This document shows, in pieces, positions 1 to 64,000 of a stretch of DNA of 64,000 bases. The notes beneath the pieces were generated by a model. It worked only from the letters and a program-made list of their open reading frames with translations. It was not told the origin of the DNA and did not search any database. Made by a program: the position numbers and the translations under genes. Position 1 is the first letter of the stretch. Every line of letters begins with the position of its first letter. Source of the DNA: Pavona decussata (lineage: Eukaryota); the NCBI GenBank assembly GCA_977016875.1, contig CDRNST010000104.1, forward strand, positions 3,410,001 to 3,474,000, read 5' to 3'.

Positions 1-1663
1 ATATTATTGAGCAAAGAGAAACTGCTCTTTACGTAGTTTCGTGTTGCAAAAAAAATCTTCTATGCCATATATTTAAACGGATAGTAATACAGCAATCTAG
101 AGATCCGTTCAAACCAGTTCAAGAAGCACAAAAGTAGCACCAAAACCAGTAAACATCGGGTTTTCGAATTTGTATTTAGGAAATGTTTCATAAAGTAAAC
201 GATCTTTAGTTTTGTAACGAGCCGGATATCTCACCACCTGGACTTTTCACCCTCGTGACAACCTTTACTGTTATGCATATATATCTTTTTTGCAAATGTA
301 TTCCACGAGTTGTCGTGGATATGGAATGATTCGGTGACAGAGGGATTGAAAAAAAAAAAAAAAAAAAGCAGACACGTGTATACATTGGCTTCCATACGCT
401 CATCAACGATCGCTCAGTTTTCTTGAAAAAGGACTGGTTATCAGTGATAATATGGAGCAAAACTCATCCTCATCATCCTACATTTTGCTTATCTTCTCAG
501 GCTAACAGTATAAAAACACCCAAGGAGGAAAAGCGCGAAACTTGAAATTTTGTGCGATATAAATTACCTAAATATATCTATAACAAAACATCTATAACAA
601 AACAAAACAAAACAGCGCGAGAAAATAAAATACGTTTCGGCAGCTTTCATTTGAATTGTTAGATCAACACTCTAAAAGGGTTTAGAGTGGAATGGAAGAA
701 AGGGCTAAAAGTGTATTACAAACAGAACGATTGGCTTTATTTCATCTCTTATTTTCAGGTTTTGCTGTCAGTTAGGCAGGTAGTACCCGCAACTTAAGCG
801 AACTAAATTTACGAAGTGAATAAAGCCATCAAGGAGATACACAAACTAGTCAGTAACAGCAAACCTCCCTTAACTTTGCTAGTATTTATGTCTATAAAAT
901 GCGTTTAGCAATTTTACTTCAGGTTTAGTGCATTCGATCCAAATAAGGTGCAATGTCCGTTTGAAATCTCCTGCTTTAAATCTCATCTTGTCAAATTTAT
1001 GAGCAAAATTTACACTCAGGTAAGACCTATCGAACTGATTTCCAAAGGAGTCGTAAAAACAGTTACAACGGTTATCAGTAAATCAGCTGGAAGATGTCTC
1101 TTACAAGTGAGTTGCAAGGCAACGTGCTTTTGAACTGTGAAATTCAAGTTCGGTAGCTTTTATTGCAAACCGCTATTAGGGATATTACTTCCTGATTGTT
1201 ACAAATAACCTGTTATTGCAGTTCAATGTGTGAGCGGTTACAACTGACAGAAAGGCTTCACAATTTATTTCGTATCTCTTGCAGCCATATTCTTACAACA
1301 TTTTTTTAATACCATGCTTTTTATTTCCTTTCTTGCACAACATCAATTTCAACTTGATTTCAACGGAAAGTAGTGTTGTTACAGCACTTAAAATTAGCTA
1401 AGGAATTCAACTTAATGTTATCAGTGTAAATTAATTTTGTTTTTTCGATTATTCCGGTTCTTAAAGTTTTGAACAAAATGTAACAAAGCATTTGTTATGG
1501 GGTTTCGTTAACTTGCTCTAACCTACACCGTTGAGCTATCTGGTTGTCAGTTTAGCCTCAGCTAATTCTCCTTTTGGCTAGTGTACCCAGTGCCCTAACT
1601 CTGGTAATCTGACTGTATGGGATGTTCTACTCTACATTTTGCAAGAGTACTCAGCCACTTGCC

Positions 1664-3403
1664 TTAACTGTTATTTATTGAGTGGTTTCTTACCTCTAGA
1701 GCGCATCCGCAGGGGTAACCACATCCTCCGTATCCCAAGCCGCATCCCCCGTATCCTCCGCATCCTCCATATCCTCCACATCCCCAGCCTCCGAGAAAGG
1801 GATACCCGTAGCCATAGGCTGATAATCCGTATCCTCCCAATCCGCTGTATCCGAGTCCTCCACAGCCAGGTAATCCCAGGAACGCAGGCCCTCCACAGCC
1901 GCATCTCTTTTCAGCCTGGTTGGCGTTGTCTGAGGATGGTGGTTTACAGCCACAGTCACCTTTGTCTTTCTTTTTGTTCTTTGCTTCGGTATTTTCATCT
2001 GTTTCTATTTCGGCTTTGTTTTCTGCTGGTGTTTCTTCATCTGTTTCTCTTTTTGGTTTCGTCTCGGGTTGCCTGGCTTTACCTTTTTCAGAAATCTTGG
2101 ATTTGTAGAATCCGCAACCACACCCACAACCTGGACCCCATCCCCCGAAACCTCCATAACCCCAGCCATTACCAGGGAAAGCACCCCATCCCCATCCACC
2201 TTGGCCATATCCTCCCCATCCTAACCGACCACATCCTAATCCTGCACATCCTAAACCTCCACACCCTAATCCTCCGCATCCACCACACCCACCTAGTAAA
2301 CCACCACAGCCTCCAAGCAAGCCATATCCACAGCCTCCGAAGCCACCATAACCGCACCCTCCAAAACATTTCTTGTCGGCCTTCCCGGGCGCGTCGCGCT
2401 TGCTTTTCTCTCCTTTAGCAATTTTGGACTTATAAAAACATGAACCGAAAGGATAATGACCGAGGTAAGGGCTGAAGCTACCAAAGGCGGGAACACCGAA
2501 GCCAAGCCCTGGATGTCCGTAATTAGCCCAACCGGGATATCCGAATCCAGCGGGAACAGCAAACGGGGCATATCCACCATAACCGTAAAACCTCTTTTCT
2601 ACATTCCCCCTTCGGTTGGGATTTTTCTTATCGGTTTTTGGAACACCAGAGCGGAACAGGGCGCCACCATAATATCCTGGATAGGGATACAATCCATAGC
2701 CAGGAAAGGCGCCGAGACCATAGGCGTACGGAGCTGCATTATAACCACCCCAAGGGACAGCAAAACCACCAAAATACCCCCCGAGACCATACCCCCAGGG
2801 GTGCTCAACTCCAAATTTCTTAGATGAACCTCGACTTCTTGGACCTTTTGGTACATTAGACTTGTACCAATAGCCAGGCCAGCCTAGACCGGCTCCGTGA
2901 CCATATCCCGCTCCAAGTCCATGTGCAGGCCAAAAGCCAGGCGCGGCACTGGGATAAAAACCTCCAAACCCAAGTCCGTGGAATGCACCCCAACCAGGAT
3001 AACCCCAACCGCCAAACACACCTTGACCAGCATTGAACCATCTCTTAGAACCTTTTTGTTTGCTCTCTTTTTCTTTTTCTGTCGCTCCATCTGACAGTTC
3101 GTTTGATTTATCATCGTTGGTTTGTTCAACAGAGCTTGTATCGTTCTCGCTTTCTTCAACCTGTTGTTCTTTTTCGTCTTCTTTGGTCTCGGATTCGTTT
3201 TGGTTATCTTCTGCCGGCTTGTCTTCATCCTTCTCCTGTTCTTGATCGGAAGATTCAGGCGGTGAGTCTTCTTCGGGTTCGTCTCGTTTTAAGCGCTCTT
3301 TTCCTTCATTATTCTGGGATAGTGGCTTACTGTGTACCACGAGAAGACTTCCTAAGACTAGAAATACTAAAAAAAGGGAACAATTAAGTCGCAACGCAGC
3401 CAT
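1664..3403 (-). CDS. Secreted Gly/Tyr/Trp- and Gly/Cys-rich modular polyprotein precursor (cluster gene 1, ~579 aa)
   Basis: First in-frame ATG is at 3403 (the ORF track starts at a TTG). Signal peptide MAALRLNCSLFLVFLVLGSLLVVHS, then an acidic propeptide and five Gly-rich modules each opened by KR/KK; four end in [KR]S-x-[IV]. A possible splice donor (GAG|GTAAGA at 1693) makes the last 10 codons uncertain. Confidence 0.88.
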   Translation of the reverse strand: MAALRLNCSLFLVFLVLGSLLVVHSKPLSQNNEGKERLKRDEPEEDSPPESSDQEQEKDEDKPAEDNQNESETKEDEKEQQVEESENDTSSVEQTNDDKSNELSDGATEKEKESKQKGSKRWFNAGQGVFGGWGYPGWGAFHGLGFGGFYPSAAPGFWPAHGLGAGYGHGAGLGWPGYWYKSNVPKGPRSRGSSKKFGVEHPWGYGLGGYFGGFAVPWGGYNAAPYAYGLGAFPGYGLYPYPGYYGGALFRSGVPKTDKKNPNRRGNVEKRFYGYGGYAPFAVPAGFGYPGWANYGHPGLGFGVPAFGSFSPYLGHYPFGSCFYKSKIAKGEKSKRDAPGKADKKCFGGCGYGGFGGCGYGLLGGCGGLLGGCGGCGGLGCGGLGCAGLGCGRLGWGGYGQGGWGWGAFPGNGWGYGGFGGWGPGCGCGCGFYKSKISEKGKARQPETKPKRETDEETPAENKAEIETDENTEAKNKKKDKGDCGCKPPSSDNANQAEKRCGCGGPAFLGLPGCGGLGYSGLGGYGLSAYGYGYPFLGGWGCGGYGGCGGYGGCGLGYGGCGYPCGCALEVRNHSINNS

Positions 3404-4309
3404 AGTCTTCCGCGAGGAACGAAAGACCAAACTACGCCTTTAGTGAGACCACAATGTCTTTGCAAATGCAAAAGCCAACCTTACGTAAGTTATTAAATAT
3501 TCTTTTGTAATATAGAAAATAACGTGGCAAATAAAACATTAAAAAGACAAAACATTTTGCGTGTAGAATATTGTCTTCAGAATTCCAGGGCAAGCAATAA
3601 TTTAATTAGGTGAAAATTTATCAATATATTTTGTACGTTGCAAAGATGCTAGAATAAAGTTTGCAGTGGTGTGGATAGGGAGTATTTGATATTACTATTT
3701 CTTACTCCCAAGAAAAGTGATTTATCTTATTGCAAACCAACATTAATAAGTTATTTATGTCACCTGTTTAGAAGTCACGGGAGGGCAATTTTGCTTTGTT
3801 TGAGTAGTTATAGTTGTTTTGGCGAAGTTAAGTGACTACAGGTGTCCTACCATATTTGGCAAGACCATAAAGTGTTCAGCTACACGGAGCGACGGTTAAT
3901 TTGAAAGAAAAACGCGATTATCGCTGCCCACATTTAAAGAAAAATCATTACCTGGTTTGTTCAGTTTCTCCCCCAAACGAGGTGGCAAGTACCATGCTTT
4001 GAGCAAGCGTGATTGGTTGGGTTTAGGTTTACAATTATTTCAGTTTGTATTCCAGTTTTAACCCAAGGTACTTTTAAGACAAAAGTTAAAATAAAAGAAC
4101 AAACTATCGAGAATATTTTACAAACTGTGTTCTAAGTCAACATCATAACATTCATAAACAACTATATCTTAACGTGAAATTTATTTCTTGTGAACGCTTT
4201 ATAAAGAAGGCTTCAACATTTTTTTCTGGGCTTTAAACATTAAGAAATCCTGTTGTTATTTACTGGACTGTACCTCGAACGTGATTTAAAAATCTTCAAA
4301 GGTGGAAAC

Positions 4310-4875
4310 GAAACCACCTTGGTCAATTAGGTTTTCGCTGAGCTGATTAAAATGTCAACGACTCTTTTTAGTTGGTGCGACACTCTTGAGAGAATTAAGT
4401 GTTAGAGCAATTTGTTTCACATGGACACTTTGTTAGTCAACAATACGACCCGCAAACTACGAGCAGTTTATGACTGGTGGTGTTTGTGGCAAGTAATTGG
4501 GAAAGTTTTCGACTATAAAAAGAAAAATGTTTTAAAAAGGCAAACCAATTTACGTCGGTCAATCATGTGTTTAATGAGCTGATCAAATTGACAAACACTC
4601 TTCTTTGTTGGTGTAACAATACTGAGGGCTTTATGTACTTGAGCAAGTGTTTGTGTCAAGTAATTGGGAAAGTTTTCGACTACAAAAAGAAAAATGTTGT
4701 AAAACGGCAAACCAATTGATGTCGGTCAATAATGTGTTTATTGAACTGATCAAATTGTCAGCCACTCTTCTTTGTTGGTTAAACACTACTGAGGGCTTTA
4801 TGTATTTGGGCAATTTGTTCAACAATGGCTACCTGTTAGACAGCGACACGACCCGTAAACCACGATTAGTTTGCT
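4310..4875. repeat. Degenerate tandem duplication, ~167-bp unit, 2 clear copies plus 1 partial
   Basis: caagtaattgggaaagttttcgacta...tactgagggctttatgta occurs at ~4490-4640 and ~4657-4805. gcaatttgtt...acgacccg occurs at ~4407 and ~4810. Confidence 0.8.
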
Positions 4876-6053
4876 AATGTAGTTAGCAGGTGGGAATTTT
4901 TGTCAATTAATTGAAAGTTTTCTTGAATCAAAAAGTGTTTGTTTTGACGAGTAGCTTTATTTTTGTATGGTACACGATATACAATAAGAGTTTTAAGAAT
5001 ATTGCGACATTTGTTTATATTCCAACTTCACCCATATGCTGTTAAAAACATGTGCTAGTGTAAAGCATGTACGACAGAGAGAAGCTGATTCTCGAAAGGC
5101 ATGCGCCATGCGAAGCGTTACGACATGCAGGGAAAGGGGCAAAGGACAAGAATATTTCCATGAAAACAGGCGTCTTTCTACTCACTTTCATCTGGAAATT
5201 CTTGCCGCTGATGTAGCTAAAATGAACTACATCAAATCAATTGACGGGCGTTTAAAACCAAATCATAGCGAAGCTCACCCTTGCTGTTGTCTGAAGAAAA
5301 ACACTTTAACATGTCAGGTGTTTGCTTTTGGCGTTATTGCAAAATTAAGCTAAGTAAAGCGCCCATGAATATAAAAAAGTTTGCGAATTTGGCCAAAAAA
5401 AAAAACCACACACACGCACACAACAAAATTAAGAAAGCACAAATTTATTAAACTCATGTTCAAGGGTCCTAAGAGGAGAAGAACGGCTTGAAAAGATCGT
5501 CTAGATCATTTCATTTAATTTGTTTGGAATTATTTTAATTGCCTAATTACCTGCTCACTTCTCAGATATCATACAGTTGTAATATAGAACAAATTCATTC
5601 ACAGGAAAAATCCACTTACACCAGTCATATCTACTGGCTTAACGCTAGCTTAGCAAACAGATATCCGGAAATCATTCCATTTGCACCAGATATGATATGC
5701 TTATCCCTATATCTCGTGTTTGCACTGCATAACATACTCTGAGCTTAAGTAGTCAGTGAATATATGCAATGATTGAATATGTAAGCTGGCTGCATTAAAA
5801 GAAAAACAAAAGAAAGAAAAAAGATTTGAGAATGAAAGACTTGTGTGTTGCATTTAGTGTACCTAAGAAAAGAACAGTGGTTGAAGGGGTCTGATCTATA
5901 ACCTTTCGATACCAATGCACTACTTGACTCAATCGAGCGATGAAACGAACTCGAGAACTGATCCTCCTCCGTGAATTCGAATTTATGGCCATAAATGCTG
6001 GATAAGTAAAACTGAATACACGAACTGATCACATAGTACTAAGTTTCGCTTCA

Positions 6054-6374
6054 CAGGGGCGCTTCCCATTCACCCAAAATTTCGGTCTAACCAGTCGAAA
6101 TGCAAATGGAACTCGCGGAGCAAACAGAAATTTCCTGGAACAAACGAAAGACCTTCTGATGTACCCCACTTTTTCCGTCCTAACCGGTTAGAATGGAAAG
6201 TGCTATTCCATTTGCACAAAGTTTCCATTACCTCGTTGTTTTATTCTTACGCCATCATTGCGCCTTCGCAGTGAGAGATCAAGTTTGGAAAAAATGGATA
6301 AAAGACTTTCCATTTGACACGGGAGGTTTCCTGAATTTGCAATCAAAATTTTGGCTTAATGGAAAGCGCCCCTG
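6054..6374. mobile_element. MITE / non-autonomous DNA transposon (~320 bp)
   Basis: Imperfect terminal inverted repeats caggggcgcttcccatt...ccaaaattt and aaattttgg...aatggaaagcgcccctg. No coding capacity; TSD not clean. Confidence 0.7.
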
Positions 6375-8330
6375 GTGGCCATGGAAATTTTCTAGTTTGG
6401 GGAAGTTACAGTGTATCATATACAAAGAGTTAAATCCTCCGCTCCCGAAAAAGAATTTTTTTGGAGCATCGTCGATACCAAATTTTGGCAGTTGTATGAG
6501 AAAATATTCAATGATCCTGACCCTATACTCGGATCCTCATTCGAAATGGTTGTAACGTCCAACAGTGACCAAGGTACATTTCGTCTCAGTTCAACTGACG
6601 TGGTAAAACGCACCACAGCCCTTAAAGAGAGTTGCTATTCTGAGACTGAGAATGTTTTTGTCCACCCGACAATAGAGTGAGGCAAAAATAGGCCGGCAAA
6701 TTAATCCTGTAGACCTAGTCAGACACACTGATAATTCACACATTCGTTTTGTCTGTGAAATAGCACTGCTTTATTGACCATTTGGTCAATTTACTATCAC
6801 AGGTGCTCAACAATTTGTCGTTTGTTAGTAAACACAATAAATGATTAAATATAAATAAACTCGGGAGGACAATTTCAGCCGTCAAGCCTAAATACTTTTC
6901 ATACATCTGCTGCAATACCTGATCACTAAAACCACTATCGTTTGGCACAGACGAATTTCAGATAATCTCTCAATTGTAAGATTTACGCTGAAAACACGAG
7001 TCTAAGGATTCTTTTAATCATTCATTAATGTGCTTGAGAAAATTGTTTTTCTTCGCAATTTGACTAACTTTTAATTATCAAAAGCGGATATGTTAGTTTC
7101 TTTCATTATAGAAAAGAGAGAAACACCTACGTTTAACAGCCCAGTGTTGTATTGTTGCAACAACAACGGATGATGCCATATTCTCGGAAATGAACTATCT
7201 TGACCGTTGCTTGTTAAACTTAGTGAAAAGAGACACCATATCACCTACCATCTTAGATGGTTCCTATTTAAAAACGGTAGAAACTGAAATTAGCGCGAAA
7301 ACGTTTTGCTACTTATAGAATGAAAGAAAAATAATAAGTTTCTTGTCTGTTTTCTTTCATGAATTAATTTTTCTTTGTTAGTTCGTGCGTTTCATATGAC
7401 AGCGTTGTTTTAAAGATGATTTTTATTACCTAAATAAGGGTTACATTTACCACGAACTCTTCCATAAAAAGATTCAACTCAGTTCTTTTAAATATCTCTT
7501 GCTTACACCTCTTAGTTAAGACCTTTATTCTTCTCTTTTTTCACCATACACCCTATTGTTCGTGGGCCTGACAGCATATAAAAGGTCCTGATTTTCAATA
7601 ACACTGATGCTGTTAACTCAAGTTTTGACGATCATCGAACCGTTACCTTGAATGGAAATAAATACAAGAATATTATTTTGACTTCATGCAGATGACCTCA
7701 AATTTGATTTATTTTGTCTTTTTCCTTTACTTTAAACTTTGTGAAGGTCAAAACAATGTACTTTGACCGATTAGCTATACAAACAAAAACAGAATACTTT
7801 ACTTTCAATTTTAATTAGATTTCCCTCCCGTGGTAAAGTTAGAAAGTAGATTTATTCTCGATTCTTAAAATGGCAGATATGCTTGTATTAAAAAGCTGGA
7901 ATACGCAGTAACATTTCCCCAACATTTTGCGCCTTTTTCAATTGTGCAAGAAAGTAGGTGTGTGTGTAAAAGTGTTTTTGCTGCAAAATCTTGACACTAT
8001 TAGTAAATTGTTCATTGAACTTGAACAAAGCACCCGCGTTTTCTACACCCCTAAACACAAACCTTGCATTCATGAAGCGAGTGTTTGGTTGCCGGAGCGA
8101 GAAAGACCTGCCCAAAGTGTACTTTTGATTGGAGACTAACAGGTGCTCTTTGTTCCGACTAGCTGGTTTCATGAGATAAGACGGGTTAATCCAAATTCCG
8201 TGCCCCTTATATCATCTCTTGTCTTTTCACGAACCGGCCCAAAAAATTGCCTGTGATGTAATAACAAAACAATGGTTGCAGAGATCGCACTCATTTCCCT
8301 GGCAAGTCTAATGTACTGAAAAGCGACATA

Positions 8331-11300
8331 ATGTTTGGCCGGTCGCCGCCAAATATTCTGGCGACTTCAGTAGTTTGTTTCTTACTCTTTCTTCAATTTC
8401 AGTGGTCTCCAACGCAAGCGAAGCCTTACTCAAAACAAGAGTTTTTAAGTACATATACAGCAGGTAACCTTGGAGGTGTCCGTGAAGAAGATTGGCCGGA
8501 ATTTGTAAACTATAATAATGGACAAAATATAGAAAGAAGTAAGAGAAGTCCAACTGAAGTGGAAGATGAAACACTGGACAGTTTGGTAGAGAAAACTTTA
8601 AGTGTAAGAGCTCGAAAGAGACAAGGTATTGAAACGCCGATACAACCTTTGAATTCAGACTCTCCTTTAGATCTTCCACACTTTAGCACTGAAGAACATG
8701 TTCGCTCAAAAGTTAACCAACCTGATAGTGAATCGGTTGGTGTAACGGTGGAAGAAGAAAAGAAAGCAGATGACGACATCTCTAGTACGAAGGATTCGAA
8801 AGGAGGTGATAATAACGTCAAGCCGGCAACGGGAAATGAATCAAACGAACTGCATCAAGACGAAAATGTTTCTTCGAGTAATGAAAATTTGAACAATAAC
8901 AAACAGAGAGGAACAGAAAACAAAGAGAATTTAGCAGCACAGGATAAATCTGATTCCAGCAAAGTCAGTCTAAACACTGATTCAAGTACTGACAACAAAA
9001 ACAGTAAAGATACTGGGGAAAGCAAAGCAGACTTGAGCAGGTCCGTTGATGAAAATGCACAAGTTCGTACGGTCCAAGGTACCAGTCAGATAAATAAAAT
9101 TGGCAATATTCCTAATGACAAGAGCGGTTCAAAATCTACACCACTGGACAACGATCAGTCTAGTTCAGTTACCGCTAGTACCAAAACAAATCAACAGGAA
9201 ATCCAAACTACAAATACAAATAATGCCAACAAACAGCAGGTAGACACCGACGTAAGTAAACCCACCGCAGCGAAACCCGAAACATCGGGTTTAGTTTCGA
9301 GTAATCAAAAACCGGCAGCTCCTTCAGAACAACGTCCACCAACTAACTCCCAGTTATCCGAAGAAAGCAAACCGATAAACACAGTACCTCAAATAAAAAA
9401 TGAACCAGAGGAACCGGTTCGAGATGCATTGGGGAATAGTGGATCAGAAATTGTGACAACTCATTCTCCCCGAGAGCCTGAACCTGAACTTGATTCATAC
9501 TCAGAAAGAAGCGCGGAAGCGAAACCTTCTAATGGACCTGAGGTTGGACATTTTCAAGTAGATGACAAATCTGCCGATCTTGAAATAAACGCTAACTCTG
9601 CCGGGGTAAAAGTTAAAGCTAAACCCGCCTCGTTACAGGTGGTTTCACGCCCTGGTTCTCACGCCGCATCGGGGGCACAAGAGCGATCTTTGTTCGGCCA
9701 TTACCACTACCCGCCTTATCATGTTCATCACCACTGGTATCCTGGCTTGCGTAGGTCATACGGGCATTTCCACCGACGCCATTTCTTCAATCCTTACCCG
9801 CCTTTTCCTGAAAGGCGTAGTTTCGAACGCTTCTACGACGAAGCACCTTTCTACCGTCGCCGCTTGCACTACTGGTACCCTCACAGACATCGACACCATT
9901 TCCCGGATTCCTATTTGTACGAAAGATCCCAACTAGAGGAGCCGGAAGAGCCTTTAAGATATCGTCGGCGAAGACGCCATAAACGGCGTTTTAGGCATAT
10001 GAACGGTCCGTATCGACGCCAGTTTTATAACAACATTCCGATAACGAATGGCATGGAATCAACTCCGATGGGCGTGCCACCGGAAGAAGGAACAATGCCT
10101 CAGTTACCAATTGGCCCACTTCAACCATTTGCACAGCGGCAGAATATTATAACGCCAATGCCACCTCCGATAAACGTTGCTGGAAATCCACCGCCTGGCT
10201 TACTTGGAGGAATGAACGCGGAGAACTTTCCAATGAACGAAATGAGCAATTTTAATGGGATAAATCAAGTAAATGGCGCATTTAATGGGATGGGTAATAT
10301 GGGCACAACGGGATTCAATTCTCCAGAACAAATTGGCGCCATTGAAGGTTTACCAGTTGGAATGAACGGTGGTTTGGAAGGAATGCAAGCAGCTGAACAG
10401 ACACCCGGTATAACCAGAGAACTACCAAACAGGAAAACTTTAGCTGAGGAACCAAGAAAGGCATTCAAGAAGACTGCGATCGTTTCTGGGAAGAAGGACA
10501 ACCACACAACAACTAAAGAACACTCACACGATCAAAATACAGCACTTAAGAACAAACACTCAGAAGAAGGTAAAAAGATGCAGACAACTGGCAGCACAAA
10601 GAAAGCAAAGATAAACCTAAAAAGTTGGGAAAAAACTCTCAAACGTTATCATCGACTCAATAAGTTTACGTCAAAATCACACGAAAAACATCAATTTCGT
10701 AGGAGTACCAAATCTTCTTCTTTAGACTCGGAAACAAAGAACACTGAAGGAAAAGTTCTACAAAAACACCGCATCTCGCATCTTCACTCACAGCGTGCAA
10801 AAGACACAAAAGGGAAGCGAAAGAACGAGATTATAATGCACCGTCCACCAATCATATATCACCCTCCGCCTGAAATCTATCACCGCCCTGACATTGTGGT
10901 TCACCGTGCACCGATTATGCTGCATCGGCCGCCTATAATTTACCATCAGCCTCCCGTTGTTGTTCACCGACCAGCAATCATCTACCATCAACCACCCATA
11001 GTCTTCCATCAACCTCCTCCAATGGTCCATCAGCCAATCCTGCGCTCTCACGACACATGGGTGACAAAGCCTGTGGTGTATCACACAGCATCCACAGTTT
11101 CTCACGATAAGACATACTTTGGAGTACCGTCTCACGTGTACACTGGCTCTTATGGTGAAGGATGCCACGGAGGACATTGTTCTTACAGAAAAGGAAGTGT
11201 GCCACATAGAAATAATTCCCAAGCTACCCTTCATAAGATAAAAACAAAACGCGACAGTTTGAGTGACTATATGGCTTATTTTACGTCCTTGTGGAAGGCT

Positions 11301-14300
11301 AATGGCATGACCAAAAGAAACGTTCATGATGACTACGATTTTATCACGTCAAGGGATGGTGCAAAACAAAAATTAATTTACACAAGTGTGAATTCTGGTG
11401 GGATAAGTAAAAGAGACAGCGCTACAGATTACAACAGATACATTCACAGCATATGGAACCATAAAGTCAAACGAGAAGCTGGTGATTTAAAAAACGGAAC
11501 AGAGAAGAAAAAGAAGAAAGACGTCGTTGTCAACCGCCCTCCTATAATTTATCATCCTCCACCTGAAATTTACCACAGGCCAGACATAGTGGTACATCGC
11601 CCTCCTCTTGTGATTCACAGGCCACCCATTATATACCATCAACCACCAGTAATAGTTCATCGACCAGCCGTGGTGTATCATCAACCACCGATTGTATTCC
11701 ACCAACCTCCCCCTGCAGTTAGCCAGCCTTTGCTGTATTCTCACGACTCTTTCACTGTTCATCCTACGTTCTTTGCTACACATCATGGTTCTGTTGTGCG
11801 AGACTTCGGGCACTATGTAGGGGTTCCAAATGTCATCACTAATTACGGAAACCCACTTTTTGGGAGAGGACCGCCCATTGGCAAGAGATCAAAGATAGAA
11901 ACGCCAAATTCAGTTAACGAAACTCTATCGAAAAGCTCAAATTCAACGGGGACTACGTCCAAGAAAGCCACAATTCAAGACAACAAGAAAAAAGAAAAGA
12001 ATGACACTAGTGAAAAAGCAAAGAAAAAGAACACTGTTTTGGTTCATAGGCCTCCAATAATTTATCACCCACCCCCTGAAATTTATCATCGGCCTGTGAT
12101 TGTGGTACATAGACCACCCATCATGATTCATCGGGCACCAATATATTATCATCAGCCGCCGGTGGTTGTTCATCGTCCTGCTATAGTGTATCACCAGCCG
12201 CCGCTGATATTTCATCAACCACCTCCAATGGTGCATCAGCCAATACTAAGGTCCCACGATACGTGGATATCTCACCATGTGGTGGTTCCTTACTCCTCAA
12301 GTGTTATGCATCACCACACCTACGTTGGCGTGCCTGACGCATTTACCGTTCATCACTTCGCAGGAGGACACAGCTTTTATAAGTCAGACATTTTAAGGCA
12401 TAACGACCGAGATAATGAACGTGCATCTGAAAGAAATGAAATAACTGGTAAGAAAACGTCGACGGAAAAACAGAAAGATTTACCCAAGAAGCACAAAATT
12501 ACTTCACATGATAAAACCAAACACACTTTGAATCTCAAAATTAAGAAGGCGGCTGCTCAAAAGGGCGGAAAGAAAAACGCAGTCATAGTGCGACGTCCTC
12601 CAGTTATTTACCACCCACCACCAGAAATCTACCACAGGCCAGAAATAGTAGTTCATCGCGCTCCTATTGTAATTCATCGAGCTCCAATAATTTACCATCA
12701 ACCTCCTGTGATTGTACATCGACCTGCTATTGTGTATCACCAGCCGGCGCTCATATTTCATCAGCCGCCACCTATTGTACACCAACCGTTTTACAGATCA
12801 CATGACACCTATGTCCATATGCCAGTTGCGAGACTATACTCATCTCGGATAAACCATTTAGGACACACGTACCACATTCCACACGCCTACTACCACGGTC
12901 ATGGTGGTGTTATTCACCATATGGCTTATGACAAATCTAAAGTACCTCAAAAGCAGCATATTAAAGACGAAAAAGGGGAGACAAGGACCACTGTTAAAAA
13001 GAGAAAGAAGTCAAAAACAGAGAAAACTAGCCATCATGCAGAAAGAAAGCATGCCACCTTAACAAAAAGCAAAGACAAAACAGAAACAGGAACAAAACTT
13101 CACAAGAATCATAAAATTCTTTACCATAAGGCAAAGGAGACTACAGAAAAAGCAAACAAAAAAAACTCTGTAGTTATACACCGACCACCAATCATTTACC
13201 ATCCACCCCCAGAGATTTATCATCGCCCAGACATCGTAGTGCACCGCGCTCCTATAGTTCTCTACCGTGCTCCGATTGTGTACCATCAGCCTCCAGTGGT
13301 GGTTCATCGTCCAGCCATTGTTTATCACCAGCCACCTATCGTTTTCCATCAGCCACCGCCTATGGTCCACCAGCCAGTTCTCCACTCACAAGATACTTGG
13401 GTGACCAAACCGGTAGCCATCCCATACGCATCTCATGTACATCACATAGCCACCTACAGGGGTGTTCCCCACGAAGAGATCTTTATGCATGGGATTGGCA
13501 CAGGAGCGTTCGGAAAATCCAGAGTTCCTGTTAGAGGGACCCGCAGAAACAAGATAGATAGTGTTGGCGATGAGAGAAAGAACCAAACAGACAACAAAGA
13601 AACAAAGGAAGCGAAAAATTTGAACGAGTCGAATGATAAAGGGAAGAATCGTACAACGAGAGCTGCATACAGTGAAAAGCAAGGTAAAGATACAATAGGA
13701 GCAGCAGAGAGAATAATACGAGCATTAACGGATTCACTTACAGATAAACGATTGGAATTTATGGTGAAGAAGAATCCCATTGGAGTTGGTGCAAGAATCC
13801 AAAGAAGCCTTCAAAATATATTCCCTGTGTATGGAGACTCTTTATCACTAACTGCCTCAAACCCTCATAATTCAATCAAGATTCCAGGACAATCTGTCGG
13901 TGCGGTAACGAGAATTCAACGATCCAACGGTGCCTTTTGGAGTCCGGTGGGTGCTGGTGCTAGGATACGGAGGGCCGTAGCAGAGCCATGGAACACTCTT
14001 GAAGGTGAGAATCCATATGAAATGAATAAACGTAGTAGTGAGGAAAGTGAAAACCCCTCTACACCTGACGAAAATGCAGACAAAAACACTAATAGCACCA
14101 AAAAGACAATACTTATAATTCGCAGGCCACCGATACTTTATCATCCACCAAGCCACATGATCCATCGACCATCCATAGTTGTTCACAGGCCGGACATTAT
14201 AGTCCACCGTCACCCCATCGTCTTTCACAGACCACCAATACTAGTTCATCGTCCCCCAATCATAATCCATCGCCAACCAGTACTTATTCACAGGCCGCCA

Positions 14301-17300
14301 GTAATAGTTCATCGACCGCCATTGGTGTTTCACCGGCCACCTATAATTATTCACCGTCGTCCTTATATTATTCATCATCATCCTATTCTGTTCCATCGAC
14401 CACCAATTATTATACACAGGGGACCGCAAATGATAGTGCATCACTCCCACCTAATTCATCATTATCCTATGCACATGATACACATGCACTGTCCTGGTTG
14501 TGGTTTTGGAAAATCCACCGTTGCACGATTGCAAGGTAAAAGAACTGATCAAGACGGTAAGAAAACATCAAATTCAGACAGACAACATAAAGACGCTACT
14601 GTCAAGGACTCCCAACGGAAAGATTCTAACCTGCCAAAACGCTCTGTTGCAGACAAGAAGTTAAAGAAAAGTTCCCGAGAAGAGGACCATAACAAAAAGA
14701 AGAAAGACGGACACAAAAAGAAGAAAGACGTAGTAGTCAATAGACCCCCGATTATTTACCATCCGCCACCAGAGGTATACCACAGACCAGACATTGTTGT
14801 TCATAGGGCTCCCATTCTTATTCACAGGCCACCTATTGTATACCATCAACCTCCTGTTGTAGTTCACAGACCAGCGGTTGTTTATCACCAACCACCCATT
14901 GTGTTCCACCAACCTGCACCGGCAGTGAATCAACCTCTGCTATTCTCACACGATAGTTTTGTTGTACATCCTATGGCTTTTGCATCCCACATGGGATCTG
15001 TTGTAAACGACGCTGGTCATTATGTTGGTTTACCGCACGGTGGAGTAACTAATTACCCAGGTTCTATATCCCATGGACCAACAGGACACATCATTCCTTA
15101 TTTAAATCCACCCAACTGGTCAAGAAGAGCTCAAGTTTCTAAACCGCTGGACGAAAAGCATACAAAAATCAACCATGGGAAGAATAACAAAGACCGGAAA
15201 CGTTCCTCTGGGACGACTGATGGCACTCACAGAAGAAGCGCAGGAAACAGTAGGAAACTTGTAATACAGGAAAGCAAGGAGACCAAAGGTGAGAGAAAGA
15301 ATAAAGTTATCGTTGCACGACCACCTCTGATTTATCACCCACCACCTGAAATTTATGATCGCCCAGACATTATTGTACACAGACCAGACATTGTGATCCA
15401 TCAACCCTCAGTTGTGTACCACCAGCCATCTGTAGTAGTCCACAGGGCACCGGTGGTTTATCATCAGCCTCCTGTTGTATTTCACCAACCAGCTCCAATG
15501 GTTAGCCAACCAGTGTACCACGCCCATGACACGTACATGGCACACCCCGTATATCATCCGCAAGAGAGCCACATTTCGCACTCTGCAACATATGTAGGAG
15601 CACCTCATTACTACCCAGGATACAACAGTTACGGATGGGGCTTACAAGGGAATATACCCACTGCACATATACAGCCAACTCCACAGATCCCTCAATATGG
15701 TTATACAACTGGTCCTACTCATCCTGGTTTCAGTGGATACACACCATATTCAGCCTCCCTTGGAAATGCCTTCGGAAGATCAAAGGTAGAAAATAAAAAG
15801 AAAGATAAATTTAAAGACAAAGAGACAAAATTGAAAAATGCTACCAAAAAGGGTCGTACGAGCAGGTCCGTGGAGTTAAGCAAACGTCACGTGCATCACC
15901 ATCATCATCACCACCATCGTCACCATCATCATGGCATTCATTATCGCGGAAGGAAACGCTTTTATCCTCTCCATCCAATGGCATCCTTTGCCCATCCAGG
16001 ACATCGCAAACATGTCGTCATTATACACCAACCTCCTTTGATATATCATCCACCGCCGCAAGTTTATACTCGGCCAGACATACTCATGCGTTTGCCTCCG
16101 CTTGTTTACCACAGGCCAGCGATAATGTTTCAACAGCCACCGACAGTAGTCCATCACCCCCAAATAGTTTATCACCAACCTCCCGTAGTCTTTCACAACC
16201 CTCCTTCAATAGTACACACACCAGTTATTCACACGCGCGAGATGTTGTCACCTCACCTTCAGCATGTAATGATTCCAACATCATCGTACATGCACTCTGT
16301 TGGAAACTTTTTTGAGCCTGGTGTCTCAGGTACGGCATACGGAAAGGCTCACATAGAGCGAACCGACGCAAGCAAAGACTCTTTGAAGAGCGAAGCTGAT
16401 ATGGAGACGAAAAGCAAGAACAAGAATGAAAAATCACACGAAAAGCGAGACGTTTCTAACGAACCTGAAAAAGAAATGAAAGATACGAAAATATCAAAGA
16501 AACAGAACGTTGATCTTGTAGTCCACCAGCCACCAGTGATGTATCATCCGCCACCGGATATCATTGACAAGCCAGCTGTTGTAATGCACCAACTTCCGAT
16601 AGTCGTGCACCGTCCGCCCATACTCATACACAGACCTCCTGTTGTGGTCCACAGCCCCCCAGTGATAATACACAGAGCTCCAATTGTACTTCATGACACA
16701 GCACCCGTGTATCATGTACCACATGGCAATTTCTTTCATCCAATGCGCTATGCTTTTGGAAAATCCACAGTAGAAGGCGAGAATCAGCAGCGAAACAAGG
16801 ACAAGCACAGCAAGGAGAAACATGATGAAAAGACCAGCCAGACGAAAGGCGCCAAACATTCAAATACTGAAAAAGCAAAAAGGAAAAACACCGTTCTTGT
16901 TAATAGGCCTGCGATGATATACCACCCTCCACCGGAAATCTATCATCGACCAAACATTATAGTACACCGCCCAGACATAGTCATACACCGACCATCAATT
17001 GTGTATCACCAGCCTTCCGTCCTTATTCACAAACCTCCCATAATCTATCGTCAGGCACCAGTTGTTTTCCACCAGCCTCCACCAATGGTGCATGAACCAA
17101 TTTTGCATGCACACGACTCGTACCTTGCATACCCTGTTGCACTGCCATACACATCACACATTCATCATGCAGCAACATACGTTGGGGCTCCACACTTTTT
17201 TGATCAGCCACATTTTGGTGGATTTGGTGGATATGTGGGGCATGCTTTTGGAAAATCGGAAGTTGAGGAGACCAAGAAAACACACCGCAGTGATGAAAAG

Positions 17301-20300
17301 GAAAGTAAGAACAAAAAACATACCAACACTGAGGTTAGAAAAAATTTAAGGTCAACGCGTGATGTGGACTCTGAAAAAACAACTAAAGAAAATAAAAAGT
17401 CAACCTCCACGGTCAGTTCTAAAGGGCACAAAAAGAACAAAGTTGTTATAAACAGACCGCCATTAATTTACCACCCGCCACCAGAGATATATGACAGACC
17501 AGATGTAATTGTTCATCGGCCGGATATCGTCATTCATCGTCCTTCTATTGTTTATCACCAATCATCAGTAGTTGTCCACAGACCGCCAATCGTATATCAA
17601 GCACCTTCTGTGGTCTTCCATCAACCGCCACCATTGGTGAATCAGCCCATAATGCACGCTCATGAAACTTACGTTGCTCATCCAGTACCAGTGCCCTACA
17701 CATCCCATATCCAGCACACATCAACCTATGTTGGTAGCCCACACCACTATCCTGGTGGATGGCACTATGGTTGGAGCCAACCTCAGCCGTATGGATTTAC
17801 CTGGAGTCAGCATCAGCCATTTGGTTTGGCATTCGGAAAGTCAAATGTGCCCGCAGCAAAGCTAAAGTCTTCAGGGAACCATAAGCCCGCAAATAAACAT
17901 AAAGTAAAACGAGCGGAGAAAGATCAAGCCAAAAAAAATGACAAAAACATAAGCCCAAAGTCTGAAGGGACCGGTAAGAAGAAAAACCAAGTACTTATAC
18001 AACGACCACCTTTGATATACCACCCACCGCCAGACGTGTACCACAAACCTGATATAATTGTGCACAGACCTGACATTGTTATCCACCGGCCTTCCGTGGT
18101 TTATCACCAGCCATCTGTTGTGGTTCACAGACCACCGGTGGTTTATCATCAGCCGCCAGTTGTTTTTCATCAGCCATCTCCAATGGTTAGTCAGCCAGTT
18201 CTACATGCACATGACACTTATGTCGCCCATCCATATTTTACGCCCTACTCATCCGATGTATATCACTGTGGAAGCTACGTTGGTGCTCCGCACTGTTATA
18301 ATGGCGGATGGGGGGAACACGGATATGGCTTTGCCCATGCCTTTGGAAAATCAAAAATACAAGTGGCTAACAAGAAACAAAAGCACCAAAAATACAAAAG
18401 CAAAGATCTAAAGGGCCACCGCAGAACCCTTGAGAAGGAAATCAAGGAGGCGGTGGATGAGATTAAATTAAAGAAGGAGGCCAAAAAGGGGATAAGGGCG
18501 AAAAAGAAGAACCTCGTCATAATGCGTCGGCCTCCTCTAGTCTATCACCCACCACCGGAGATTTATCACAAACCGGATGTCATTGTGCATAGACCCGATA
18601 TTGTCATCCACAGGCCTTCTGTAGTTTTCCACCAGCCTTCGGTTGTAGTTCATAGACCACCAGTAATTTATCAACAACCTCCAGTCATATTCCATCAGCC
18701 AGCACCCATGGTTCACCAGCCTATCCTTCATTCACATGACACGTATTTCGCGCACCCCCACTTTGTCCCGTTTGCGTCGCACTTACATCACGCAGGCAGC
18801 TACGTGGGTGCCCCACATTTTTATCCAGGAGGATGGGGCTTAGGAGGGCACACTGATGACTTTCACCACGCGTTTGGAAAATCAAAAGTCGAAAAATCGT
18901 CAAAACAGCATGTGAAGAGTGACCACGAGAATAAGGACGGAAATGATGACGATGGGGAGAAACGTTCTCCACCAGAGGCAACAGACTCTTCTGAGGAAAA
19001 TAAGCATAAAGGCAAAATTAAGGAAGCCACAAAAGGACACAAGAAAAACTTAGTAATCATGCGTCGGCCACCACTTATTTACCACCCGCCTCCAGAAATA
19101 TATCACAAACCAGATATAATTCTACACAGACCGGATATCGTTATTCACAGACCGTCAGTTGTTTTCCATCAACCATCCGTGGTGGTTCATAGACCACCAG
19201 TAATTTACCATCAGCCGCCAGTTGTTTTTCATCAGCCATCATCAATGGTACACCAGCCTATCTTCCATTCACACGAGACGTATGTTGCTCACCCTCATTT
19301 TGTGCCATATTTGTCCCACTTAACGCACGCTGGGTCTTATATAGGGGCACCACACTTTTTCCCAGGACACTGGGGACCAACACATGGGTTCGGACATTTA
19401 GCGGCACATGCATTTGGAAAATCCAAAGTAGAAAAAGCTGCAAAAAAAGTAAATACAAAAGCTGTGACTCCAAGAGCAAAGTCAGAGGAAGCTGTGCATT
19501 TTAAAACCAAACGAGAGGCAAAACATGAAAACTTGCATCGTGACTTGTCTGGTGTGAATCAAAAGGCAAAGCTAAAACAACAGTATTGGAAAGCCACGGG
19601 AGAAAAAGCAGAAAGAAAGGCTGTCCATTTACATCCCGAAAAGGAGACTAAGAAGGGTCACCATAAAGCACACAGAAAAAACTTAGTCCTGATACAACGT
19701 CCAGCTTTGATTTATCATCCGCCACCAGAAATCTATGACAGACCAGCTATCATTGTTCACCGACCCGATGTCGTCATTCATCAACCTTCCGTGGTTTACC
19801 ACCAATCTTCGGTGGTTGTCCATCGTCCACCAATTATATATCGCCCACCACCAGTAGTATTCCATCAACCAGCACCAATGGTACATCAGCCTATGTACAC
19901 TTCCCACGACATATATCATAGTCATCCGCACTTTGTCCCATATGCCTCTCATATCAAGCACACACAAACCTACGTAGGAGCACCGCATTACTACCCTGGA
20001 GGATGGAGGTATGGCTACGGCTTTTCTGAAGCCTCTATACCTCAACACGCTGGATTAAATGGGTGGAATGCATTTAACAGTCCATGGTATCAACCATCAC
20101 TTTACAGAGCGAATTACCTTACACCAACTGGTGTAGCATCGCCCAGCGGTATCCGCAGAAGATACCAGTCAGCATTTGCCAAGTCTGATGTTCAAAAGCA
20201 CGATGCGAAAACCGAAGACTTGAAGGACAATCACAAGAAAAAAGACGAAGGTAGCCAAAAATCGCATCATGTTCAAGAAAAAACAGGAAAACGAAATCGC

Positions 20301-23300
20301 CGCTCAACCGAGTCAACTAAGAGACGCCAAGGAAAGGGGCGCAAAACGGACGAAGGAGGCAAGAAGAACGTAGTAATGATAAGACGGCCTCCACTTGTGT
20401 ACCACCCACCTCCAGAGATCTATCACAAGCCAGACGTAATTGTGCATAGACCTGATGTAGTTATTCACCAGCCTTCTGTGGTATACCATCAACCTTCAGT
20501 TGTGGTTCACCGTCCACCAGTTATTTACAACCAGCCTCCGGTGGTATTTCATCAGCCAGCTCCCATGGTAAACCAACCAATTTTTCATGCGCATGAAAAC
20601 TACATGGCCCACCCTTACTTTGTTCCTTACGCAAGTCAGATCCATCATACTGGTACTTACGTTGGAGCTCCTGAATTCTTTCATGAAGTAAGGGCCTTTG
20701 GAAAGTCAGACGTTTCAAACAACAAATCAAAGTCTAAGAAGCCACACGAAAAGTCTGAAAAGAAAAACAAAATGGTGAAAATAGATAAACGAAAGAGCGC
20801 CAAGGGAATGGTTTTCCATCCACAAGAAGAAAGAGAAGAAAAACCATCAAGAAAGAATGACATAGTTGTTAGCCGTCCTCCTATTATCTACCACCCACCA
20901 CCAGAAATTTACCATCGGCCGGATATTGTAGTTCACAGAGCTCCTATAGTGCTTCACCGCCCACCGATAATCTATCACCAGCCACCAGTAGTTGTGCATA
21001 GACCTGCTGTCGTGTACCATCAACCCCCAGTAGTCTTCCATCAACCACCTCCCACAGTTCATCAACCCATTCTTCATTCTCACGATTCATTTGTTGTCCG
21101 CCCAGCCGCCAAATTCTTTCCACAAGGCTCTACGTTAACACATACCATGAATTATGTGGGAATTCCTAACCATGTAATACATGGTGATGAACTAGCGTTT
21201 CACCACTTTCATCGATCACAAATAGAACATTCTGGTAGAGATACATCGTATAAGAAGCCATCAACTGTCCAAGTGGCGAAATCGACCATCTCTAAAATAC
21301 CTACAACTAACAAAGAGAATACTCAAACAACCATAACAGACCAAACGCAAAAGAAGACTTTGCGATCTATCATACGTCACCACAAATTAACTAAAAGACA
21401 GCTCATTGGTTCACATTCACTTTTTGGATCCTTTTCTCCTATAAACAACATTCAAGATTCTGAAAAATCGGTTGAGCAGAACGAAAAGCTGTCAACTATA
21501 CCCGGAGATACATCAATTCGTGAAAATAGCATTGCCAAGAGGCAACTTATTGCACCAGAATCTATCGAGAGTGTCTTCCCTAACTTTATGCGCAACTCTT
21601 TACCCTCAGTTTACAATACACTGGAGATGGCAGCTTTGCAAAACCAAGCTTTAGCAGCCTCTGAGGACTCACCAGTATCAGACAAGGTTGACCAGGTACA
21701 TTTGCCTGGTTTTACACCCACTTTACCAACACTTCATGGTATAGGAAGGTCTGGAATTGAACGGTACCCTTTTCTTTTAAAACATTACCTGCCAGGAGCT
21801 CCAAAAGATGACTCGCCGGACGTACGCGTTCACATAGAAACAGCAAAGTCCTCTATACCGATTAAAGCACGTGGAAAGCGGCAGATTATCCCTATATTTC
21901 AGCAGCAAGAACCACCACAAGCATATCCAGCACTCTATCAGTCGCCAGGTCTTGAGAATTTGGAAGGGGCTATCCGCGAAGCTACACCTTCCTCCGTTTA
22001 CCGCCTCTTCAGTCCATACAATGCGATGAGTCATCCAGGTGCAGATCCATATCACTATCTACGAATCCCTTCCGCGTCATTGCATCATCCTCGCGTCAAT
22101 ATCAACGTGCAGTCAGCAAGATCTACGATACCTCACATTGGCCATGCTATTCAAAAGCGATCAAACAACAAAAAGTCAAAAAGACAGTTTTTGGCGGTCA
22201 TGCCACCTCTCTCTTCCCGTTTACCCGTTGGCTTAGGGGGTGGGATAATGCCCCTCCCTTTCTCACCTTACTCGGCCCTGTCCCGTTTCCCATATCCACT
22301 TTTACCCCGTCTAGACTATCCTCAAGAACCGGAAACCGAAGAAACCGCATTCACAGAAGCTTTACCAGTTCTTCCTCGTCCATCATCAATTCCTCATACT
22401 CCATACAGCGGATTTTCAGAAGACCAAGACAATGACTCACCGTCATTCAATCCAGTGGCTTCATACTTAGCTGCACTTTATAATGGCTACTTTGGGTACC
22501 CATTTTATCGTCCCCATAAAAAACCTAAAGTCCACGTGGAGGTACACGCATCAAAATCACAGATACCCAAAGTCACAGAGAACAGGAAATACGGTCATTC
22601 TCGTATTTCTAAACGGCAACTGTATAATTTCTTACCACGTTCACCAGTAATCGCAAATCACTATACCTTGCCTGCAGCTTTAAATTACGGAATACAAGGG
22701 TTTCACCAGAATTCTCCGCATGTAAGCATTAACGTAGAAACAGCAAAGCGTCAAGGAATTCCTTCATTGTTAAAGGAAAAGAGGTCCCCAGTGGCAAAGA
22801 AGTTAAAGCAACACGAACAAAGAAGAACTGGAGATAAAAGAGACCAGCTTTTACAAAACGGAGAAAATGGTCAGGAATCTTTTCCATACCAAGAAAACTC
22901 GAATTCTGTTGCAACACAGGATAATCAGTTTGTTATTTCAAGAGAAAGCAGTCAACCACAAGAGGAGATCGCTACAAACAACAACGAGATCGCTCAACCA
23001 CTAGCGCAACAGCAGCTTCTGCAAGAAGCGGCTGGGCAACAGCAAGAGCAGCAAGAAGCAGAACAGCAACAAGAAGAGCAGCAACAAAGACAGCTTGAAC
23101 AACAAGAGCAGCAACAGACCATAGTACAACAACCAGAACCTTTTCCCAACCAACTGACAATGGAACCGTTCCAAGCTCAGCAGCTAGCTTTTCGGGCACC
23201 ACTGACTCCAATGCAAGTACCAATGCAGCCACCAGGGCAACCAGCTTTTAATGCACCTTTTGTGGCACCATTTATGGCTCCTGTCCAAGGTGTGTTCCCT

Positions 23301-26300
23301 GGCGTATTACCTGGAGTTTCAGGCAATCATGTTGCCGAACAGGCTATTGCACAACCAGGATCGAATGCTGGAGAAGGTCAACCGAAGCATACCTCAATTA
23401 ATGTTAACGTGGCCGCCAAATCTATCGTTCCAAAGAAAACTTCAAAGAAAAATAAAAAATCCCACAATCCGAAATTTACAGCTTCACAACGAAGAAATAT
23501 TCCTAAAAAGTCTGCGATGGAAAAAGGGTTTGAAAAGCGCGAGAGGATTTCTCTTTTAACGCGCTTTCCTGCAATGCAAGTATTGCCCCAAACGTTTAAG
23601 CAGGACGGCGTATTGATGCCTGCTTTCAATACTTTACCGGTTAATCACAGAATCAAGGGTAATGGGATGCTCTTGGAAGAATTACAAAGGCAGAGAAAGC
23701 ACCAAATTCCAAAAACAGCTAAACATAATGACAGAGGCAGTCAAACAGACAAGGAAAACAGTGAACAAGTCAAACCAAAGGAAAACGCAAAAAAACGCCA
23801 GTTCTACGGCATCTCGCAATCAATGCTAACATCTCAACCATATGTATTAGCACCACAACCTAAAATCCATCTAAGACCCAAAGTTTCAGTCAACGTGGAA
23901 GTCAGTAAGAGAAAGTCTGCGTTTCCAAACGGAAAATTTCATTTAGAACTTAAAGATGTAGAAAGTGGGTTTAATCGCAACGAAATGAAACCAGAACGGC
24001 GAGTGTCTGGAATAGAACAGAAGATTCAAATGCCAAATGTGGATACGCCTCGAGTGCGTCAGATTCCCTCGAAAGTGCAGCGACACAGAGTGACAGTTCA
24101 TGGAGAAAGAGCAACAAAGAAGGGAGTGAGACAGCAAGTACTCAAACGAGGACAAAACAGCGACAAAAAACGGCAAATATACGGCTTTTCGGAGTTACCA
24201 AATCAGGGTTTAATGCAGCCATTGTCGTTAGGCAGCCAAAATGAACCGCTTGGATATTTACCTAGAGCACTACACAGTCCACGTATTTCTATCAATGTTG
24301 AGGCGTCAAAGCGATCACCGGACCCTTCACATGATGTCCAAAAACGCCAACTGCTTGGTCTACAACCCGATGCCAAGGAAACCCTAGATCAAGCTCAAGA
24401 ACCCGTTCCATCTGGGCAACCAACATATCAGTCGGATGACCTAGTTGCGGAAGATGCTGCACAGTTACCTATCCAAGTACAAGATCAATCCCGGGAAAAT
24501 GAAGTATCGCCTATGGCTATTGAATCAAATCCCACAATGACACAACAACAGCAAGTCCAAGACCTATCACCAGATAGCTTAGAACCTCAGGATGCTTTAA
24601 CTGATATCTTTAATAAGCGTCCACGAGTTTCTGTTCATGTGGAGGCTTCGAAAAGAGGGAAAAACGAAAGGAAACTACGAAGTGCTTTAAATAGAAAACA
24701 ACGCAGCGTTAAAGAAAAAACGGGCGGCAAAAGACAATTTCAACAAATGGAACAAGGGGCGAGAGATTATGGGCCTTATATGCAAGGACAAAGACCTGTC
24801 ATGGATACTCAGCAGTTAGTGGTCGAACAACAGCAACAGCAAATTTCTCAGCCACTGGATTTTATTTCCCCTGTTGGTCAACAACAGAATGTTGAACAAT
24901 TTCAGCCAGTAATGTTTCCAGTTGCGCAGCCAGGGGAGGCAAAAGCGAGACCAAAAGTGAGCATAAATGTTGAAACCGCAAAGTCTTCCATATATGGACA
25001 CAGTGACCATTCAAAGGAATATGGATCGGAAAAGAAAACGAAGCGACAACTGTTTGGCACCGTACCCCTTCTTAGTTCCCTTGGACAAACAACAGCACCT
25101 GGTGATTCACGAAAGATAATTAACCCAAGGTCATCTGTACCCCTCTTAACGGAGAAACCTGCAGACAAAAAAGATCTGCGATTGCGGAGAAGACAGCTTT
25201 ATAATTATCTAGGAGGCCAACAGGAACAGATTCTTCCTACCCAGGCGATACAAGATACCACTGAGTTTGAACAACAACAGCAAGAACAACAACAGGACAT
25301 ACCAATACAGGCATCTCAACAGGATGTTCCTGTAAACCTGCAGCAAGCCTCTGTATTGGAATCAAGTAATCAGTATCAAGGCCAAATAGAGGAACCAGAA
25401 AACAGTCAGACAGCTCCTGCCATACCCACTCAACCTGAATCATCATTTAACCCTCTTGGTACAATTCACCGTCCTCGTGTGAGTATAAACGTTCAAACAG
25501 CTAAATCAAAAGTGCCAAGCATGATGAAAGCCAAAATACCAAAATCAGAAAACAAAGGATCTAGTTCCCAGGACCACGAAAAGAAGAAATTCAAAAGACA
25601 GTTTGATATCCTTGGTGGCGGTGGTGAAATTGAAAGACGGCGGCGCCCAAAGTTTTTGACAGCACCACCATTAAAGAAAGGGCGGGGTGAAAACCTATTC
25701 GGTTTGGGCACTAATGTGAACAAGCCCGTTGAAGTCTTTGCAAATCCAATCGCGAACCTTGTTGCTGGACGAAAAAGACCAAAGTTTGGGGGAATTCAGA
25801 TCGATAGTCCCACAGATGTTGGAGCTTTACGGCTTAAAGGAGGTGCCAACCCTTTAGGAGGTGCCCTCGCTTCTGATGTGGGTGCACCACCTATAATTCA
25901 AGACAGTGCCGCAGCGGGAATTGCCCCATTTGTTCAGGAACCTGCAGCGACTGGCAGTAATCCTTTTTTACCTCCGAGTGGTATCGCAGGGCCTCAAATT
26001 GATGCTCTTGAAAAAGGAGACACTGGTACCTTACCAATAGCTGGACCTCCTTTGAACAGACCAGCAATTATTCCGTTACCTGCTCTCAATCAGGCTCTCT
26101 TCCAAAACTTGCCTTTGGCAACTGCTACAGGACCACCTACGGAACGTCCTCTACTACTTTCTCCACGAGTGCTTCCGCTAGCCCCAATCCTACCAATGGC
26201 AGTACCACCTCCACCACCACTGGCAGTACCACCAGAAGCAGTACCACAACCGCTACAGACTCTAGATGAGGCAGGACCAGAGCTGCAACATGATCCTCAG

Positions 26301-26507
26301 ATTGGAGCCGTACTCCCACCAGTAATTCCCATGCCATTTCCGAACATTGCAGCACCTCCGCCACTTCCCAAACCAGAGACCTTGATCCCGGAGTCCGACG
26401 ATGATAAACCATCGGTGCATGTTAATGTGGAAACGTCGAGATCGCATGTTCCTGATACGAAACATCATTCCAAGCACCAAGCGACTGGCCGAGCCAATCG
26501 TGGCTAG
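8331..26507 (+). CDS. Giant single-ORF secreted His/Pro-rich modular polyprotein precursor (cluster gene 2, 6058 aa)
   Basis: An 18,177-nt ORF with no internal stop. Signal peptide MFGRSPPNILATSVVCFLLFLQFQWSPTQA, 18 His-Pro heptad modules, ~14 C-terminal modules mostly opened by KR-Q, many dibasic sites, and AATAAA at 26810. Confidence 0.93.
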   Translation: MFGRSPPNILATSVVCFLLFLQFQWSPTQAKPYSKQEFLSTYTAGNLGGVREEDWPEFVNYNNGQNIERSKRSPTEVEDETLDSLVEKTLSVRARKRQGIETPIQPLNSDSPLDLPHFSTEEHVRSKVNQPDSESVGVTVEEEKKADDDISSTKDSKGGDNNVKPATGNESNELHQDENVSSSNENLNNNKQRGTENKENLAAQDKSDSSKVSLNTDSSTDNKNSKDTGESKADLSRSVDENAQVRTVQGTSQINKIGNIPNDKSGSKSTPLDNDQSSSVTASTKTNQQEIQTTNTNNANKQQVDTDVSKPTAAKPETSGLVSSNQKPAAPSEQRPPTNSQLSEESKPINTVPQIKNEPEEPVRDALGNSGSEIVTTHSPREPEPELDSYSERSAEAKPSNGPEVGHFQVDDKSADLEINANSAGVKVKAKPASLQVVSRPGSHAASGAQERSLFGHYHYPPYHVHHHWYPGLRRSYGHFHRRHFFNPYPPFPERRSFERFYDEAPFYRRRLHYWYPHRHRHHFPDSYLYERSQLEEPEEPLRYRRRRRHKRRFRHMNGPYRRQFYNNIPITNGMESTPMGVPPEEGTMPQLPIGPLQPFAQRQNIITPMPPPINVAGNPPPGLLGGMNAENFPMNEMSNFNGINQVNGAFNGMGNMGTTGFNSPEQIGAIEGLPVGMNGGLEGMQAAEQTPGITRELPNRKTLAEEPRKAFKKTAIVSGKKDNHTTTKEHSHDQNTALKNKHSEEGKKMQTTGSTKKAKINLKSWEKTLKRYHRLNKFTSKSHEKHQFRRSTKSSSLDSETKNTEGKVLQKHRISHLHSQRAKDTKGKRKNEIIMHRPPIIYHPPPEIYHRPDIVVHRAPIMLHRPPIIYHQPPVVVHRPAIIYHQPPIVFHQPPPMVHQPILRSHDTWVTKPVVYHTASTVSHDKTYFGVPSHVYTGSYGEGCHGGHCSYRKGSVPHRNNSQATLHKIKTKRDSLSDYMAYFTSLWKANGMTKRNVHDDYDFITSRDGAKQKLIYTSVNSGGISKRDSATDYNRYIHSIWNHKVKREAGDLKNGTEKKKKKDVVVNRPPIIYHPPPEIYHRPDIVVHRPPLVIHRPPIIYHQPPVIVHRPAVVYHQPPIVFHQPPPAVSQPLLYSHDSFTVHPTFFATHHGSVVRDFGHYVGVPNVITNYGNPLFGRGPPIGKRSKIETPNSVNETLSKSSNSTGTTSKKATIQDNKKKEKNDTSEKAKKKNTVLVHRPPIIYHPPPEIYHRPVIVVHRPPIMIHRAPIYYHQPPVVVHRPAIVYHQPPLIFHQPPPMVHQPILRSHDTWISHHVVVPYSSSVMHHHTYVGVPDAFTVHHFAGGHSFYKSDILRHNDRDNERASERNEITGKKTSTEKQKDLPKKHKITSHDKTKHTLNLKIKKAAAQKGGKKNAVIVRRPPVIYHPPPEIYHRPEIVVHRAPIVIHRAPIIYHQPPVIVHRPAIVYHQPALIFHQPPPIVHQPFYRSHDTYVHMPVARLYSSRINHLGHTYHIPHAYYHGHGGVIHHMAYDKSKVPQKQHIKDEKGETRTTVKKRKKSKTEKTSHHAERKHATLTKSKDKTETGTKLHKNHKILYHKAKETTEKANKKNSVVIHRPPIIYHPPPEIYHRPDIVVHRAPIVLYRAPIVYHQPPVVVHRPAIVYHQPPIVFHQPPPMVHQPVLHSQDTWVTKPVAIPYASHVHHIATYRGVPHEEIFMHGIGTGAFGKSRVPVRGTRRNKIDSVGDERKNQTDNKETKEAKNLNESNDKGKNRTTRAAYSEKQGKDTIGAAERIIRALTDSLTDKRLEFMVKKNPIGVGARIQRSLQNIFPVYGDSLSLTASNPHNSIKIPGQSVGAVTRIQRSNGAFWSPVGAGARIRRAVAEPWNTLEGENPYEMNKRSSEESENPSTPDENADKNTNSTKKTILIIRRPPILYHPPSHMIHRPSIVVHRPDIIVHRHPIVFHRPPILVHRPPIIIHRQPVLIHRPPVIVHRPPLVFHRPPIIIHRRPYIIHHHPILFHRPPIIIHRGPQMIVHHSHLIHHYPMHMIHMHCPGCGFGKSTVARLQGKRTDQDGKKTSNSDRQHKDATVKDSQRKDSNLPKRSVADKKLKKSSREEDHNKKKKDGHKKKKDVVVNRPPIIYHPPPEVYHRPDIVVHRAPILIHRPPIVYHQPPVVVHRPAVVYHQPPIVFHQPAPAVNQPLLFSHDSFVVHPMAFASHMGSVVNDAGHYVGLPHGGVTNYPGSISHGPTGHIIPYLNPPNWSRRAQVSKPLDEKHTKINHGKNNKDRKRSSGTTDGTHRRSAGNSRKLVIQESKETKGERKNKVIVARPPLIYHPPPEIYDRPDIIVHRPDIVIHQPSVVYHQPSVVVHRAPVVYHQPPVVFHQPAPMVSQPVYHAHDTYMAHPVYHPQESHISHSATYVGAPHYYPGYNSYGWGLQGNIPTAHIQPTPQIPQYGYTTGPTHPGFSGYTPYSASLGNAFGRSKVENKKKDKFKDKETKLKNATKKGRTSRSVELSKRHVHHHHHHHHRHHHHGIHYRGRKRFYPLHPMASFAHPGHRKHVVIIHQPPLIYHPPPQVYTRPDILMRLPPLVYHRPAIMFQQPPTVVHHPQIVYHQPPVVFHNPPSIVHTPVIHTREMLSPHLQHVMIPTSSYMHSVGNFFEPGVSGTAYGKAHIERTDASKDSLKSEADMETKSKNKNEKSHEKRDVSNEPEKEMKDTKISKKQNVDLVVHQPPVMYHPPPDIIDKPAVVMHQLPIVVHRPPILIHRPPVVVHSPPVIIHRAPIVLHDTAPVYHVPHGNFFHPMRYAFGKSTVEGENQQRNKDKHSKEKHDEKTSQTKGAKHSNTEKAKRKNTVLVNRPAMIYHPPPEIYHRPNIIVHRPDIVIHRPSIVYHQPSVLIHKPPIIYRQAPVVFHQPPPMVHEPILHAHDSYLAYPVALPYTSHIHHAATYVGAPHFFDQPHFGGFGGYVGHAFGKSEVEETKKTHRSDEKESKNKKHTNTEVRKNLRSTRDVDSEKTTKENKKSTSTVSSKGHKKNKVVINRPPLIYHPPPEIYDRPDVIVHRPDIVIHRPSIVYHQSSVVVHRPPIVYQAPSVVFHQPPPLVNQPIMHAHETYVAHPVPVPYTSHIQHTSTYVGSPHHYPGGWHYGWSQPQPYGFTWSQHQPFGLAFGKSNVPAAKLKSSGNHKPANKHKVKRAEKDQAKKNDKNISPKSEGTGKKKNQVLIQRPPLIYHPPPDVYHKPDIIVHRPDIVIHRPSVVYHQPSVVVHRPPVVYHQPPVVFHQPSPMVSQPVLHAHDTYVAHPYFTPYSSDVYHCGSYVGAPHCYNGGWGEHGYGFAHAFGKSKIQVANKKQKHQKYKSKDLKGHRRTLEKEIKEAVDEIKLKKEAKKGIRAKKKNLVIMRRPPLVYHPPPEIYHKPDVIVHRPDIVIHRPSVVFHQPSVVVHRPPVIYQQPPVIFHQPAPMVHQPILHSHDTYFAHPHFVPFASHLHHAGSYVGAPHFYPGGWGLGGHTDDFHHAFGKSKVEKSSKQHVKSDHENKDGNDDDGEKRSPPEATDSSEENKHKGKIKEATKGHKKNLVIMRRPPLIYHPPPEIYHKPDIILHRPDIVIHRPSVVFHQPSVVVHRPPVIYHQPPVVFHQPSSMVHQPIFHSHETYVAHPHFVPYLSHLTHAGSYIGAPHFFPGHWGPTHGFGHLAAHAFGKSKVEKAAKKVNTKAVTPRAKSEEAVHFKTKREAKHENLHRDLSGVNQKAKLKQQYWKATGEKAERKAVHLHPEKETKKGHHKAHRKNLVLIQRPALIYHPPPEIYDRPAIIVHRPDVVIHQPSVVYHQSSVVVHRPPIIYRPPPVVFHQPAPMVHQPMYTSHDIYHSHPHFVPYASHIKHTQTYVGAPHYYPGGWRYGYGFSEASIPQHAGLNGWNAFNSPWYQPSLYRANYLTPTGVASPSGIRRRYQSAFAKSDVQKHDAKTEDLKDNHKKKDEGSQKSHHVQEKTGKRNRRSTESTKRRQGKGRKTDEGGKKNVVMIRRPPLVYHPPPEIYHKPDVIVHRPDVVIHQPSVVYHQPSVVVHRPPVIYNQPPVVFHQPAPMVNQPIFHAHENYMAHPYFVPYASQIHHTGTYVGAPEFFHEVRAFGKSDVSNNKSKSKKPHEKSEKKNKMVKIDKRKSAKGMVFHPQEEREEKPSRKNDIVVSRPPIIYHPPPEIYHRPDIVVHRAPIVLHRPPIIYHQPPVVVHRPAVVYHQPPVVFHQPPPTVHQPILHSHDSFVVRPAAKFFPQGSTLTHTMNYVGIPNHVIHGDELAFHHFHRSQIEHSGRDTSYKKPSTVQVAKSTISKIPTTNKENTQTTITDQTQKKTLRSIIRHHKLTKRQLIGSHSLFGSFSPINNIQDSEKSVEQNEKLSTIPGDTSIRENSIAKRQLIAPESIESVFPNFMRNSLPSVYNTLEMAALQNQALAASEDSPVSDKVDQVHLPGFTPTLPTLHGIGRSGIERYPFLLKHYLPGAPKDDSPDVRVHIETAKSSIPIKARGKRQIIPIFQQQEPPQAYPALYQSPGLENLEGAIREATPSSVYRLFSPYNAMSHPGADPYHYLRIPSASLHHPRVNINVQSARSTIPHIGHAIQKRSNNKKSKRQFLAVMPPLSSRLPVGLGGGIMPLPFSPYSALSRFPYPLLPRLDYPQEPETEETAFTEALPVLPRPSSIPHTPYSGFSEDQDNDSPSFNPVASYLAALYNGYFGYPFYRPHKKPKVHVEVHASKSQIPKVTENRKYGHSRISKRQLYNFLPRSPVIANHYTLPAALNYGIQGFHQNSPHVSINVETAKRQGIPSLLKEKRSPVAKKLKQHEQRRTGDKRDQLLQNGENGQESFPYQENSNSVATQDNQFVISRESSQPQEEIATNNNEIAQPLAQQQLLQEAAGQQQEQQEAEQQQEEQQQRQLEQQEQQQTIVQQPEPFPNQLTMEPFQAQQLAFRAPLTPMQVPMQPPGQPAFNAPFVAPFMAPVQGVFPGVLPGVSGNHVAEQAIAQPGSNAGEGQPKHTSINVNVAAKSIVPKKTSKKNKKSHNPKFTASQRRNIPKKSAMEKGFEKRERISLLTRFPAMQVLPQTFKQDGVLMPAFNTLPVNHRIKGNGMLLEELQRQRKHQIPKTAKHNDRGSQTDKENSEQVKPKENAKKRQFYGISQSMLTSQPYVLAPQPKIHLRPKVSVNVEVSKRKSAFPNGKFHLELKDVESGFNRNEMKPERRVSGIEQKIQMPNVDTPRVRQIPSKVQRHRVTVHGERATKKGVRQQVLKRGQNSDKKRQIYGFSELPNQGLMQPLSLGSQNEPLGYLPRALHSPRISINVEASKRSPDPSHDVQKRQLLGLQPDAKETLDQAQEPVPSGQPTYQSDDLVAEDAAQLPIQVQDQSRENEVSPMAIESNPTMTQQQQVQDLSPDSLEPQDALTDIFNKRPRVSVHVEASKRGKNERKLRSALNRKQRSVKEKTGGKRQFQQMEQGARDYGPYMQGQRPVMDTQQLVVEQQQQQISQPLDFISPVGQQQNVEQFQPVMFPVAQPGEAKARPKVSINVETAKSSIYGHSDHSKEYGSEKKTKRQLFGTVPLLSSLGQTTAPGDSRKIINPRSSVPLLTEKPADKKDLRLRRRQLYNYLGGQQEQILPTQAIQDTTEFEQQQQEQQQDIPIQASQQDVPVNLQQASVLESSNQYQGQIEEPENSQTAPAIPTQPESSFNPLGTIHRPRVSINVQTAKSKVPSMMKAKIPKSENKGSSSQDHEKKKFKRQFDILGGGGEIERRRRPKFLTAPPLKKGRGENLFGLGTNVNKPVEVFANPIANLVAGRKRPKFGGIQIDSPTDVGALRLKGGANPLGGALASDVGAPPIIQDSAAAGIAPFVQEPAATGSNPFLPPSGIAGPQIDALEKGDTGTLPIAGPPLNRPAIIPLPALNQALFQNLPLATATGPPTERPLLLSPRVLPLAPILPMAVPPPPPLAVPPEAVPQPLQTLDEAGPELQHDPQIGAVLPPVIPMPFPNIAAPPPLPKPETLIPESDDDKPSVHVNVETSRSHVPDTKHHSKHQATGRANRG
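10815..21227 (+). repeat. Coding array of 18 His-Pro heptad modules within gene 2
   Basis: Recurrent core RPPIIYH-PPPEIYH-RPDIVVH-RAPIVLH-RPPIIYH-QPPVVVH-RPAVVYH-QPPIVFH-QPPPMVH-QPILHSH-D, separated by Lys-rich spacers. Confidence 0.95.
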
Positions 26508-27128
26508 GCTGACAGAGAAAATAGTGCGTGAGGTATGGAAAAGATGTTTTACGATTGCTGCTTAGATAAAGATACGCACTGGACAATCAATGACTTAACC
26601 GTAATGCTGTAAATTAATTGGGGTGATAAATTCTGTTGGTGTGGTATAAAGTAACAATAACGTAAGGTTGTTTTGTAGTTAAAAGATAAATTAAACAATG
26701 TTTGAAATCATAACTTCCTACAAGTTACAAATGATATCTCACAAAATAGTCAAAAGCAATTCTTATCATAAGTAAAGCTACTTCACAACTACATAATAAC
26801 GATTAATTAAATAAAGAGTGAAGAGTAAAATATTTTTTTAAAACGTTTGCTGAACAAAGCCTTTCTAACTCAAAGGTACATGTAAAATATGTTTTATCAA
26901 AAGTAGCCCAACCAGCCTGAAATTCGTTGAGACTCTGCTAGTCTTATTTTCAGTGGGTCGATTTATTTTTTCAAAACAAAGTGCTATAAATACGCTTAAC
27001 GCGTGGAACGCAAATATGACACACATCTAAGGAAGCTACATAGATTGGCATGCTCCAAGATTTAATACAACGAGTCTTATTTAAGAGAAGCAATACGAAC
27101 AGCTCGGAGTATTTCGAGCCATATTTCT

Positions 27129-27259
27129 NNNNNNNNNNNNNNNNNNNNNNNNNNNNNNNNNNNNNNNNNNNNNNNNNNNNNNNNNNNNNNNNNNNNNNNN
27201 NNNNNNNNNNNNNNNNNNNNNNNNNNNNNNNNNNNNNNNNNNNNNNNNNNNNNNNNNNN
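27129..27259. other. Assembly gap (N run)
   Basis: Run of N. Confidence 1.
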
Positions 27260-27301
27260 TTATTAAAAATGACCAAAAATGGGGCGTGGATGGGGCCTAA
27301 C

Positions 27302-28045
27302 ATAATAATAATAATAATAATAATAATAATAGTAATAATCTTTGTTTATCGTTGGTCAATGTTTTTATCACAAGGTGTATTTGTTAGGCCGAGCTTTAAA
27401 TGTCACAAGGAAATAATTTTAATTGAACATTACATAATTGAAAATCCACAACTGGAAGGAGGAGGACCAGCTGGCTATTTACAATCGTAGCCAACGCATT
27501 GAACTCGGAACTGCCGAGAAGAAACTCTAACTAGCGCTCAGAGTGGTACGCTAAGGCCCCATCCACACTAATGCGTTTTCAAAAGTGTCCGTTTTGATCT
27601 CGGCTAAAATGAAGCAAAATATTTCCATCCACACTAGCGTTATCGTGCCGGTTTCACGTATCCACACTAAAACGCTTGAAAACGACTGGAACCTAGGATT
27701 GCGCATGTGTTTACATCACAAGACCATCCGCCATCTTGGATAGATGCTCCAATCTGGACTGCAACCGATTGCATGTGACGCTTTTTACATCACCGTTTTC
27801 AGAAGTCTCCCTTTTCTCCAGTCCACACTAGAAGCGAAGCGTTTTCAAAAACGATGCGTTTTCAAACGTCTCCTCTTTTGAAACTGTTTTCGAAAGTCTC
27901 CGTTTTCAATGGCGTTTTCGGGCGTTTAGTGTGGACGACAGGCGAAATCGCATCAAAAAGTATGCGTTTTCAAACGAAAATGCATTAGCGTGGATGGGGC
28001 CTAACACGAGCTCTCCGGAATACAAGTCGCGCACCCTTACCGCTA
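27302..28045 (-). mobile_element. Degenerate tRNA-derived SINE interrupted by a MITE
   Basis: The reverse complement resembles the SINE at 34985-35210 (caactggaaggaggaggaccagctggctatttaca vs aaatagccggctggtccacctcctgccagttg). (TAA)n tail at 27302-27339; the tRNA-like head resumes after 28004. Confidence 0.65.
27555..28001. mobile_element. PIF/Harbinger-type MITE (447 bp)
   Basis: TIRs ggccccatccacactaatgcgttttc / gaaaatgcattagcgtggatggggcc; TAA TSD at 27552-27554 and 28002-28004; internal tccacacta subrepeats. Confidence 0.9.
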
Positions 28046-31000
28046 ATGTAGTGCGTGATTTCTTGTTTAGCGTACTAGAACATAAACATATTTAACGGCT
28101 TGCATCTTTGTCTTGTCTATTCTCTTCTTTGGTAATTTAACAACTATCCGAAAACTGCAGGATGGGCTGGTTTTGAATGATATACATGTAATGGAAACAT
28201 TAGCAATACTTTTTTAAAGCAACGAACAGACCTCAAGGTGTCCCAGCACAAACTTTAGTGCCTATGCTTGGCCGCCAATGAAATGCTATGTCCAGAGTTA
28301 GCGTCCGTTCCCAGGTCTTTGTCCAAACAGAGTCCAAAGTGAGGGCCTCCACTAGAAATACAGAGAGAATATTATTTATAGAAAAATAGAGAAAAGTCCT
28401 GTGAATTCCTTTAAAAAAAAATCGAATCTTTTCCACGGCGCAGTAAAAAGAAGTTTATTCTCTTCACATAGGACAAAGTAGAATTGCACCGGACTGACAG
28501 CTAAGAACTTCATTGATTAGATTCATTTTCACTGGACAGAAATATTTTTTTCGGAGTACAAGCAAGTCACAAAGCAGGTTATGTTATGAATGATGAGAAG
28601 GGCACTATCTTCACCTCTGTCTCGTTATTTGTAGACAAAAAGCAACTTTCCTAAGCCGTTTAATCCTGGGTTATGTCTTAAAGTAAAAAAGGCCCACTTT
28701 CACCGTATGAGTACGTTTTTCGTCTGCGCACTATTTTGTGCTGGTTTATGGCCATCTCACATGAGCCTCTTTCACAAATCTTTTTTATAGGGCCTGACGT
28801 AGGAAGAATAAAACAACCCAAGCAAGCGTCTGTTGTGGAGCCGCCGTAGGCGCGAAGTTCCTGTAGATACTTTCAAGAGCCACAAGTTGATTCAAGGCGG
28901 TCATAGTGCTTTATTGCATTTGCTTGGAAGTGGTTAATTTAGCCGCCACAGTAACTTAACTTGTGTTTGAACACTGCTTGAACTTAAATGCAATAAATTG
29001 AAAACATGATTGAAATTTCCTCATGTTCTATGAGGGCAACGAAAACAGTAAAGTGTATTTTGAATAGCCAGTGGAAGTAAAAAACATGTTTCTACCTCGG
29101 ACGGCAAATTTACCCGCATTAATAATTATTATTAACATCTACTGTATTGTTCCTAGGAAAAGGAATCTCACTCTTCTTGTTTGGCTCATCATTTTTCGTT
29201 GAATTCAAATGTACTCGGATAAATTTTTTCCAAAAGCTTTTCTGCACGGTGCCAGCTAATGCAAGGCATACAACAAGCTGAAACGTTTAAGACACGATTC
29301 TTTCTTGTGTAAACTTTTCACGATCGTGGAATATTGTAATAACGAACTGAGTGTTCTGGATAGTAAAAAATGTTTACACGGCTCAAGGAAGTATTGGCTT
29401 GAGCTTGCTGTATGTATACGCAGCAAACAAAATAGTTTCGTGCAAATTAGCTTTTTTAAAATTTGATAATCTATAACTCGAAGATCTTGGTTTTGAAACA
29501 ACTTCAATTACTATATATATCCAGGTTGTTGTCCAATGGTAAACAACCTGAATAAAAAAGTGAACCACGCTTTTCCTAAATTTGCATGACTGAATAAAAA
29601 ATAACGAGATCTTCATGGCTCCAGAGTATCACAAAGGATAATACAGGAGACTAAACAAAATATGCAACCTTAGCATACATTTTCTATGAATAAAGGCTTC
29701 AATGAAGTTGAAAGTCATTTTAGAAGCAATTGTCACAATAAAATGTTGAATTTTAATTAAACTGTATCAAACTCTTGTTTGCCCGACTTCTCCTCACCCT
29801 TCTCAGTGCCCAGTAATTGTGAAGAACAGCTCCCCACTACCGACTGTCGGCCAACAGTCAGCCGACAAACGGCCAACAGTCGGCCGACAAACAACACCAC
29901 TCTTTCATTGACACCTCCGTTTCCATGGAAATGAAGGTAGCTTAGTAGTGAGTTCATACTAGTGCTTGCTATCATCTTTGTTGGTGTAAATTGCCATACT
30001 ACTTGCTAAGCTCTCTTCCCACGTTCGCTCTACTGTCCACATTCAATAACTCATGACAAGAACATAATTTGGCTTATGATAAATGGCCATGGATGCGAAT
30101 GATATCTCATGTGCTAAAATTGTAGAACAGCTGTAGGTGGTCGCCCTGTCTCATGACGTGAAACATCCATTAGAATAACCTAAGGACTGCATGGTGGAAA
30201 ATCTGACAATCTGATTTTGTAATTTTTAAGAGAATGTTCTGGAATCAAAGGCCTGGGATTAAGATTTCAGAGTTTTTTATTTATGCACTACTTCAATAGC
30301 TTACTACAAAAGGAAATTATGATACATCACAAAAGTAACATAAAGACAACATTAAATTACATATAAATCATCGAAGGTAAAATATGCACAGTGACCAAAG
30401 GAGCTTAGGCTTTCGAGTTGGTCACATGCCATGTGCAGCTAACTGGGAAATTAAAAAAATAATAATACAAAATAAAAAAATATATATTATATAAAAAAAT
30501 ATCAGAAATAACTCATTTTCACAATATTCTATGTTTGAATGTATTTGTCAATGGATCAACCATGCTCATAGAGAATGAAATTGAAAGTTCTTGGTTTTTT
30601 ATTTACTTTGATAGCTTGCTAAGGAGTTTTCGTGTCATCAATAGTCAGCCATTATCATAACCCAGTGATTGATTAAATATTTAGGCAAAGTCGCAAGCTG
30701 ATTGGGCACACAAGGACATTCTAGTTCAAATAGAATGCCTCCGGGAATGCATGCAAGAAAAATTGCCCAAATCATACTGAAGCCAACTACCATGCAACCC
30801 CCATATAATGAAGTGTCAAGGGGCTGTGAAAATGTGTTCGTGATAATGTCTAGGTTAATTATAAATGAATCTCTAAAAACTGAAAGCGGAAAAGATGACC
30901 ACATAGAAAGGTAGCAAGTTTGACAAATTCAAATTAAAGGGGCTAGGTCACGCGGTGACGGTGAGCCTACGCGTACAATCTGTCAAAATTCTTTTGTTCT

Positions 31001-32066
31001 TTCATGTAACTGATAACAAACTACTGAGTTTGCCCGACACGAAAGCCAATGGAAAGAACCTCTGGAATATGCTGATGTTGTACCTTGACAGCGGTAACAA
31101 ACAGGGCCGTGGGTTGCTTTGACAACCCCGGGGTGTCAAACTCGGGTAAAAACGTTCGCGCTTTCCGTACGTCTCCCACGAAGCATTGCGTGACAATCCA
31201 AGAATTCTCAGAAAGGTATCCGGCCACCATATACCATGAATAAATTTTGAATGCTTCAATATTTATCAGTGAAAATTTTGTACTAGTTGTCACACTTTCA
31301 AAATTGCTAGCGCATGATTCCTCGATTTCCTCAACCAGTTGCCCGCCAAAGCTGCGCTCACGTTTCCGACCTCAGTGCAACAATTCCTTCGTTCGTCACG
31401 CAACACTCTTCGCCCTGCCATTCTGTAAACGGAACGCATTTTTTGGAACAAAGAAACATCGGTGCGAGAAATCGAAAATATAACCTACCTTAATTCAGAC
31501 GTTTCAAGGAAATGAACACTTCAAAAGGGTCTACCTTTCCTACGTGAACGCGCTATGGACGTATGACTTTGTGACAACCTGACATTAGTATTATTCAGCG
31601 CCCGCATTTCGCTAAGCGGCCTTCAAATAAGTTGGTCTCAGGCCTCTCCGGCTAATGAAAAGAACGCCTGCCGGATTCTGCCTTGAACGGGGGGCGATAA
31701 AGATGAGTGTTAGCGAGTGTTTACCGGCAAATAATTCATGTTATGATACCCTGACAAGAATTAATCGCCCGTGTGCTTGGCGTTGAACTCAGTTTCACTC
31801 CTTTCAGCACTGGTTTGTAATTTTCTCCCCAGAAGAATGAACTTTTGCGGCACAACAGATTTAACTGACAGCTCGGTGCGTGAGTACCGTAACCATACCG
31901 TCAATGATTCATTTATGTTTGCTTTCTTATAAGCTTATGTCGTCACTTAACAAACTTTTTGTATTGGGCCTTCGTAGTTACTACCATGTATACGTTTGGC
32001 AATATTTAAATAAATAGTTGTTGGCATTCGGTTTTCTCCTGGTGAAAGAAAGAATGTCTCATGTAT

Positions 32067-32756
32067 CCCGGCGATATCAATCAATGAAAATCAATCATTG
32101 ATTGCAACCAATATAGTCAATAATAATCAATAATAATTAATTGATTGATATTGATTGGTTCAACCAATCAATAGAAATCGAAACTCACTCACCAACACCT
32201 CTTAATTTTATTGATTTTTATTGATTTTTATAGATAATCAATAATTGGTTATGCAACGGTATCTGAGTAAAGCCTGACCTTTGATTGATCTAACGAAGTA
32301 TGCACGTCAGGCGTCATATATACATATACGACGGAATTTTTCACCCTGTGGTAATCTGATTGCACCACACTTGAGTAGGAGGAAGAAAATATAGGAAAAG
32401 GAATAAAAATGTTGTTGTCTTGAGACCGTCACTCGTTTTAAATAATTAATAAAATATAATAATATGATGCTAAAATTAAAGGATACGTTTAGTTATGATA
32501 TATATTTGAACAAATAAACTTATTAAAATCAAGTCATGTGATGCATTTTATTGAAAAGGAAACTGAGATTTGAATAATCAATGATAATCAATACTGATCA
32601 ATGCAAATCGATCATAATCAATGAATTCGAAACTCACTCAACTTTTGGGCTTCGATTTCTATTGATTTCCAATAACAATCAATTGATTATTATTGATTAT
32701 TATTGATTACATTAATTTTCATAGATTATTGGTTTTCATTGATTGATATCGTCGGG
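32067..32756. mobile_element. Non-autonomous DNA transposon with 7-bp TSD
   Basis: TIRs cccggcgatatcaatcaatgaaaa / ttttcattgattgatatcgtcggg; direct repeat catgtat at 32060-32066 and 32757-32763; AATC/GATT-rich subterminal repeats. Confidence 0.85.
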
Positions 32757-32766
32757 CATGTATAAA

Positions 32767-34318
32767 GCCCGATGAAACTACTCGAACCAATCAAACGTTT
32801 CATTTATCAAACTAAATCGAACGATTGGGTTTGATTGAGTTTGACAATCGAACACTATCGAATTCTCACAGAAAAACTGGAGCAATCGAACTTTGATTGA
32901 GTTCGATTAGGTTCGATGGTCGCGTCAAGCAGTGGCATTAGTTGCGAGTTGGCCCCGTAACTAATCTAGTTTGTCCCCCAAATATATTGAGTTCGCCCCA
33001 CATAAATTGAGTTGGACCCTTTTATAAAAAAAATTATACTATTTTTGTTCCCTTCTGGAGTTACTTACCTGCTAGACAAATCTTAGAATCTTTGTGTAAT
33101 TGCAAATTGCATTGTAAAATGTTCAACGATGTTTACCACTGACAAACTCATAATGAGGCACTGCTACTCTCAGGGATTTATCAATCGGGGTTCAGGAAAT
33201 TGAAACAAACAAAGTGCTTTTACTAGAGTCTCGAGTCTTTCAATTTTATTAGGGCCTGACTAAAAGATACAACATTGTTTCCTGTAATGTTTCCTAACCA
33301 AAACACAGTGAAACAAAAGTTAACTTTCCATTTTCTGCTATGTCATACTTAGGCCAATCCATGTAGAGCAACAGTTACACAGTGAGAAGACGCAACATGA
33401 CCACACAGGCCAAGACATTGTGGGCAGCTTTAGCAGCTGAGATCACGGCAAAAACAAAAAGAGGCAGTGAACGACCTCTTCAAACCTGTGGGTGTGATTA
33501 AGTCAATGAAGTCCTTCTAGAGGAGTTAACAGATGCACCCTGCCCCAGTCTTCCCAAACCAGACCACCTGGAGTGAGCTGCAAACTAGCTGATGCAACGT
33601 CTTCGTCCCTCAGACACCAAAGACCTGGATTTCCAGTTAGAACCTGACCATGTTCCAGATAACTTCCTCCGAAAAGAAAACATGTAGTGAGTGTACAAAT
33701 ATTAGGCATAACTGTCTTGAATTCCCCCAACCCATCTTGTGTTTATATCAGGCTACACATACTTTAACAGTGACTTTTAAAGTTGGCATACATTTGATTA
33801 AAAATGGGAGTTATATAGGAAAAGTGTGTGTATTTTGCTGAATGTTTCCTTTTTCCGGGACTGATTGTAGTGGATTGTAGTGTATAAATATGTGTGTGAG
33901 TGTTAATGCTTTTATTACTTTTATTTCTGGCGAGTGTGGAAGCTTCTCGTTTTATCTCACGTTACCTCATACTGTTACTTAACAATCCAAGAAAAGACTG
34001 TACCCATCAATGGAATAATGAACAACAAAGAAACGTTATACTGTTGAATCAGCTTTGTTTTAGATGTTTCAGTAAAGCTACATCAACTCATCTATTGTTC
34101 GTTTCACTTAATTCTTTGTTGTTCTTGCATGCTAATAAAGGACTTTTCAAAATTATTGTATATTTTGAGTGATGGTTTAGAATGTTCGATTAAGTTAGAT
34201 TGGGTTCAATTGGGTTCAAAATTGAATGCAATTGAACTTGATTTGTTCGATTGTGGACGATTGAGTTTGATTAAGTTTGATTACCAATTACAGTTCAGAC
34301 AAGTAGTTTCATCAGGGG
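32767..34318. mobile_element. Probable non-autonomous DNA transposon (~1.55 kb)
   Basis: Short TIRs cccgatgaaactact / agtagtttcatcaggg; aatcgaac/gttcgatt subterminal repeats at both ends; no clean TSD. Confidence 0.6.
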
Positions 34319-34984
34319 TAAGAGGAAAACAAAATCATGAACTCAATTGACTATAGTTTCATGTTTATTCATTAAATTTTGATACGTGTCAATGTAATTA
34401 AGCAGCTATACCTGTATGGCACTGTTTGTTGTTGACAAAATGTACCTTGAGTGCAAAGTATGCGTAAATGAATGTTGTGGTCTATATCGGTCTAAATCAG
34501 TAAGAAATACTGAAGTATGTAATGTAGAAACTGTTCAGTTAGCCTGAGAGTACATTTTTGATAAGGTCTAAAAAATTACAAAATTTGGGAGGAAAGTTGT
34601 GGAACAGTCTGCTGAAGAGTGCAAGGCTATCTTTAGAGGGTCTTTTAACTATTAGATTGTTTTTTAAAGCATTCATTATTTTATTAACTCATGTATGTAA
34701 ATTTATTTTTATCATGGGCAAGATTTCTGCACAGCCACATACGTTTGTTACATGTATACATTTTCTGACTAAAACTATTCAAGCTTGTTGTTTTTAGAAG
34801 AGGGTTGTATTGACATTGGTTGAGAATTAATTGGGTCAGTTTGTGTTTTGGGTTGGTAATTTACAGCTGTGCCTGCAGAGTTTGGTTTACTTGAAAGTTT
34901 TATAAAGATTGTTGAGAGATGTTTTCATTTACAAATTAGAAACAGTTCTATAGTGTCTGGGAAGAAATAAAAAAATATACCATG

Positions 34985-35210
34985 CCTGAGCAGTTAGGGC
35001 ACCAGATTTGAAATCCACAGATCCCAAATTCATTAGTCCCACTCTGGCCGCTAGCTGGCGTTGTTTCTTAGTAGCCCCAAGTTCAACTCCTTGGCTGCGC
35101 TTGGAAATAGCCGGCTGGTCCACCTCCTGCCAGTTGAGATTTTTATATCATTTTCTGTTCAATTATTTCTTTCTGAAGTTTAATGTTCAGCCCCACTAGC
35201 ACTTGTGCTA
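34985..35210 (+). mobile_element. Degenerate tRNA-derived SINE
   Basis: tRNA-like head (gagcagttagggcaccagatttgaaatc...) followed by a body shared with the minus-strand copy at 27440-28045. Confidence 0.6.
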
Positions 35211-35544
35211 TAAACAGAGGGGCCTAGGGTACATGTAAATAGAGGTTGCTTAATATTTTATTTTATTTAGAAGATAGGAATGCTCACTAATCACTTTTTT
35301 CAAAGTGATAAGTGAGCTTTTAATAATTATTTAAAAATAGTAATAACTAATGTCACTGCCATTCTTTACTCAGCCAAAATATTGCACCAGGTAGAGCTTT
35401 CTGGCTATTGTCACACTCAGGCTTTGTAGGTCACTTACCCAAGATGTATTAATTTTTCTCATCGAAAACAACACTCAACAGATTTTAACAGATTTAAAAC
35501 AAACAAAAAAGATTTTAACAGATTTTTGTTACTAGGCAACTGTA

Positions 35545-35852
35545 AAGTAAAGTAATTTAAAGTAAAATAATTATTTTATTTAATGTCAACTGCATGCATA
35601 GTCTCCAGAGCAAGAGGCACACTGCTAAAGTGCTTGAAAATAATCCAGATTGAATTGGAATTTGAAAATTTTGGTTTTTGAAGAGATGGGACATAATGAC
35701 CCGAGTACCTAGAGAAAAACCTCTTTTTTAGAAGGATGAGAACCAACAACAATATTACTTAACTCACATATGACGCACCAAGTCCAGTAATTGAACCTGG
35801 GCCACATTGATGGGAGGCGAGTGCTCTCACCACTGTGCCATTCCTGCTTCCC
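35545..35852 (-). mobile_element. tRNA-derived SINE (second family)
   Basis: Minus strand reads gggaagcaggaatggcacagtggtgagagcactcgcctcccatcaatgtggcccaggttcaattac, with an A box TGGCACAGTGG and a degenerate B box GGTTCAATTAC, then a body and an AT-rich tail. Confidence 0.75.
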
Positions 35853-38800
35853 AGTTATCTAACACAAGGGAAAACACTATCACATTACCAGTTAGTACAC
35901 TTTGCACTTTGATTAAAATTTACTTTGTTCATTTACTTGTTTAAGACAAATCACTATTTACTGTAATCTTCGCTAACTTTCCATTTTCAATCAAATATGC
36001 TGGACTGTTGTGTTTATTTCCAGTATACTGAGTGTAAATGCTTTGAGATTAAGAGAAATGAGTTAATTCTCCATAGAGTCTCCGGCCCAGGGCTATATAG
36101 CAAAACAGTGATCATTGATTATTCATAAGCACAAAACTATTTGAATTATTTGAGATTTAATTATTAATTAATCAAAACGCTTGTGATTTAAGAATCACTG
36201 TTGTTTATGCTTTAAACCTCAGCTTTTTGTGTTGAGAAAATCAAGCAAGAAAAATTAATTCTGAATTCATGTACCCATAAATTGTTCAAAGAGGCAAGAA
36301 GGTATAGGCATGCCTGCAAGTCATTAATTTTAAACATAACATCAAAATTGCATGACATACAGTGTACTCAAGGTGAATAAAAACAGTGTTCCATATCAGT
36401 CAGATATGTTGAGGCATGTATGTACAGTGTAGTTGTAAAGGTTGCATACATGTAATTGAGATGTATAGTGCATCAGTGTGTGTAGGGGATCAATGCCACA
36501 AACTATTCACCAGATAAGTGAATGGTGGTGGTGGGTTAAAGCAACCCAAGGGGCCTGGGGTTGGGCAAAGGATCTTGGTTTAATTAAAACAAGCCAAAAA
36601 AAAAAATGGTTGCCAACAGTTCAAGTTTCCTTAGGGAGAGTATAGTATGACTACATCTAATTGAACACTAGGCTACTAATACAGATTAATGATTGAAGAT
36701 GCATCTATAAAGCAGTGTTTTCCAAGTTCATCAATTTTTGGGGGGGCTCCCAATGTGGAAACACATTTTTCTTCCTGATGTGAAGCATCACCTGTTAACC
36801 TTAGAGGGCAAAATTTGCCACTGATTTTCAATAACCACCATCATATACTTCCCACTCTCACAATTTATTAGTTTTAGGTGACGTATTTATCACAGTCTCT
36901 CACACTGACAAAACAGATTACGTGGCCTTGAACATATAGTGTAATTTCACTTGCAACAAAACTGTGACCTTTACATTGCACCTAACCATGCTTGTGTAAT
37001 GCAACCAGCAATAAAAATGTAGTAATTCTCCTTTGCCACACTGATTCTGAAAAAAAAAATTAAATTGCTTTTTTCGGATATCTTGGCATGTACTTTTAAC
37101 TTTAGAAATTATGAAAATTTATCAAGTTTTAAAAATTGGGGCACTCTTACTAATTATCAAAAGATTTTGGTGAGTTGCTTGGCTGCGATTTGAGCCCACA
37201 ACGTCCTACTTTGTTTCCAAGTAACTGGTCCCGTAAAATTTTGCTTACAACCCCCTCCCCCACCTAATGAGGAGCCCCTATTAAGAGGTTTAATGTGTTA
37301 ATAAACCCCTTGTAACACAGTGTCTTTCATCTCTTCGAAAATCCGCGAAAAAGCTCTGGCAGCTGGGGTAGGTCAATAAAAACTTTCAAACGCCCGACCT
37401 TAAGAAGTCAATGGAGGGCTTGAAGAACTATTCCACTCGAATTGTTCTTTCATGTTATTGTCGTTCGTCGTTGTGTAGCCCGAGTTTAATCCTTTTTTTT
37501 TTTTTTTTCCTTTTTTTTTTCAGCTACCGTTCTTAAAGATCACTATTAAACAGCACAGTTTAACTTCAAGGCGTCTTCTGAATGTTTCGGAAAATTTCGT
37601 AGGTTTTAAAAGATGTTTGCATGGTGTTCGGGTAATCATCGGAAATAATCGGCGCGTTTCGGAATAAATCAACGACGTAGTGATTAGTGGCTGTAAAAAA
37701 CCCAGGTTACATGGCGCATGCTGTTAGGGAATGTATCTCCCTCGTATAGCATTAACTTATTCTCTGAATTCCCACGAAAAATTTTGTATTTTCTGTGTAT
37801 ATATTTTTTTTTAATCACTGGATAGTAATCCGTTTGCGCTCATGTTATATAAGCCTCCAACCCGCAAAAAGAATGACTGTTATAACTGAAATTCAGAAAG
37901 ATCTCGAACGCACCATTAAATCATGTGCATTTACAAGGCACGATTGTTTCATCGTGCAACTTGTGAATTTTGCATTGCCTGATTAATTTTCGATTTGCCG
38001 AATCAGTGTTGTCCACGGAAAAGACATTAAAAGCAAAAGCGAAATCAACTTTCTTCAGTTCTTCCCTCTATTTAGAGCTTTACGGGAATTAAGCAAAGGG
38101 TCGTCAGAAGTTCTGTTAGTACTGCAGCTTTTCTATCTCTTTACCGTGGCCAATTTACCTAATCAATTGATAAAGCAAACATTCACTTTCACTTCTTCAC
38201 CGACGCAGCACTAAAGTTTCTTTATCCTGTTAACACTTGTTAGTTTATCTGTCGTTGAACTAATTTTGTGCACGAAGGCTTCCTAAGTAAAGGTTATACT
38301 AATCTTTTGTTATTTAAAGACGATGTTATAAATTAACTTCCAGTTTAAAGTTGTCACTATCAGAGATAAAATTAACAGTTTAACTGTTGACACGGTAAAC
38401 AGAACTTTCTTTATAAGTAGAATCCATTGTTATTAAATGTAAACTCCCAAATCAAAATGAATTGTTTTGTTGCTCATTGTTTTTTCACTATTGTTGTTTT
38501 ACAAACGCTCTGTCAAAATAGATTGAACAAACGAAAATTTCACAGAAAATACTAAGTTGTAATATTTCAAAAATCCAGTTAACTGACCCACAAACATAAG
38601 GTTCACAGCTTTGAATTCCTTTCAAGCTCCTTCATGAGTAAATTCGACAGGTCCGCAAACAAACTTTATGAAAGTAATATTAAGTGGGATTTTTTTTTTG
38701 CTCATTTTATTCAATTCCCGGACAACTCACGAAAAGCGTAAAATTACAAACGCGTTTTACATAAACAACCTTGTTTTTACACTTAGAATTACACAAGAGC

Positions 38801-39159
38801 CACCATGGAAGAAACAATGGCGTGAAAAATTTATTGAGTTCCAATTTGTTCGCTGATTAGCGCAAGCACCTTTCCTCCAGTAGCAAAACCGCATTCATAG
38901 ATAAACCTGCAGTTCGAAAAATGACGACAGGTGGTTTTATTGTGTGATGTGACGCCGCCATAAACTACTATTCTTCCATGAAACTAATTGCCACGTGCGA
39001 TGAGATGATAAAAGATTAAATCATGGCAAAAATTCCCTTGGAGTGAAGTAATCTCGGTTTTACCACTAAGGCCTTCGACAAGTCCCTTGTGTTTTGACTT
39101 ATTGCTCTTAAACGGAATCTAGCAGACCGTGTTTGTTTACAACTTTAATTTTCCCGGAT

Positions 39160-41130
39160 ATGGTGGCCTTTCGGGGATTGTGGCTGTGTCTTTTAGGGAT
39201 TGTGTTGTTTAGTTTTTCCGCTGGCGTTCATTCAAAGGGAACAAAAACCAAACGAAGCCCAAGAAAAAATACCGTTCGTTATACCGTTCATGAAAAACCG
39301 CCAGAGCTGGTTGTGAATGCAGATCCCGAGGGAGTGAAAGTTCAAGCCAAACCTTCAAAGCTTCAAGTTATAGCTTACCCTCATTTGCAAGGTTTTAGCC
39401 CTTACGAACACACAGCAGTACTAGGTCCACACAGCCCGCCCGTGAATATTGGCCCAAACGCACCTCCAGTTCACATTGGACCTCACGTGCCAGCTCTTCA
39501 TCTTAGCCCTCGAGTTCCAAGCCTTCATTACGGCACTAACGCGCCTCTTCTACACGTAAGGCCTCATCTTCCATTTGTTCACATGACTCCTCCCGTACAC
39601 GCCGTAAACGCGCTCACTGGTCCTCCAGTGCACGTGTTGTCGCCATCGACAGTGTATCATCAAACGCCGATTGTTTTCCATCAGCCACACTTTAATTATC
39701 CCTCGCACTTTAATTATCCCACCCCAGCGTTTGGTGGATATGGTCCAATGGGAGGTTATGGCCCAGGATTCGGTGGTTTTGGCGGAGCTCCTGGTTTTTT
39801 CGGACGTTCTACGATACCTGAAAATGATGAAGAAGACGAGGAGGACAGTGATAAAGACCCTGAAAGTGATTCGCATAAGAAAAAAGGCAAATCAAAACGC
39901 GAGGTTGTGTCACAAAAAGTTAAACGTCAGTGGTTTGGTTGGCATCCATTTCCCCACACTGTGAACGTAGGACCACACACCCCACCCATCCACGTTGGGC
40001 CACATTATCCCCCTGTCCACATTGGCCCTCACGTTCCAGCAGTCCATATCGGGCCTCATGTCCCAGTGATTAACGTTCCATCCCATGTCCCCGCAATCCA
40101 TGTGCGCCCTCATGTTCCTGCTGTGCATCTTGGACCTCCCGTTCCTATCATAAATGCAGGAAACCACTTCCCAGCTGTGCACGTTACGTCACCACCTACC
40201 ATCTACCACCGTCCTCCTATCGTCATCCACCAACCTCATATTGTTCATCCTTATGGAGGATGGAAGAAGAGATCAAAAATTGCCAAAGCTGTGGACTCAA
40301 AAGAAGAGAGTCCGGAGAAGACTGAAGAAGATGAGGCCGAGCAGAGCAGCGGAGAAGAAGAGACAAAAGAGCAAGCCAAGGATATTGAAGACAAACCTAC
40401 AGAGCAAGCAGAGCAGACTCCCGAAGAATCGAGTGGAGAATCACAGGAGGATAGCAGAGAAACACCCCAAGTAGAGGAAGAGAAGAAAGAAAGCACAAGA
40501 TCTGTCGAAGAAGCTGACGTTCGACCAAAGCGTCAGATGTTTTCCAATGCTAATTCTGGACCAAATGGTGATTCAGTAATATTCGTTCACCCGAGCGAGC
40601 ATGGTGCAGGAAATCCCGCGGGACTAGGTGAGTTGGCTGGTGGTCATGGTAATCCGTTGGAAGGCGGCAATCCAGCTGAACCTTTTGGTGACCTGTCTTC
40701 GAAGGCATTCGGAGAAGGATTCAATCCCAGCTCCTTCCCAGAAGGAGGACCTGGAGGAGAAATGGGTACCGGTGGAGATAGCCTTGCTGGACTCGCAGGA
40801 GCAAGTCTCGGGGGAGCGGCAGGTCTTGGAAGTAATGAAGGTCCACCCATGGGAGCTAACAGCTTTTCTGAGGCTGGAGGATTAGGTGGCCTTGGCGGAC
40901 AGGCTGCCCCTGGAGGCGAACTTGGAGGACTTGGAGGATTGGGTGGTGCAATGGCCTCGCCAATGGCAGCAGGTCTTGGTGGAGAGGAAGCTAGATCTAC
41001 TGTCCCACGTTCGTTTATTCCTAGAAAGCTTAGAGAGATAAGCAGAGGCTACCTTACAAGAAACCCTCTTGACGATGGGCGTAATGCAGCCATAGTCAAG
41101 AAAACGCAGATTCCACGACCAGGACAGTAG
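39160..41130 (+). CDS. Secreted His/Pro/Val- and Gly-rich modular polyprotein precursor (cluster gene 3, ~656 aa)
   Basis: ATG at 39160 (the ORF track starts at an upstream TTG). Signal peptide MVAFRGLWLCLLGIVLFSFSAGVHS; three modules separated by acidic spacers and KR sites, ending in RSTIP, RSKIA and RSTVP; AATAAA at 41203. Confidence 0.92.
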   Translation: MVAFRGLWLCLLGIVLFSFSAGVHSKGTKTKRSPRKNTVRYTVHEKPPELVVNADPEGVKVQAKPSKLQVIAYPHLQGFSPYEHTAVLGPHSPPVNIGPNAPPVHIGPHVPALHLSPRVPSLHYGTNAPLLHVRPHLPFVHMTPPVHAVNALTGPPVHVLSPSTVYHQTPIVFHQPHFNYPSHFNYPTPAFGGYGPMGGYGPGFGGFGGAPGFFGRSTIPENDEEDEEDSDKDPESDSHKKKGKSKREVVSQKVKRQWFGWHPFPHTVNVGPHTPPIHVGPHYPPVHIGPHVPAVHIGPHVPVINVPSHVPAIHVRPHVPAVHLGPPVPIINAGNHFPAVHVTSPPTIYHRPPIVIHQPHIVHPYGGWKKRSKIAKAVDSKEESPEKTEEDEAEQSSGEEETKEQAKDIEDKPTEQAEQTPEESSGESQEDSRETPQVEEEKKESTRSVEEADVRPKRQMFSNANSGPNGDSVIFVHPSEHGAGNPAGLGELAGGHGNPLEGGNPAEPFGDLSSKAFGEGFNPSSFPEGGPGGEMGTGGDSLAGLAGASLGGAAGLGSNEGPPMGANSFSEAGGLGGLGGQAAPGGELGGLGGLGGAMASPMAAGLGGEEARSTVPRSFIPRKLREISRGYLTRNPLDDGRNAAIVKKTQIPRPGQ

Positions 41131-43305
41131 AACACGATGCTTCATTGAATTGGTAAGTAGAATATATAATAGATCGTCAATTACATTTTATTTCAAAAGA
41201 ATAATAAAAAAGCGTTAACGAAATAAGTAGCATCGTAAGAGGAGAGGACTTCACGCTGTTGTCCTTAAATGTATACAAAAAAATGCGCAGGGTCTACTGG
41301 TCCTTGTATTACATTTAACAGCGTTTTTCTATTTTTAAAAAATATATTATGATATTATTGTTCCGTTTCTAATGCTACTTATTTGATCAAATTGTTTGCT
41401 TGTTCTGTTATACACGGCTAAAATAACATGTCGCAAGATTTGATACGGGCACACAAAGGTTTACCCGAAAACAATCGATTAATTCATATACAGTTCTTTG
41501 TAATAATCAATGTATGGTTAAACAAAAATAGGTTTTCTTGTTTTAGTTTTTGTTTTCTTTTTGTCTAATATGATTGAGCGCTGCTTGTGAACTAAGTTGA
41601 ATTACTTCATTGTTTTTGCTTTAGATTTTCACCTGTACCTCCTCAGCCCGCCCTTTCTAACTTTCAATAGGCTCTAAGTGCAATCCTAATGTGTGACTAT
41701 TCAAATGAAAGCTACTGAGCAATTGGACATGAAACAGGTCTTTTTAAATCGCTTCATTGGCTTTTGTTTTGTCTTGCCTCTTCTTTGTCTATTGTACTCA
41801 GACTATAATTTTTGAATCTCTGGGCGTCAACTTTAACATGCGACCATTTGAACGAAACGTGTTGAGTAGTGTCTCAATTTGGAAATGTTTGTTATGCCGT
41901 ACAATTTGACCTTAAATTTTTGCGTCTCGGGTTAATTGCGTGAAGTGTGGCCGTTCAAATAAAACTATTGAGTGTTTGGACGTCAGTGCATGAAACACGT
42001 CTCAGTTGAATTGCTACAATGACATTTGTTTGTCTTGTCTTCTGCGCAGGTTGATGAATAATAAATTAGTTCAATTTTTATTGAATTCTAAGAGATATCC
42101 AGTGTTTACCTCGATAACCTAACACTAAAGGATCTCTTAGTGGAAAAAAATTCACTGCGAAGGTTCTAAAATATCTTGATTTTTCAGTTTTTGAGACAAA
42201 GAAGTAGAAACCTATATTGGTACAGTACGAAAGGGAAAAAGATAAAAGTAAACAAGAAAAAAATGAGAAAACTAAGGCCCTGCTATGCCTTGCGGTTTAC
42301 AATAGAAAAACACAGTGTTTGAAAACTTATTTTTCTTAAACACGCAATACAACTGAAAACACTTATGTAGTAAAACAACGAATTTAAAGACAGTAGTGTA
42401 CATTTGACTGTTATATAACTAATGCATGTCCATTTTTCAAATTCAGTATTCATTGAGTATTGTCTGTTGTTTTTGGAACAACAGCAATACACATAGAAAC
42501 GGCATTTAATACAAAATTACATAAATATCAAACAAACTTCGACCGTTTCTCCTTGTTCATCCTTTCTCCAGCTGTTGTTTTGATGCGCGCTATCCTACAA
42601 GACGCAATTTACGCTGTGCTGCGCGGGGCTGGCACGTAGTCTCTCCTCCATGTATGGGGATCGCGCTTTCTCTGTCGCCAAGCCGCGACTCTGGAAGACA
42701 CTACCGCTACTCATAATAAATGTGCAGTCCGTCTCGGCATTTAAGCGCTTCTAAAGACATACTATTTTAAACTAGCATAAATTTAGTCAATTTCTCTCTG
42801 TGTTCTTTTTATTTATTTATCTTTTTTATGCTTACATATGTGGATGTTTTTTCGTAACTGTGTATATGGTAATTTTATGCTAGCGATTTTTACCTGTTAT
42901 AACATAACTGTAAACGCATTGAGGCTTTGGAAAATGTGTTCCAAGAACTTATCAATACCAAACTTGTGTACTGTAGAAACCAAAAAAATGTTTTCTGTCT
43001 CTTATAAGCTCTTTTTGAATGGACGCCATCACTGTAGAGAGCCTCAACTGTGTCGATCACTGGGGTGCCCATATCAAACTGATTTGGATGTATACAGGGA
43101 AATGTGGTATGGCTGCAACGGGCATGTGCTTTCTTTTACAGTGGGACACCGAAAGGATTTTAGAAAGTGGCATCAGAAAAAAAGCACATTTCACGTGGCC
43201 AGTCACTAAAGTCTCATCCCGTCGACTAAAGTGAGAATGCTTTGGTGTGGGTTGGCGGGAAGTGGGATTGAAAAAACCTTTGTTGACCAGTCGCTTGTGA
43301 CTTAA

Positions 43306-43367
43306 CGACGGTGCCTCCTTTTGTTACTGCGCGTCTCGAGATACTCGGGTTTCATATGGGTGGTTCC

Positions 43368-43405
<38 letters not shown>

Positions 43406-43663
43406 GCGGAAAATGCAGAACTTAGCAAGTGCTCTTGGTGTCCAAAAAGAAAATTGGGGGTAATCATGCATTTTTCAGAGATAAACGCCATACATTGCTT
43501 TGTATTTTACTGCTTTTTAGAATAATCGTTGCTTAATTATCTCTATAAAAAAATGCCCCGCTACCCCCAATTTTCTTTCTGGATTCCAGTAGCCCGTACA
43601 TAGATCTGTCTTTCCCGCATAGTCATAGACTGACAAATACTGCTGTATTAGGTGGCACAGCCC
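43306..43663. mobile_element. Palindromic MITE with TTAA target site (Kolobok- or piggyBac-type)
   Basis: ttaa at 43302-43305 and 43664-43667; termini cgacggtgcc / ggcacagccc; internal inverted arms aagaaaattggggg / cccccaattttctt and actatgcgga / cccgcatagt. Confidence 0.7.
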
Positions 43664-44405
43664 TTAACCAATCACGTTTTGTCATTTTTTTCCACAGGAG
43701 CGATATTCTAATAACGCCAAGCAGTGGCCGTCATATTTATAGATGCTCTACGATCAAAGGAATGATTTTTAAAGCGATTCCAAAAGACTGAATGGATTTT
43801 TATTCAAGACCCTGCGGAGATGCACAACCCCGTTTTGTGCATGAATAAAATAAAAAGCTCACGTTGTATCGTACATGTATGAGGCCAAGACGTCCCCAAA
43901 GCCAGTTCATGGTCAAAGATGGATACCTTCGAAATGATACTTTCCCTTTAAAACAAACAAAAAAAAGTTGTCTATTTTGTTTTAAGCGAATATTGTGAAA
44001 ATAAAACTAACGATTTGTGAAGAGAACTGTGTCGAGTTCATTTACTCCCTTATCGCGGTTTGTTTAGGGGAAATAATTACCATAAAAATAGTAAGGTTTG
44101 CGCATGAGGTATGCTTTTACAACGTTGTTTTCAACTATGTCAAGCTAAACTGGGAACCGAATCCATCCAAATTTGAAGATATTCCAATAATCATGCTGCG
44201 TTTGTACAGTGAGAAGTTTTTTTAAGTTTTAAAAAGAAAGTTTCAACACCCCTCTATGGTTTTGTTATATATTGTAGGATAATGTTGTGAGATTAGCTCT
44301 CGGTCAATTTCCCGATGTCCTAAAGGGGTTTAGTCCATCATCCAGATTCTGCTGATTTTTCAACCTGCCGTGAGCGAGTTCGTTTGGGGTATAAGTGTAG
44401 ACTAA

Positions 44406-44649
44406 AGCCCCATTCACACCAACAAAACATGTTTAATTAAACCAAGTTTAACAAAATTAAAATTGATAACAGAAAGCTGGACCATTAGCTTCGACATAGG
44501 ATTCAAGTAAACTTTAACTGATGGTTTTATTTGAGCTAAATACGGTAGTCGACAAAAATCCGAAAGAAGCTTTTTTGAAGGAAACAATTTTAAACTGTGT
44601 TAAACTAAACAGCTTTTAAACGTGTTTAAGCCTGGGTGTGAATGGGGCA
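44406..44649. mobile_element. PIF/Harbinger-type MITE (244 bp)
   Basis: TIRs gccccattcacacc / ggtgtgaatggggc; TAA at 44403-44405 and 44650-44652; TIR related to the 27555 element. Confidence 0.8.
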
Positions 44650-45040
44650 TAAGGTCCCTTTTCCTGCCATAAGAATAGTAAAGAAACCGAACAATCCGTG
44701 AATACAACCGTCCAAAATTAATCAGTTTTACCGTCTTCAGTTGAGTGAGACAGGTTTTCGAAACGTTTTCTGTTCACTTCGCAGTTAGTTGCCCTATCAA
44801 TCTAACTTGTTTTAAAAATCATTCCTAGAAGTAGTGTACATCCACACTTCCAGCCCGGATGACAAACGCCGGTCGTGTAACGGGAGGGTCAGTGAAAAAC
44901 AATGGAAACTGGTTAATATTTAAATGAAAGCTAATGAGCCACCTTTTTTGTTGGTTAAGCTGTACACAGTAATTAAAATCTAACCTCTGAGGAAGCGGAT
45001 GGAATTGGAAAGTGTAAGGATTAAAATGATCGGGGTTTTT

Positions 45041-45266
45041 NNNNNNNNNNNNNNNNNNNNNNNNNNNNNNNNNNNNNNNNNNNNNNNNNNNNNNNNNNNN
45101 NNNNNNNNNNNNNNNNNNNNNNNNNNNNNNNNNNNNNNNNNNNNNNNNNNNNNNNNNNNNNNNNNNNNNNNNNNNNNNNNNNNNNNNNNNNNNNNNNNNN
45201 NNNNNNNNNNNNNNNNNNNNNNNNNNNNNNNNNNNNNNNNNNNNNNNNNNNNNNNNNNNNNNNNNN
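45041..45266. other. Assembly gap (N run)
   Basis: Run of N. Confidence 1.
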
Positions 45267-46139
45267 TGAAATTCTCAAGTGGCGCTCTTTATAAGTATAA
45301 CCTGAGGTGTCGAACAGAACTTTCTGTTTGTGCTATTTACTGTTATGTACCGCCCATGTTAGAACTTTTTAATGCATGTATGACTCCTTAAGTAGAACCA
45401 TTCAATAGCCAGACTTCCTTAAACAAAAACAAACTGTAAGTATTGCAATACTGGCCAAGTAGAAATGTAACCTCTTTCTTTTAGTTCAAATTGTAGATAA
45501 TGTGATAGATTAACCAGCATGGTTGATAGCATGAAAAAAACGAGGTGCCAGCCGGTTGGTTGCCTCTCACAAAGCCAAGTGAAAAGGAAACATTTTCAAT
45601 AGTGATTTATTAACATTGCCTGCAGCTTCAAACTAATGTAATAAAAACTACTTCAACTCCATAATTTCCCATTTAAGCAAGGTTCACAGAAAACGGAGTA
45701 AACACTCAAAAGCCGATGGTACTTTTATGATTTAACACTGGGTGTGATAATTTTCTATTTCGATTCTCGATAGTGTTTCCTATAACTGAACGTAAGGTTT
45801 ACTGTTTTCCTATGAATGTCGGCTTGTCTTAACTTCTCCATACATACCTTTTTCATGGGCCCGTACTTTTCGGTCAACCCTTTGAGAGGGCTCATAACCG
45901 CCCCTAACCTTAGTAATATGGCATTTTTAAAAATGATGATAGAAATCAATCGCAAAGAATTAGGCCACTTGCTGGCAAAGTTATTTATTATTTACCATAA
46001 ACATGATATCACCAGAAATTATCCAATGAAAATAACAAAAACGGTAGCGATTTTACTTTGCTTCTATCGCAGTAGATATGGAAATTTTTCGTCTTTAAAT
46101 CGAAAAAGTGGACCTGAATTTTTTTCCACAAGCACAAGC

Positions 46140-47205
46140 ATGACATGGTTTAATTTGGGCGATGGAGTTCGGGTGATAATATGTCTTGTTTGTTTGTGCC
46201 ATTGTTTTGGAAGTGTTAATCCAAGAGCATTACCCCAAGATGGTGGCACAGTGACTCAGACTGGTGAACCGTCACATTTTCAAGTTGATGACAAGGCCGC
46301 TGAGATTGAAGTAAACGCCAATCCTGCTGGGGTGAAAGTTAACGCTAAACCAGCGTCTCTTCAAGTTGTAGCAAAGCCTGGTACACCAGCCGTTCCCATA
46401 TTCCATCCATCAATTCATTTGGCTCAGCACTATGCGCCACCACCGGTCATCCATCACGAACCAGCCATGTTTTATCACGGTTGCTTTCATTTTCCCTATT
46501 GTCACAACTGGTTCTACAATGGAATCAAACGAGAAAAGTTTCCAAGACCACAAAACGTTGAAATTAATATCAGGACACACAAATCGGACATCCCGCGAGG
46601 AAATAAGCACAAAATGGGGATTAAGTCCCGAAAACGTCAATTTATATCCGCTGCTCCACAACTTGTACTACCAACATCGGTTGGTGCTTTGGGAGGGCTA
46701 AGCGCTTATGGCGGCTATGGATATGGGGCGTTACCTCAGTATGCTCCATTAAGTTCGGTTTCAAGAGCTTATGGCTTTCGACAAAGTCCTCAAGCGCGAT
46801 TATTTGCATCACCAGCGCAGCTACTCCCTCAGCAAGGTCTCCAAGAGACTGGTCTTACAAGAGGCCTTGTTCCTACAGTGGCAAACGACCAAGACAATCC
46901 TGAAGTTTGGCGAGGTTATTCAAAGCTTTACAGTGAGCTGAATACCCTTACTTCTATGTACAACGCCTTCTTAAGACAAAGAAGCCTGAATTCTCTACAG
47001 GGTTTGGGTTATGGTAGTGGCTTAGGTCTTGGTGGTGCGACAAGTTTCAATGCGGGAAGGAGTGGTTTAAGTTATGTACCCGCAACCCTAGGAACTTCTC
47101 AGTATAGCGATGCAATGATGGGTTACGGAAAAGCTTACATCCCTTCCCCATTGTCCCAGCTTTATGGGTCACAGAGCTCTCTTGGTCAGTCCAACGGACT
47201 CCTTG
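46140..47205 (+). CDS. Secreted modular polyprotein precursor (cluster gene 4), exon 1
   Basis: ATG at 46140 gives the signal-like MTWFNLGDGVRVIICLVCLCHCFG. Contains HFQVDDKAAEIEVNANPAGVKVNAKPASLQVV (near-identical to gene 2) and an RKR-Q module. Phase-1 donor CTTG|GTATGT at 47206. Confidence 0.85.
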
Positions 47206-48677
47206 GTATGTTTACACAAAACTCAAATTTTTACGTTGTTTGTTTGTTTATTTTGTTTGTTTGCTTGTTGTACTGTTACACTGTCCAAATGGCATCTGGT
47301 GTATTGGAGGATAACTCCCGAGGCTAAGAGTGGCTTGTGAAGAGGCTCTTCAGCTACAGCCCTAGGTGCAGTGCTTTCGGAATATAGTATCGGTATTATA
47401 GTGGCAATTTTATACAGTTCCAAGCGAAAGAGACACAAGAACAGTCAATCAAACAACTTGATTTTAATAGTTCACTCCTAAAATTAAAGTTTAGTAGAGT
47501 TTTCCTTTACGTAATTAGTTTACCAACCACCCCCCCCCCCCCCCCAGCATTGTTATGCTTTAAAACGCCAATCGTGTTTAACTCTATCTAGACCGTGCTT
47601 TTTTTGTCTTTTCGGGTAGTTGGGGGAGGGAGGGGTGGGGGCGGGTTTCCCTCTATATCTTCGCAAGTATAAAAGCTATGACAATGAGTCTTACAGCATA
47701 GATAGTTTGTCCAAAGATATTTCCTCTGAGGTCCGCAACGAGAAAAAACTGAAAAAAAAACTGCCGGTCAAAGGACACTAACCGAGTATATAAAAAATTT
47801 TCGTAGATCTAGTTAGGTTTAACGTGTTCAAATAAAGCTTCCTGTTGAGTATCTTATATTAGATCCAGAATATGAAAAATTGCACTAAGGAACAATTTTT
47901 TAAGGGTAGCAGAGACAATCGTTCAGTTCGTGGAATTATCACGTGATTTAATGGCAGGCTGGCGTTATTGCGCGAGGTGTAAGCAAGTACAACTTTATGG
48001 GTTTCTTGAGAACTGACTGAATCTAGCTTTTTCAACATGTTTTTCCTTTCATCGCTACAATCGGGGGAGGAATATTCGGGTAATCAGAGGGGGTACATCG
48101 TCAGATACCAACTGTATCATCTAATGTTTTTTTGGGGGGGAGGGGAGGGGCGTTGAAAGAAAATGTCTGTCTTATCAGATGGAACTTTGATTTGCCCTTT
48201 TTTTGTTTGTTTGCCATCATCTAACGCAACGATAGTAACCTAAAATTCATTATCACCCATATAAAACATGAACCTGATTATATACAAAGAGATTTATTTA
48301 TTTGTCAATTCAAAAGGAATTTGGCAGTTTGTCTGCCAATAAATAATAATGGGAGGAGAAGCAATCGATTTTGTCGTGTGGAGACTGTCTGCAGTAGTCT
48401 GGTATTAAGAGTAAATCAGTTGCACCGGCAATGTTGGCAGTTCAAAACTTTTCTTTGATGAGTAGACTTCATACCTAAATATTGGGTTCCTTTGCTATAG
48501 TTTGTGACTCATTCGTGCTGTAAAAGTTCCATTGCATAGTAGTCTACTGTGAGAACTTTGTTCAGTATAGACCTTCGTTTCGCAGCTTAATACTAGAAAT
48601 AATTTGCTTTGATGATATGGTTTTTTGTGATGTGTTGGTAAAGCCATCATTTTTCAACTTGTGTTTGTTTTCTGCAG

Positions 48678-49774
48678 GAGCTTCACTAGTCAACCAGCAA
48701 GCTATGTCTCCATATCTGGTATTCTCACCTGTTTTGCAGCGATCACCATTAGTTAGTAGATCCAAGGTTCCTACAGTGTCGGCAAAGAAAGCGAAAAAAC
48801 CGCAAAAGGACAAAGGAAAGGTTGACGTCAAGCGCCAAACCTTGGTTGAGCCAATTTTGTCTGAAGAACCAAACAGCGTGGATGATTTATTACAAGACGG
48901 CATGTCTCAAGACTACAAGCGTCAATTTGTACTGACTCCAGCTCTGGAAACGCTGCAGCAAGTGCAGCCATTGCAATCTACGTTCTCACAGGAATCCTTG
49001 CAGCCGCAGCTACGTCAGTTGCAGCTGCAGCAGCTGTTACAAGAGCAGCAACAAGCACCACAGTCGTTAGGGCTGCAGACGGTGGGAATGCAGTCTGTAG
49101 CTGGGGTCCAACCAGTCGGCATGCAGCAGCTAGGCATGTCAGGCTCTCAGCAACTAAGAAATCTTCTTCCATTACAATCCTCGAGCTCGCCACTCCGTTA
49201 CCTGACATCTTCGCTGGTGTCACCTACGGAAGGCCTTAGTTCTGGCTTGATTGCTAGACCACAATCGAGGTTCTCACCCAGTATGATATCGCCAATGGCA
49301 TCACCTTTGATGTCTTCATCTCTCGATTCTCCAAGTTTAATGTCTCCATTACTCTCCAACGGGTTTTCTCATCCTCGTAATACTGATGTCTTCCAAGACA
49401 GATCACTATTTCGTCATCCACTGAGAGTTGGATACTCGGGCTATCCAAGGCGACTCCTTAGAGGACCTCAATACCGTCGACGATTACACAACTTCCGAGA
49501 AGAGGAGGGCTTAGATGGAATACAACCTGAAATTCTAGGAAAGGAGGAAATCACAACGCCGGGATCTTACACCACTGAACGCGTACCCGACTCTGAAGGA
49601 CAGACTCTTATAAACTCGCCCGTGGGATTTGGACCGATCACAGTTGAGGCTAAAACTGCAGAGGGGGCAAGGATGGCGCAAGCCAATGCAGAAGATAAAA
49701 GACACAATATTAACAAACCAGTTCAAAAAAATCACAGAAGGAAGTTAAAAGACCAAGACCATTTGTTGAACTAA
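48678..49774 (+). CDS. Cluster gene 4, exon 2 (spliced product ~720 aa)
   Basis: Acceptor gtttgttttctgcag ends at 48677 and is phase-compatible with exon 1 (G|GA = Gly). Completes a module ending RSKVP, followed by KR-Q modules rich in Gln and Ser. Confidence 0.85.
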
Positions 49775-52700
49775 ATTAAGAATAGAATTTCTTTTATCTC
49801 GGCATGTAAAAACTAAAAAGACGGACAAAGAACTAGTGAAATGAGCGCTGTCCAAGTAAAAATCTGGCAATTCATAAGAATCAAACAGATACTGAATTGT
49901 TTTGTCATGAAAATAACATCATGCCTGTAACATCAACACTTTTCGATTCCGTGCGACTAACAGCGAGAGTAAGAGGTATAAAACAGTTAAATAAGGCTCA
50001 CAGTAATCGTCTATAATCCTACGCTGTTGCAAAAAATGAACAGGACAAGTGGGGAATTTAAACCTCGTACAATCAACAAAAAAGGAGACATGGGGTGCAG
50101 CAAACGCAATGTATCAAAACAACTGAAACGTGAAAAAAAGTCATATTCATTCATTTAAAACAGCTGTTAGCCTAAGAGTCGTCTCATATTTGTGCTCGTT
50201 AGCGGTATCATTCACTCGACTCTCCCTGTGAGAATTGAAGGGCTACTCGTCAATCACATTAGACTAGTCCATGGGCAAGGTGCATTAACCATTTTCACTG
50301 AAAATAGTAGTTGCTATAAACTGCTCATTGAATCTTGAAACAAATTCGTATGCTATAATTGGTGAGATCGAGTTTAGTTATACCGTTATGAAACACCTAG
50401 TTTATATCACGAGTCGAAAGGTTATATACGTACATAGGAATTTTTAAAGCTGTACCTCGCTTTTAATTAAGCAGTTGCCTCTCCAGCTCTTTACAAATCT
50501 GCCGTGTTTACGCTGTCTCACTGAATTTTGATAACTGCCAACTGGCAAGCGATATTACTGGTAGCTGAGAAAATTTCAGTGAACGACCGACAACGTACTG
50601 ACATAAAGTAATCTTTAGCAAGCCTCGTAGGCATGCTAGAAAATAGACGATTGATTGATTGATTAATTGATTGATTGAATGGATGAGTTAATTTCCGGGA
50701 AATGAGAATGACTAGATTCATCAGCCAACTATCAGACACTCAATACTGTCCATTGTCATAACTGACGGCACTGAAAGGCCTGAAAGAATGACTAGAAATT
50801 AGCACAGTGAATAAAGATTAGAGAATAATATAAAAAATCTTATTAACCGAGCTAGGTCGGTCTGTATGGGAGAATGTTGAATCTAATCTCTAGATTAGAG
50901 ATTGATATTAATATTAATAAACGTATTATTAACTGTACATACCTTGATCAAAAAGAATGTGGGGGAAATAGGTTTTAACCGTGAGTCACCGGTTAACATG
51001 AAAGTCATCAAATAAAGGGTTTTTTTAATGGTTCCTTGGGCTTTTTCTGATCGTGTAAGTACGATCACAATTAGTACTTATACATGAACAGTTTTAACAA
51101 ACGATTTCACTTCAAACGTTCATTGGCTTGTGTAAATAAATAGACAAACGAACAAATAAATTAAATTTTATAAGGGACTTGGACGGGGTTCCAGTGTATG
51201 GCTAATTACTGACATTTAATTACAAAGCTGTTAAACAGAAATAGAAAATATCAATAGGTCCACAAAACCCACCAAATCGAATTAAAGAAATAGAAAAAGG
51301 AGTGAAACGCAAACATAAACAAGTAAATCAAGTTTCGTACAGTCTGCGTATGCTCACATAAAGAAGAAAATAACAGCTATGAACATCACTTCGCCTAGTT
51401 TGCCGGTTGCAATTTGACATCACAATGCCAGCTCAAAAATGCACTTGTGGTGACTTTTTGAGCATAAATTGCCGGGGGTTGACAGAATGTTAGGCGGTAG
51501 ACGAGGCTCAAAATAGATAGTTTGGAAACGTTCGTTTGTCCTCCAAGTTCTCTTCAGTTGGTTGAGACAAATAGTGACTAAAATGTTAAAGCAATTTTTA
51601 TGTGCATTCCGTTTTGTATAAATACGTCATTCTGACACTGCAGAAAACGTAATCTGAGCAGCGCTTATTCCATGTCAGTCTCTCCGTTGAATAACTACGC
51701 AGAGAACTTTTCTGACTTTTCTTTCTTGATTTGAACTATTTTGAATTATATTATTGGGTCTGCAGCTCTAATGATCTTGTTTTCTCTCAAGAGAACTCGT
51801 TACAAAAGGCACTAATCCCCTTTCTATCAACTGAATTAGTCAAGAGTTATCAATTTAATTAATTCCTTTCAAACATCCTAGCAACTGCATGCAATCCTGG
51901 TCAGTGTCATTGTAAACTTTCAACTCGTTGCCAAAACCTTTAAAAGATTTTGAATCTTCGTGATTTTCCTCGATTAAGACGTAAAAAGCTTATGAAGAGG
52001 TAAGTTATACTCTTTAATTACTTTGTCCTGCATTGGGACAGTGATTTGGCGTACGGTATTTGTTTAATCTTTGTTCATTTCTGCGTCTACGAATAATCCA
52101 ATATCTGAGACGGGTCATTCAAAACGCCAAACTAAATGTCAAAAGATAGCATCTAAATCAGTTCGTTTCGTATTAAAAATGGCCTTGTTCAGGTAACCAT
52201 TTAAACCGTTTACACGCAAATGCTATCTTGCACACCTGGATGAAATGGTTTGTTTACATAGATATTTTAGAAGGAGCGTCCAATAAACAAACGGCAAGAT
52301 AGTCGATGATATCTGAGCAAGACATTTTTCTACCAGTGCCAATCGAACGCTAGTATCTGTATCGAACTTTACTCTAAATCAGCAGAACTAAAAATCTAAG
52401 AACGGGCAAAAGAGGCTTCGCCTGTTGAAGATGCTGTACATTGGCTGATTATCAGGCTTTCTTATATAAATTCAATTATTTTCCATATACTTAATAAGAA
52501 GCGACGTTGGAATTGTCTAAATTGTGGCTTCTCTGAAAGTCAGTGTAATGAATTAGATACGAAGAGGATATAAACACATGAGAAGCTCGTTATTTTACCA
52601 GTACACTAGTCAGAGAATACATGAAACCTAATAAAAATAAAATGATCAAAGCGCGTCGGGCTTACAGAAACACTTAATTAGAAGAACAAAGATCGAACTC

Positions 52701-53137
52701 ACAACAATTACACACAGTGCAGTGTACGAACTCTTTTCATGTTACAAACGAGTTATGGCAGCTGCAGCTGTCTTATGTATTTTTCTCGAATATCATATTT
52801 ATTTCCTTTCAATTTTTGTGTTGGCCAAGCTATAACACTGAAATTGATGTTCGCCAATATTAACCGCTTAATAAATTAGCTCGCTTTTGCAATTTTATTG
52901 CGATGGCCATTAGCTGTATAGTCCCAATAGCACAGAACCATACGGATGTGTCTGGTTAAATATCTTTTATGACTTCTGATCATGACTGAGATATGCAGTT
53001 CGGCACTCGTTAACTCACTCACCCATTCTTCCGTGTGCATCATACCTGCCGTTCACATTTCAGTGCAACTTAATATGTTCTAGGATCATTATATCAAATA
53101 TTCGCATTCAATCTGTAGATTAACAGAGTGAGAGAAC

Positions 53138-54598
53138 ATGCCACGACGAAATTCCACAAGTGGTAACAATTCCAATAATCAAGCACCGAGTTTGCGCTCC
53201 TCTTGCTCCAGTGCCGCAAGTACTATAAAGCGAGTGGATTCAACTCTTGCTCTCTTGAGGCCTGAGCAAAGACTTGATGAGGAAGACGAGGTACTATCCT
53301 TCACCAGCTCACACTGGGACACAGACCTCGAAGACGATGATTTTTCTGATGAAGGCGAGCTTATCAATTCAGATAAGGAAGAATACATCAAGGCTTGTGA
53401 CGCATTGGGTGTCATTCCAGTGTCCCGATTCGGAAACGAAATCGGCCAAGAAGAGATCAAGATCAATCATCGATTTCTGAAGGAAATGGGTACCAAAGCG
53501 ATTGCCTCTGTACTTCTAAGAAACAAGACCACCTCCAAGTTGCACGTCGCCTGCAACGAGTTAAATATCAAGGGTGGGATTTGCATTGGAAAGCTGTTGT
53601 CAAGGAATAGGGCTCTCACCGAGCTTAATCTGGCAAATAACAACATCAGAAGGGAAGGCATCATTGCTATTGCAGAAGCTCTACCTAGCAACACAGTTAT
53701 TAGGAAGCTAGATCTGTCAGGGAATGGACTTTGTGATAATGATGCTGAACTCTTAGCAGAAGGTATTGAGAACAATAGTTCTTTGCTTAGTGTAAATCTG
53801 AGCTACAACAAGTTTTCCGAAGCCTCTGGAGTTTATTTCGGAACTGCTCTTACTTACAACAATTCACTTCTTGAGTTGGATTTTAGTTGGAACCACATAC
53901 GAAGAGGTGGAGCTGAAGCCATTTCTAAAAGCCTTCGATACAACGACTCCTTAGAGAAGTTGAATCTTTCTTGGAACGGATTTGATGACTTTGGTACTGC
54001 TGAACTTGGAGAGTCCTTGAAGCGAAATTCAACCATTAAGGAGCTCAATATCAGTAACAACCGACTCTCAGACGAGGGACTTAAAAACTTAGCAAGGGGG
54101 CTCGAAGGGGGTGAAAAATTAGAATTACTCAATCTCAACCACAATTTGATTTTCAATGCCTGTCAAGGCGTGAACAAGATCTTGGAGACTCTGTGCAAAA
54201 ACGGCGCTCCGGCATTAAAAGTCCTGGGAATTCTGGACATAAAGCTCGACCGGGACTGCGAAGTTCTACTTGGAAAGGTTTTGGAAAAGCGAGGGAAAAC
54301 CCTTACTGTGCAATACGGTTGCAAAAAGAAGGACAGTTTCGTAACTAAAAAGAAAGAGGCTGATCCTTTTGACTTTCTTAAGGTGTACTTAAACAAAAAC
54401 AAGATTCACGCTTCAGATTTGTTCAAACGGTTAGATCCTGACTGCCAGTTCCGCGATAGCTTATCTCGAGTAGAGTTCATCGACGGAATGAAGCGACTGA
54501 AGGTCATGAGTGACTTCTATCTTGACAAGCTCGTTGAAATGCTTGACGCAGATGGTGATGGGGAAATTGACTACAGTGAATTTGTTAAAATGTCGTAA
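53138..54598 (+). CDS. RNI-like leucine-rich repeat protein with C-terminal EF-hands (LRRC74-like)
   Basis: 28-residue LxxLxLxxNxI repeats (LTELNLANNNI, IRKLDLSGNGL, LEKLNLSWNGF) and a canonical EF loop DADGDGEIDYSE. Single coding exon. Confidence 0.88.
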   Translation: MPRRNSTSGNNSNNQAPSLRSSCSSAASTIKRVDSTLALLRPEQRLDEEDEVLSFTSSHWDTDLEDDDFSDEGELINSDKEEYIKACDALGVIPVSRFGNEIGQEEIKINHRFLKEMGTKAIASVLLRNKTTSKLHVACNELNIKGGICIGKLLSRNRALTELNLANNNIRREGIIAIAEALPSNTVIRKLDLSGNGLCDNDAELLAEGIENNSSLLSVNLSYNKFSEASGVYFGTALTYNNSLLELDFSWNHIRRGGAEAISKSLRYNDSLEKLNLSWNGFDDFGTAELGESLKRNSTIKELNISNNRLSDEGLKNLARGLEGGEKLELLNLNHNLIFNACQGVNKILETLCKNGAPALKVLGILDIKLDRDCEVLLGKVLEKRGKTLTVQYGCKKKDSFVTKKKEADPFDFLKVYLNKNKIHASDLFKRLDPDCQFRDSLSRVEFIDGMKRLKVMSDFYLDKLVEMLDADGDGEIDYSEFVKMS

Positions 54599-55112
54599 AT
54601 TCAAGGGACTTCGGACAATCTTTGGTTGTTAAGTTTGTTGGTTAGGAGGGATGCAACTAAACAAATACTTTGGCTACGAGTCGATTGAAGTTATGAAAAG
54701 TCAGAGCGTGACAATAGCATATACAGACAAGAATTTCAAGTATAGACTTTCATTTGTCGACAGGTTGTAACCAATTAAGATTTTTTTCTGCCAAAACCTA
54801 TCTGTGAACAGTGCCATTTATTCCTGGTATCCAACAGCAAAACTGAGTAAGACTTTTATTTCAAATAAAAAGGCGAATAAACTAAAGCAATTATTTCCAT
54901 GCTTTAAAATGCCTGTACACTGATTTATGGTTCGTCTTCATTCAAGAACCACCATGCTCTATGCAGTTAGCCGATGTCGGCCTCGCAGAACGTTTCGTGG
55001 CGGAAGTATGCTTCAACTTTACCTCAACCAACATGGAAGCATTATCAGTTTTATCTTCGCAAATAAATCAAAAGGGATGTTTTTTCTTTAAACAAAAGCT
55101 ATAATTTAGAAT

Positions 55113-58025
55113 TTATACTACTTTTCCGTTGATTGCGTCTTGGATACTTATTGCCGATTTCTCATCAGCTGTCTCTTTTGAACCTCGATGGTTCGTTCTT
55201 CGTTGCATAAAAAGCTGGACAAGCTCTCCGGGAATGGTATTAATTCCAATGTTGTTTCTGAAGTCTAACCATACTAAAGTAGGGAAATTTTGCGGTTGTT
55301 CTAATAAGCTATGAAACTTGTGCACGGCTTTCATGTCCAGTTTGTTGCCACGTAAACCTAAAATGGAGAAATGGACTTCAATATAGTCAAATAAACGAAA
55401 TAAACAAACAATGCTACGCGCGCTTTGGATGGTTGGTTTGAAGTAATTATCCATAACTATAAAAGCAAACGGTGTGTAAATCATCGAATGCTGGAATACT
55501 GTAAATAAAACTGTTGATTCCTCATCTTTCAATTCATGAACTTTTTTGAAGTTAGACAGTATTCGCAAAACTTGTTGCTTAAAAGAAGCATTTATATTCG
55601 CCATCTGTTTTGCAAGGCTTTTGTAATTGTGTATGTGGGATCACGGCTGAACTAACCGGAGTGCATTGCTGGTTTATAAATGAATAAAATCTCTCACTGG
55701 CACAGATCCTCCGCTTATAGCAGTAAACAAGTGTTCTATGTGTGTGATAAGCATGTAAAGTCACTTACCCATGTAGTAAAGTGTTTCCAGTTTCATTGTT
55801 GCGTCAAACAACTTGAACGCAATTTCGTTGGTTAAGGAACAAAACACCAACTCTATCTTCTTGACTTTGGGGCACCTTGACAATAGTGCTATTAGTTTCT
55901 TCACGTTTTTTTTCTGTGTCAAGTCCAACCCATATATGCAGATGACTGACAAGTCGGATTTTGCTAACGTCACTTTATTGGCTTTTTCCAAATCGCTTAA
56001 GACCTCATTATTGAGGTCAAAGTCGAAATGCTTGATAAGTAATTTGCACATGTGACTTATTTGACGTTCATTTTTATAGATCAACGCTTCCTGAAGTCTA
56101 GAAATAAAAAGAAAAGCAAGAAATGTAATCTAATTATTATAACCAGGTAAACACTCCTCGGGCAATTAGTTTTTATGAGAACATTTTTTTAAAAGTCATG
56201 TTCATCGAATATAATTTTGTCAACAGCGTGGAGATTCTTTTGCTATGAAGGCACGGACACAGTACAAAATTGCATGCAACAAACTTTCATCATGCACCTA
56301 TTCATATCACCACTGTATGCAACATTAGGGCTACAACTTTTGGAGTAGACAGACGGTTAAATTTAAAGGCCATGCGCATTGTGCCGGCGTGGCAGCGTTT
56401 CTTAGACTTCTGACAAATCTTTTCAACGAGTGTTGTATGCAGACAGGAAAAATGATCTGTTGTTATAGAATCATTGAAGGGTTGAACAAAGGAAACGTCG
56501 TTCCCAGTTGCAAAAAGCATCTCAAGATAAGTCGAAATCTACTGATGCTGGTTTTCCTCACTGAATGATTTGATAGCTTTCTTTTGCCTGATTGAAGGCC
56601 AGCAGAAGAAACAGCGTCTGATAAAAAGTTGCCCAGCTGATTTTTGCCCAGTGCTGAACTAGTCATGGTCCGCCATCTTGATTTCAAGTTGAAAGCGGAA
56701 CACAAACGGGGCATCATTTGGGACAATACCCTGTCCAATACTTAGAAAATATTGCACCGGCAATAGAGCGATCTGATTGGTTGGTTCTAGCTACTGGCCC
56801 TCCGACCGCCTTAGTCGTGTAATAAAATGCTTATATTCGGCTATTTTTACTAAACCTACCTGGAAACATATCTATATGCATCCCTATCAATAAGGAATTC
56901 TTTGGCAGCAACAAGATCTGCAATTCCCAAATTACTCAATCTCCTCGTTGTTGCAGTGACCCCAAGGTTTTTTGAGAGCTGTGTACATCAAAAATCCAAG
57001 TTAATAATAACAAACCTGAACAATTAGGTCGTAAAATTTGTGTCTATATGTTCATCTGGAAAGGTGATAAATCACCAGTGAAAACAGAAAGCCGTCGGAT
57101 TTAGCAATAAATACGTTTCCCTTCGTTTCTTTATTTCTCTCTGATACAATTAATTTAATTGTACTTGACTTGTGTTCCGTATAGTTTTGTTCTCCGTTAC
57201 AGTCAAATTCGTGTTTATTAACTCTGTGGTTCCTCGACAGCAACCGAAAGGAATTATCCCACTCCAAAAGCTGAACTCTTGACAATAAACTGTTAACTGG
57301 AGCTTTCAAAAGCTCCGTTATAAACAAAGCACACTACCTAGGTAGTCGATGAGTAGTAGCTTTCAAAAATAAAACAATATGAAACGGTACAATTGATGTA
57401 TTCCCGCTTCATTCTGTTTTTCAAGTAAGAGTCAAAAAGAAGAAAACTAAAGTAAATCAAACTAATTATTGTAAAGCTCTGAAATCTCGAGAGAAAGGAG
57501 CTGAATCGAGCTGAAGAAGAACGTGCAATACCGTGAAGCGTGTAAACAGTGATCTTTTAAGATAGAAAAAATGTTCCCTATCGACTTTGTGGTACGCAAA
57601 AGTTAGCTTCTGAGACTTAAACCACGGGGTGAGGAATTAGGTGAGGATCCAGACCTGACGGAGAAAGGTAAAATAATCAGGTCTTTAATCGGTTTCGTTC
57701 ACCACTTGTGCATGAAAATTATCTTGGACTATATCTATTAGTAGTGTGTAATGCAGCTCTGACGTTAAACCAATGGACCTCAGGTAGATTAAAATCTCCA
57801 ACAAAAACTAATTCTGGTGTTGAAAGATTGACAAGGACATGTACGAAAATCAAGGAGTTAGCAAAGATTAAACTGGCGTAAGCTTCAACCCACCTCTCTA
57901 AACACATTAATAGCTTGTCCAAATATTCCTTTTTGAGAAAGTCTTTGGATCTGTCTAATATATAATGCACGTAGTTCGTAAGGTTCAAGTTTATCTTCTA
58001 TATTCTTTGCTGAGCAACAAGACAT
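55113..58025 (-). CDS. LRRC75/FAM211-like protein; exons 58025-57894, 56978-56860, 56097-55769, 55357-55113 (274 aa)
   Basis: Four GT-AG-bounded exons join in frame (132+119+329+245 = 825 nt). Motifs YELRALYIRQIQ...LSKNLG and LRGNKL...FPTLVWLDFRNN resemble LRRC75 as I recall it; no search was run. Confidence 0.75.
56520..56680 (-). mobile_element. Crypton-like tyrosine-recombinase transposon remnant in an intron
   Basis: Translates as LGKNQLGNFLSDAVSSAGLQSGKRKLSNHSVRKTSIS, with the H-x-x-R box typical of Crypton/DUF3504-type recombinases. Fragment only. Confidence 0.65.
57740..57830 (-). mobile_element. LINE (CR1/L2-like) endonuclease fragment in an intron
   Basis: ELVFVGDFNLPEVHW matches the GDFN(L)P-x-x-x-W motif of APE endonucleases. 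Confidence 0.5.
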
Positions 58026-58965
58026 GTTTCTCTCTGTTTTTTTTTTTTTTTTGGTTTTTTTTTCAACCGTTGGAAACAAACTACGCGAGCACTGCTGTCG
58101 TCACAATAGTTACTTTTGCGCGCGCTGATAGCGCGCGATTTTCGGTTCTCATGCCGACGAAGCAGGAACCTCTCGACAACGGCAAACCCAAAACAAACAC
58201 GGGATGCAAAATTGTACAGAATCTGTGTGCCCTAAAATTAGAAATTTAGAATCGCGTTTTCGACAAACGGCAAACTCGAGATTCGCGTTTATATTTCTTG
58301 AAAAAAAATAAGCACATAGATGGATACACATGTTCACGTAGTCATTTCTGTCGTTTTGTTTCGCGTAAACATTAGTCTAAATCTCTCAAATTATTGGGTG
58401 AAAAGAATTCCGAACGAAGAAGAGGAATCGCGAATGAACAATAACTGATAATGATGAAGAATCACTACTACTTTATTAAGCGTAGTGGAGCGCAGCGCGA
58501 TGTAGCAACGTTACGCCCGACAATCAATTCCGACAATAAGGCTTTCAATTGGCACTTTTAGTTTTTTTATCTTTCGCCTTTGTTTTTAAATACGCATGTC
58601 AAAACGAGTTCAACAAATATTTATACTTGATGGTTGTTGAACCCATTTCATTGACATGCGCCTTTAAAACAAGGCCGCAACTTTAAACTACAAGAGTAAA
58701 AGTGTTATTGAATTGGTCCCGCAGCTGGAGTGAAGGACCAGGGACGAACCGTTTAAAATACGAATATTTGACACAAAGACAAACACATTTATTTTGGAAT
58801 CTACAAGTTGTTACAACTTGAAGTGCTTCAACACTATTGTCGTCCCCTGGATATCAATATTTTAACCAAAACAGTTGAAAAATTGTTTTTTTAAAAAATA
58901 AAAATATTGATAGAATGTCTTCCAAGCTCATACCAATATTTTTTCACTCTTCGGGAAAACTATTA

Positions 58966-58966
<1 letters not shown>

Positions 58967-59029
<63 letters not shown>
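58967..59029. repeat. (ATT)n microsatellite
   Basis: About 20 ATT units. Confidence 0.95.
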
Positions 59030-59030
<1 letters not shown>

Positions 59031-59460
59031 TAAAATCGATGCAAGAAAGCACCTTTACTGAAGTGTCAAGATGTATATTTTTATAAAACCAACAACTGGG
59101 TGCGTGTAAAACGAAGGTTTGGAAATTCGTGGGAAAATGGTGACGCTCTGTCATTGAACCATTTCCTCTGGCCAATCGGAGTGGAGATCGTGATCGATTT
59201 TAACAGATGCTTCCTTCAAGGGAAAATATTTAGGTATGACGGCCAGGAACGACACTTATGACCTTATCTTTAGGATCAAACAGCAGCAAAAATTACCAGT
59301 TCTTTGTGAACGATTGTTCATCTTCCCTTTACTTCTTATTTAAACCAGCTTCTGACATTTTTAGCTTCTTAGTTATTTCAGCATAAGGGAGCTGGTAAGC
59401 CCTTAATATTTCAAATTCAACTGTATGTATTAATAACTTTTTAATTGGGGTGATAAAGTC

Positions 59461-59484
59461 TTGTTGTTGTTGTTGTTGTTGTTG
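59461..59484. repeat. (TTG)n microsatellite
   Basis: 8 TTG units. Confidence 0.9.
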
Positions 59485-60499
59485 CTTATTTGTTAAAATG
59501 CCGAACTGCACCTTGGCATAATCAGCATCGTTCTCTGTTGGGAATTTACAGCAGTATCAAATCGATAAAGAAAGTAACAAAGTGAAAAACAAAACGAAGT
59601 GGCTGGCTTTGAGATATGAATGGATGAAAAAGTTTCCCGATTTGATTAAATTAGTGAATATTTAATCGTCCTTTAGTTATACAGGGTTGGATGTTAGAGT
59701 TTGATCAATTTACTGCCTCAGTTGAAATTTCTTAGAGCGTTCAAAATATTTATCAACCGTTTTTTAATATTTGTCAGCGATACATTTAAAACTGTATTGC
59801 AATGCATGACTCTGTGCTGCTTGATCAGAGGCCGTGACTGTCCATGGACACAAATAGCGCATGCGCTGATTCTATTATGACGTATCGCTGCACAAGGACT
59901 TGCATACATTTGGTTGTCTCTGAGATTTCTTTTAATTTGCATAGTATTTTCCCCTTTGGAAATCTTGAAGAAGAAGATGCAATAGTTTTTAAACTACGAT
60001 AAGTGATACCATCTGTCGGACTTGTTGTGTAAAAAGGTAAAAAAAATCCCTTCAAAATAGAAATGGCTTTTCTTCTAAGTTTGATTGAAACAATACAGAC
60101 GATTATGCAAACTTACAAACGAAACAAAAAAAGAAAAGAAAGAAACTTCAAAGAGGAAGTTCCGGTATAAGAGACGCATTCTCATCTTCAGTTAACAATC
60201 AACCATCAGAGCGTAAACAACTGATGATGTCAAACAACGAGTCTTTTTTCCACGGCCCTTACTGAAAAAATTGGCTTAGTTTTAGAATAAACCTTGCTAA
60301 GCCAATTAGAGCTTGATATTGATATTACTGTGGTAATATTATGAAATTTTTAGGCATATTTTTTTTCAGAGAACGCTTGAGTGGACAACTTGCCACGGCT
60401 GAACGGCGTCTGAATCTGCATTTCACACCGACAAAGGTGTGGAATGAAGGAGAGGCCTGCCCTTTTATGGCGGAACTTCTCGTTTTAATACATCTGAAA

Positions 60500-63400
60500 T
60501 TAGTATCCAATGTTTTCCCAGTCTTCGTCGAATTCAGTTGACTGAAGAAAATTGAGCACGCTATTAGGCTTGGATTTATGGATTCCCGGGAGAGTAGCAG
60601 CGTGTAGCGGAGTTGAGCTTATCGCCGGTGATTCGGGATATACCCCCGACGTCTCAGAAATAAACGGAAGCGAGCGACGGAAGGTCAAGCTTGTGTCTGG
60701 AGAAGAAGACGTTTCGGCTTCTTCTGCAAATGAAGACAGTCAATGAATTAACTTCAGAGCTAGCAAAAAAGTGAGATATGGAGTAATGAAGGAATAGATA
60801 GGTAAGACGGGTAAATGAATGAATGGATAGATGACACAGACAGACGGACGGACAGATGGACCCACGGGCCGATTGATGGATGACTGACTGACTGATAGTC
60901 AGTTTTGAATCACTGACTGGCCAAGTGAATGCACAGTTGACTTAGTGTGGGTATTACACTGATATACTGTACGGCTGTGTGGCTAAAAGACTGACTGGCT
61001 GACTGGTGGATCTGTCTGTCCATCTACTGATTGGACGATTGAGGGTTGTCTTACCTACTGGGAGTCCTTGAATGGCTACTCGATCGATCAGTTGATTAAT
61101 TGATTGATTGACTGGCAAGCAGGCTATTTGCTTGTCTGAACAAAAGAACCATACAGAGATTGAAAGTAACTGAATGCCACATTTTCTTCAGAAGTGTCGT
61201 TACTTACCAAGGTCAACGTTATTTCTTAGCGATGAGAAGTCAGCCACAGTTTGACGCTTCATCAATACTTTTTTTCCTCTCTTTTTTTCTCGGAGTTTTG
61301 ACTTGTCTTCCAAATTGTCCAAATCCTCTATCTAAAAGAGAAAATCAGATGAGTTTAGTAATAAGGATGGATTGTTTAACCATTGTGACTATCACAGTTT
61401 TTAAACACATTGATCAAGCAAAACCAGAGATTGAAAATTGCAGCCTCTAAAATTGACGCATGAGTATTTAAGTTGAGATTTACTATTCATACCGGTGTTG
61501 GTTTGTGCAAGTTGATGTAGAACTGTACATCCCCGTCTCCGTGAATGGAAACTTTGCCAATCACATCAGGGAGCTTGGTAGGATCACTTAGCCTCAATTT
61601 CAAGCAAAAGTCGACAAACGTGGTCTTGCCAGTGAACATAACGGTACGCTCTTCGGTGTGGTCAGCGGCGTCTCTATCAGGCTCAAAGTTCCCGCGCACA
61701 AGGAATCGCGTTTTGCCAAGTGGCAGAGAAAGTGGTTGGGAGCAGACCTCAGAAATAAAGCACGTGTCAGGATTTTTAGGCTGCGAGTTGTCAAACAAGG
61801 CGATTCTTAAAACAAACTGTTTCCCAGGCTCCGCGATCTCAGTCATGAAACCTCGCAGCGAGGCGGTAACAAAACTGTTGCTGTTATTTGCGCTGTAACA
61901 GAGTTCTCTTGAAATGCAGCCTGATATCTGTTCAATGTGGCGTGTATTGTGGTTTGCTACCCGCCGAACAAGCTTGTATAGTCCACCTCTTGTGATCAAG
62001 AATGAGGCAACTTTAGAGCCGTTCTCAGTGGTCACGACCTGCAATAAGATTGAATATTATTGAAAAATTGTATTTTTTTAACATAAAAAAAATTAGCAAT
62101 TGGTAGGAAATTTAAACATTTATCAAGCAGTGTAAGTATTATTTATTATGTATAATACTGTTCACTCGAAATGTTGTCTTTTGTAAGTTTGTTTTGGAAT
62201 TTGGAAGTGGAAAGGGGATACCCCTTGACGTCTGTAGTCGAACGCACTAGTGTTATCTGAATGTCATCCATTCGTCTGTCTCAAGTATAACGAAGCGTTC
62301 TTTCAGTGGGTAAAGTGGTTTTGGAAAAAGAAAAGTCGTCAGCTTGAACTAACAATATGTCCCCTTTCAGAGAGTCTTATTACCACTGAAACGAGGGCCC
62401 TCCTATTTGTTTTCCATACATTTTTACAAGCATTATGCGTTTTTACGTCACCACGCGAACATTCGTCCCAAGCGTCTTTGGCATGAGATAACTCGGCTTG
62501 GGAACAAATCTGTTATATTCTTGAATTTTTTAATTACTCAATTCATCTTGGTTCTCTGTAAGATCTGCAGTCCTGCATTTCAAAAGATTGATCCACGAAG
62601 TAATTAATTTTTAGAGACTGGGCAACAAAATCTCACCTCTGGGGTACTATAATGATGTTTCCACAAAACCGTCTCCTCGTCGAGAACTTTACTCTTTAAC
62701 ACTGCAATTCTCGTGTCTTCTCTAGCAAAGAAATCCTCAAAACTATCACCTAGCAGGGGTAGGGTGAGTTGAATAGGCCTCGTGAAACGATGTCTCGAGG
62801 GCCGAATAAGAACAACAGGACTGGACGTTATATCCACCATATTGCGCATGTCCATATCCTCAGGATTACAGCTCTGAGGTGGTAACCAGGAGCCGAGTGA
62901 CTTCGGAGAGACTGGTACTGGTGTTGGCTGGTTGTACAAGTCATCGGTGCAAATTGTTTCCAAGGTCACTGGCGTCTTACATGCCACACATCCACTGGGA
63001 AACTTGATTTGAATTCCCGGATACTCGGTCAGTTCAACTTTGCAGTCTGTGTAAGGACCAAGGTTCTTGGTTATCTGAGGATGCTGGGTAATCTTAATGG
63101 TGTACAGTCCGCTTTTCTTGCAGATGATCCTCGCTTCTGTTCTCCTCGCATTCACGTGAAAACAGTGTGAGTCCAAAGGTTTCCATTTGAGCTGTTTAGC
63201 TCCATGTCGTAACCAGCTATTACTACAGTAAAGACAAACTAGCTGTCCGCATGATTTTGGAGCAACACAACTTGGCAGCTTTAATTCCAGTTCTGCGGAA
63301 GGAGTGAAAACAAACTCTCTTGGATAAACTTGTACCATGTCGGAAACTCTCCTTTCGTTTTCCTCCAGAAATGGCTCATACTGAAAGTTGTTGAGAATCC

Positions 63401-63569
63401 TAAACTTTACATTCGCTGACTTGAGGTTTTCGCCAACGGAAACACTCGATATTTTTAGCTTGATTCCAAGGAATTCATGCACTGCCTCTGCAAATCCATC
63501 CGACTCGGCTCCTACTCTTATCCAGTCACAAGATATTGTACTGCAAGACAAAATATTAGCGGTCACCAT
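60500..63569 (-). CDS. Tandem ZU5(/UPA-like) domain protein (PIDD/DTHD1/ankyrin-type); exons ~63569(or 63540)-62637, 62038-61493, 61331-61208, 60723-60500; 5' end uncertain
   Basis: ZU5-like motifs VSDMVQVYPREFVFTPSAELELKLP and SSPVVLIRPSRHRFTRPIQLTLPL. GT-AG junctions are phase-compatible (0, 0, 1). An acceptor at 63541 suggests further upstream exons. Confidence 0.72.
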
Positions 63570-64000
63570 GATTAGGGAAGTCTTCTTTTATTTTCTCTTT
63601 GTTTGAATTTTGATCGGTTGAGTTAAAAACGCCTTTATTTCTGTGTTACAATTCCACGATAATTTGCTTTGGATTAAACTGTTCTTTTTAGCTGGTCGTC
63701 ATTACCCAATTATGAAGCGAACGGTCACATTTTTTTAATGGATGATCGGCTATGACGAGTTGGAAGAACAAATGGTGTGTATGTTCCACGCGGCGCGCGT
63801 GGAATTGCTTTATTCTGTGAAGCGTGTTCTTCAGGACCTCAACTACCGTTTATATATTATGTTTTATACGTTTTAGTGTATGCAGAGGGAAGAGTATGGA
63901 AATATTGTCGTGTATCTTAACAGCGTTCTGGACTCATTATAGAAACTAACTTGAACGATAAAGTTTGTGATCGATGCAACTCTTCGACGATATCGAAGGT

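Follow-up and report, generated by a model that had tools for sequence, protein, structure and literature searches.

We propose that a giant gene of the coral Pavona decussata encodes a secreted, convertase-processed cnidocyst polyprotein, a reading that we hold at about even confidence, and we infer that the recurrent tags in its C-terminal zone are amphipathic β-strand elements for assembly. The DNA analyzed was a 64,000-nt window of assembly GCA_977016875.1 (contig CDRNST010000104.1, forward strand 3,410,001-3,474,000), in which runs of N lie at 27129-27259 and 45041-45266. The gene is one uninterrupted open reading frame (Table 1). It encodes a hydrophobic N-terminal leader, an N-terminal domain, 18 His-Pro modules and the C-terminal zone, in that order, and the zone makes up about the last third of the 6058-residue protein. 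Full-length orthologues range from 4548 to 6329 aa. The N-terminal domain is identical in the printed N-terminus of the Nematostella orthologue NVE24290 (XP_032237783.2).

The C-terminal zone contains neither Cys (0 of 1704 residues) nor Trp. The unit bodies are rich in P and Q and net acidic, and the short spacers that follow the tags are 31% K+R. Tandem Repeats Finder detected only a Gln-rich array in the zone. A Pfam-A search with aa 4355-6058 returned no family at E ≤ 0.1, and Pfam gave no usable match to the genes of the cluster. Chorion_3 matched the His-Pro part at 21.5 and 20.4 bits, under its 22-bit cut-off, and Cuticle_3 scored 29 there against a threshold of 27.1, but no single stretch passes. 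These weak compositional matches lie in the His-Pro part, whereas the C-terminal zone has zero.

Table 1 Features of the giant gene and of gene 4, in window coordinates
Feature	Position	Strand	Remarks
Giant uninterrupted single-exon ORF	8331..26507	+	6058 aa
Shared N-terminal domain HFQVDD...LQVVSRPG (aa 407-442)	9549..9656	+	also in genes 3 and 4
Degenerate twelfth tag TVQVAKSTISKIP / KPSTVQVAKSTISKIP (aa 4309-4324)	21255..21302	+	weak HMM match, conserved; just upstream of zone
C-terminal zone (aa 4355-6058, 1704 residues)	21393..26507	+	K4355 of first KRQ to stop codon
[KR]RQ unit starts (13)	21393, 21537, 21876, 22179, 22611, 22746 (not conserved), 23793, 24168, 24342, 24729, 25041, 25188, 25593	+	zone scan
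Unit 1 (Q4357-A4402, 46 aa)	21399..21536	+	tag-less, KR on both flanks
Tag 1 PDVRVHIETAKS, then SIP	21816..21851	+	strict regex
Tag 2 PRVNINVQSARS, then TIP	22089..22124	+	strict regex; identical in Nematostella
Tag 3 PKVHVEVHASKS, then QIP	22524..22559	+	strict regex
Tag 4 PHVSINVETAKR, dibasic pair at end	22716..22751	+	strict regex
Tag 5 HTSINVNVAAKS, then IVP	23388..23423	+	one-residue offset
Conserved island RISLLTRFPAMQVLPQTF... (aa 5072-5125)	23544..23705	+	conservation above that of tags; present in Nematostella too
Tag 6 PKVSVNVEVSKR, dibasic pair at end	23877..23912	+	strict regex
Tag 7 PRISINVEASKR, dibasic pair at end	24279..24314	+	strict regex
Tag 8 PRVSVHVEASKR, dibasic pair at end	24621..24656	+	strict regex
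Tag 9 PKVSINVETAKS	24951..24986	+	strict regex
Tag 10 PRVSINVQTAKS, then KVP	25473..25508	+	strict regex
Tag 11 PSVHVNVETSRS, then HVP	26409..26444	+	strict regex; acidic run before it
Gene 4 pseudo-tag PQNVEINIRTHKS	46548..46586	+	RTHKS-DIP and downstream KRQ conserved, nothing else

The tags follow the 12-residue consensus P-x-[VI]-x-[IV]-x-[VI]-x-x-[AS]-[KR]-[SR]. The strict pattern [PT].[VI].[IV].[VI]..[AS][KR][SR] identified ten copies, at aa 4496, 4587, 4732, 4796, 5183, 5317, 5431, 5541, 5715 and 6027. The copy at aa 5020 is genuine and departs from the strict pattern by a one-residue offset, which brings the inventory to the eleven tags listed in the first-pass annotation. Shuffling the zone 20,000 times yielded a mean of 0.00075 strict tags and a maximum of 1, compared to 10 in the real zone. 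Six-frame translation of the window placed the tag core in the frame of this ORF only, apart from one chance match. Tag 11 lies 4-25 residues from the C-terminus in every complete orthologue read.

At first reading the tag was taken for a β-zipper through which differing disordered bodies would attach to one shared scaffold. The tags alternate V/I with S/N/H/E and are among the top amphipathic-β 7-mers of the zone, with β propensities of 1.10-1.26 compared to a mean of 0.95. AlphaFold2 modeled residues 4480-5560 as disordered (mean pLDDT 33.4) and drew strands in the monomer at two of nine tags (tags 5 and 6) with low confidence. Gene 4 gave a pLDDT of 45.7, and the shared N-terminal domain was left unfolded. 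A PDB sequence search with the gene 4 family and tag profiles detected no significant relative; the best match was an antibody heavy-chain segment at a non-significant E = 0.26. The ESM Atlas held no usable match to the zone, and for gene 4 it returned only sub-threshold look-alikes, 'prisilkin-39-like' and cuticle proteins, with scores ≤ 0.81. A profile-profile comparison of the tag with the N-terminal domain does not support the idea that this domain itself consists of tag-like strands, as hhalign aligned only the K-S-D-I-P region of gene 4 (E = 0.017, probability 2.6%).

Thirteen [KR]RQ sites divide the zone into units, and the next residue is L, F or I in 12 of them, in line with the KR-QL/QI/QF module starts described at first reading. 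The scan extended that list by QLIG at 4357 and QLFG at 5573. Q occupies the position after KR at 12 of 22 KR sites, although its overall share of residues is only 0.098 (binomial P = 2e-7). The KRQ at aa 4806 is located within tag 4 and is unconserved, reading KKN in 7 of 13 orthologues. The units measure 45-349 aa and resemble one another at their ends only. Unit 1 has a Nematostella counterpart that is likewise 46 aa long with KR on both flanks. Just two spacers end in G-K-R (ARGKR and TGGKR); units finish in tags rather than in Gly. The module bodies had been called variable, but they are not uniformly so: the ~8 residues after each KRQ are conserved, as are two islands, one of them at 23544-23705. 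The protein combines a leader with more than three units delimited by conserved Lys-Arg, as is typical of a convertase/Kex2-processed repeat polyprotein.

Conservation is concentrated at the same elements. Across 13 coral orthologues, identity is 81% in the tags, 84% in the KRQ triplets and 45% in the remaining zone, and none of 20,000 permutations reached the conservation value of the tags. Of the 13 KRQ sites, ten persist in 11 or more of the 13 orthologues. Identity to Nematostella LOC116618347 is 55% for tags, 36% for heads and 23% for the rest, and 8 of the 11 tags pair one to one with tags of that protein. Comparison of the tag codons with orthologue P0079 shows that one third of the positions that retain their amino acid encode it with another codon; selection therefore acts at the protein level. 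These alignments indicate that the tags and KRQ sites are under protein-level purifying selection from stony corals to sea anemones. A DNA repeat or gene conversion as the source of tag similarity was rejected, because codons differ among tags and among orthologues.

The full tag is restricted to one gene family. An exhaustive search of 1.84e9 proteins with the tag profile gave 14 matches. The eleven that were new were read and all have the grammar of this gene; several additionally carry His-Pro repeats, the N-terminal domain or a final tag with an acidic run. The named matches are Nematostella LOC116618347 and Actinostola KAK3703960.1, and the named orthologues are all from hexacorals. At the DNA level, a strict pattern matched the 602-Mb genome six times, each time inside this gene, and the reversed control matched 0 times. 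A role in the calcification matrix is unlikely because the non-calcifying anemones retain the whole grammar.

Peptide evidence for processing comes from the sea-anemone orthologue. Two NVE24290 peptides carry the modification 'Pyro-glu from Q' in the published peptidomics of Thiel et al. 2024 (PMC11087051, Supplementary file 1). Their flanks are KR/KR and KR/RR, and both end exactly at dibasic sites (PMC11087051). The peptides map to P0103 residues 3661-3706 and 3944-3980, which correspond to the window units that begin at 4357 and 4763. Both identifications were graded 'poor' by the authors, a class for peptides whose ion ladder has gaps exceeding 3 residues or whose peaks are of low intensity (PMC11087051). 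The paper also states that Q often comes next after dibasic cleavage sites in Nematostella. The Thiel supplement contains no tag-bearing peptides, other KRQ heads or spacer peptides of NVE24290, and its remaining 44 mentions of NVE24290 belong to a similarity matrix (PMC11087051). The products seen represent 2 of about 12 units, both tag-less, at low grade and from the anemone rather than the coral. They support the earlier suggestion that an exposed N-terminal Gln becomes pyroglutamate, since both 'poor'-grade peptides start after KR and end before KR or RR. The detected 46-mer holds K-K-S-T-I-P uncut, and therefore the [KR]-S-x-[IV]-P ending is, at least there, no cleavage site; cleavage at this ending is not supported.

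The orthologue is expressed in developing cnidocytes. NVE24290 ranks 26th in the 'Positive Cells' list of Sunagar et al. 2018 (PMC6161364, Table S1), with counts of 160 versus 3092, a 19.4-fold increase in NvNcol-3::memOrange2-positive cells. These cells are said to include many young developing cnidocytes (PMC6161364). NVE24294 rises 18.8-fold and NVE24289 14.9-fold, carboxypeptidase D takes second place in the enrichment list, and NvNcol-1/-4, NEP-3 and a NOWA homologue are enriched in the same sorted cells, where neuronal markers are down (PMC6161364). The cell-type data, like the processing data, describe the sea-anemone orthologue and not P. decussata. Searching the literature under the identifiers of the gene and its peptides returned no main-text mention of the gene and neither cnidocyst proteome nor in situ data for the protein, and the gene is absent from the supplements of the matrisome paper. 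In the literature the gene consists of unnamed rows in two supplementary tables.

Because the published anemone data place the orthologue in developing cnidocytes and, through two low-grade peptides with pyroglutamate ends, indicate cutting at two KRQ sites, the protein is probably an undescribed capsule building material. The giant polyprotein would be secreted in developing cnidocytes and delivered to the growing cnidocyst. A Kex2/PC-type proprotein convertase would cleave the C-terminal zone after each conserved Lys-Arg, and the newly exposed N-terminal Gln would cyclize to pyroglutamate. About a dozen proline/glutamine-rich, intrinsically disordered units would be released. Each would carry a conserved, hydrophobic/aromatic head (pGlu-[LIF]-[YFL]...), and 10-11 of them a conserved amphipathic β-strand tag near the C-terminus, followed by a Lys/Arg-rich spacer. 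Four tags end in a dibasic pair and are therefore proposed to form the extreme C-terminus of their units after trimming. The tag may then pair the unstructured units strand to strand into insoluble cnidocyst material. We infer the processing at the remaining KRQ sites, the transfer to coral and the assembly role of the tags.

A more specific version, which we consider unlikely, has heads and tags as complementary ends through which units polymerize, head to tail or by cross-β stacking, to build a material exclusive to cnidocysts. Candidate materials are the adhesive fibril web of spirocysts and the capsule or tubule matrix. If true, a single giant gene would encode a self-assembly system not described before and retained since anemones and stony corals last shared an ancestor. 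Spirocysts are known only from hexacorals. Few products of cellular secretion rival cnidocysts in complexity, yet to our knowledge the structural proteins described from them are few, and spirocysts have hardly been characterized at the protein level. The gene is among the largest in coral and anemone genomes, is conserved hexacoral-wide and is strongly enriched in developing cnidocytes. The grammar of KR|pGlu head, disordered body, strand tag and basic spacer offers a testable model for the passage from disordered polyprotein to ordered material, and the tags can be used as short peptide epitopes for localization of the protein.

Conservation of the tag could instead reflect handling of the units. 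The tag would then be a motif that sorts or packages the units for the cnidocyst vesicle, an ER chaperone site, or a site at which a modifying enzyme docks or acts, such as one that cross-links at the invariant Lys of A-K-S, and unit release at KR|Q would be kept. BiP-type chaperone sites are heptads with alternating hydrophobic residues. We rate this explanation as rather unlikely, although several observations fit it. Conservation runs past the strand into [AS]-[KR]-S-x-[IV]-P, an ending common to the His-Pro modules (AFGKS.VE), genes 1, 3, 4 and 5 and the upstream Gly/Cys polyprotein; [KR]S.[IV][PEA] occurs 20 times in the whole protein against 1.7 expected; and the AlphaFold2 model has no intramolecular sheet. 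A general sorting or chaperone signal should nevertheless recur in co-expressed neighbors, and the full P-x-V-x-I-x-V tag occurs in this gene alone. Its polar face (S, N, E/Q, T) is also conserved, position by position, beyond the need of a simple hydrophobic chaperone site. It is improbable, in our judgment, that the units serve as soluble cargo of the cnidocyst rather than as material of its wall or tubule. They would then be adhesive or venom-accessory peptides, or counter-ions for the poly-γ-glutamate matrix, with tags and basic spacers for packing. The alternation of acidic bodies with basic spacers, the lack of Cys for disulfide cross-linking, and the limitation of the named orthologues to hexacorals, the group with adhesive spirocysts, are consistent with cargo. 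So is the extraction of the unit 1 orthologue with acidified methanol, which yielded it as a free peptide of 46 residues (Thiel et al., PMC11087051). However, the soluble species seen are the two tag-less peptides only, the chain also includes the 18 His-Pro modules, which are structural in character, and composition and the language-model look-alikes weakly favor matrix/cuticle-type structural proteins, with scores ≤ 0.81.

The degree of cleavage separates the proposed polyprotein from a single giant extracellular matrix chain in which most KRQ sites stay uncut and KRQ and tags are conserved for binding. Mass spectrometry covers 2 of 12 sites at low grade, and within units KR and KK clearly escape cleavage at some sites. 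Yet both detected peptides are bounded precisely by dibasic sites and bear pGlu, the whole K-R-Q triplet, rather than just a basic pair, is kept in more than a dozen orthologues, Q is reported to follow dibasic cleavage sites frequently in Nematostella (PMC11087051), and the same cells have carboxypeptidase D as their second most enriched transcript (PMC6161364). We regard an uncut chain as quite improbable. A neuropeptide or hormone precursor is very improbable. The leader, the repeated dibasic sites and the N-terminal Gln resemble one, and the gene was included in a database of neuropeptide candidates (PMC11087051). But the units of 45-349 aa compare to typical mature peptides of 3-20 aa (PMC11087051), their ends lack the Gly-basic amidation grammar, and the orthologue is expressed in developing cnidocytes, where neuronal markers are down (PMC6161364). 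The identifications are 'poor', and the gene is absent from the proneuropeptides in the available portion of Thiel et al. (PMC11087051). The initial comparison of these units to cnidarian neuropeptides thus fails on unit length, on the lack of Gly-amidation ends and on enrichment of the orthologue in developing cnidocytes. Capping by pGlu after dibasic cleavage would then extend beyond neuropeptides in cnidarians.

Cnidocyst proteins are commonly made as precursors that are processed at Lys-Arg. The coral polyprotein resembles the known structural proteins of the capsule (minicollagens, NOWA, CPP-1, cnidoin and spinalin) in that it is secreted, of low complexity and taxon-restricted, and its orthologue is enriched in the same sorted cells; a minicollagen pro-peptide is mentioned in PMC12549020. 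It differs from the minicollagen/NOWA type in having no Cys, cysteine-rich domain or collagen triplets in the zone, and from the class as a whole in being about ten times larger, with ~12 units, pGlu heads and a strand tag. Cnidarian neuropeptide preprohormones such as those for pyrQGRFamide and pyrQITRFamide share dibasic cleavage and the conversion of the following Gln to pyroglutamate, a route reported for Nematostella (PMC11087051). The coral units differ in length (45-349 versus 3-20 aa), in the lack of amidation signals, in the cell type (cnidocytes, not neurons) and in the conservation of unit ends in place of a short repeated active core. The closest analogue of the proposed mechanism is Rep1 of Ustilago maydis, with no homology. 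Rep1 is a secreted precursor cut at Lys-Arg into near-identical peptides of 34-55 aa that form amyloid-like surface fibrils; it is fungal and lacks the design of pGlu head and strand tail. Profilaggrin is a giant, single-exon, His-rich polyprotein cut into units and encoded in the epidermal differentiation complex, where, as at the coral locus, single-exon genes for structural proteins rich in Gly/Cys/Tyr, Pro and Gln lie clustered together. The coral protein has no S100 domain, comes from an unrelated lineage and is secreted rather than cytoplasmic, so the likeness is analogy only.

The first-pass annotation had also noted a similar tag in gene 4. The sequence exists, but its common part with the tags is the K-S-x-I-P ending only. 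Among 20 homologues of gene 4, the alternating hydrophobic positions are not conserved, whereas R-[TS]-H-K-S-D-I-P and the KRQ that follows it are.

The giant open reading frame is uninterrupted and encodes, in order, a hydrophobic leader, an N-terminal domain, a long run of His-Pro modules and the C-terminal zone. The zone spans exactly the stretch from the first K-R-Q to the stop codon and lacks Cys and Trp. Splitting it between [KR]R and Q yields 13 units of 45-349 aa. Each unit head consists of Gln followed by hydrophobic or aromatic residues (QLIG, QLIA, QIIP, QFLA, QLYN, QFYG, QIYG, QLLG, QFQQ, QLFG, QLYN and QFDI), and the bodies are P/Q-rich and net acidic (all bodies summed: K+R 5.8%, D+E 10.0%, Q 12.7%, P 13.4%). 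The tag forms the end of the body in 10-11 units and is followed by S-x-[IV]-P and a basic spacer that extends to the next K-R; short post-tag spacers are 31% K+R. Tags 4, 6, 7 and 8 terminate directly in K-R, a subtype that is position-specific across orthologues. The C-terminus of the protein always lies a few residues past the final tag, which is preceded by an acidic run.

Coordinates of the giant gene, elements of its C-terminal zone and surrounding features
Feature	Nucleotides (strand)	Residues of giant protein	Remark
Giant ORF	8331-26507 (+)		6058 aa
N-terminal domain	9549-9656	407-442	shared with gene 4 and gene 3
C-terminal zone	21393-26507 (+)	4355-6058
Strict tags		4496, 4587, 4732, 4796, 5183, 5317, 5431, 5541, 5715, 6027	regular expression
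11th tag, HTSINVNVAAKS		5020	same element, one-residue offset
Degenerate 12th tag, TVQVAKSTISKIP		4312-4324	just upstream of zone; profile scan
Gln/Glu-rich run, QQEQQEAEQQQEEQQQRQLEQQEQQQ	22990-23140 (+)
54-residue island, RISLLTRFPAMQVLPQTF...LQRQRKHQ	23544-23705 (+)		in basic stretch downstream of tag 5
Second island, KRQFDILGGGGEIERRRRPKF...	25593-25850 (+)		start of last unit
Gene 4 ORF	45816-47327		probable start 46140
Gene 4 from probable start	46140-47207 (+)
PQNVEINIRTHKS in gene 4	46548-46586
Cluster neighbour	1664-3430 (-)
Cluster neighbour, stretch L010	8112-9692 (-)		G000:C104:3408112-3409692
Cluster neighbour, stretch L008	1656-4304 (+)
Leucine-rich-repeat-like ORF	53138-54598 (+)		486 aa
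Unrelated ORF	62604-63569 (-)		321 aa
N run	27129-27259		131 bases
N run	45041-45266		226 bases; just upstream of gene 4

The first-pass annotation had claimed eleven tag copies and modules that begin at KR-Gln, and both were recovered. The expression [PT].[VI].[IV].[VI]..[AS][KR][SR] matches 10 copies in the giant protein, and the offset copy is the eleventh. Derived from 62 instances in seven species, the consensus is R-P-x-V-S-V-N-V-x-T-A-K-S. In 20,000 shuffles of the zone, the mean was 0.00075 strict tags and the maximum was one. In the six-frame translation of the window, the tag core occurs in this frame only, apart from one chance match. When the commonest tag form is back-translated to a DNA pattern, it has 6 matches in the 602-Mb genome, all in the giant gene, and the reversed control has none. 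Allowing one mismatch adds one more giant-gene tag, a stop-containing repeated element and a few singletons, compared to 8 matches for the reversed control. There are 13 [KR]RQ sites, 12 of them continuing with L, F or I, and Gln follows K-R at 12 of 22 zone sites against a Gln frequency of 0.098 (P = 2e-7). The tag/KRQ pattern exceeds chance on every test.

Identity to the window residue across 13 orthologues is 0.81 in the tags, 0.84 in the [KR]RQ triplets, 0.63 in the six residues after KRQ and 0.45 in the remaining zone. The tag value was never reached by random sets of eleven 12-mers in 20,000 permutations, and the tags stay individually recognisable at their respective positions. Of the 13 KRQ sites, ten are each present in at least 11 of the 13 orthologues; the KRQ at 4806, inside tag 4, is not retained. 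One coral orthologue is 86% identical in the tags and 51% identical outside them, and one-third of the tag residues it shares with the window protein are encoded by a different codon, which indicates selection on the protein rather than the DNA. That the unit grammar is real and subject to selection is, in our view, practically certain.

Many stony corals have full-length orthologues (4548-6329 aa), including Stylophora pistillata (PFX26305.1) and Oculina patagonica (XP_078359399.1); none is named. A 30-column tag profile searched against all 1.84 billion representative proteins matched 14. The eleven new proteins share the grammar, and several have upstream His-Pro repeats, the N-domain or an acidic-run final tag, so they look like orthologues or fragments of the giant gene. 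Named matches are Nematostella vectensis LOC116618347 (XP_032237783.2, 5019 aa) and Actinostola KAK3703960.1, and all named tag carriers are hexacorals. Identity between the window protein and Nematostella is 55% in tags, 36% in KRQ heads and 23% in the rest. One-to-one matches for 8 of 11 tags and for heads such as Q[LM]FGTVPLL, QLYN[YF][LV]GG and QFYG place the origin of the grammar before the split between sea anemones and stony corals. A distant relative (stretch L001, a 1.22-Mb contig of ENA ERZ25072724) has a zone counterpart, P0081, that is 27% identical. This counterpart is annotated as a 1683-aa gene of its own, immediately following pieces of 2058 and 305 aa; the giant gene appears to have been split there by the gene caller, and its neighbourhood, with the gene 4 homologue P0057, seems conserved.

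Supplements of published papers, queried with short stretches of the Nematostella protein, gave two leads. The first, on processing, is an LC-MS/MS study of Nematostella acid-methanol extracts (Thiel et al. 2024, eLife, PMC11087051). Supplementary file 1 of that study lists the 5017-residue precursor NVE24290, whose printed N-terminus includes the N-terminal domain of the window protein, with two peptides annotated 'Pyro-glu from Q'. One has 46 aa with KR on both flanks (-10lgP 44.67, 2.7 ppm, adult), and the other has 37 aa flanked by KR and RR (-10lgP 28.89, 2.0 ppm, larvae). In XP_032237783.2 they occupy residues 3661-3706 and 3944-3980. The longer corresponds exactly to window unit 1 (Q4357-A4402, 46 aa, KR on both sides), and the shorter represents the head of the unit starting at Q4763. 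Both fall in the authors' 'poor' class (ion-ladder gaps of more than three residues or low peaks), so the support they lend to the proposed pyroglutamate after KR is not conclusive. Dibasic sites at both ends of both peptides count in favour of the identifications. The study also reports that Q frequently follows dibasic cleavage sites in Nematostella (PMC11087051). Supplementary file 1 contains no tag-bearing, other-head or spacer peptides of NVE24290; its other mentions in the file are in a similarity matrix. Cleavage between KR and Q with pyroglutamate formation is probably the rule.

The second lead concerns the cell type and points to cnidocytes. In tentacle cells sorted from the NvNcol-3::memOrange2 reporter line (Sunagar et al. 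2018, BMC Biology, PMC6161364), NVE24290 ranks 26 in the 'Positive Cells' sheet of Table S1 (160 versus 3092 counts, 19.4-fold up). The same sheet has NVE24294 18.8-fold and NVE24289 14.9-fold up, and carboxypeptidase D (NVE22019) ranks 2. The positive cells include many young developing cnidocytes, with known capsule genes up and neuronal markers down. NVE24289 and NVE24294, numbered close to NVE24290, may be the anemone counterparts of the window's neighbour genes. We consider it quite likely, a shade more so than the cleavage rule, that the giant protein is a cnidocyte product. Several sequencing runs of the source organism contain the zone, as do contigs from two coral metatranscriptome RNA libraries at about 95% identity; contigs in an RNA library are no proof of transcription. 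One contig covers all 5115 zone bases and no run examined contained a joint, which agrees with an intron-less, transcribed exon.

AlphaFold2 (13 orthologues) models residues 4480-5560 as disordered, with a mean pLDDT of 33.4; among the tags, it draws strands only at 5 and 6, at low confidence. Several tags rank among the top 180-degree hydrophobic-moment windows of the zone (3, 4, 8 and 12 of 1698), and the beta propensity of all tags is 1.10-1.26 versus a mean of 0.95. These sequence-derived measures are consistent with a putative amphipathic strand that would depend on a partner. The best PDB matches to the tag profile are non-significant (E 0.26-0.78) and fall in antibody heavy-chain variable domains, residues 66-83. 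Elsewhere in the zone, the Gln/Glu-rich run is modelled as helix (pLDDT up to 71); it is the only part given any confidence and the sole tandem repeat reported by TRF. The 54-residue island is conserved above the tags, with many columns invariant across 13 species, and also occurs in Nematostella; AlphaFold2 draws short strands and a helix (pLDDT around 40-57). The second conserved island has the Nematostella counterpart KRQLVNILKNILQRRRGP....

The similar tag claimed for gene 4 was upheld only in part. The string PQNVEINIRTHKS is there, but across 20 homologues only R-[TS]-H-K-S-D-I-P and a later K-R-Q are conserved. Profile-profile comparison of the tag with the gene 4 family gives a weak match at this spot (E = 0.017, probability 2.6%) and none in the N-terminal domain, and a local profile scan recovers only the K-S-x-[IV]-P part in genes 1, 4 and 5. 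The full strand tag and a cluster-wide ending, [KR]-S-x-[IV]-[PEA], are thus two separate things. The ending occurs 20 times in the giant protein (1.7 expected), also terminates His-Pro modules, and is found in genes 1, 3 and 5 and the upstream Gly/Cys polyprotein; the full tag is private to the zone. Gene 4 family members have roughly 365-390 aa, and AlphaFold2 (20 homologues) gives gene 4 a pLDDT of 45.7 with the N-terminal domain unfolded (about 44). This 45-residue domain, GEPSHFQVDDKAAEIEVNANPAGVKVNAKPASLQVVAKPG, is almost invariant in homologues otherwise 30-90% identical.

We propose that the giant protein is a polyprotein belonging to the developing cnidocyst. A Kex2/PC-type convertase would cut after the conserved K-R in the zone; P4 is not consistently basic, so these are not classical furin R-x-x-R sites. 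The newly exposed Gln would cyclise and the basic tails would be trimmed by carboxypeptidase. The product would be about 12 disordered units, each with a conserved pyroglutamyl-hydrophobic head and, at or near its C-terminus, a conserved amphipathic strand that would tie the units into insoluble capsule, tubule or adhesive material.

A strand-pairing assembly role for the tag is possible but falls short of probable. The tag could instead be a handling signal that serves in sorting, binds a chaperone or docks an enzyme. Other rivals are that the units are soluble cargo of the capsule or that the protein remains largely uncut. A hormone precursor is the weakest rival, in view of how large the units are, the cell type and the absence of amidation signals. 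Secreted precursors that a convertase processes in a cnidocyte are a known kind of protein. The PDB and Pfam searches found no solved structure or family covering the zone or tag, and the gene is not mentioned in the text of PMC11087051, PMC6161364 or any other paper in the literature search. The family and its tag are undescribed, as are the design as a giant polyprotein and the architecture of heads and tags.

The neighbours of the giant gene are single-ORF genes that encode secreted proteins of low complexity, rich in Gly/Tyr/Trp, Gly/Cys or Gly/Ala, and the layout of this cluster resembles the epidermal differentiation complex of vertebrates. Two cluster members, gene 1 and the L010 polyprotein, follow the same grammar: modules start after K-R with C, W or F and end in [FYC]-[KR]-[ST]-x-[IVL]-[PAG], followed by charged spacers. 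Two further ORFs in the window, described by eye, are unrelated; the longer, a single-ORF protein, looks like leucine-rich repeats with an EF-hand-like C-terminus.
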